A DNA stretch of 51,948 nt from contig JAAOMT010000211.1 in the NCBI GenBank assembly GCA_016748015.1, positions 1-51,948 of the forward strand, read 5' to 3'. The position numbers and the translations under genes were made by a program. The notes under the pieces are model-generated. The model did not search any database. It was not told the DNA's origin and saw only the letters and a list, made by a program, of their open reading frames with translations. This DNA is from Geosiphon pyriformis uo1 (Eukaryota; Fungi; Glomeromycota). Of the stretch, positions 1 through 51,948 are shown one piece after another (the stretch's first letter is position 1; each line of letters opens with the position of its first letter).

Positions 1-1070
1 TGCTTTTTCAAGTTGGTTTAGAATTTTAAATCATCATCCAATTGTTTATAGAAGGAAATAAAATGAAAAGTGATTTAATTTCATTTAGAAAATAGAGGAT
101 TTTAATCAAAAAAAAGAATTAATTAATTAATTAATTAATTTTCCAGATAAACAGATATTTTTCGTTGAAGATTACATTTTTAATCTAGTTTCAACAATAA
201 CAACAACAACAGATATCAAATAAAAATAAATTTTTAACAATAAATACAAAATAAGAATTAGGAAAATATCTGCGGAACATGTCACTTCTTGTGGATTAAT
301 TAAGAGATTAAACAAATAATTAAGAATCTAATTTCAAGACTTAAATAAAGAATATTAATGAAATAAATTAAGAAAAATAAAAAAAGTATAAAGTATAAAA
401 ATAATTACAAAAAATAGAAGGTCGGATAGCTGATAGTGTATATATAGTTCATAGATTTTATTTTCACACCTTTTTGATAAATTAATTTTGGGAAATTTCA
501 TGTTTATGTTTATATTTATAATTAACTGTATTTTACTATTATTACTTAAACCATAACATAATTTTTTGATTAGTTTATTAAATAATTGTGATCTATCAAT
601 AATTTAGGATTTTGCATCACCCTACGCCACGAAAGTTTCGAATGTTATGATATGGGAATATTTTTCGGTAAATTAGATCTAAGCCTTCAATCTTTATAAA
701 AAGAAATCCCCGCCCAATTATTAAAAAAAAACTAGAAAGTTGTGTTCCCATTTTTGGATGGATGGATCGGTGATTGATTCAATTCACTTAAATAGGTTAA
801 TTTTTATAAATTTTAACTCTCCCCTTGGTTAAATTCAAAAAGGGATAATGACAAGAAATATGAAAGGTAATAGGAAAGATAGTTAGATTATTATACTTGA
901 GATCGATCTTCCATAGGAATTCTAATAATAAATATTTACAAAATACATTACATGATATGAATGTCATTTTAGTTATATTTAAATTTTAAACTTTTCGATA
1001 ATTTAAGTATTTAAGAGATTAAAAAACTTTGTGAGAACAGAAAACAAAGAAAAATAACAATTTTTTTAAG

Positions 1071-4000
1071 ATGAAAATGAAGCAGTTTTTCTTAACCATT
1101 TTTTTTAATCATTACCTTTTGATTATTTGGATGTTTTTAGCTTATTTTATTTCAATTACAAAGCCAACAATGAATAAAACGGTATATAAACTTGATTCCA
1201 TCGGAAGTTGTATCCTTATAGAATTATCATTGGTCCAAGATAGAACAATTATAGTTTTACTTTGGTGCCCATTTAATATGACTTTTCATTATTCCTATCT
1301 CAAGTTTACACCTGATGGCACAGCTTCTCTATATAACTGCACTGTTTTCTGTGATACCGAGACATATCATATTGAAATTTTAAACTCTAATTATATTTCA
1401 GTGACTCCTTGGGCTCAAAAACAAAGCAAACTATTTTCGTGGAATGGAACATTAATTCAAAGGTTTTTGTTTAATAACTCTTAAAGATAAAAATCTTTTG
1501 ATTTCAAAAAAAATAAACTTTATATTGATAATACATAACACTTTATACAGCGATATAGATCTATCTAAAACTGACAATACTCGATATTGTCAGTCAACAA
1601 GAAATATCCAACAAGATAAAAATTTCCTTAGGACTTGTGGAGTTAATTATACTTCGAGCAGTTACGAAATAGAATGGACTGTTTTTAATGCTCCGTAAGT
1701 TAATATACATTATATATAATATTTGAATATGAATTTCAAAGAAATAACCTTACGCATTCAATTTACATTTAGAACCTATTCAAACGAAAACATCAAACCA
1801 ATATCTGGTTCTAAAACATTTGAAAAACTTCAATTAAATACGACTTCTTCTGGTTATTCACCTTTTGCCACAATCGACGGAGGCTTCGGATTAGCTTATG
1901 TGGCTGAATTTGGTCTCAATACAAACATAACGACATACTCAGTATACGTTACATTTTGGGAGCCAGAAACAGCTGATTTTGGTCCTCATTTTCTACTCCA
2001 CCAAATTGAATCAAAATTTGGATTATATCTTAATTGTGATGCTCAAATAAATGCTGTGGGATATTATTGTGATCTGGGAAACAACCGAATATCATTTCTC
2101 CGAAGTGGGGCAGTATTAGAATACAACACTAATGATATTAATACTATTACAATCCCACTGGCTTATGGTGGATTATTAAAAATAAAAGACTTCGTGAAAG
2201 ATACAGTATTCGAATTATATGATCAAAATGAAGCTATGAATGATTCATGGAATATCTCGAGTCTGTATGATCACAATTCCTATACTATCTTATCAAACAA
2301 TACTTTTTGGGCTGTTACATCAGTCGGGACCGTCTATACTAAAAATTTACCATCCTTTTTAAAAAAAGGTTAGTAAGATTAAATGGAATGAGTTAGATTT
2401 TCATGATTTTCATTAATTTTTTTATTATTTGAACAGACACTAGATATGAAAATCCTTTTATCAATACTACCAACCCTCCTCTTAACGAAACGATTCCATT
2501 TGGGGCTCGAGAAATAAAGATTAATTATTCCGTGGAAATTGCACTTTCAAATAATAATATTTCTATCTATCAAAACAATGAAACTGAACCAATTCTGAGG
2601 CAAAGTATCTCTGCAAAGTCACAATATTGTCATGTGGATAACAAAACTATTAGAGTGGATGTTTTTGGAAGCACATTTAATCAACCGGATAAAGATTATT
2701 TTATTGTCGTCAATAATAATTTTGTGAAAGATGTACAATATAATGAAGCCATTAAAGGAATTAATAGAAATATATGGCAATTTAAAACAGGTAAACGTAC
2801 ATATTTTTTAATTTTTTCATTTCTGACAAATTTGTTTTAAAGATTAATAATTCATTGATTCATTCCTTTGTTTGTTTGTTTGTTTGTTTGTTTGTTTGTT
2901 TGTTTGTTTTTTATTTCATTTGAATGGTTTAGAAGGAAAAGAAAGCAAATATGCAGGTAAGAAGTTTTATTGTTTATTTTTTATTAGAAAATTTTTAAGG
3001 TCGCTATCTAACTAAAATACATAATATTTATTGTTATTGATTTAAGCTACCCTGATTGGACTCTTACGTCTGAATACAAATTTCTCAGATTTCAACAAAA
3101 TTAACGACGAACGAGAAGTTTTCAAAACACTTGAAGATCAATTATCTTTTACAATTCCAGTTGAAAGAAGTCGTATCAAAATTATTGATCATAAGACTGA
3201 TAAATCTAAATCAGAATCAGTAGGCCGAGCAATATTACGACTTCAAATTTCTTCAAAAAGCGGTTCTAGAAATCCAATGGAAATTGCACATGACCTCAAT
3301 GCATTAATCGAGAATAAATGGTTCACTCCCATTAGCACTTATTCACACACCGGCTTTTTAGATGAGACTTTTGGGTTCCAAGTTCAACGTGAGCGAGCAT
3401 TAATTAATCTTCATTATTTTATTTCTATTAAACTGTATATCATTTAATAATTTTTTTGTTTTTAGCAAATTTTTGGAAAAAATATAAATTTCATCTAATT
3501 GCAATTCCTATTATTGCAATAATATTAATGGCTCTATATTTTATAGGAAAAAAGAAAAATCCAAAGGTATTTGATTTATTTTTTTTGCTGTTATATTGGG
3601 ATTTAATTATTGTGGTTTAAAGTTTAAAATTAAATAAATATTTTAATAACTTTTACTAATTTTAGGGTAATAGCTCTGCAGTTGTTTCTATTATATTAAT
3701 TCTAGTCGATATCATAGTTGACATCGCATTCACAATAAAAAACGGAAAAGATGTGGGATTTTTATATTTACCAAGTTAATTCATTTTGTAAATTGTAAAT
3801 ACATCAAAAATTTAAAAACAGCAAAGATAATTAATTCGTATATTTTTTTTTGAACAGTATTATTTTTCTGGTAATACCTTTTCTTTTCAACACAGGACTG
3901 GCAGGATACATCATAATCAATGAGATTAGCATTAATAGAGAATATGTTGTATGGTTTCGGAAATTCGCAAAGCCCGCTGCCTTATTCACTATAATCTCTG

Positions 4001-4444
4001 CTGCTGATATAGATGCTCTGAATGTTTTACATTCAAAGTATGCAAACTTGGAGCTTTTCAGTGCACCGATTTCGAAAAGACTTGAAGATTTGATTTTTTG
4101 GGGTAGTACCATCAATATTTTTATTGAGGATATTCCACAATTTGTAATTCAGGTTTGATTTCAAAGATTTAGCTTTTTTTTTTCAAAATTTTGACGCTTC
4201 ACCAAATTAAATATCTTACAATTATTATTACTATTATTTCAACTAGATCATTTACCATCAAAATACCTTTCCCTACGATTTTATTCCTATAATGAGTCTC
4301 ATTATGAGCTCAGTTATCTTAACAATTAATATTATTACTCGATTTTATAACGCTTTGATTTGGTTCCGTGATCAAACTACTTTTTCACGAGTTGAACGCG
4401 AGGAAACGAATGAATTAGACTTGATAAATACTGGTTTAAAATAA
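1071..4444 (+). CDS. Multi-exon membrane protein: N-terminal hydrophobic segment, large ectodomain, C-terminal multi-TM region with EDIPQ motif (Glomeromycota-type family, function unknown)
   Basis: Exons joined in frame by eye: 1071-1462, 1551-1694, 1773-2368, 2437-2790, 2933-2956, 3047-3388, 3466-3566, 3666-3775, 3858-4152, 4247-4444 (TAA). All introns are GT-AG except intron 8 (see findings). Hydrophobic helices in exons 7-10. Confidence 0.8.
2867..2906. repeat. (TTTG)10 microsatellite in intron 4
   Basis: Directly visible. Confidence 0.95.
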
Positions 4445-5689
4445 ACCTTTTGAAATTGTTATTATGAGTCCAATGATTTTCTTTGTTTAATAATTTTAGC
4501 TTTGAATTTAACAATATTTATCGTGAAAAGAAAATAGAAAATGTAAAAAAAAGACATAGCTTATTTTCTATATAATTTAGATTATAGAGATATACTATAA
4601 ATATATGTTTTTTAATTAAAAATTGAAATTGTTTAGTATTGAAATATTTTTAGATAAATGCTATCCATTTTCTTTTTTAGGATCTGATTGCGATTATCAC
4701 TTTCGAGCTCTCAGAAAATGGGGCTATTGGTTTTTCATTATAGATTGAAACATAATTAACTTTTTTGGGCCTTAGCATTCACTCAAAAATGGCAACTGAT
4801 AATTAATTTGCCGCATAATAAAAATAATTTTAAAGTTAGATTGGTTTCATATTATGAAGCATTTTTCTTTAAAAAAACTTTTCAAGTTATAGCTTCTTTT
4901 GATAAAAAAATCTAATTCGAGATAATTGGCGATTATCTCCTTAAATCTACTTCTAAATTAGTTTTATTGTAATTCCAAAAAACAATCATCATGAGAAAAG
5001 CAATTTTTGAATTATAGCTGGGAAAACATAGTCAGATTTTCTTTTCATGACAATTAACGCTCCCTCAAGTCAGTCGAAAAATGAAATTGCGTTTTAATTA
5101 ATGAAGCTGAAGAAATTATTTTCTGGCGAAAAAAATTAAATTATCAATATTGTATTGATAAAGAGAGATTTTTAAGAAGTTTGTCTTGCTAATAAATAAT
5201 GATTTCAAACTATTAAATCACATTCCCGAAAAGCTAGAAATTCATTCACTTTATTTACATTACATCAAAAACTATGTTTGTCATTATCCTATTGATATTT
5301 TTATTTTTAAATGAAAATCTTTTAATTTTTAACAATTTATTTGCATTTTCAATATATATCATTTATAAGAATATTTATTTAGTGCGTGAATGAATGCATT
5401 ACACATATATCATTGTGTGTGTGTGTTACATATAATCCATTTATTTTAATTTTACGCTAAAAAACAGAAACTTAACGTCACATGTTCACTTTTTACAGCA
5501 TGCTTTATATCAAGATTAATAAGGAAACACTTTATAATCAATAACTTTCACACTCAAAATAGTTATCAAATGAACTATATTTTATAGCCTATATGATACT
5601 CTTTAATATAAAATTAAAAACTAATTCCTCTCTGAAATTTTTTATCTATTCCAAGTTAAATATCATCATTGATTGCATAAATCCAAATC

Positions 5690-6600
5690 CAACTCTAAAA
5701 AAGGTGAATAAACCAAGAAAGTTTATGAAATATTAAATATAAAAAATGAAAGGCTTATGCTTTATAGAAAATTCAGGTTTTGAGATCAATCGGTCTCAAT
5801 ATCTTGCCATATCTTTGATAACACTTTATGTCTCTTCCAAAATTAAGGCTTGTCGATTTAAGTTACAATTATCGTGAGTAGCAATAACTCTTTGTTGAGA
5901 TTCTTCTACAGTGTCATGACAAGCCGGTGTATGTTTTTTGATCATAGGATGCTTTCCATTAATCACATCAAATTGCATGTGAATAGGATCTGTATTATTC
6001 AAAAGTTCTTTCTCCCCAAATAATTTCACAGAAAATGATGGCAAAGCTGAATATATTGTTATACTTAATATGAGGAACCCTTGCAAATCTTGGGTACAAG
6101 ATACTCAAAAATATCATAAATATTACCAGACTGTGGAGAATAATTGGCATGGCAACAGAATCCAAGATCAGAAATGACGACTTTTAAGGTTTTGTTTTCA
6201 AAACATGAATATTTCGAGAATTTAAGTCCTCATGCACCAGATTTGAATCATGTCACTAGCAATTCCAAAAAGCATATGAAGAACCATTTCCCAAATAAGA
6301 GTTGTTTCGTTCATCTTGAGAAAAGTTCAGAGTTACTCATCCATTTTAATAGCAACATCCAAGTTGTATTGTGCATTTTGATTTTCTGCCTCTCTGCTTT
6401 TGAATAGCTTCTAAATTTTTCACTGTTCCTCATTTATTTCGGATAATATATTCTAATATTGGCTTGTGGACTTGGATTTCCCACTTTTTCTAGATCTTTC
6501 ATTTGTTTCCAGTCTATTTGCATACACAATGTTCTTTTTCAATCAAAATATAACTTCAACTTCGAGGCACTAACTCCTTAATGAAATAGATTTCTTTTAA
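5690..6600 (-). pseudogene. Decayed Sel1-repeat/protein kinase paralog
   Basis: 5840-6330 aligns with the kinase at 20780-21310 (e.g. TTTAAGTTACAATTATCGTGAGTAGCAATAACTCTTTGTTGA; ...ISDLGFC...). 6350-6520 resembles the Sel1 region at 22250-22420. Frameshifts and deletions present. Confidence 0.75.
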
Positions 6601-7598
6601 ACAACATTTTTTAAAACTGAGTTATTTTTTAATAAACTCAGACTATCTAATTTTTTTCCTTATTTTATTTAGCCAATTGGAAAACCTTATTTATACTCTT
6701 TATTAAATTCCCAATATCCAAAAATATACAATTGAAAATACTTTTTAATCTATTAATGACATTATATTTTTTTGCTCTGTTTCCCAAAAATTTTCGGTTT
6801 GCATTTAAAAAAGTATATTTTTTCAACTAAATTTAACTAATAAAAGTTTTTTAAAACTTTAAAATTATTCAAAACATTCTTAATAAAAACAATTAATTTT
6901 ATCATTGATTTAACATATTACACCCAAAAAAAGAAAATTCTATTTCCATAAATTTCATCAGAATATTTTTTTTATGCTTCTTTTTACATGTCATATTCTT
7001 GAGATATGAAAAAAGAAAAAGGTTTTAATTGTACAATAAAGCTAATATGATATAGTAATAATATAGCTAACCTCTAATAAAGTAATCAGCAATTATTTTT
7101 TATATATTATTTTTAATAATAAATAATCTAAATTTTTTGAATTTTAATATTTTTTTTACATTTTTAAATAGTAAAATATTTTACCATTTTATATATATAC
7201 TCTTATAATCTAAAAAGTAAAAGTTATGTAAAATCAAGAATATTTTTAATTCTTGTGGAATTGAGCCAAAATAGTTAGTGTTAAACATCTCACTCAAATT
7301 TTTTAAAGGTAAAAGAGACTTTTAAATAATTAATTGTTTGAGAAGCATGAATTTTAATTCGTTCAATGCTATAAACAAAATAATTTAGAAAAGAGATTAA
7401 TTATATAATACAGAGTAACTTTTTTAATACGTGAAATAGATTTCATGTTTATATATAAACGAACTCTTTCCGCTGTAATTTTATTCTTAATTCAAGCTTT
7501 CATCCTTTAAACATCAGAAGATTTAAAAAGCACTCGATCAAAGAATTTTCAACCATAATTCAAATACCTCCCATTCTTTACTAATTCACTCTATCAAA

Positions 7599-7786
7599 AT
7601 GGCTAAAATCTCCCTTGCTTTGACTACTGTTCTGCTACAATTCTCGTTTTGTCAGTGGTTTTTCCTTTAATAAATACATCTTCATATATTGGCAACTAAA
7701 ATAACAATAATGGCAATTGGAACAAAGGTAACAACAATGGTGTCAATAACGGAAATGCCAACAGGATTAATAATGAAAACAAATAA
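7599..7786 (+). pseudogene. Broken small secreted Asn/Gly-rich peptide gene
   Basis: MAKISLALTTV, then a frameshift to ATILVLSVVFPLINTSSYIGN*NNNNGNWNKGNNNGVNNGNANRINNENK*. TATA-like ATATATAAAC at ~7451. Confidence 0.45.
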
Positions 7787-8689
7787 ACCGATATTCTTAA
7801 TGGCAAAATCAAAAAAATCCTTCCACGGTCATTAGAAAATATTATTTCTTGTATAAAATATTTTCTCTCTTTGAATTAATCTTGGGAAGTTGTCCTTTTA
7901 GATTACTAAATTCTACTGATTAATCCACTAGTTCTTGATAGCAACCAAATGAATAACAAAGTAAATTTTCAGTTTTTAAAAATATTTATCGCTTGTAATC
8001 TTTACAATAATCATATACTCAACAAAATAAATTTTGATATAAATTAAAATAAAAAGGTTTTTGAAATTTCCACTAGAAAATAATCTAAAAAGATTATTTT
8101 CAGATAATCACTCATTTTTTCTTTCGATTCTCACTGAGTTTAAATTCTAATGTTGATGATTTCATTAATTAAATCAATCTCCTTGAGAGGTGAAATAATG
8201 ATTAGCCTGACAACATGTTATGAAACTAATCATTTCATAATTTAACACTTCCATACAATTTTGTTTAGTGAAATAGTTAGACGTGTAATGTGGCAGAGAC
8301 ATTTTTCTCTGTTCCATTAAAAAATAAAGATAACCGTTTTTTCTCTGACTGATAAAAGAGATATTGCTATTTTACCTACTACTAAGTTCCAATCTGGTGA
8401 TGAAAAAGTAGTAAAAGAGCTTTTAAGAGTAAAAATATTCTAGTTCCTAAACTGGAATGAAATAAAGGAGCAGGTTGAGAAGAAAAACCTGGTAATCACC
8501 ACCAAGAAAATTTAAAGTTAGATTTTATTCAAATAGATTAACAAATAGCTATAAAAGTCGCTCCAGCAATTATAGGCTGAGTTGATATAAAGGCTTTCAT
8601 CATCACTGATTTTTGATAATTTTTTAGGCTATGATATATTTTTAAAAGTAAATAAAGAACTAGTCCCTCATTGCTAATTTAACTAAACG

Positions 8690-9010
8690 CCAAATCCAAC
8701 TCTGAAAAAAGGCTTTAATATTAAAAAATTCTCAAAAAGATTAAATAATGACAATTGAAAAGCTTACCATTTGTTGAAAATGTAGGTTTCTAGATTAATC
8801 GGCTTGTATATTTTGTCGTATCTTGTATCTCTTTGGAATTAAGTTTTTTTTCACAGACAGGTTCATTAAAGTTACAGGTATTGTGTCCAGCGATAACTCT
8901 TTATTGAAGCTCTTATGCAGTGTCACGACTAGCCGGATTATCATCCCAATTTTTTTTAATCATTTCCTGAACACATTGAAATATGCTTTTATTACAAAGC
9001 TTGTTACAAA
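8690..9010 (-). pseudogene. Third fragment of the kinase-gene 3' end
   Basis: CCAAATCCAACTCT..AAAAAGG is shared with ~5683-5704. GATAACTCTTTATTGAAGCTCTTATGCAGTG matches ~5883 and ~20807. Confidence 0.65.
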
Positions 9011-9068
9011 AAATATTTAACCGGCTGCAAGCTATATAATTGCTATTTCATACATAAAAATATTTACT

Positions 9069-11572
9069 TCAATTGTCCAATGAATAATGCAGTGGAACGA
9101 AACTTTTAACTATTGTCGTTCTGTCCATAACTGTCTTACTGTTCCAAATGTTGTCAAATGGATTAACATAGGCTTTTAGTATTATATCCAGTTCTTTTCT
9201 AATCTCAGGAGAAAGACAGACAAATGGTGCCAGTGAGAAGACAGTCAGACTCGTCTTGCTTCATCCACTCGGGCCGATGAAATCCTTCCATCTTGTCTCG
9301 CAAGGACCAATAGAAACATAGGTGCGGGAATGATGGCATCGTTGCCAGATCCATTCCTCTGAATATATATTGCGGTTTCATCTTATAGGTTGAGTCTTTG
9401 GTGTAATGAGCATCTCCCCATGAAACATCTCTGTTCTTTACTGATATTGTAACATAAGTGAATTGAGCATTCCGTCGTTTGAGTGGGATGAGAAGGTCGA
9501 CACCAAGTTGGTTGAACTTCAGAATTGCGGCTGCACCCCGTCTAAACAGTCGTGCAAGCAATCCGCTATCAGGAGTGTATTCTACCTGTATGAAATGGGT
9601 AAAGCATAGAACGGATTCCAGTAATATTTTATCCGTTAGTTGTGAATAGGGCATCAAGATCACCAAACAAGGCAGACAAGAATTCCTTGAGAGATAATTC
9701 TCTTGTGTAAAGTCTATCTTTGCCCCAACTCTTTTGTACGCATTTCCGCCATGCGATTATTAGGATAAGTCTTGCAACAAGTTCGCCACGGTAACCGGCA
9801 TCAACGAATTCACATTGAAATGATGTTGCAAACAGCTGAAGGACCTTCACTAGTGTCGCATCACTGTCTATAAGTCTAAAAGCAGCTTCAGCGAGGATAG
9901 GCTCAGATGGATACATCACGAGCATTTGGCTTCTGTCCTCTTTGATGGAAATACAGGTAGCCATGTGGCTACTCACTAGCAGATGTGATAAATGCGGTTG
10001 TGGTGATATATCCACAGAAATCAGTACAGACATAATAGCGATAGCCATGGCCAACTGTTCATCAACTGTTTTAGCAGTAGAAAGGATGCTCTGCAAATTA
10101 GTAGTCACAGTGCCACCAAGCAACTTTCTTTTTGCGGTTTCAACTGCTCTTCCAATTGACAAGCCAGACTTAAGCAATGCAGTCCACAAGGCACGACCTA
10201 GGAAAAACCTGTCAGTTGGATTCTCCACTTGTCCCATGAACAATGCATCTATTGTTGAAACATCAATGAATGGCGGAAGCAACTTAAGTGGCTTGGTAGT
10301 TGGGAGCCGTAGGGAAGGGTCACGTTCCTCAGCTGATACGAAATTGGACAGACAATCAGCTGTATCTAACATAACGCACATAAAGTTCTTCCATCCGATA
10401 TTTTGCAAAGCACGTCGAATGATCCTGAATAGAGATCGTTCCTTTGTTTTGTGAATTGTCGTGGTCAGAATGCGTGCCTCATCTAGACACAGCATAAATT
10501 TGAGTGTGGGTGCTTCAGAGGTTATATATAGTTGCTTGGGAATACTCTCCATCTTTGGGGGACTTGCATCGAGCGCATGTTGTAGGTCAGTGGTAACGCC
10601 AGTCCAGAACCTCTTCTCTTTGCTGGGATCCATCTGCATTTCCCAACATTCGGAAGGCGTCAGACTATCTTGAATCATGCGACCAAGTGCGGCAACCGTG
10701 CATTCCAAAAATGTCTCAAACCAGCTGACTTTTGCGAACGTCATTTCCTCAAGAATTTTGGATGCAATGCTCGACCGAGGAGGATAGCCTGTGCTCATTG
10801 GTAGCCGAAAGCACACATATAAAACATAGACATCTTGTGCGATCTCTGCGATGAGGCGGGACTTCCCGTAGCCGGAGCTCTGAATCAATGCAATATATGG
10901 AGAGTAACTATCATCCTCGTGACACTTCGACAAACAAAATTTGATGTGACTGTGAAAGTTTGCAACGAAATTCTGGCTGTTCACAAACTTGTACTTGAAC
11001 GCATCTGCGACTAAATCCTTGTCGCTTTCACTTTCAGCATCATCTGTACGAGCCTTCTTCGCCTGACGCTCAGCCCCTTTCAGCATAACCATAGAAGAAA
11101 GAGAAAGGAAGGAAAAAAAAGTAGTTAGCAAACAGAATATCAAAGTAATGGATGAAAACAGATACATTGAAATATAATACCATTTATTATCTCTATTCTA
11201 TACGTCCCAACGCGCGTGTTGTAATTCATTCCAACTATTTTCACAATATGATATTATTTACTAATTTTTGATCGTGAATCAACAGATGGTTGCAATATTT
11301 GCTCACTAATTACCTTCCTCTTCGCTTTTAAGTTTTTCAACCAAAGCAGCAATTGTCATTGCTGGTCCCAATTTCATGCCATCTTGCATAAGTTTTTCTT
11401 CAGTTAACAATAGGAAGTCTTGACCGGCAATCCTGTTAGTCTTGATTATATCGAGATCTTCTTTTATAAGGAATAACTCTTCGCTCTTTTTCTTAAGAAA
11501 CTCATTAACTTGTTGCGGAGCCCACTTCTTAATTTCTACAACTTCCTCAATGCCAAGGTCCTCTAAATCCAT
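9069..11572 (-). pseudogene. Crinkler-like effector: SAM header + P-loop NTPase + PD-(D/E)xK REase-like domain; two frameshifts
   Basis: Exon 1 (11572-11314) is a SAM domain (W..QQV..FL...IAGQDFLLLTEEKLMQDGMKLGPAMTI). GT-AG intron 11313-11077 has a TGCTAAC branch site and joins in frame. Walker A QSSGYGKS, Walker B MLCLDEA, nuclease-like GVDLLIP...ISVKN. Frame changes at ~9635 and ~9230; the putative last segment FVCLSPEIRKELDIILKAYVNPF...DN ends at TGA 9071-9069. Confidence 0.75.
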
Positions 11573-11999
11573 TTTTTTCGTAGATAACAATGAGTGATTC
11601 TCCAAAAAATAATACTCGTACCAAGTCTACTTTACCTTGAGTTAGTTCTGATTTCAGGGGAGCAGGGGTGCTTTAAAAGTTTTGGTTCTTATCTGTTTTC
11701 TTTCTTTTAATTTCTATAATCGAATCAGCCGAAGAAGTACTAGCTTTGCCTTCATAGCTTGGAAAAGTGATACATAAAAATCTATTTCGGCTGTGAAACA
11801 TTTTATGCTAATTGACCATTCACTTTTTTTATCTTGTGTAACCGAAATTATGTACATATTTATTAAGCCACCAAGGCTAAAGAAAGTAAAATTGTTATTT
11901 TTTATATAAAATTTAATAAATAAATAATTTTTTAAAGAGTTTTTATACAATCAAAAAAATACTTGGTTTTTGTTTATCAAATTTTATATTTAAATTATT

Positions 12000-14900
12000 T
12001 TAAAAAATATATATAAAATAAATAATTATTCTTAATTTATTTTGTCACAAAAAAATAATCACTGTGTTTTATCTAATATACCAAAAAATATAAATTATAT
12101 ACTATTAAAAAGCTAAAAAGCATATGATTTTATTAAAAAAATTTAATATAATATTTTTTTCTTTTATTTGCAATTATCATTTCACAATAGTGTTTTATTG
12201 ATCTTATTAACCCAATTAGAATAAATTAAGAAATATCTTATTATTATTTTTTATAAACTGCTTTAATTCATTCCGATTTTTAAACATACTTCTTTATATT
12301 TTTTTACAATAGCTCATAAGTTTTTAATAAAATTCAAGTCAGAACTATTAGATGGCTAAACTATAACTTTAAACATATTCTCTTGAAAAAAAGCTTTGGC
12401 TAAACAACTTGTGTGTTTTGGGTTATTGTTCTATTAAAATTATCACTTACTCCTTAATATTCTTTTTATCTTAAGTAAATATTCACGAATAATTTCTACA
12501 TAAAACTTAGCATCTATTATTTGAGCAAAACAAAATAAACTTATCTTTTCTTTTTCATAAAAACTATCTTACACCATAATTTTGTTTAATCTTTTGGTAC
12601 AACACAAGTTAATTACTGGTCTTTATACCAATATTCTATTGTATTTTAGAATAAACAAAAAGCTGTTTTATTTGAAAAAACAGCTCTTTTACAATTATCA
12701 TTGAGATGTTTTTAAGCTCACTTTACACAATTTTTCTTGTAAAAATTAGTAAACATTGGAATTTTCAAAGGTAGATCTCTTTTATATCTATAATTAATTA
12801 AATATCTTTGAATAATACTAAAAAAACATCTATACTTTTTTTGCTAATTTTATTTTCAAAGTTCTCAAAAATATTAAAAAATCTCGATAAAGGTATTGTT
12901 TTAATGTTTATAATGCATCTTTTTTAATTTTTTGCAGCCAACTATTTCTACTTGTATGTTTTACTCTTTCTGTTTTTTGAGTTTTTTAAAAATATTATAG
13001 ATAATAGAGTATAATATATTTATTTGCTGTTTTATTTCAGTTGTATTTCATATCCCTTTATTCCAAAAATATAATACAGTTTGGTGCAATGTTTTTTGTT
13101 TAGAAAGTAGTATTATAAAAGAAAATTTCTAAAAAAATTATTAGTAAAATGTGCAAAAAAAATTTATTATATTTAGCCACTTACCTTAGCATTTACTTTT
13201 TAAAAAAATAATTGAATTTAGTTATAAGAACATTTTGCAATAAAAACTTAGAATTATATTAAATTTTTTAATATAAACATGAATAATTGTTTACAAAAAA
13301 ATTTAAAAAAAAACATAAAATATTTTCTTTAAGTATTAATAACTTAGTTCTTAAATATTAATTAAATTAAAATAATGTTTTTGATAACAAATTTTTAAAT
13401 TGATAGAAAAGATCATTTATAATCAAAAAAGTATTAAATAACAAATTTTATATCTTGTAAAATTAATATAAAATAAAATTTAATAATTGATTTGTTTATA
13501 ATATATAAATCAAAAAATACTATAAAAAACTTAATTGATTATTAATTATTGTAATATTCACAATATTCATTAGTAAAACACCAAAACATTTTTAAGTAAA
13601 ATTATCTTAATCTTAAAACAAATGTAATTTTAATCAGTATAGAAAGATATTTCTTTAATTAAAATATACAAAATATTTTTCTTATAATTTACAAATATTA
13701 GATAAAAAACTACTTAGATGTTTTATTTATCATTGGAAAACACATAACAATTAAAATTAAAATTAGAATATATTTTGTTATTAATTTACGAAAAACTGTT
13801 TAAAAAAAACAGAAAATTGGCAGCAAACTAAAAATATATATGCTTAAATACATAACTGCCAAAATATATAATTTTTTTAATATACTTAGAAAATAATAAA
13901 AGAAGTTTTGCTTATAAATAAGCATTATTATATAAAAAACAACTTAAATATTATAAAAAACTTAGTGAAATTATTAAAAATATAAAGCTTTTAAAAAAAA
14001 CAACTTTAGAAATTCAGATAAAAATCTTAAACATTATATGTTTAAATATTTTTAATTATTGTAAAAAAGCCAAAAAACTTATATAAAAGCTTGATTTCTT
14101 GAATTTAAAATTAATATTGCTATAGTTTTTATATATTTTATCAATTAAAGATTTTAATAAATTAGTTAATTTCGAAATAAAAATCTCAAAATTTCTTTTA
14201 AATAAATTTATTTTACTTAAATTCAATTTTTTTGGAGAGTATAATATTATAGTTAAAACTTTTACTTTTTAGTTTTATTTATTTATTTATTTATTTGGTC
14301 ATAATTATTGACTTAGTTATTGACTTAATTGTTAATTTAATTATTAATTTAATTATTAATTTAATTATTAATTTAATAATTAATTTTTTTTAACAGTATA
14401 TAAATAAAATCTCCAAAAACTATAAAATTTATTCACACTTAGATCAAAATTTATTTATAGCAAAAATTAATACAATAATTTTTATTTTTTTATTTTTTTT
14501 TCTTGATTGTATAATTGTTAGTTTTTGTAAAGTATATTAAATAAATATTTAATATTGAATTTTAAGAACACTAATATAAAATATTAAATTATATTAATAT
14601 ATTATTTTTTGTTAACATTATAAACTATTTTTTTATTTTTAAACTTTTTATTATCTTTTAAAAAAATAGCAATTGAAATATTTATAAAATTAATCTTATA
14701 TATTAAATTTTTATTAATTTAATTTGTTTATTAAAGTTAAATTACTTTTTAATTATTTTTATTATCATATAATGTTGTTTTTTTTTGTTATTTACTAGTG
14801 TGTTATATTAATCATAACAAAATTATTAAATTATAAAAACAGTTTAATATTATTAAACAAGAAAACAATAAAGCTATTATTATATATTTAGGATACTTTT

Positions 14901-16570
14901 ATTAACCTTTTTAATAATTTCAGATAATTAACTTTAATTATTATATAGATCTTCAAATTTTGAATCAATTTATTAAAAAATTGCATAGCAATATCTTTTA
15001 AAAAATATGTTTATTATATTTAATCAATTTTTAAACAATAATAATATTGATTAAAAATTTTAAATCACCTAAGTTAAAAGCAAATTATACTTAAATCATA
15101 AATTTTATAATAAATAATTTATCTGAATTAGATACCAAATTAAAACAATTTGATGAATTTTTTACAAAAATAATAAAAAAATACTTAATTAATTAAGTTA
15201 TTTATTAGTTATCTTAATATTATAATATTAATAAAACAACTATTATTTTTAACTATTATTATTAAATTAATTATTTTTCAATTATTATTATAAATAAGAC
15301 TATATTAAAGTTAATTATTATTTTTTATTGGTAAATTAATAATTAAAAAATTAATATAAAAATTTTATTTGTCAGTATAAAAGTTTAAATTACAGAATTA
15401 CAAATTTATTAAAACAATATTAGTATTAATTATATTATTTATCAATAATACAACTATAATTTTAATTAGTATATATACTAATTTTATATTAATTACTATT
15501 GTCTTAATTTATTTATTAACTGTAGTTATAAAAACTATTATAACAATAATTTCCAACTTAAATACCAATCTTAAAATCACAAACAAATTAACAAAACTGA
15601 AAATCAATAATAATTACTTATTAAATAATTTTTAATACTATTGGTTTACAATAAAAAAATTATATTAAGAACTTATAAAATTCACAATTACAATTTTTAA
15701 ATTTTTTAAATTTTTTAAATTTTAAAGTCAAATTACAACCAATAATTTAAAACACAATTTCTTTAACAATACAATTGTACTTATTATTATTACAAAAAAC
15801 AACTTATTAATTGTCTTATTTATATTTATCTAAATAATAATAAATTCAAAAAATTATTTTTTAATAAAATAGCTTTAAATAATTAGCAATTTATAACTCT
15901 TATGCACATTAATATTAAAGTTAATAGTTAACTTATCAAATTTATTTTTAATAATAGTTTAACAAATAATATTATTATAAAACAATTTATATATTAATTA
16001 AATTATTAATTTAATTAAATTATTAATATATATATTATTATTGTTAATGAAGTCATAAAACTTTTTATTGGCAAAATTAATGATTTTTTTTAAAGTTAAT
16101 AGTATTATAATACTGATTAGAATACTTATAATAAAAACTATACAATATTAAGCTTTTATAAATAATAATTAATTGTCAAAAACCAATATTATTCTTAACT
16201 AAAATGCTTAAAAATTACAATTCAATTACCAAAAATAATAAATATAAACTTTAGCAACATATTTTTATTTTTAAACAACTATTATTTAAGAAATCTCTCT
16301 AATTAAGTTTAAAAAACCTAAAAACAACCCATTTTTAAAACTTATTAAGTTTTATAAACCAACAATTTTGGAATTAATTTTATATTATTAATTATATATT
16401 AACAAAAAAAACTTTGTAAGCTTTATTTAACTTGATTAATTGCAATATTTTGTGTTATATTTACTAAAAACACTGTGATAAATTAAATTACTATTTCTTA
16501 TTTTAAATATTAAAAATTTATATTAATATAAAATTTGTCTTTTTATATCTATTATAAAAGTAAATTTTTG
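12000..16570 (+). mobile_element. Hypermutated Ty3/gypsy relic (gag and protease decodable at ~14700-16300) within an extreme AT tract
   Basis: 14954 CAA ATT TTG AAT CAA TTT ATT = QILNQFI (cf. QILDQFI at ~50338). 15941 TTT ATT TTT AAT AAT AGT TTA ACA AAT AAT ATT ATT ATA is LILDSGSAGSIIT after C>T/G>A. 16143 CAA TAT TAA GCT TTT ATA AAT AAT AAT TAA is QYQALVGNDW. Outer limits approximate. Confidence 0.8.
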
Positions 16571-18539
16571 AATGTAAATTAGAAAATAGATTTTGATGAG
16601 GCGGAAAATGAAGCGTTCTAAACCGAAAACAAGAACCGAATCGATAATGATTTAATGATAATAAAACAATATACGCTATTATTTGAGTTATATGGCGACG
16701 ATAAGATTGAATTTCTTTGACTTGTTGTTTTGTGACAAATCAAGAATTTCAAAATAAAAAATAGTTTACACTACCTATAAAATAGTCACATAATAAAAAT
16801 CTATAAAAAAGTTTGGAAGACCAAAAGAATTACTAGAGGTCTTCGAAAATCTGTCACGGCTACTTTTCAATATTAAGCTCATGTTGATTGGTAGTTTTTG
16901 AAATTAAATACTGTATTATTGTAAATAACCTTATAAATTTTCCACTTCATACATTTGTTGATTGCTAGAATAAAATGAGATGAATCAAATTATCGTTTTT
17001 GGTTGAATCAAGGTTAACTATTTCAAGTATATCATCAATATTTTATTTTCAAATCTATGAAAAAAAGGTACACTCTATGTGATCTATTGTTCATTGATAT
17101 GCTATCTGGTTTAGGTGTTTATCGAAAAAAAAAATTCGATTTTGTGAGGGATGAAGGATTGATTTTACCGTTAAGTTTTATAAAATGCAACTCATTTAGA
17201 AACAAAAATTTGTTTTTAAAAAAGTTATTTGCACATAAAAAAATTTTTGAGCTTAAATTTAATTTAGAAATTAAGCAGAATGTATAAACTTTTATTATGC
17301 ATGAATAGTGATAATATTTTTTTAAATTTTTTCTTCCCAAATATTTATTTTATAAGATATTAATCTGGAAATTGTGTTATTTATTCAGTTATTTTGATTA
17401 CATATTGATATGAATTAGAAAATTTTTTTTTCATCAAATGTTGGGCATTTTAATTAGTAATGGTTATATGATAATAATCTCAAAAGAAATTTAACCACGT
17501 GCTTAAAGCAATAGGTAGTTAATTTTAGAGATTATTTTATACTACTCATTTTAAGTTTAAAAAAGAATAGAAAAAATACTATTCAAATTACTATAGAATA
17601 TTGAATTTGATATTTTGAAAATTTCTAACAAGAAAGTTTGCAATAAAAAATTTCTGACCTCTTTGTTGCTCAATACTTAAGTATATTGAAAATTTAGAAA
17701 CACAATATTTTTTTGGTTAAATATTTATCCCAGCTTTACAGAGTTTAATGAAATTTCAAGATTTTTTAAGAAAATTAGTCTTTGCCAAAGTAGTTTGAAT
17801 AAAAATTGTTTCTCAGTATGATTCATTTACTAAAAAATATTATTTTAACTAAAAAAATGACTATATTTAAAACAACAAAATTTAATATTTTTTAATAGCT
17901 TTCACGAACTTCTGAACCCTTTTAAATTTTGCTTGATATCAAGTGTGTGTTTTTTTGTAAACCATTAATCCTCTCGTTTATTTATCATTCCGAGTTTTAA
18001 CTGAAAAAAATAAATTTATTCCTAAAACCTATACACCTAAATAATATCTATTTGTAATGCTTTAATTTAAAAGTTCCTATAAAGATAACAGTTCACAGAA
18101 GAAATAGCGGAATTTAATGTTTTAGAATAAATTCTAATAAAAATTATGTATAATCTTATGGCATTTTTGAGTAATAATGAATTATGATAACTTTTTTCAA
18201 ACTTCAATGTTTAAAAGATTATAAATTTTGAACCAAGCTGTTCTCAGGTTTCATTTATATTCCAATACTTGAATATTAATACCCTCAATTGCTTTCTTTG
18301 AGTGAATTTTACTAGTTGTTTAATTAATGCCAAAATGTTTTTTTTTACAAAGTAATGCCGAATACATTAGATTTTATACTAGATTTTAAATTGATTATAT
18401 TATTAAGAACACATCATCTCAATATATACACTATCTAATAAAGTACATATGTATTGCCAAGTGTTTCAAAATCTTGGGGATTTTTTTCTATGCGCCCATT
18501 ACCATTAAACTCATCTACGAATGACCCACAAAACAGATA

Positions 18540-19322
18540 ACAATGTAGTTTCTTAACAACATGCATACCTTTGAATTTGAGGAAATGGACAACATGGACT
18601 GGGTCACGATATTGGCTTTATAGCACATAAATTTTCGGGTGAGCACGGGTATCACAAGCAAGACCACAATGGGCATGTGCACATACTTGATAAAAGCCAT
18701 TCACAGGCGGGTTCCTACAGCTAAAAAAATATTTTTAAGGCTAATTATCCAAATACACAATGTGCAAAGTGTGATGATATCGAAAACTCTGACTACGTGT
18801 TCACATCTATAGCCAACCGGAATCTAAGAAAGAAAATTTTAAATATGGCATGGGAACCAATGACGTAGTTTAAGGGGAAATTGGTGTGGTTTTGTCGTTT
18901 TAAGAGATTCAAAAACATGGATGAAGGGAGTGAACCACGAAACAAAAGCTTTTCTTACTTATCACTGGCAACAAACATCGAAAAACCCTTGGCTAGAAAT
19001 CAGGCTGAGCTGAATATTATCAGTCTATTGGAGGAGTTGAATTCGGTTCTGATGGAAGCATGAAACCCTTGCAGGACAAAGCATTGGAATGTTTTTGATA
19101 AGCTTGGGGTCAGATTTGGCCAGAATTGAAATATTTGCTCATGTAACAAATTTTAGGGTATTATCACAGAACAAATTTTCAAAGATTAATTTTGCTTAAT
19201 GTAGTGTCGTCTTGATGGGTCAGGGTAGTTAAGCACGTATAGAAAAGTACGCAATTCACATTTATGCCCATAGGCAGTAAAAAGACTACACTCATTTGAA
19301 CAAGAAAAATAAATAAATAAAA
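18540..19322 (+). mobile_element. 5'-truncated non-LTR (LINE-like) retrotransposon 3' end
   Basis: Degenerate ORF2 C-terminus (...MDWVT...TYLIKAIHRRVPT...YPNTQCAKCDDIENSDYVF; zf-RVT-like), higher GC than the flanks, ends in an (AAAT)n tail at ~19305-19322. Confidence 0.65.
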
Positions 19323-20599
19323 TTTGAATAAGATTTATTATAATTCTTCATTCATTTAAATGTTAGATTTTTATGTGAATTTAAGATAAGAAATTTAATA
19401 TCAAATTTTGTATAGAATATAAAATCATTGAATATATGAGAAACTTTGTTAATAGGGTTTTTCTATTTGGTATTATTGACTCAAATATGAAATAAATAAT
19501 AAATTTAAAACTTATAATTATATGTTATTTTTTTATTAGTTTGAAGCCCATGTTTGAAAAAAAATTTCGGATTCATTAGTTCACAATCTGTCTTTAAAAT
19601 TTTTTTAATTTTATTCTTCAGAATAATAATTAATTGCTTGCAAAATTATCTCACCAATATATAGTTTGACAAAAAATTACCTTTAAAAATTTATCATAAT
19701 TCCACCAAGACATATTGTTAGAAAGATCAAAGCAACAGATTTTATTAATATAAGATTTAATATGCAATTTTTTCATCTTTAATAAAACTTTTGGTATTAA
19801 ATTAACTTAAAATTTTTACCAGGCCGTCTGTATCGACTGTTTAAGATATTAGTGAGAATTAACAGCCTGGAAAGTTCTAGAGTATTAAATTTGGATAAAG
19901 AAAAACTATATATTTTTCATTGTATTTGGCTGATTTTTAATTAGTTATCATTAATTTTATTATCATATATTATTGTTCTTTTACACTTTTGAGTTCATTA
20001 AACTTTTTCTTGAAAAAATTTACATTTGAAAAGACCAGATAACTAATCTAATAATTTTAGAAACTAGCAGAAATCAAATACAAAAGTGTTTTGTGAACTG
20101 AGAAAGTTTTCAATTAAATTATAGAATCAGATGAAATTTACAAAAAATAGAAATTTCAGATTTATTAGAGATAATTTTAAAATTATCTTTATCCCGTTGT
20201 AGTGATTTTTATAAATTGAGAAATTATTTAACCGGTGTCATTGCAAAGTATAAGTTTTATTTCAAATAAATGATTTTTTTTATGGACATTTAAATAAAAA
20301 ATTTTATTAAAGTTGATCAACAATAATAAAATTTGACCATGGTTTACTGATCTTCAGTTTATGGAGATTATCGATTTGTTTTGATAAGAAAACGGTTCAC
20401 AATTAATAAAAGTCTCATATTTAAAAATGGAGTAGGTGAATTAAAATGAATACATTTTAAATTCCCATAACTAATCAAACCATTTATGATAATTTTTTAT
20501 AAACAACCCAATTCGTCGTTCAAATTATTCATCTGTTTCAAACCATTTCATAGTTAAATATCGATAAAAAAACAATTAATATCATTATTAAAAATAAAT

Positions 20600-23133
20600 T
20601 TTTATTCGTATGACTGATGCTAATAGAAAAATCCAGATCTGGAAAAAAAAAGCTTAAATCAAAAAAATTCTTGACCATTAAATATGATAAATGAAAGTCT
20701 TACCACTCATTGAACATGTAAAGTTTGAAATTAATTGACTTTTATATCTTGTTGCATCATGTTGAGCACGGACGAGTTCATTTAAGTTACAGTTATCGCG
20801 AGCAGCAATAACTCTTTGTTGAAGTTCTTCTGCAGTGCTACTGTATTGTGGATCACAATGCCAATTTTTTTCAATCATTTCCTGAATACACTGAGGTGTA
20901 TGTTTCTTTGATTGTAGGACGCTTTCCCTTAATCACATCAAGTAGCACGTGGATAGGATCTGTATTATTCAAAGGTCTTTATCCTGATATAATTTTACAT
21001 GAAATGATAGCAAAGCTGTATATATCGCTATACTTAGTATGAGAACCCCCTTTGCAAATTTCGGGCGCAAGATACTCAAGAACACCATAAGTGTTTCCAG
21101 ATTGTGGAGCGTCATCTGCAGGACGACAGAGTCCAAGATCAGAAATAACAATATTTAAGGGGTTTGTTTTCAAAACAAGAATATTTCCAGGATTTAAGTC
21201 TCCATGCAATAGTTCTGATTCATGCATAAACCTTAGCCCACCAGTGATTTGAAAAAGAATACGATGAAACATGTCCCAAGTAAAAATATCTTCGTTCGAC
21301 TTGAGAAAGCTCTGAGGTTCCCGTGTTCCTCAAATGGTAAAACCATAATAAATTCATCAGTTGTAAGATTGTTGGTTATAGCATTCAAGAATGTATTTGC
21401 AGGTGGCACTTGTAAGATGCGCAATAAACTATTTCAATGGGTTTTTTAATGTTAGAAAAGAAATTAGAATAATAAAAATCACATAGATTTCTTAAAAGAA
21501 AATACCTCATCTGAATTAATATATTTTATATTTTTCGCTATCTTTTAAGATATTTCAAAGCAACCTTTGTAACCCCAGTTCATTCATACTTTTGAATTTT
21601 CTTGTCCCAAAATAGAATTCTGCCTCTCTCCCATCTACCTTCTTTGACAATACCAAATCCTCCCGCTCCTACTTGATCTAAATGTATGATGTCTTTAGGA
21701 GAAATCCATTCCAGACAGCCTCTGCAGTTTTCAGAATTACGCTGTGTATATACTATATACTGATCAATATTATTATTTCCACTATTCCATGTTCCCCAAA
21801 TATTTAAAAATCGTAATGATTCACAAGAATTACACCAAACTGGATCTTTTAATGCACTGTAGCATTCTAGATATTTTGGCAAGCCTGCTTCAAAAACATT
21901 ATCATCACTATTATCAGTATCACAAAATGGACATATAGGAGATCCATTAATGATTATACCCAAGTTGCCACATTTAAAACACTTGAATTCATCTGAAAGC
22001 TGGTCAAAGAAAGCTTCAAAATCCGAAAATTCTCCCTTCAAATTATTAGGGTATTTAAAGCCTCGATTTTGGAATTGTAAAATGAAATGTTTTAAATAAT
22101 CTTGATCGACTAGAGTAAGGTTGCGGGCATTCAAATTGGAAAAATCACTGCAATAACTTAAATTATTTGCTCCTGTTTCTTTTAAATATATAGTTCAAAT
22201 GCTTTTGTGAGGTTTTTTGTAGTTCCCCATCCATTTTGATAACACCATCCAAGTTTATATTGTGCATTTTGATTTCCCACCTCTGTTGCTTTTAAATAGA
22301 ATTGAAATATTTCTAGATTTTCCCTATTACCCATCCATTTTGATAATGCATTCAAATATTAGTTTCCGGACTCGGATTTCCCACTTTTTCCAGATCTTTT
22401 GTTGTTTCCAATCGATTTCGATAATATTCTAAAAGATTAACTTGTGCAATCAAACTTCCCGCCTCCGCTGCTTTTGAATAAAGTTCAAATGCTTTTTCCT
22501 CATTTTTTTCGTTCCTTTTCCATTAGCATAACAAAGTGCAAGAGTGTATTGTGCATTCAAAATGTCCTGCCTCTGCAGCCTTTGAATAGAGTTCAAATGT
22601 TTTTTCCTCATTTTTCGTTGTTCCCGATCCATTATCATAACAAACTGCCAGATTATATTGTGGATTTACATGTCCCGCCTCTGCTGCTTTGAATAGAGTT
22701 TCAATTTCTTTTCCAAATTTTTGATTGTTCCTTCTCCATCTCGATAACAAATTGCAGGATTGTATTGTGCATTTAAATCTCCCGCCTCTGCTGATTTTGA
22801 ATAGAGTTCAAATGCTTTTCCTCGATCTTGTGAAGTACCAATTCTATTATTATAATTATAACAATAACCTAAGAAAAATTGTTCAAAAGAATCTTCTGCG
22901 CTCGCTGCTTTCTGAAATTCTAAAAATGCTTTTGTTAAATTAGGAATAGTTCCAATCCCATGTTCTAAACAAAAGCTGAACAAGATATTGTCTATTGAAC
23001 GCTTTGGACTTTTATTATTCAAGCAATTGAATAAGTCTTTAGGCGTTTTCTGATTGTACACAAGATGATTATTAACAAAGTCAGCAACTTTTGAAAACTT
23101 ATTAGAGTGTTTGGATAAACAGAAATTTTTCAA
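20600..23133 (-). pseudogene. Sel1-repeat / Cys-motif / TKL-type protein kinase gene, multiply frameshifted
   Basis: Kinase motifs GAGGFG, HGDLNPGNIL, ISDLG, YLAPE, SDIYSF. Upstream Sel1 repeats (AFELYSKSAEAGDLNAQYN). Intron ~21503-21423. Many frame breaks. Confidence 0.85.
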
Positions 23134-23232
23134 ATGTCAGATTTATTTTCAGTTAAATATTAATACAAATTGAATTTATAAATTCATAAAAATTGAAAAA
23201 TCTCAAAAGGTATGCCAAAAAAAATATTGAAT

Positions 23233-24174
23233 TCATTTTCGAGGTTTAAAAATATTCCAAAGAATTTCTATTGCTTCGGAGTCCCCATCAATATGTGCTC
23301 TTCGAAGCAGTTTTATAGCTTGATGATTATCATTCTTGAAACGTTTTTCAATACTCGCTAAAACTGTTTCAGCTTTTAAACAAGCATTTTCAGCCGCTTT
23401 TTGAAGCCAGAAGGATGCTTTAAGAAATTTATGTTTTTTAAGTAAGATCATTCCCAAAGTTAATTGAGCTTCCCAATGTCCACCTTTGGCCGCTTTCTGA
23501 CACCATTCAAACTCTTCTCTCCAATTGCCTCTATTCTGACCATACCATGATGCTACAATAAGAAAATCCATTTATTTGTAATTAAAAAAAAAACATTATA
23601 ATAGTTTTATTCTTTGAAAAGGGATAAAAATTTTCATACCCAAATAAAACATGCCACCAGGATTACCCCGAAGTGCCACAGCTCTCAAGTTTTCCAATCC
23701 TTTATTTAGATCATACGAGATACCAGCACCATAGGTATAGCACCACCCTATGCTAATTTGCGCAATATCGGATCCAAGTTTCGCAGATTCTTGCCACAAT
23801 TGATATGCTTTATTATGATCGGGAATGGGAATAGAGGGTATATTTCCAACGTCATAGTAGTATGCTACTTGATACTCCCCAATAGACATATTTTTTTTGG
23901 CAGCTTCTTTATACCATTGGTATGATTTCTCAGAATCAGTTAATGTTCCAATTCCATGACCATAGAAAAATCCTAAAAGGTGAGGATAATGCAGGTAATT
24001 TTCTTCTTGCAAAAGAAGTTCCATTATTTCTCGAGGATCAATTTTCTTTTTTCTCATCCATCTTTTAATATAAGGGAGAATCATTGGATCACTTTGAAAA
24101 ATACGAGTTGAATTTAAGTGTATATTAGAAAGCTCTTCAAGTATTTCTCTTTGTAAATATATATTATTTAGCAT
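23233..24174 (-). CDS. Sel1-like repeat protein, 284 aa, two exons
   Basis: Exons 24174-23640 and 23552-23233; GT-AG intron 23639-23553 joins in frame. Sel1 motifs (AQISIGWCYTYGAG, AQLTLGMI). Confidence 0.85.
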
Positions 24175-24385
24175 TATTTGAGGGTAAGAACGGAGGAGAA
24201 AAAGTCCGATAAATAGTAATAGTCACCTCTCTATGTTCTTTTTATAATATCAATAACAAGATTTCTTTATTTGGATGCACAAAAATCAAGATTTTAATGA
24301 ACCATGAAAAATTTGAAATACTGGATTTGTTGCTATTTATATCTTACTGTGTTGCAAAAATTAATCTTAAAAGAGATCATTATTA

Positions 24386-24493
24386 AAACTACGGCACCCT
24401 GTATTCCCGCGTGGTCCCCCACCGCAGTACTGACAGGGTCATTAGTGACTTAACTTCGGGTTCCGGTGCTTTTCACTATGTATGGCCGTAGTT
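24386..24493 (-). rRNA. Dispersed 5S rRNA gene copy with ~11-nt internal deletion (probable pseudogene)
   Basis: Minus strand: AACTACGGCCATAC...GAAGTTAAG...AGTACTGCGGTGGGGGACCACGCGGGAATAC...GCCGTAGTT. Helix I pairs perfectly and is followed by a T-run. 108 nt versus the usual ~119. Confidence 0.9.
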
Positions 24494-24949
24494 ATAAGAA
24501 TTATGAAATATTAACTTATTATTATTATATACAAAAAGGTCATTTTATCTGCATCATAAAAGCTTTCCCAAATATATATATATATTTAAATTAAATGATG
24601 ATTTTCAACATCGAAAGACTAAAACTTTGTTTAAAAACAACCAAACTTTATTATTTTTTAGAAAAATGTATTCAAAAATTGGTTTACCTATTGCTGACAA
24701 GTTTAATAACAAATAACTAAAAATGTTTATTTAATTTTACTGAAAAACAAATTTATATAAATATTATTAATGATTTGGTTTAATTTGGTTATATTAATAC
24801 AAAAATTTAAATAAAAATTTCTTTACATTTTTTTATAAATTCAAATAAATTAATCAAAGTTGGTTTAGCCAAGATTAATTGTAAAATAAAAATTTCCAGG
24901 TCATCTTAATCCTCCAAAGTAAGCTTGCAAACGTTAAAATTGAAAAAAT

Positions 24950-25680
24950 CATTTCGATAACTCAAGTTATTTGCCTTTGCTATTTTTTAATAAAGTTCAA
25001 TGCTTTTTGTAAATTTTTAGTCGTTTCCCACCCTTTTTGATACCACCATCCAAGGTTGTATTGGACATATACATTTCCCACATCCAAATGTTTTTGAATA
25101 AAAATTCAAATGCTTTTTCGTTCTTCCCCATCCATTTCAATAACACGTTTCAAATTATTTTGTGAACTTGGATTGTCTCTTTTTCTGGACTTTCACTATC
25201 CCTCATCCATTTGTAAAAGAAGTCCAAGATTGTATTATACAACAAAACTTCTCTCCTTTGATGCTTTTTCAAAAGCTTTTTCCAATTTTTCGTTGTTCTA
25301 TGTTCATTTTCATAATACTGTTCAAGATTATTTTGTCCAAGTGAATCTCCCGCCTCTGCAGCTTGCTTTTAAATAGAGTTCAAATGTTTTTCCTCGATCT
25401 GGTGAACTATCATTTCCTTTGATCTAAAAATCATTTTCCTTCTAAAATTCTAAAAATTCTTTTTTTTGAATTGGGAATAATTCCAATCCCATGTTTTAAA
25501 GAAAAGCCAACCAGAAGATAATCTATTGAATACTTTGAATTTTTATTACTCAAGCAATCGAATAAATTTTTACGTGTTTCTGGTTGCGCTCAAGGTATTT
25601 TTAACCAAGTCAGCAAGTTTTAAATAATTATTGCTCGAAAAAATGGCCAAACTTTTTTGCTTCTTCAAACTGAAGTTGCT
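24950..25680 (-). pseudogene. Decayed Sel1-repeat paralog of 22200-23133
   Basis: Shares AATAGAGTTCAAATG..TTTCCTCGATCT and TTCCAATCCCATGTT..AAA blocks with 22800-22975; frameshifted. Confidence 0.75.
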
Positions 25681-25699
25681 CTATGTAAAAAATAAAAAT

Positions 25700-26290
25700 A
25701 AGGATTTTTAATATATACATAAAATTTTAGAATATAAAGTTGGTATTAATAAAATAATTTTTATCAAAACAAAAAATTGTAATTGTAATAAAAATTAAAA
25801 TATTCTAATTTTAATGTATATATAATTATTGATTAAATAATACCAGATTTTATTATTATTATTATTATTATTATAAATATATAATTTTTATAAATCAAAT
25901 GTATTTTTATAATTTATTAAAACAAAAAATAATAATAATAATTAAATGTATTTTTTTAATTAATTTTATTATTTGATTAAATTTATCAAATTTGATGTAT
26001 TTATGTTATTCAAAATAAAATAATAATAAAAAATTATAAGATTAAACAAAAGTATTCTTACTTAAATAATTAATTAATTATTTCAAAATAAAATTAAAAT
26101 TAAATTAAAATTAAAATTAAAAATAAATAATATTAAAAAAATATCAAATTAAAAATTTATTACAAAAAAATTATATGTTTATATATAATTATTATAAATA
26201 TATTATAATATTATAAATTTTTTTTTAATTAATTTTTTTTAGATCTAATATTGTATTAAAAAGCCAAACTTAATTATTATTAATTTTGAA
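25700..26290. other. Extreme AT tract, probable hypermutated repeat relic (unidentified)
   Basis: Nearly G/C-free with sharp borders, like the decodable relic at 12-16.5 kb. Confidence 0.4.
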
Positions 26291-26684
26291 AAGTTTTGTC
26301 AATTAATTTTTTGCCATTTAAATTTAATTCTAATTATGTATATAATATCACCCCTTTTTGATAATGAATTGTGTTTCATATTAACTGACTGGTCTGTTAA
26401 AAAAGATAAAAGATTTTCATTCGCCAATAATTGAGCTTTTTCTTTTATTAAATGTTCATTGTTGTTCTCATTATAAAGGAAAGTATACATTATTTTCGGA
26501 GAAAAAGAATTGTTCAATCTAAGATTCCAATTGTGAAAATATAAGCTAGAATTAGGAAAGGTATAAAACAATGTTCTTGAATTTGTCTAAAAGAGATAGA
26601 TTATGAATAGGAAAGCATAAATTAATCGTTTTTCTTTATCGAATTAATTGGCTCCTTAATCAATTAATTGAGTACCGTAATCAT

Positions 26685-27854
26685 CTAACGCGTTGGAGCA
26701 ATACAAACCATTTTATGGCGTTTATAATCTGATTTCTGACATTCTACACCACAATATAACGCCTTCTTACATCTAGAACACATATTCAATTCGACCAAAG
26801 CGGCCAAGGCTTTCTCTTCATTCTCCAAAGTTTTATCAATTACATTCCCTTCTTCATCAATTTGTTTTCGTCGATAATCATAAAAAGTGGTCAAGACTTC
26901 CGTTTCAAATGAATCTCCTTGAGACTTTTCACATTGGATATTATTACATAACTGTTGTGGTACTCGTACTTGATCTTTGTGATGATCAAAACGTGGCCAA
27001 AAAAATTGTCTCACATCTTGGTCGTTTTCTTCATCTTTTCGGCCGGTCCAGAATCCTGGCAAGTATTTCATTATTGATGTATTCTCACGCTGTCGTAGCC
27101 AGACAATTATTGGTTCGTCATCAATTAATGAAAAACAAATGAAAAATCCTGGATCAGCTTCCCGGCGTAATACATGCATACGATCCCGAAATTCACGATA
27201 CAGAAATCTATATCTTTTTGATTTCTCATCATCACCACCACCAAGCTTTTTACACATTTCTTTTCGAAGAAATTTTAATTTCTTCAATTCTGCCTCGATC
27301 CCAAACATACATCCCTCCTCTTCTTCCTTCTTGCACGGGTAGAAAGAGGGTAGCATATGAACATACTTTAGTGACGCGCGACGAATAACAATTTCCATTA
27401 AAGAAAGAGGTAAATCAACAGCGATCACAGGAAAAGTAGATTCGTTTTCATATCTATTGCTCAGAATTACAATCATCGTTCCAACGTGTGTTAAGATCTT
27501 GTCAACAATATTACTACCTTCAACTACCTCAGGTATGGATTCAATGGTAATTTTTTCTGGGAGTCGAAAGCATTGATAACGGCCAGTATCCACAGTTTTC
27601 ATTTGGCAATGGCGTTGCCAAACCTCGGGATCACCTAGTTCAAAAGAGGAATCTAAAGGTGGTGGAGAAAGATCTAAAAAGTATGGTGAAGCAAGAAAAA
27701 CGCCTTCAGAGGTGGAATTTGCTGAGACTACCCATTGTTTTAGCAGGCTTAGAGAGGGGATGATCCCATTAAGCTGTCTTGTTCTGGTAGCAAACAAATG
27801 CCTTTGCTTCAACAGTGGAAGTTTTGTTGGTTCGATTATATGAAAAGAGGCCAT
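26685..27854 (-). CDS. Intronless protein with C-terminal MYND zinc finger (~389 aa)
   Basis: ATG at 27854 (MASFHII). CNNIQC ... CSRCKKALYCGVECQKSDYKRHKMVC. Confidence 0.85.
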   Translation of the reverse strand: MASFHIIEPTKLPLLKQRHLFATRTRQLNGIIPSLSLLKQWVVSANSTSEGVFLASPYFLDLSPPPLDSSFELGDPEVWQRHCQMKTVDTGRYQCFRLPEKITIESIPEVVEGSNIVDKILTHVGTMIVILSNRYENESTFPVIAVDLPLSLMEIVIRRASLKYVHMLPSFYPCKKEEEEGCMFGIEAELKKLKFLRKEMCKKLGGGDDEKSKRYRFLYREFRDRMHVLRREADPGFFICFSLIDDEPIIVWLRQRENTSIMKYLPGFWTGRKDEENDQDVRQFFWPRFDHHKDQVRVPQQLCNNIQCEKSQGDSFETEVLTTFYDYRRKQIDEEGNVIDKTLENEEKALAALVELNMCSRCKKALYCGVECQKSDYKRHKMVCIAPTR

Positions 27855-27997
27855 GTTTTGTATTAGCACAGAAAAGACCAAAGACTATTATAAACTTTAA
27901 TTTACGATAATCATGGATAATCTCAGCCATTCAAAAAATAAATTTCAATTATAAGATTTGAATAAATTGCTAGAAATTTCAATTCTAATATAATTGA

Positions 27998-28070
27998 GGG
28001 GGTCTAGCTCAGATGGTAGAGCGCTCGCTTAGCATGCGAGAGGTACTGGGATCGATGCCCAGGTCCTCCA
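27998..28070 (+). tRNA. tRNA-Ala(AGC)
   Basis: 73-nt cloverleaf; anticodon arm CTCGC-TTAGCAT-GCGAG; G3:U70 Ala identity pair; T-arm CTGGG-ATCGATG-CCCAG. Confidence 0.97.
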
Positions 28071-30529
28071 ATATATTTTCCTTCAAATGTAAGGTTAATT
28101 TTCTATTATCAGCACTTGGATTTTTTTTCTCGAGTTGTAGAGTTGTTTACAAGAGTATTTAGCAACTGGATGATCAATCAATCACGATTGTTAAATGCCC
28201 TTTCTCGTAAGAGATTTTTAAATCAAATTTAACGATATTTCAGCATTTTCAAAATACATTTAATATACAATCAGTACCACAGTTAATGATCAATTTTGTA
28301 TCACAAAAATAGGATACCTTCTCGACCAAATCAAGCTTTGAAAGCATCTCGCTGACTGGTCGATTGGCTCCTTAGTCTTTCCTTATTTTTATTAACAATT
28401 AAGTTATCGTTATCTTGTGAAGTTACATTCGCGTGAAAAAATCGTAGGGTTGAGTAATTATCAATAGGTGATTATTTACTATTTTTAAGATAATTAAAAT
28501 TTTTTTTTGGTTTTTGAGGAATGTAAATATTCCAAAAATAATAATCCACCACACTACACGTAGATGTACAAGTCGAAAAAAGTTGACTTGCATTTATACT
28601 AGTTATACTAGGAAAGTAAAACCAAAAATGGTACTAGTAGTAAATTCTCCTCTCTATTCCCAAAAATAAGATTACCCACCCACCTATAACTCTTATTGAG
28701 AATAACCATTTCAAAATTATTACAAAAATAAATCTTTTTCCCGTCAGATCAGATCATATCATTAGCCTCGAGAGAAAACGAAAGGGGTTTGTGACTAAAA
28801 TTTGGCATCAAGATTTGGTCAATGTTTACCACTGTAAAAAAGTAGACTGAAAGAAACAAAGGGTTCTCTTTCGTATGTTACAGGGTATGAGACTCAAAAC
28901 ATGAACCAAAAGTTTCGTCTCAAGTTTTCTTTCATATCTTCACCATTTATCGAGACAAAATGATAGACACAAAGTGTTTTTTCGAGATGTGTACGGAATT
29001 CGAGTCAAGAAATGAAAATCAGTGAAAAAGTTCCAAAAAGATACATAACCTAAATGTAAGGGTATGTGAAAAACCTCGATTGCTCAAATCAATGTTCGCC
29101 AAGTTTGTATAAGAGTGTCCTTATGGAATAAAATTCCTTTTTACGAAATTAAAAAATTTCACAATCTTAGGAAATGATAAAAAAAATGAATACCAATTAT
29201 TTCTAATTGGATTAGTATTAAAGTTCCTTCGTATTGCGTAAAGAAGTATAATTAAAGGCATAACAAAGTGGTATAGAAAAGTATGTACGAGGCGAACGAA
29301 CGATCTAAAAGGGAAATCGAGGTATAGAATGAGGTTTTTTGGAACGAAATATCCACTGCAAGTCTCAATAATGTACACATCAAAGAAAAGGTCATTTTGC
29401 AAATTAATTGTTTGCTGACCGATGAACGGGTAGAGATGGTTAAAATTTTGTGAAATGTGTATAATGGATGGAAAGAGTAAATAGAAAGATTTAAAGGAAG
29501 AGGGAGGGTAAAAAATTGGATTTTAACTTTGATTTAGTCACATCAGATTTTGATTGATGAGTGACTGGGAAAGAGAGAAGATTATAAATGGTGTAGGAGG
29601 TGGATGTTTGGATCGACCCCGTTGGATAAATCAGAATGTCTGATCTCCAGAGTCGAATGGGTGAGAAAAAGAAAAAGTATTTACGTAGAAAATTTATTTA
29701 CAAATAAAGGCTTAATTCAAGTTTCGTGGATGTTTTAATTTTGTATGTATATCTACTTATAGATTTACATATAATTCAAAGAGAATTATTTACGAAAGTA
29801 TTGACATATATGTTCATGTAGAAAAGACATGGATATAGAAAGAGTTGTATTTGAGTGGCGTATTTACAATAGGAAAGACTAAGGAGTCAGTTGTGGTTTA
29901 AATTTTGAGATCATAAATTGAATTGTTTGATAGCTGAAGTGCTAATTAATGAGATGAAAGAGCCCACAAAGTCATTCGAAAAAAGCACCGAATGATATCT
30001 CATTAATTAGTCAACCACAGGGGTGATACAAAAAAAAGGTCAAAAAAAAATCGGGAAGTGAATTTGATCTAGAACATCAAATTAAAGGCTCGTTTCCAAA
30101 TTTTCTGAGCGTTATTGGTAGATAGAAAAATAAGTTTGCACGTATGAATGTGATTATGAATGAAAAGGAATTCTCATCCGGAAGTGGAACATCGAACCTT
30201 TGCAAACACTATCCGTATTGTTTATCATGTGATGAATATTAATTCAAATTAGGTATTGAAGTAAAAAGAATAAAAATAAGAGAAAATTGTAGTAAATTAG
30301 GGAAATTATGGGGTTTAATAGGATGGGGTCAATCGATAATAAAGTTATCAAAAAAAAAATTGTTCTTTTGATGTTTCATGAATGAGGAATGAGTAGCTGA
30401 TTTTTCCAATATCAAGTTACAATTTCATTAATGGGCAATAATATTTGATATATATTCAACCAAATGTTGTAGAGTATCTCTCATGAGATGAAACTATTGC
30501 CGTGGCTACTCATCCCTGCACCGTAATTA

Positions 30530-31726
30530 TTATGCAAGTGACGATTTTACTACAATTTCAGTCACACGATAGGGATCAATGTTGGATGCCGGTCGACGAT
30601 CTTCGAAATAGCCTTTACCTTCCGCAGCGACATGCCTTGGAATTCGAATAGAGGCACCACGATTGGCTACTCCAGAGGAGAATTGTGATATATGACCAGT
30701 TTCATGATGACCAGTCAGTCGCTTATCATTATCTTCACCGTATACAGCGATATGTTCGGCGTGTCTTTCAGATAGTTTTTCGATCGCCTCATGAATTGCT
30801 TTAATTCCACCTTCAGCCCGCATTGCTGCCGTCGAGTAATTCGTGTGACAGCCGGCACCATTCCAATCACCAGGTATTGGTTTTGGATGAAATGATGCGA
30901 CTACACCAAAGTCTTCAGCTACTCGATGCAGTAGGTACCTTGAAATCCATAAATGATCACCCATTTCAATACCTTCACATGGACCAACTTGGTATTCCCA
31001 TTGACCTATAAATCAGGTGAAGTAGATAAAGGTAATGGATGTAATGAGTTAAGTGATAAAAGGAACTTGTTTTAACACACAAAGGTGCTGGTGAAAGGAT
31101 ATGTTAGGTAATATATCATGACTCCTCAATTACATACCAGGCATGACTTCTCCATTGACACCGGATATCTTTACTCCAGCATATAAGCATGCACGATAAT
31201 GAGCCTCGACAACATCTCGACCGAATGCTACATTAGCCCCGACAGAGCAATAATAAGGACCTTGAGGTCCTGGGTATCCTCCCTTCGGCCATCCGAGCAC
31301 TTGTCCATCGGTATCAAACAAAGTGTATTCTTGTTCAATACCAAACCACGGCTCATGATTGGCATATTGTTGCATTATTTTATTACAAGTGTAACGATAA
31401 TTTGTCCGATTAGGTGTACCGTCATTATTCCAACATTCATTTAAGACGAGAATGTTATCGCCACCACGGAACGGGTCCTTGAAGATGGCTACAGGACGAA
31501 GCAAGACATCCGAGTTATTGCCGGGGGCTTGATTGGTTGAGGAACCGTCATAATTCCATTCTTTAAGTTGGGATGTATCAGTCGGGAAAGAGTCCAAGGT
31601 AGCCGTTTTACCACGAAGGCCAGAGTCGCCATCAATCCAAATATATTCGGCTTGAATTTTTCCACCTTGGTCGAGAGCGAGGTATTTCTTGAGAGTTTCA
31701 GAGTTGGATTTATTGATGAAAGCCAT
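30530..31726 (-). CDS. GLN1: Glutamine synthetase (type II), 354 aa
   Basis: Exons 31726-31138 and 31005-30530; GT-AG intron 31137-31006. Motifs [61 protein letters not shown]. Confidence 0.98.
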
Positions 31727-34599
31727 TTTAAGTCTTTTCAAAAAAATTCGTTGAAGGGTTGAAGAGTAAAAATTAAGGTATGTACGAGTATTTTTCCTAG
31801 GAAGAAAGTTTATTCAAAAGGGAAAAGTGAACTTGAAGTTCTCGGAGTTTAGAAAGGTTTGGTGAAAGTAGTTTCGTAAAGTGAAACTTTAACACCAAAA
31901 AATGTCGTTATTACAGGTAAATCAAGAATAATCGTGGTTTTATCAGTTTAGGTAAGTCGTTAAGTGAATAAGACCAAAACCTTTGTTGAAAAAAACTGTA
32001 GGGAATTGAGCTGATTTAATTGTGTTAGTTGATTAGGAAAGTGAAGGGCGTTTAAGATTAAACTATTACGTGCGAGAGATCTCAGCAAAAGTAATGTCTA
32101 ATCTACGAAAAATTTAAACGAAATAAAAGTTACAAAAGAAGTTAAGATAAAACCGAAATAAAAGGAACCAGAAAAATTTTGTTGAATTAAAAATCGAATT
32201 AACAAACAAAAAGTTTGCAAAATTGTCTAAAGAACAAAAGAATTTGGGTGAGAAAGCAGTCTTTATATATGAGATTGTATAGGCTGATTTGATTCATTAG
32301 TAATGAGTTACGATCGATGAAGTGATACCTTTTGTTTTCATCTAGTCACAGCCGATATGATTGATTGTCGCCATATACCTTTCAATTTAACTATTAATAA
32401 AAAAGAATTTAATGTTGGCAAAACAAATTAGAGTTGAATTAAAAGAATTGTGTAATCATTTAATAGCAAAATACCGGTTTGACAGGTAAAAAAAATGAGA
32501 TTATTTGTTTTTTTAAGGAGAAATTTGTGTCAGATGTTTGGGATAATAAGCACGAAAATTGGGGGGAGAAGTTCAGTTTGTGATATAGATTGGCCAATAT
32601 GAATTTGAAAATTACTCGGATAATGCACACAATCGATGGCGCTGGTGACTTATTTGTGTTCTATAGGCAGAAAAAAGAAAGTCCGAGACAAATTGGGGTG
32701 TTAATCTTCGAGATCTATGTTTGAATTTTTAAATGATAATCTGCTGTCAAAAAATGAACTGTACTTTTTAAAGTTCGATGGCTAATCTGCGGCGCAACTG
32801 AAAATGAATTAAATTTACACCAGTATTTGTTTGGTGATCAATGATGGTGTCGGATCAATGGTATGATCATTAATTCGACGAATCAGAAATTAAAAAAATA
32901 ATATAAAGCTTGCGTCCACCGCTCCAGGGGTGAGTTGATTTTCCAATCATTAGAATCTTCGAAAAATATGAGTAGGTTAAAAATGAAAAGATCAAAAAAG
33001 CTAAAGATGAGACATAGGAATCGGGGATTCCCTGATCAAATTTTGCATGTGACTGACTTTCGAGATCGTCGAAAACTTTTTACGGCGATAAATAGTGAAG
33101 CATGGATGAACTTAAACTGGAAATAGACTGTAGATCCGAATCAATGGTTCTTCATTTTCTGGCATTGTTTTGTTGGTCACTTCATAAAGATAACGGGTTA
33201 ATACGGGGCAAACAACAGATAAAAAGATAAACATCCCCCTATTTACGGAAAAACATGACAGCCTAGAGGTATTCCGAAGGATTTAACTAATTTTTGCTAT
33301 CATCATCACCTTCTTTTTCTTAAAATAAATTAAGTCAATTGGGAACTTTCGGAGAGGTCAGGATAGAGAATGACGATCAATTCCTCCCTTCTTTTTTTTT
33401 ATTAACTGTTGCCAATCATCTATTTTTGTGAGATAATGTTGTGAAAGGTATTATAAGGAGAAAGGTGTCACACGAAGCAGAAACAATCTTTGATGTATTC
33501 AGTGATACGATCTTCCCGAGTAGACTTCTTGGCTGATTTTTGGAGGTCCATTTCTTCGGGAAAACTTCAGGTATCCCTAATATCTTTTCAAAGAAAACCA
33601 AAGAATTTCGACAAATTATGAGCCACCTGGTCTTTGGAACCCATGTTTAGGTAAGCCAATGGCAGAAAGTAGAAACTTTGCATCAAAGAACGAAAAACTA
33701 GAACCTAAACTTGATTCAAATTCTAAAAGAAAAAATTAAAGATCATAATATTTAGTTATTTATCCCTCCTAAAATTTCTTTGACAGATGCACGAGAAAAA
33801 CAGGTTTCTTGAATTCGTTTTAAAAAAGAAATTTTTCGAGTATACCTGTGAGGCGGCAATTTCTTGAATTATGTTGTTCAACTTACCCTTTTGGTCTCCT
33901 TTTTTTGTATGCTCCTGATAAACTCACTTATTAAATTCACTAATTAAGTCTGCTTCCCACTTTCTTGCACATATAATATGCATGATGGCTTGGTTATTTG
34001 TGATTGCTTCGAACGGCTTAGAATCTTAATTTAAAGTTAAGGTGAGACTAAGTCATACAACATAAAAGTTTGAGCCGCTCGTGTGAGTTTTTGTATTTCT
34101 GTATGGAGGCCTCGTGTGGATCTCATGTATGTGTCAAGTAAACTAAGTTATGTGTCTTTTATTATATGTGGTTAAACCCAATTGAAGCCTTGCCTGAGCT
34201 TAGTTTGCGAATTTTTTTAAAAATATTCTTTCCTAGTCATCTCGAAAAAGGGGGCTTGGAGTAAAGTTTGTTTAACAGGTTATAAAAGTTATAAATCAAT
34301 TTTTAATTGATAACCAAATATCTTTGGGACACGCATCTGCCCGTGTGCTCTTAAATAAGGTTTTAACTTATGCCTTTGTCATACGGAAATAATCAATAAA
34401 ATTTTTTAAGGAGTTGAAGAATATTAAAAGGGTTTCTTGAAAGAAAAGAGGTCAAAAGAAAGGTGGGATTGTGGGTATAAAATATTAAATTGTATACCAT
34501 TTAAACTCTTCTCTGTTATTTAACAGAACTTTTTTTTGCACCCGATTAAAAGATTTACCTAATAATCAATAAATAATTAATCATCTTTTTCTTAAAACG

Positions 34600-37500
34600 C
34601 TGAGATAATTTTATTTACAAAAAAAATAAGTTATAGTAAAATTTCATTAAAAAATGATTGATTCCAAATCAAAAAAGATTACACACAAAAAACTGGTTTA
34701 AAAACATGTTTTATTTAAACATTTTTACAAGATTTAATTAACGAATTTTGAAAAATCAAGAATTTATGTTGTTGTTATTATTTAAAATAAAGTTTATATA
34801 TTTAAAAATTATATATAACAATCTTTTTAAGAAATGTGAAATTTCATATTATATATTAAAACAAAAATAATACATAATTATGCTCTACTAATAATAAATT
34901 AAAACTTTAAAGTAACAAAAATTATTATTATTATTATTAAAAAAATTTTAAAAATAAAAACAAAATAATAAAAAAGCTAATTGTAAAAAAAAACATTTTT
35001 TTTGGCTTTAAGTAAAAGTTTTTTTTATTCAAACTTTTTTTAATATAATATATCAAAAACAGGTCTAATATAATTATTACTATCGTGAAAATTTTAAAGT
35101 TTTTAATTACAAATTAGTAATAAAAACTATTATTTTTTACTATTAATTTATTTTTTGTTGTTTAAATAATTAAAGAAGTCAAAGTAACAAAAAACAATTT
35201 TTTTTCAAAATAATGCAATCAAATTTACCAAAAAATATTGTTAAATATTTTTATTAATTATATTTAATAAAAATTTTATGTAAAACTTAAATTAATTTAT
35301 TAATGTAATATTTTATGTTAAAATTATAACTTTTTTTTTGTTTTTAACTTTGAATAATTAATAAAACAAATAAATTCAAACTAAGTTTATTGAAATTAAA
35401 ATTATAAAATTTGGTTTACTTAAAAAATTTTGTGTAAAAAAAGTAAATTTAATTGGTTTTTTTAATTATTAATATTAATTCTATTGTAAATATAAAAACT
35501 TGATTTATTTTTATTAAAATTTAAATTCAAATATTGCTAATTTAATTCTTAATTTGTTTAAAAACTATAACCAATATAAAAATAAGTATAAAACTTATTT
35601 TTTATATGTTTTTAATATAAAAAATTAATTAATTATATTAAATATAAAATATATGAAATAATAAAACAAGTATTTAAAATTACTTAAATAAAACAAAAAC
35701 TATAAATTTGTTTAATTTATTAAATAAATAATAATTTTAATATAAGTTTAAATAATTAATTATATAATAAATTATATTTGTTATATAATATAGTATTATA
35801 TATAAAAATATATTTTAAAGCCAAAAAATACATTAATAATAACAAAGTTTTATTTAACTATATATTATATAAAATTAATTATTAATATAAAATAAAAACT
35901 TTATAAAAATTAAGTATTATTAAATAATTTTTTAAAATAAAATAAAATAAAATAATATTATACATAAAAAATTATCATAAATAACAAATTGATTTGTTAG
36001 ATTTTTTATAATAATAAATATTTAACAATAAACTTAATTTTTTTGTTAAATTTAAATATTAATTATTATAATTTTTGTATTTTTTTTTTTTTTTAAGATT
36101 TAATGAGTAAAATCCAAATGCAACCTAGTACTATATATTATATAAATAATCTAAACTAGGAGCAAATCATGCATTTTTTTACATGTAACCAGCCATTCAG
36201 ACCAACCAAAACAACACTAAACACTTATATGAACAGAGACAGTATTCTCAATATTTGAAAAAAATAAGCAAGGTTTACAAAATCCGAAACCAATACCAAA
36301 TGCATCAGCAATACCCAATAGCCTAATTACTCCAGCTAACAATACATTAGGTAAACCAGAAACTGAAACAGAAACAGAACCATCACGTGGAATCAGCCCA
36401 TTTCTCTCCATAAAAGCCTGGTGTTTAGCACATACTAGCCAAATGTCGTTTTTAAATGCTAGACAAAATCTGTGCACAAATTTCACAATATTTGAAGCAG
36501 CAATCTTAGCATTCCCAGAAACTTTGTATTTAATATTAGTAAAAAACATTTTTTTAGTAATTTCTTATTTTTTAAAGCAATTAATAATATTTTTTGATAA
36601 AAATACTTATAATTATTAAGATTATTTAATAATATTTTATAAAAATATTATTGTTTAAATAATTAAAAAAACCAAGTTTATTAAAAACAATTTTTCAAAT
36701 TTTTATTATATCTAATAATAACTTTTTTAAATATCAAGATTTTTGATGTTTTTAATGTTAATTTTAATGTTTTAAAACCAACTTTTTTTTTGGTAAAAAA
36801 TAAAATTTTGATTTTTTTGGCTTTTGTATTAGTTTTATAACACTAATATTAATTATAATACTTAATTTTATTATGTCTATAAATGATAATTAGTTAATCG
36901 TTTTAAATTATAACAATAAAAATATATTAATTTATTTTGATTTATATTAATTTTTGATTGATTTATTTAATATATTAGTTTTTAATTAATTATTATTAGC
37001 TATAAAAACAAAAAAAGTTATATTTTTACACATAATTTTATTTAATTTTAAATATTGTTTTTAATAATACTTAAAAAAAATTATTAATTATTAAAGATTT
37101 TTTGATAATAATTTTTATTTTGATATTTAATATTTTTTTTAAATTAAATTAACTTATATTAAAATTGCTTTTTAATTTATACATAATTTTATTATATAAA
37201 GTCTGTTTTTAAGAATAATATTAAGTTATTATATATAAAATTTGCATTTTAAATCTTTTAAATATTGTTATTAAAATTGATTTGCTGATTTGCTAATTTT
37301 TTATTACTTTAAAAATTGCTTAATTTTTGGTAATATTTATTATTATATTTGTTTTTATTATTATTATTTTGCTTAATATTTTTTTAAAATTATTGTAAAT
37401 AATATAAAATGGTTAAAATTAATTTAAAGTTTATTAATTAATAATAATATGTTATTGTGTATTTTAAAAATTTAAAAATTATTAAAGCTGTTTTTACTTA

Positions 37501-37975
37501 TTAATTAGTTTTAATAATATAAACAATATTAGAATTTTTTTAATTAAAAAAAGTTAATATTTTTTATAATATATATATAATTAAGTTGGTTATTTTTGGT
37601 TATATTGTTTTTAAAATTAGCAAATTAGATTTTTAAATTTGTAATTATATTTGTTTTATTTTTTTATTTTTTTTTAAATTAAATTAATAAATAATTTAAT
37701 TATATAATTAACTTTGAAAAATTACAGTTGTAATCTTTTTAAAATTATAAAATTATAAAAAAATTTGTAATTATTAATAAAAATAATATAAATTTTATAA
37801 TTTTAGATCTTAATTAATATTTTTAAAATTTAATAATAAATATAATTAAGATTTTTATTTGTGTTTATTAATATATTTTTATTAATTTTTTTATTTTTTT
37901 ATTTTTAAAAAATTAAATTTAGTTTAAATATGTTTATTTATTTATTTTTTGGTTATTTTTGTAAAATTTTTTAAT
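34600..37975. mobile_element. Extreme AT tract, probable hypermutated transposon relic(s), interrupted by a LINE fragment
   Basis: Near-total G/C loss with abrupt borders; I could not decode its identity. Confidence 0.5.
36080..36522 (-). mobile_element. 5'-truncated LINE insertion with poly(A) tail and 9-bp TSD
   Basis: T15 at 36080-36094 (poly-A on minus). ORF C-terminus ...DIWLVCAKHQAFMERNGLIP...VSVHISV*. TTTGTATTT at 36074-36082 and 36523-36531. Confidence 0.85.
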
Positions 37976-38568
37976 AATATTTTTATTTTATTTTATTTTA
38001 TTTTATGAATAAAATCCAATTGCTATTTAATACAAAAAATTAAACTAAGTGATTTAAATTAAATTTAATTTATGCTTTTATTATATGTAACCAATTATTC
38101 AGACTAGACAAAACAATACTAAATACTTATACTAATAAATATATTATTATTCAAATTAGAAAAAAAAGACATAGTTTATATTTATTAAAACTAATTATAA
38201 TAGATTCTATAATATCAAGCAATTAAACTATTCTATTAAATAATATAAATACCATATTATAAAACAAACTTAATATCAAACTGTTATTTCTAACCAATTT
38301 AGTCTTTTTTATATCTATATTATATTTAGATCTTATAAGCTATACTTTAATATAATATAATTTTATCAATTATTTTACATACTTAACAATAATAAAAGCA
38401 GTTTTTTTTCTCTTATTAAAAACTATAATAGTCTCTACATAGTAGTTTCTCAATACAATTTTTTTACAAATTATTATATATAGGCTTATATTTAAAGAAT
38501 ACTTAGAAAACATTCACAAAACAGCAGAAAAAAATAAGCTATAAATATCTACCAAAAAAATCTACTGT
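37975..38568 (-). mobile_element. Older, hypermutated 3' end of a related LINE
   Basis: 38084 ATATGTAACCAATTATTCAGACTAGACAAAACAATACTAAATACTTAT versus 36181 ACATGTAACCAGCCATTCAGACCAACCAAAACAACACTAAACACTTAT; (TTTTA)n tail at ~37980-38005. Confidence 0.8.
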
Positions 38569-39540
38569 TGTTATTAGTAGAATTTTAGCTATTAATTAAC
38601 ATGAAATTACCATTATAATTCTTATAATTAATTAGTATATTAATATCATTTCAAATTATCATTTATTATTTAATCAATTATTACATATCATGATTCAATC
38701 AAAATAATCTAATTAGTATAACAGAAAGTAGGATAATCAAATTACATAATACTCTGAACTTTGTAACATTTAAAAATTTGCCGAAATTTATAGAAATTTA
38801 CCAAAATTATGAATAATTCATCCAAATTAATCAATAGTTTAGTGAAATAACTTGTAGTTCATTAAAATGTATCTTTAGTTCACCGAAATTTGAGCAAAGA
38901 GAAAAAATGCAAGTTCATAGACTAGTACTATAACAAGTTGTATAAAAAAAAAGTTTTTCTCTTCAAGAAAATGTATCTTCCTTTAGATTTATCACTTAAA
39001 ACCATTCCTATACACAAAAAAAGAAATAAATATCAAATAAATTGAAAAAACCAAATTCTTTAATCATTGCACTTGGGAAATCCTCAAAACCCAATTAACA
39101 TTTTAAAATTGATTAGCTACCAATTTCAGTAAACTATTAGTGATTCCAGGCTTTAATAAAAGACATTTCCCTTGATAAAATCCTATTTCTTTTACATTTC
39201 TTTTATTTTTCTTTTCTTTTTTTATTACAATCATTAAGATAGCCTACAAACAAGATTCCTGTAGAAGAGTTGACTTTCACAACAAAGTAACTACACATTT
39301 TTAGTAAGCTTCTAGATGAGCAATTCCAGGGAAAAAATTGATGTTTACTATAATGTAACTACATAAAATAACTGGCAAGAAATTGGCCATTTCACTTATA
39401 AGCCCAGCAGTTTAAATTATAGGAGATAATTTGAAGATAAATTCAGTTATTGGAGGTTCAACTACTTTTAGAAAATGTGAATTTGCAACCAACAGACATT
39501 TACAACATTCAAGAAAAGAGACCAAAAACCTCTGGTAACA
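38569..39540 (+). repeat. 5' LTR of plus-strand gypsy element 2 (~970 bp)
   Basis: Begins TGTTATTAG (from TGTTACCAG), ends TCTGGTAACA; reverse-complement homolog of 39559-40541. Confidence 0.9.
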
Positions 39541-39542
39541 TT

Positions 39543-39553
39543 TGGTGCTCTTC
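39543..39553 (+). promoter_or_regulatory. Candidate primer-binding site of element 2 (TGGTGCTCTTC)
   Basis: TGG lies 2 nt after the LTR end and would pair with a tRNA 3' end ...GAGCACCA. The tRNA was not identified. Confidence 0.7.
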
Positions 39554-39558
39554 TATAG

Positions 39559-40541
39559 TGTTACCAGAGGTTTTTGGTCTCTTTTCTTAAATGTTGTCGA
39601 TGCTTGTTTGCTGTGAATTCATGTTTTTTGAATGTGGTTGAACCTCCAATAACTGAATTTATCTTCAAATTATCTCCTATAATTTGAACTGCTGGGCTTA
39701 TAAGTGGAATGGCCAATTCCGTGCCAGTTACTTTATGTAGTTACGTTGTAGTAAATATCAACTTTTTCCCAGGAATTGCTCGTCTGGAAGCTCACTAAAA
39801 TGTATAGTTACTTTGCTGTGAAAGTCAACTCTTCTACAGAAATTTTGTCTGTAGACTACCCTAATAATTATAAAAATAAAAGAAAAAAATAAAAATAAAA
39901 GAAATGTAAAAGAAATAGAATTCTGTCAAGAGAAATGTTTTCTATCCAGGCCTGGAGTCACTAACAGTTTACTGAAATTGGTAGCTAATCAATTTCAAAA
40001 TGTTAGTTGAGTTTTTGAGAATTTTTTAAGTACAATAATTTAAAAAGTTTTGGTTTTTCAAATTGTTTGATATTTATTTTTTTTGTGTGTGTAAGAATGG
40101 TTCTAAGTGATAAATCTAAAGTAAGATACATTTTCTCGAAGAGAGAAGCTCTTCTTTTATACAACTTGTCGTAACACTATTCTATAAACTTGAACTTTGT
40201 AATTTTCTACAATTTCACTGAACTAAAGATACATTTTGGTGAACTACAAGTTATTTCTGCAAACTATTAGATATTTCGGTGAACTATCAATTATTTCGGC
40301 GAATTTCTATAAATTTCGGCGAACTTTTGAATGTTACATAGTTCAGGGTATTGCATAATTGATCATCGCAATTAAGTTACATTTGTGTTGTGTACAATTT
40401 GGGTTATTAATTAAATGATAATTTCGGACATTTTTGCTAATGTAATAAGTGATAATTTGAAACGATAATATATGCTAATTAATGATAGGAATTATAAAAT
40501 AATTTTATGCTAAATAATATTTCTAATTTCGTCTGGTAACA
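39559..40541 (-). repeat. 3' LTR of element 1 (983 bp)
   Basis: 10-bp terminal inverted repeats; TATAAAAG at ~40161-40154 on minus; preceded by the PPT. Confidence 0.95.
40211..40330. repeat. Six tandem ~20-bp repeats in U3 (consensus ~ATTTCGGYGAACT)
   Basis: Exact 20-nt period; also at 48871-48990 and, inverted, at ~38770-38890. Confidence 0.85.
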
Positions 40542-41229
40542 TAATCTCCTCCTCAAGACTGAGCTCCATCGAAATCCAAATACTGTTTGTCATTTCCAGA
40601 TAATAATCCAAAATTATTGAAGAAATTTGGTCTGAAAATTGTTGAAATTTCAGTTCTGTGAGCTTTCCAATGTATTGAATCTTCAAAGGTTGAAAAATTG
40701 GATTTTGTAGTACGTTTTCACAGGTGTAGAATAGATCATAAAATCTAAGAGCAGCTCTGAGCCTGTAGCGACTGTTTGTTGATCCAGCTGTTGTCTTGAA
40801 TTCATTGTGGAGTTGTTTCTGAATAGCTTCTTTTGTGAGGTTTGCTGTTGTAAGTTCCAGTTTCCGTTCGTAGAGTGTTTTTCCAATGTGAAAATATCTA
40901 TAAATTGAAGGATATTTAGTGTTTTCCTTATTGAGACACAGTTGAAGTCTTTGTTGAATTGTAGCATTTGGTGGAATACTAATTGGAGTGAGCATTAGAT
41001 TTTCTCTTAAAGCAAGTTTTAAAAGTTCTGGCAGGTGAATTCCAGTATAACTTCTTGTGTTCTTCTTATACAGGTAATATTTTCGTGAATTTGGGGCTAA
41101 ATTTATAACTACTTCTGTTTGGGTATAATTAATGTAGTTTCCAATAACAGTAATGGATAATTCAGGTATTGTTTTTAAAGCTAACATTAGTTTTTGGGAT
41201 AATTGTTGAATGTTTTGAGGAATAGTCAT
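40510..41229 (-). CDS. Extra ORF3 of element 1 (239 aa, unknown function)
   Basis: Uninterrupted sense ORF from ATG 41229 through the PPT into the LTR. Confidence 0.75.
   Translation of the reverse strand: MTIPQNIQQLSQKLMLALKTIPELSITVIGNYINYTQTEVVINLAPNSRKYYLYKKNTRSYTGIHLPELLKLALRENLMLTPISIPPNATIQQRLQLCLNKENTKYPSIYRYFHIGKTLYERKLELTTANLTKEAIQKQLHNEFKTTAGSTNSRYRLRAALRFYDLFYTCENVLQNPIFQPLKIQYIGKLTELKFQQFSDQISSIILDYYLEMTNSIWISMELSLEEEIMLPDEIRNII
40545..40554 (-). promoter_or_regulatory. Polypurine tract GAGGAGGAGA
   Basis: 3 nt before the TG of the 3' LTR. Confidence 0.8.
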
Positions 41230-41350
41230 TATAAGCAATTTGAAATAAAAGAAAATTATTTTTGGTGCATGGGTTTTTATGTTATTTTTGTTTTGTTTTT
41301 GTGAGATTGTTTCTAAATTATACGAAGATAACTATAATAATAAATTTAAA

Positions 41351-42736
41351 TTAAGTGTTCAAGTTGTGAGGCTGTTCAATGACAACTATTGGTTCTAAAT
41401 TTCAGAGAATGTCTTCAGGATTGATTAAAAGAGAATGTGTACTAATTTGTGGAATTAATGGTTCAGGATTGTTTCTCGAATTATAGTGTTTCAAACAATC
41501 TTTATGTGCAACTTTTGCTAGAATTTTGTCATCAAGTCTTAGCTTGTATGATCCATTGCCTAAAACTTTATGGATAAAGAATGGTCCATCTCATTTATTT
41601 TCAAATTTTCTACTTCATTGTTTTTCGGCTTTAGTTCTGTGTAAAAGAACTTTGTTTCCAATTTTAAATTCATTGGTGACTGGAGGCAATTTGTCATCAT
41701 GCCATTCTTTTTGTTGAGCTTGGGAGTGTTCAATATGGGTGGCTGCTATTCGTCGTTTTCTTTCCAATGTGCTAAGCAGAGTGTAGGCTCTTTATTGAAG
41801 TGTTTCTTAGAAATTGTTTTCATCAATTGGTTGTGCTGGGTATGTTTCTACTGTGAAACTAATTGGTAACATTGTTGTCCTTCCGTAAGTTAAATCAAAT
41901 GGTGTGTGTTTTGTGGTATCTTGTTTTAGTGTTCTATATGCTAGTAACACTGATGGAATAAAGAGATCTCATTTTTGCTCAAAATCGGTTGAAACTTTGG
42001 CTAATGATTCACACAATGTTCTGTTAAACTGTTCTACCAGTCCATTTGTTTGTGGATGGTAGGGTGAAGATAATAGTCTCTTGACATTAAATCATCCACA
42101 AATTTCCTGGATTAAATTGTTCACGAAATGTGTTCCTTGATCAGATAAAAGTTCTATTGGGCATCCATGTCTACAAATGATGTCTTCGTAGATGAAGTTT
42201 GCTACTGATTTTGCATCTGCCCGTTGAATGGCTCTGGCTTCAAGCCATTTGGTGAGATAGTCTATGGCTACTGTAATGTAGCAGTTTCCTTGGTTTGTGA
42301 TATGTAGTGGTCCGACTAAATTGATACTAACTTTGTCAAAAGGCTGTCCAACTTTGATTGGGTTTAAAGGTTTTGTAGGGCGAGTTCCTTCTCTTCTTTA
42401 ACAACTATCACAAGATTCGACATATTTGTGAATGTCTTTTCTCATTCGAGGCCAAAAGTAGTATTCTAGTGTTCTTTGGGTGGTGCTGTCTTTTCCAAAG
42501 TGGGCTGATGAAGGATCTGAGTGCATGTTATATAATATAGTCTCTTTTTTCTGTTCTTGTATTAATCTGAGTGGTTTGTCTGGGTTTTTGAAATTTCGGT
42601 AATAAATAATGTTGTTGTATAGAAAATATTGTTTGGCTTGTTGTTGTAGTCGATGTTTTTCATCTGGAGACCAATCTGTTGGGATTGTTAATGTTTCCAA
42701 ATATTGTTTGAGATCATTGTAGTTTTCTGAATTCAT
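41351..42736 (-). pseudogene. Integrase (HHCC, DDE core, GPF motif; no chromodomain seen)
   Basis: HSDPSSAH...CDSC; LSDQGTHF; YHPQTNGLVE; DGPF. Single frame with several in-frame stops. Confidence 0.92.
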
Positions 42737-42788
42737 TGTTTGTTGGCTCTTTTGGTTGGTTAATTTGAGTGTTGGTTTTTGTGTTTTT

Positions 42789-45700
42789 CTAATCTTGTCT
42801 CATTCTGGAGAGACAGTTAACATTGGTGTGGAGTTTTCCTGGTTTGTGATGTACTATGTATTGATAGTTTGCTAGAAATCCTGTCCATCAGGTTTGTTTT
42901 GCATTTAGCTGAGTATTTTTGTTCTGAAGCCATTTGAGTCTAATATTATCAGTAATAATATCAAATTCTTTAGGCCTGAGATAAAGGTTGAAGTGGTATA
43001 GGGCCTAAATTACAGCTGCTGTTTCTAGTTCTATGGCAGGGTAGTTTTTCTCAGCTGGTTTTAATGTTCTGCTAGCATAAGCAATTACTCGCTCATTTCC
43101 ATTGTTGTCTAGTTGTGATAAGATAACACTAAAAGCAGTATATAAAGCATCTGTAGCTAGTCAAAATCGGTTGCTGAAATTTGAGACGAGAATTGGAGCT
43201 GTTGTCAGTTTTTCCTTGAGAATTTCAAAAGCTTTTTAGTGTTCAGTAGTCCATTTGTATTCAATGTTTTTGGTGGTGAGCTGGTTGAAGGGTTTTGCAA
43301 TTTCTGAAAATCCTTTGATAAACTTCCAATAGTAAGATGCTAATCCTATGAATCCTTTTAGTTCTGTAGTGTTTCGAGGAGTTTTGAAGTTTTTGACAAT
43401 GCTGATTTTTCCAGGATCTGGTTTAATTCCATCTTTACTAACAATATGACCAAGGAAGGCCAGGCTTGTTTTTCCAAAGTAGCATTTTTCGATATTGAGT
43501 TTTAGTCCTGTTTTTCGTAATCGTTGAAAAACTTCTCGCAGGTGTTTTAAGTGTAATTCGAACGATGGAGAATAAACATCAGTATTGTCAAGATAAATGA
43601 CTACTGATTTCCAAAGAAGTCCTTGATACACAACATCCATTAATCTCTGAAACGTTGCTGGTGCATTGCATAATCCGAAAGGCATTATATTGAACTCATA
43701 ATTTCTGCTTTGAGTGGTGAATGCTGTTTTGGGGTGATCTTTGAGATCCATAGCAACTTGCCAGTAACCACTTTCTAAATCTAGTGTTGAAAAGTATTTG
43801 GATTTTCCAAGGGCATCTAACATGTTATCAATCTAGGGAAGGGGGTAGGCATCTCCAATTGTAACACTGTTGAGTTGTCGATAGTCAACACAAAATCAGA
43901 TCTTTCCATTTTTTTTTTTAACTAGCTTTACAGGTGAAGCCCAAGGACTCATAGAGGGTTAAATGAGCTCATTGTTAAGCATTTGTTGTACTTCTTCTTG
44001 AATGAATTGGTGGCTTTCTGGAGCAATTCGATATGCTTGTTGTCTTCTTGGTTTGGCATCTTCTGTATAAATTTGGTGTTGGACCAAATTGGTTCTTCCT
44101 AAGTCATTGTTGTTTTCAGCGAAGATATTGGCAAATTCTGCAATTAACTCTTTGAGCTGGATCTGTTGTTGTGGTTCAAGTTGTCTTATGTTGATTCAAG
44201 ATAGTTTTTTTATGACAACATGGTAGTTTTCAGAGCTGGGGTTTGGGTTGATTTTTGGTATTGAATTTCCAATAATTTCAGAGAAATCGGGGACTGTTTG
44301 GGGTAATTCTTGTTGAAATATATTACTGTGAATAACTCCAATTTCTAAATTATTTAATAAAATTATGGAGTAATTATTGGGATTGTAAAAAGTAACTCGG
44401 ACTTTTTTTGTTCCTTCTGGAATATAAATGTTTGGGATCGAAATATTATGTTCCAAGCAGACTTGTTCATTGGACTCAAAAATTTGTTGTGTGGTTGTTG
44501 GCTTTGGGCAGGTGTAGATTTCTGGATGTTCTCCAAAGGGTGAGATGGTAATCGGTTATGGAAGTCTGAGAATTTGGTGGGATTTGTTCCGTGTGTTAAG
44601 AGCTATGTTAACTAGAACTATGAATCATCCAGTTGAACCAAAACCTTGGGTTTCTCTATTGCTTTTTCCTAATTGTTCTCTTTGATTGACTAGTTGCAAA
44701 CTCGAAATGTTGATTAAGAGTAGGTAAATAGCTTGGGCAATTTTTTCAGCATGTTTGATCTTGAATGGTTTGTCAGTTTCATTTTGAAGCATTACTGTAA
44801 TGTCTCCAGTATATCCAGCATTGATTATTCCTCCTCTGATATTGATTTTTTTGCTTACCAGAAAGGACCGGGAGGTAATTTAAACCATTGCTCTTGGTGA
44901 GATTTTGAGTGCAATTTTGAGGTTGATTTTTGTGAGAGATTTGGGTTTGAGAACAAGAGTATCCTTGCCTAGATATCTTAAGTCATATCCAGCATCAATT
45001 TCGTGTGCTTTTTTGGGTTTTATTCCTTGTCCATTGTTGTTGAAGTATTTAAGTTGTAAGGCAGGCTGATTTTCGATAAGGTAGATAGGTGTTGTTTCAA
45101 TTTCTTCCATTGCTTCAGGTTTTCCAAATTCAATTTCATTCTTATCATTTTCGCTAGGCAAGGGGATACTAAGAGCATAGCATTCTGGACACCACTGTTC
45201 ATCACAAGGCATAATGCATTCTTCACATAACCTAATGTTTATTTGCTCTAATCATTGAATTTGAGCTTCTTGAATTGGGTAGGTGTGACTTGCAATTTGG
45301 TGGTAGACTTCTACTTTGTCTTTGTAATCGAATCCAGCTAATTCCATGGTGTATTCAATGTATTTTGCTTCTTTCATTTGGCGAACATCTTCTTTGGTAG
45401 CTTCATTAATTAATGCCATTGCTAGGTTGAAAATCATCTCAGTATCATGGGGGTAGTGATAAAGTTTGTTGAGAGCACTGTTGTATGCTGCATTAAAGGG
45501 TGTTCCTCTTTTTACTTTTTCTGAAATTGATAAAGCATATTGGCAGGTCTGATCGCAGACTCCTCCTCTCATGGCTACATCAATCTAATTGCATTCTTCT
45601 GGTAGCATATCTCCACAAGTCAAACAAGAGGTGTTGTCCCATTTTCCACTTTTTTTTATTAGATGGCCCCATCGTTCTTTGTGGCAAGCCTTGCAGTAAT

Positions 45701-47966
45701 AACAAGTATGATTTTCATATTTTTCTTCAGGTGAAATGCAGATTTCCATTGACGATAGTTTTTTGTAGCAGTCCTTACATTTAAGGGGAATATAGGGGCG
45801 TTGTTTTCTTGGTTTAGGTTTTAAGTAAGAGATATTCCATCCAGAGGTTTCGGGTTCAGAGTGTAGGGTAAAATGTTCTTGTTCTGTTTCATCGGACCAG
45901 TTGGACGTTGATCCAAGAGCCATGAATGTTTCAATGAGGGGTTTTTCCTTTTCCGGTTTGAATTCAAAAGCTGGGGCTTTTTCAGAGTGTTTGTTGAATG
46001 TACTACAAGTGGCAGATACCTGGGTGTGTTGTCCTTGATAGGAGATTGTTAACTCTTGTGTTTCCCAATTCAGATTAGCATTGGCTTTTTGAAGCCAATC
46101 ATTTCTGATGAGAGCTTAATACTAAGATGTGTCTATTACAAGAACTTTGACTGGAATGGTGATTCTATCAAGAGTGAATGGAAAATTGTTAATTTCTTCT
46201 ACTGGGGTCTTTTTTATGTCATCGGTAGTGATGATTACTGTTTGAGCTGGTCGGTCAACATTTCTCTTCAACTGTTGCATTAACTGGTAGGTGATAATGC
46301 TTCTGGTGGATCCACTGTCTAGGATTAAGCGAATTGTCTTTCCTTCGACTTCTGCTTCAGTGTACATAGCCATGATTGCTTTTTGTTCATTGACAGCTGC
46401 ATTGCTAAGCAGGAATGGTGACTCATTTGCTTCAAACTCAAAAGGGAATATATCTGAAAGGTTAGCATTTTCAGTGATTCTGGCTAGTAAGATTGTGGTA
46501 AGAGTATAGGAAGGGTTTTGTTGTTGTGCTGCAGCTCTACCTTCCGATGGTGCAGTATGATGAAAATCCTGTTCTTCTGACATTGTTAAATAACTGGGTT
46601 GAGTGGAATTTCGAGGAACCAATTGGTTATTCGAACTGATTCTATTGTTGTTTACTTGGTATCGGTTTTGTGGTGTGAATTGATTCTGTGTAAGCAGTCT
46701 TCAAGCAGATACTTGATAATATTGTGCAAGCGGTTGTTGGTATTGCTGTTGGATTGGCTGTGGGACGGGCTGATAATAGTTATTTTGGTATTGGGGTCTT
46801 GGTGGATAGTAAGCTGGTGGTGGCGGTTGATAATAAGATTGCTGTGGTGGAGGGTAACATTGATTACTCCTATTTTGTTGGTCTCGTTGTAGCTTTCTGC
46901 AATCTCTTTTCCAGTGGCCAGAGATTCTACAGTAATGGCAATTTTGAGGCTAGTTATTGGAAAGTGGTACAAAGTTATTTTGATTTTGTCTTTGAGGTGG
47001 TTGATATCTTTGGGGTTGCTGTTGTTGATTGGTAAAATAGTTTTCAATCTTCTTTGTGAATTGGTCAATTTTTTCCTCAGCTGCTGAGCTGGTTTCTCCA
47101 ATTGCCAAATTTGCAAGTTTTGTGCAATTGGCTTCTTCCATGGCCATTTCATATCTTTTCGCATGCTGTATGGCAGAGTTTAAATCTTCTGGCACATGTG
47201 AGCAGATCTTTTTAATTAGTTTATCTTTTAGACCAGTGATAAATTGATCCAAAATTTGAGCATCAGAATAATAATTGTTTGTTTCGAGTTGGCGAATTTG
47301 TCTGAGAAGTTTGTTGAATTTTCCAATATAAATCATAACAGATTCGGAGAGTTCTTGTTTAATATTTTGAAAATGATTACGAAGGGTGATAGAGGTATTA
47401 TTGTTGGTGAACTGTTCAAGGAAGGCTGCTTTGAAAGCATTCCAATCATTGAATGGGACAGCCAAGTTTTCAAACCATTCTCCTGCTGTTCCTTTGAGAA
47501 AGTAGGGAATTGTTCTTAATATTCTGACAGCATTCCATCCATTTGCATCTCCAGCTTTAATAACTTGGTCGAGCCATTCTTGGGAACTGGTTTCAATATC
47601 TTCTCTATTGAATTCAGGGATTTTTGTGATGTATGTTGTCATTTTGTCTTCTTCATTTTCACTGTCTATTGATTCTTCTTCAGTTATTTCAGAGTTGTTT
47701 TTTTCATTTGCTGCTGTCTCAGAGTGTTCACTTTGATTTTCAGCTAGAAAATCAAGGAGATTGGAACTAGTTTAAAGGAGTTCTTGTTGTCTGGTGGGAC
47801 TTCTGAGTGATGTAAAATCTTCTGGTCTTGCAAATCGATTCAAGGGTGAATTAGGTGTTTGTGCTTGTGCAAGTGAAGCTGGAAAAGGTGTGATAGTAAG
47901 TGGAAGTTTTGAACTGGTTCTTTGTTCAAGTGTTTGTAAATGTTTGGCAATTGTTTTCAGTAGTGT
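42789..47966 (-). pseudogene. gag-protease-Cys-rich insert-dUTPase-RT-RNase H polyprotein (one frame, nonsense-disrupted)
   Basis: Capsid-like WFE.L motif; knuckle CHYCRISGHWKRDC; protease ILDSGS; RT MPFGLCNAPATFQ and YLDN (for YLDD); RNase H YASR...NY...ELE...NCLSR. All track ORFs from 47642 to 43823 share one frame. Confidence 0.92.
44628..45030 (-). pseudogene. Trimeric dUTPase domain inside pol
   Basis: All five motifs: AGYDL; *ITSRS; GIINAGYTG; KIAQAI; RETQGFGSTG. Confidence 0.93.
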
Positions 47967-48335
47967 NNNNNNNNNNNNNNNNNNNNNNNNNNNNNNNNNN
48001 NNNNNNNNNNNNNNNNNNNNNNNNNNNNNNNNNNNNNNNNNNNNNNNNNNNNNNNNNNNNNNNNNNNNNNNNNNNNNNNNNNNNNNNNNNNNNNNNNNNN
48101 NNNNNNNNNNNNNNNNNNNNNNNNNNNNNNNNNNNNNNNNNNNNNNNNNNNNNNNNNNNNNNNNNNNNNNNNNNNNNNNNNNNNNNNNNNNNNNNNNNNN
48201 NNNNNNNNNNNNNNNNNNNNNNNNNNNNNNNNNNNNNNNNNNNNNNNNNNNNNNNNNNNNNNNNNNNNNNNNNNNNNNNNNNNNNNNNNNNNNNNNNNNN
48301 NNNNNNNNNNNNNNNNNNNNNNNNNNNNNNNNNNN
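47967..48335. other. Assembly gap (N run)
   Basis: Covers the gag 5' end, PBS and U5 of element 1. Confidence 1.
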
Positions 48336-49201
48336 TAAACTGCTGGGCTTATAAGTGGAATGGCCAATTTTGTGCCAGTTACTTTATGTAGTTATGTTGT
48401 AGTAAACGTCAACTCTTTCCCAGAAATTGCTCGTCTGGAAGCTCACTAAAATGTATAGTTACTTTGCTGTGAAAGTCAACTCTTCTACAGAAATTTTGTC
48501 TGTAGGCTACCCTAATGATTGTAAAAATAAAAAAAATAAAAAAAATAAAAAAAATAAAAAAAATGTAAAAAAAATAGAATTCTGTCAAGGGAAATGTTTT
48601 CTATCCAGGCCTGGAGTCACTAACAGTTTACTGAAATTGGTAGCTAATCAATTTCAAAATGTTAGTTGGGTTTTTGAGGATTTTCCAAGTACAATAATTT
48701 AAAGAGTTTTAGTTTTTCGAATTGTTTGATATTTATTTCTTTTTGTGTATGTAAGAATAATTCTAAGTGATAAATCTGAAGTAAGATACATTTTCTCGAA
48801 AAGAGAAGCTCTTCTTTTATACAACTTGTCGTAATACTATTCTATGAACTTGAACTTTGTTATTTTCTACAATTTCGCTGAACTAAAGATATATTTCGGC
48901 AAACTACAAGTTATTTCTGTGAACTATTAGATATTTCGGTGAACTATCAATTATTTCAGTGAATTTCTATAAATTTCGGCGAACTTTTGAATGTTATATA
49001 GTTCGGAGTATTGCATGATTGATCATCGCAATTAGGTTACATTTGTGTTATGTACAATTTGGGTTATTAATTAAATGATAATTTCAGACATTTTTGCTAA
49101 TGTAATAAGTGATAATTTGAAACGATAATATATGCTAATTAATGATAGGAATTATAAGATAATTTTATGCTAAATAATATTTCTAATTTCATCTGGTAAC
49201 A
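48336..49201 (-). repeat. 5' LTR of element 1 (partial)
   Basis: Colinear with ~39685-40541, about 95% identical by eye. Confidence 0.93.
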
Positions 49202-51948
49202 ACAGAAATAGCACAGCAACAACAAACTTCAAAGTGGCAACCACACCAGATACAACAACTCTAAAATATTATCAGTCAATTTACACCCATTGCAAGCAGA
49301 GATTCAACATCCCAAACAGAATTGAAATTGTTGAAAGAACACTTTACCAATACATTGAAAACCATATCAACAATTATTTTCTTAGAAATTACAACATTTC
49401 AGAAGTTAAAAGCAACCTCTACAATAATCTAGTGCACTATTTATGATTGGGAATTAAAGATCTTAACAGTGAAACACTTGCCATCTACTTTCAAGAACTC
49501 AATTACAACATTATCAAGTATTGTGAAAAAAAATACCCAGTACAGTCTAAATACTCTCTTGACTTTGAATCAAAAACAGAAACAAGCAACAAAGGCAAAC
49601 AAAAAGTGAAACAACATGCAAAAACCACTCCAAACACTCCAATACTACCAAAAACAACTGCCAAACACTTGCAAACACCTGAACAAGAAACCAGTGTCAA
49701 ATTACCACTTTCTATTACACCATTTTTAATTTTACTTGCTCGACCACAAACACCAAATTCACTACTTAACTGTTTCTCCAGACCAGAAGATTTTCAGTCA
49801 CCTAGAAATCCTACTCAACAGCAGAAACTCATATCAACAAACACCAATATTATTGAATACTTGCAGAAAAATGAAAGTGATCATTCAGTAAATTTGGAAA
49901 GTAAAGAAACTGAATCAGAACAAGAAGAAGCTACAAAAAATGAAAAAGAAATGACAACTGCTTACATTGCAAAGATTCCAGAATTCACTGGTAAAGATAA
50001 TGATAGCAGTCCTCAAGAATGGCTTGACAAAGTTCAAAAAGCAGAAGATGCAAATGATTGGAATACAGCAAGAATGCTCAAAGCAATTCCTTACTTTCTC
50101 TAAGGAACAGCAAGAGAATGGATTGAAAATTTAGAAGAACTATTTGAAAACTGGCAAGCATTCAAAGATGCTTTTCTACGACAATTTACTAACAATAATA
50201 CCTCTATTACTTTCAGGAACTGCTTTTGCAATATTAAACAAAAAACATCTGAAACTGTTATGACTTATTTTGAAAGATTCAACAAACTTCTCAGATGAAT
50301 CCAACAATTGGAAACCAATGACTACTATTCTGATGCTCAAATTCTGGATCAGTTTATAGCAGGGTTAAAAGACAAACCAATTAAAAAAGTCTGTCAACAT
50401 GCTCCAACAGACTTAACAACTGCCATTAGACATGCAAAGAATTATGAAATGGCTATGGAAGAAGTGAACTACACCAAACTTGTTAACTTGGCTATTGGAG
50501 AAACCAGCTCAACAGCTGAAAAAAAGATAGACCAACTCACAAAGAAGGTTGAAAGCTATTTTACAAACCAACAACAACAGCAGCAACAACCCCAAAAATA
50601 TCAACCACCACAATAACGCAACCAAAATAACTTTGGACCACCATCCAACAACCAACCTCAAAATTGTCACTATTGTGGAATTCCAGAACACTGGAAACGA
50701 GATTGCAGGAAACTACAAAGAGACCAACAAAACAGGAATAATCAACGTTATTCTTTACTACAACAATCTTATTACCAATCTCTACCACCAACTTATTATT
50801 CACCGAGACCACAAATTCAAAACAGCTATTATCAACCAGCTCCACAACCAATTCAACAACAATATCAGCAACCTTTACCAATTCAACAATTTTAGACACC
50901 ACTCATTCAACAATATCAAGTACCAGCAAGAAGATTGGTTTAACATAATCAATTCACACCCCAAAGTCAATTTCAGAGTAACAACAACAGAATTAATCCA
51001 AATAACCAGTTGGTTCTTCGAAATTCTGGTTAGCAAAGACCCAATCACTATCACACTCAACCCAGTTATTTTACAATACCAAAGGAATCGAATTTTCAAC
51101 AACCTGCACTTTCTAAAGGTAAAGTTGCAGCATCCAGATCAAACTTTTCTAACAACACTATTCCACCAGCTCAAATTGCCCAAAATGCCAACTTTTCAGA
51201 TATATTCCCATTCGAATTTGAAGCAAATGAATCACTATTCTTGCTTAGTAATGTAGCAGCTAATAAACAAAAAGCTATTACTGCCATATACATTGAAGCT
51301 ACAATAGAAGAAAAACCCATCTGACTAATTCTAGACAGTGGATCAGCTGGAAGTATTATCACCTACCAGTTAATACAACAGCTTCAAAGAACTGTTGACA
51401 GACTAGTCCAAACTGTAATTGTTACAGCAGATGGTATGAAAAAGACACCAGTAGGAGAAATTGACAATTTTCTATTCACCATTGATGGAATCACCATTTC
51501 AGTCAAAGTTTTAGTCATAGATGCACCCCAATACCAAGCTCTAGTCGGAAATGATTGGCTTCTTAAGGCCAATGCAAACTTAGACTGGGAAACTCAGGAA
51601 TTAAAAATCTCATACCAAGGACAATACACCATAGTACCTGCTACTTGTGATACTTTTAACAAACAATCAAAAAAAGCCCCAGTATTTGAATTTGAAGAGG
51701 AGAAAGAAATGCCACTTACTGAAACCTACATGGCTCTTGGATCAACATCCAATTGGGCTAAAGAAACAGAACAGGAGATTTTTGAAGAATCAAGAGGATG
51801 GAAGAAAGTTAGATATTCTACATCAGAACCATAGAAACAACCACACTATATTTTACTTAAATGCAAAGATTGCAACAAGAAAATTTCATCAATAGGAGCA
51901 TGTATTTTTCCAGAAGAGGAATATGAAACTCATACCTGTTACTTTTGC
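49202..51948 (+). mobile_element. Internal region of gypsy element 2 (gag, zinc knuckle, protease, start of Cys-rich insert); runs off the window
   Basis: Homologous to 47966-45700. CHYCGIPEHWKRDC; LILDSGSAGS; one frame with nonsense stops. Confidence 0.92.

Follow-up and report, generated by a model that had tools for sequence, protein, structure and literature searches.

A dead Ty3/gypsy retrotransposon fragment in an AT desert of Geosiphon pyriformis and the probable course of its C-to-T decay

The AT-rich stretch at positions 14803-16411 (forward strand, GC 0.12) of the 51,948-nt Geosiphon pyriformis sequence analysed here, hereafter the window, is a dead but genuine piece of a Ty3/gypsy LTR retrotransposon. 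It corresponds to the gag-protease part of the family, approximately element positions 1527-3130 (position in the intact copy L024 minus 673), and matches it collinearly only under a scoring that tolerates C>T and G>A changes. The ends of the fragment were set by homology to other desert copies and correct the limits of 14700-16300 in the original prediction. Reading them as the ends of a discrete 1.6 kb unit was rejected, as the other desert copies are mutually homologous over more than 3 kb, into the RT region. Our findings further support a mutational process that singles out transposons instead of affecting the whole genome and that is relaxed in its sequence context. As for its cause, we lean towards post-insertion C>T decay of a fragment left by an old burst of the family, presumably driven by transposon-directed cytosine methylation in all contexts and deamination.

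The homology was established by a local alignment in which C>T and G>A are scored like identities. Window positions 14806-16364 aligned to L024 positions 2200-3760 with a score of 336, whereas shuffled sequences reached 62.6±3.6 (maximum 70), the reverse complement 60 and the reversed sequence 66. No signal was detected between desert and element with plain scoring (38 vs 31.8 by chance), or with a mock scheme allowing C>A and G>T (58 vs 56.5). With ancestral G and C treated as wildcards, the score was 68 vs 48±2.4, indicating that the homology is backed by the A/T sites alone. A longer alignment (13292-18406) was dropped because the permissive scoring was in its linear regime, with a chance score of about 614. 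The transition-tolerant comparison that had been suggested thus recovered the family, and the two motifs from which a retrotransposon remnant had been recognised were found where the original prediction placed them. Of the 39 nt of the first motif, at 15941, 20 are identical, 13 differ by transitions (all G>A or C>T) and 6 by transversions; for the 30 nt of the QYQALVGNDW motif, at 16143, the respective counts are 18, 9 and 3. Codon register, which was said to be kept, is preserved locally but not throughout, gap events occurring about twice per 100 nt of desert alignment. Source-sample unitigs (Logan contigs), which stem from the same DNA source and are not independent, cover the stretch and span both of its ends with zero differences, indicating that the desert is not an assembly artefact.

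The family carries LTR pairs of 560-924 nt spaced by 8.4-8.9 kb, as expected of Ty3/gypsy elements, and the domains Retrotrans_gag/Ty3_capsid, Asp_protease_2/RVP_2, dUTPase, RVT_1 and RT_RNaseH, of which the desert fragment represents gag to protease only. In the intact relatives the order is PR-dUTPase-RT-RNase H, with the dUTPase between protease and RT. From a non-exhaustive check, we know of no report of dUTPase-bearing Ty3/gypsy elements in Glomeromycota. The same order is found in the dUTPase-bearing fungal Ty3/gypsy elements of Postia placenta (PosPlaTy3-5), Phanerochaete and Tuber (PMC2864245). A young copy at 49202-51948 (forward strand, gag to protease, GC 0.35), which served as the intact reference in the original prediction, extends past the window and shares 90-94% identity with at least 40 genomic copies of at least 1 kb. 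It is already disrupted, by a TGA at 51322-51324, just before the protease motif, and a further stop at 51832; Pfam Asp_protease_2/RVP_2 matches lie on 51325-51831. The tile map delimits an older, full-length copy belonging to a sister subfamily at 39559-49201 (reverse strand), with Retrotrans_gag/Ty3_capsid and RVT_1 domains and both LTRs (39687-40340 and 48338-49000). This copy was used as a gauge of post-insertion mutation: its LTRs differ by 38 transitions and 1 transversion, or 46:1 over a longer 864 nt. Next to it, a solo or partial LTR of the family (38566-39558, forward strand) is 93.6% identical to L023 positions 4670-5632, with 56 transitions and 5 transversions. A small decayed fragment from the protease region of the same family (26041-26147, forward strand, element positions 2682-2791) lies in a patch of 6-14% GC; its tile score of 78 against a null maximum of 60 is marginal.

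The desert itself contains more than the gypsy fragment. A second decayed unit, at 13195-14790, has a GC of 0.12. The genome contains over 20 copies of it, 72-76% identical, whose shared ends fall at query positions 1395-1404 and 2991. The tile map gave no signal between this unit and the gypsy element, and it does not occur beside the gypsy fragment elsewhere in the genome. A third, more mildly decayed unit, at 12046-13200, has a GC of 0.20 and copies at 77-82% identity. Window positions 11800-14368 have a segmental copy at C641:54674-57380 (96%/91%). Across repeat units and families, GC falls with the identity between copies, from 0.35 at 90-94% to 0.20-0.22 at 77-90% and 0.12 at 68-76%.

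How much G and C has been lost, and when? Desert GC is 0.09-0.14 vs 0.35 in the intact copy, and about 70-80% of the ancestral G/C is gone. In the window fragment, 0.30 of C and 0.08 of G are kept, and concordant tallies over ten desert copies give C>T 0.61, C kept 0.21, G>A 0.73 and G kept 0.18. A zero-inflated binomial fit puts retention at 0.30-0.32, equivalent to 1.15-1.2 hits per G/C site. The loss is therefore short of saturation, and the statement that nearly every G and C has disappeared is too strong, as 20-30% remain. It did hold that C>T and G>A occur together on a single strand and almost entirely outside CpG, since only 12 of the 561 G/C positions (2%) in the homologous intact region are in CpG context. 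Retention of C and G varies between copies with 1.8-2.0 times the binomial variance, and no site is retained in more than 5 of 9 copies; this near-binomial behaviour indicates that the decay took place after insertion and independently in each copy. For transversions the variance ratio is about 5, and most are common to the desert copies, which indicates lineage differences, not decay. We considered the 12-18% of A<->T differences as a sign of great age with proportional transversions, and rejected this reading because most of them are common to all nine desert copies. Private A<->T changes amount to merely 2-4% in these copies, which are 66-76% alike. Per private A<->T change there are about 35 C>T hits in desert copies and roughly 30-500 in young LTRs, the latter estimate resting on 3 A<->T events only. 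Transversions and indels in proportion to transitions, which would have spoken against the original prediction, were thus not found, most transversions being shared by all desert copies.

The young copies were used to define the mutation spectrum. Between the sister LTRs of four pairs, 126 transitions and 6 transversions were counted. When 98 LTR changes were polarised against other LTRs, by column majority among copies, 67 were C>T/G>A, 27 were T>C/A>G and 4 were transversions. The C>T (43) and G>A (24) changes show that both strands are affected. The dinucleotide tabulation that had been proposed revealed changes in every context, with CpG highest and no preference for CpA: per-site rates in LTRs are 8.5% for CpG, 5.8% for CpC, 3.5% for CpA and 2.5% for CpT, and singleton rates in young copies are 2.3 for CpT, 1.6 for CpC and 1.15 for CpA. 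CpG mutates 1.5-3.4 times faster than other contexts, and YpC more than RpC in LTRs (5% vs 2.3%, p = 0.003), so that 5'-T/C and CpG are favoured about twofold. No strand coherence of C>T vs G>A was detected, whether the 8 LTRs (p = 0.23) or the 29 copies (p = 0.61) were compared. The per-site ratio of GC>AT to AT>GC is 7 in the 29 young copies and about 12 in a smaller set; local misalignment of three loci (L055, L043 and L014) inflates the transversions in the 29-copy singleton spectrum. The rates in young copies and LTRs predict an equilibrium GC of about 9-13% (0.12, or about 0.09 by arithmetic from a singleton spectrum in which three loci are counted twice), which equals that of the desert. 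Counts of private mutations in the 29 copies are near Poisson, with an index of dispersion of 1.5. These copies are best BLAST hits, a sampling that misses heavily mutated young copies, and thus the near-Poisson spread is compatible with bursts.

The spectrum and the comparison with host genes support the original claim of a targeted, context-relaxed process, the targets being transposons. A pair of DNMT paralogs (1.1 kb, 93.5% identical and so 6.5% diverged, inverted and 32 kb apart) differs by 50 transitions and 22 transversions, a ratio of 2.3, which is significantly different from the 126:6 of sister LTRs (Fisher p = 6e-7). Kinase paralogs differ by 38 transitions and 20 transversions, and in Sel1 paralogs the ratio is about 0.8-0.95. 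These three gene families, all coding, constitute the host controls, and one of them is of comparable divergence. With transversions as a clock, the mutational load of transposon copies is about tenfold that of duplicated host genes. Young elements have an observed to expected ratio (O/E) of CpG of 0.13-0.14, the older copy one of 0.36, and genes one of 0.93.

We propose that the desert fragment, a 1.6 kb gag-protease piece, dates from an old burst of this Ty3/gypsy family, in which a dUTPase domain is present in the young members. Once integrated, the copies would each have lost, independently of one another, about 70-80% of their G/C, at about 1.2 C>T hits per G/C site. The driver may be cytosine methylation of transposons in all contexts, of the DIM-2/DNMT1 type and guided by heterochromatin, and the resulting 5mC would be deaminated spontaneously or with the help of the methyltransferase. 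Mutations would accumulate continuously, independently of a homology-sensing premeiotic RIP burst, and the data indeed agree with a slow cumulative process at least as well as with a burst. Comparison with known methylation decay, such as that of mammalian CpG, transposon CpG hypermutation in Basidiomycota and plant CG/CHG/CHH methylation, is consistent with this: there, too, the change is transposon-specific, cumulative and strand-symmetric, and CpG mutates fastest, with a strong depletion in elements (O/E 0.13 here) that genes (0.93) do not share. An acceleration of this order, roughly tenfold, is known for 5mC relative to C. The differences are that about 98% of the G/C lost here is non-CpG and that CpG decays only 1.5-3.4 times faster. 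In plant transposons methylated in all contexts, the transition to transversion ratio of LTRs is just a few, and the ratio of about 21 seen here after insertion exceeds by far, as far as we know, what methylated transposons of plants or animals show; in size it would appear closer to RIP. In Rhizophagus irregularis, 32-49% of cytosines were found to be methylated by LC-MS (PMC8298701), and transposons are heavily CG-methylated (PMC8647823).

The original prediction saw here an analogue of ascomycete RIP and a defence. RIP depends on the methyltransferase-like protein RID (DNMT4), acts in the premeiotic dikaryon and targets repeats of at least about 0.4-1 kb at 80% identity or more, linked repeats most efficiently. 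It is episodic and processive, with C>T or G>A on one strand predominating per event. Sex is, to our knowledge, undocumented for G. pyriformis. In a RIP-like mechanism, a RID-type or other DNA deaminase would recognise repeats through their homology and convert C to T episodically, in a premeiotic phase or independently of meiosis, round after round until the copies are AT deserts. We consider this unlikely, even though it has evidence in its favour. The near-exclusive C:G>T:A change of canonical RIP is present (67 of the 98 polarised changes), with extreme transition purity after insertion (126:6 in the LTR pairs, 46:1 in the older copy), and at about 10% GC the end product looks like RIPped isochores. 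Deserts score +0.04 to +0.18 on the composite RIP index and young copies -0.6. The genome contains at least 6 C5-methyltransferase loci, seven by PF00145 matches, among them a pair on C657; BAH domains are present at C702 and C666, two loci are DNMT2-like (C646 and C692) and another is at C371. The locus C657:788280-789372 encodes a DNMT1-superfamily catalytic domain, with no BAH domain found in the 1.4 kb upstream, and an ESM Atlas look-up of its methyltransferase exon returned generic bacterial C5-methylase clusters only. Homologues of RID, along with DNMT1, DNMT2, DNMT5 and DIM-2, are reported in arbuscular mycorrhizal fungi (AMF) (PMC8298701), and for Entomophthorales, which lie outside Dikarya, RIP-index signals have been proposed (PMC11105155).

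The specific hallmarks of canonical RIP were nevertheless not found, and the analogy, like the word defence, is not supported or goes too far. There is no strong dinucleotide preference, CpA included, in either the LTR or the singleton rates, and no strand coherence. The other desert indices, TpA/ApT of 1.04-1.08 and (CpA+TpG)/(ApC+GpT) of 0.90-1.0, are only weakly shifted, and the stricter RIPper thresholds lie well beyond these values. At least 40 copies of at least 1 kb coexist at 90-94% identity, and decay has gone on in desert copies to 66-76% identity, well short of the ~80% that RIP requires. Mutation triggered by duplication was not seen in the linked inverted DNMT duplicate, or in the kinase and Sel1 paralogs, a small and entirely coding set. 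PMC8647823 cites RIP signatures as absent in Gigaspora and Mucoromycotina, and RIP as not detected in Glomeromycota. Compared with RIP in Neurospora crassa and other Ascomycota, which depends on RID/DIM-2, the process shares the restriction of C:G to T:A change to mobile repeats, its occurrence on both strands, the sparing of genes, an AT-rich, stop-riddled product and a positive composite index. It differs in its lack of strong context preference and strand-coherent runs, its intact linked gene duplicates, the survival of large high-identity families, the continuation of decay well under the identity RIP needs, the end state and the lineage. RIPped regions of Neurospora and Leptosphaeria are much less AT-rich than the ~10% GC reached here.

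Could the desert simply be very old DNA at the equilibrium of an AT-biased, transition-rich mutation process that affects the whole genome and does not target repeats? The equilibrium predicted from young copies matches the desert, GC declines smoothly with repeat age, and a genome search for the UDG family gave a single weak hit (25 bits). Gene-adjacent deserts (L030 and L033) contain, besides some old repeats, stretches without recognisable repeat homologues, where AT matches are at chance level only. However, host-gene duplicates of similar divergence have transition to transversion ratios of 1.9-2.3, not 21, and genes retain their CpG. Intron-like gaps between ORFs inside genes, taken as unique DNA, have a GC of about 0.23, not 0.10 (n = 29, a crude proxy that splice signals may bias), and GC drops abruptly, from 35-45% to 5-10% over 100-200 nt, beside genes. 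Such neutral decay is therefore improbable. Editing at birth, by an APOBEC-like deaminase or uracil misincorporation on single-stranded cDNA, so that copies integrate already hypermutated, would suit the mild 5'-T/C preference and a dUTPase countering uracil-based restriction, but it is the least credible account, since minus-strand cDNA editing yields G>A only while both changes are common on the coding strand (43/24 in LTRs, 0.61/0.73 in deserts), the equal loss in all ten desert copies better matches a shared age, and unrelated neighbouring repeat units have equal GC.

RIP-type repeat mutagenesis is regarded as a trait of Dikarya. It is possible, if doubtful, that Glomeromycota have an enzyme-driven, transposon-directed, all-context C>T mutator, a non-canonical relative or analogue of RIP and perhaps the product of the C657:788280-789372 gene, which would need neither strict homology sensing nor, perhaps, meiosis. 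If so, RIP-type defence would predate the origin of Dikarya or have arisen twice, the evolutionary history of fungal genome defence would have to be revised, and there would be a sequence handle on a RIP-permissive (sexual or parasexual) stage and on the role of the unusually high 5mC. If the decay is instead a passive by-product of methylation, it would account for the sharply bimodal composition at the loci examined. In this respect the locus resembles the AT-rich isochores, or "two-speed" compartments, known from plant pathogens with active RIP, as well as the A/B compartments of AMF genomes, with GC-normal genic blocks, AT-rich nested dead transposons and sharp borders, though the AT blocks here go down to 5-12% GC and are not defined by a RIP signature. 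Much repeat DNA may then evade homology-based annotation, as plain alignment was blank in this desert, and in such genomes transition-tolerant alignment and transversion-only clocks should be used to annotate and date transposons.

Across approximately 11750-16500 of the window the GC content drops from 0.28-0.45 to 0.09-0.15, and the original prediction saw in 14700-16300 of this AT-rich desert a retrotransposon erased by C>T and G>A mutation. The two quoted motifs that prompted it are correctly positioned; of their combined 69 nt, 38 are identical, 22 differ by a transition (in every case G>A or C>T) and 9 by a transversion. Because collapse by C>T and G>A makes any sequence agree with near-pure A/T DNA at half of the positions, the whole region was tested, with a full-length relative as the reference (L024, C701:1777500-1787499, LTRs 8.4 kb apart). 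In a transition-tolerant local alignment, where C>T and G>A were scored as matches, L024 2200-3760 and window 14806-16364 were collinear (1561 nt vs. 1559 nt) with a score of 336, against 62.6±3.6 for shuffles (maximum 70), 60 for the reverse complement and 66 for the reversed sequence. Plain scoring of the desert against the element gave no such signal (38 against 31.8), and neither did a mock scheme tolerating C>A and G>T (58 against 56.5). When ancestral G/C sites were made wildcards, leaving A/T sites alone to count, the score was 68 against 48±2.4. The match is specific to transitions, and the transition-tolerant score and these controls together establish that the observation is real. 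Misassembly of the stretch is excluded by unitigs, which come from the same source sample and are thus not independent DNA, but span both fragment ends and tile the stretch with zero differences.

The anatomy of the window was defined by mapping it, tile by tile, onto the element. The desert holds a decayed gag-to-protease fragment on the plus strand (window 14803-16411, element 1527-3087, i.e. L024 position minus 673); no element signal was found in the tile map past 16411, and the decayed copy is therefore a 1.6 kb fragment. Elsewhere in the window, the map shows a tiny second decayed piece (26041-26147) and, near 38566-39558, a solo LTR, as well as a full older copy with both LTRs on the minus strand (39559-49201) and a young copy (49202-51948). 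The latter had been taken as an intact reference, but it is broken by a TGA at 51322-51324, immediately upstream of the DSG motif of the protease, and carries a second stop 169 codons further on (51832-51834). No full-length open copy was present among the three elements examined. The family is Ty3/gypsy, with Retrotrans_gag/Ty3_capsid, Asp_protease_2/RVP_2, a dUTPase between protease and RT, RVT_1 and RT_RNaseH domains. The older minus-strand copy (40341-48337) has a CpG O/E of 0.36 (80 CpG), and the younger, commoner subfamily represented by L024 one of 0.14 (32 CpG).

The genome harbours dozens of further AT-rich copies (10-15% GC), 66-81% identical to the fragment, where chance AT alignments reach about 58-60%; these desert copies are mutually homologous over more than 3 kb and collinear onward into the RT region. 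Losses were tallied only at sites with at least 90% agreement among 29 young copies, and the ten desert copies tallied gave near-identical results. Ancestral C had become T at a frequency of 0.61 and A at 0.16, and was retained at 0.21; ancestral G had become A at 0.73 and T at 0.07, and was retained at 0.18. Ancestral A was replaced by T at 0.18 and T by A at 0.12, and every 100 nt held about 1-3 gaps. We considered the transversions as a mark of great age and rejected this: they are mostly common to most of nine co-projected desert copies (variance 5 times binomial), and so represent differences between the desert-copy progenitor and the young family. Private A<->T change in desert copies amounts to 2-4%. 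Retained C and G, by contrast, are scattered independently (variance 1.8-2.0 times binomial, at most 5 of 9 copies at any site), indicating that each copy decayed separately after insertion. A zero-inflated binomial fit gave a retention of 0.30-0.32, corresponding to about 1.2 hits per G/C site; the erasure was thus heavy, yet short of the saturation originally proposed. The proposal that changes fell mostly outside CpG held, with only 12 of the 561 G/C of the homologous young region lying in CpG.

The same process can be followed in younger copies, where sister LTRs are identical at integration. The LTR pairs of L024, L025, L026 and the window's older copy differ by 23, 14, 51 and 38 transitions and by 0, 3, 2 and 1 transversions, respectively, i.e. 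126:6 in sum (ts/tv 21). Changes were polarised with other LTRs, column majorities among copies serving for polarisation only, which yielded 67 changes from G/C to A/T (43 C>T and 24 G>A), 27 in the opposite direction (12 T>C and 15 A>G) and 4 transversions. Per-site change was 8.5% at CpG, 5.8% at CpC, 3.5% at CpA and 2.5% at CpT, and 5.0% after a 5' pyrimidine vs. 2.3% after a 5' purine (p = 0.003). Context effects are therefore modest and every CpN context is changed, in keeping with the predicted context-relaxed deamination; no strand coherence of C>T vs. G>A was detected across the eight LTRs (p = 0.23). Between LTR subfamilies ts/tv is only about 2, so change along active lineages differs in kind from post-insertion decay. 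Private mutations in the 29 young copies, which are best BLAST hits and hence biased against hypermutated young copies, show a GC>AT to AT>GC per-site ratio of 7, a predicted equilibrium GC of 0.12 and a dispersion index of 1.5; in a smaller set the ratio was near 12 and the predicted equilibrium GC near 0.09. The equilibrium predicted from young copies is the composition of the desert. At 1.2 vs. about 0.074 hits per G/C site, the desert would need an exposure roughly 16-fold that of a young LTR, and a burst is not required to explain it.

Could the data reflect the spectrum of the genome as a whole, or duplication as such? Three duplicate sets of host genes, few and all coding, served as controls. 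Two inverted DNA methyltransferase (DNMT) paralogues (L027/L031) have diverged by 6.5% over 1.1 kb, through 50 transitions and 22 transversions distributed across all codon positions; kinase paralogues in the window differ by 38 and 20, and Sel1-repeat paralogues have a ts/tv of about 0.8-0.95. Kinase and Sel1-repeat genes are a typical expanded gene family of arbuscular mycorrhizal fungi (AMF); their cluster here (window 20895-24174, minus strand, and 5926-6252) has paralogues 80-84% identical at ts/tv 0.8-1.9, so that host gene families are not transition-mutated. The LTR pairs differ from the DNMT pair (Fisher p = 6e-7): transition density is equal, about 4.5%, but transversions are ten times denser in the genes, and transposons thus gain transitions about 10 times faster per transversion time. 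CpG O/E is 0.93 in genes vs. 0.13-0.14 in young elements. Two ordinary host genes on the minus strand of the window, a glutamine synthetase exon (Gln-synt_N, 31133-31741) and a 398-aa ORF with a terminal zf-MYND finger (26688-27881), have values near 0.93. Intron-like gaps within genes have a GC of about 0.23 by a crude estimate, and at gene flanks GC drops abruptly, over 100-200 nt, from 35-45% to 5-10%. Together with the host duplicates these observations argue against a genome-wide spectrum, and the sparing of those duplicates against duplication as such. Of the predicted repeat targeting, the part concerning transposon DNA stands, while the duplicated host genes examined escape.

The remainder of the desert consists of no fewer than two further old repeat units, at window 13195-14790 (copies at 72-76% identity) and 12046-13200 (77-82%). 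Window 16450-18450 (GC 0.22) is likewise repetitive, at 65-90% identity, and across these units lower inter-copy identity accompanies lower GC. Window 11800-14368, the left part of the desert, is 96%/91% identical to C641:54674-57380 on another contig, a recent segmental duplication of already AT-rich DNA. Another AT desert (C411) contains a perfect 760-nt tandem duplication (L002 463-1222 and 1243-2002). Further deserts of 5-12% GC lie at window 35000-38000 and 25750-26250, L030 1900-3183 and the ends of L031 and L033; some adjoin genes, the GC changing stepwise over 100-200 nt, and parts have no recognisable repeat homologues.

The C>T process is therefore strand-symmetric, context-relaxed, post-integration and restricted to transposon DNA, with an equilibrium near 10% GC. 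As its driver we favour all-context cytosine methylation directed at transposons, followed by 5mC deamination. This would account for a roughly tenfold transition excess, the size known for 5mC, and for CpG being the fastest site and depleted only in elements. DNMT1, DNMT2, DNMT5, DIM-2 and RID homologues are reported in AMF, and R. irregularis methylates 32-49% of all cytosines (PMC8298701), more than CpG alone could hold, which also favours methylation. A RID-type enzymatic mutator is a possible alternative, and the ts/tv of 21 is above the level expected from methylation alone. The genome has seven PF00145 loci: two with BAH domains, two DNMT2-like, one unclassified and a pair on C657 with a DNMT1-superfamily catalytic domain. 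No BAH domain was found in the flanking sequence examined near this pair. The C5-DNA-methyltransferase gene at C657:788235-789565 (L027 1456-2786) is possibly RID-like; its inverted paralogue 32 kb away (L031 1337-2437, about C657:820549-821649; 93.5% identical) has several indels (11, 182 and 26 nt) plus stops and is probably a pseudogene. Repeat-induced point mutation (RIP) signatures were reported as not detected in Gigaspora and Mucoromycotina, as cited in PMC8647823, and RIP-index signals have been suggested, with caveats, outside Dikarya in Entomophthorales (PMC11105155). Among the papers listed on RIP in R. irregularis or AMF, one states that an AMF yielded no RIP signatures, and none of the listed titles and abstracts describes such a signature. 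A Geosiphon/AMF transposon survey nowhere mentions RIP, and no paper listed on Geosiphon GC content or AT-richness was relevant.

The young family, that of window 49202-51948, encodes a dUTPase domain (PF00692, E = 6e-20, L024:4409-5161 on C701). Such domains are already known in gypsy elements of some basidiomycetes and Tuber (PMC2864245). An element-encoded dUTPase is intriguing in a genome where transposons die by deamination-type mutation.
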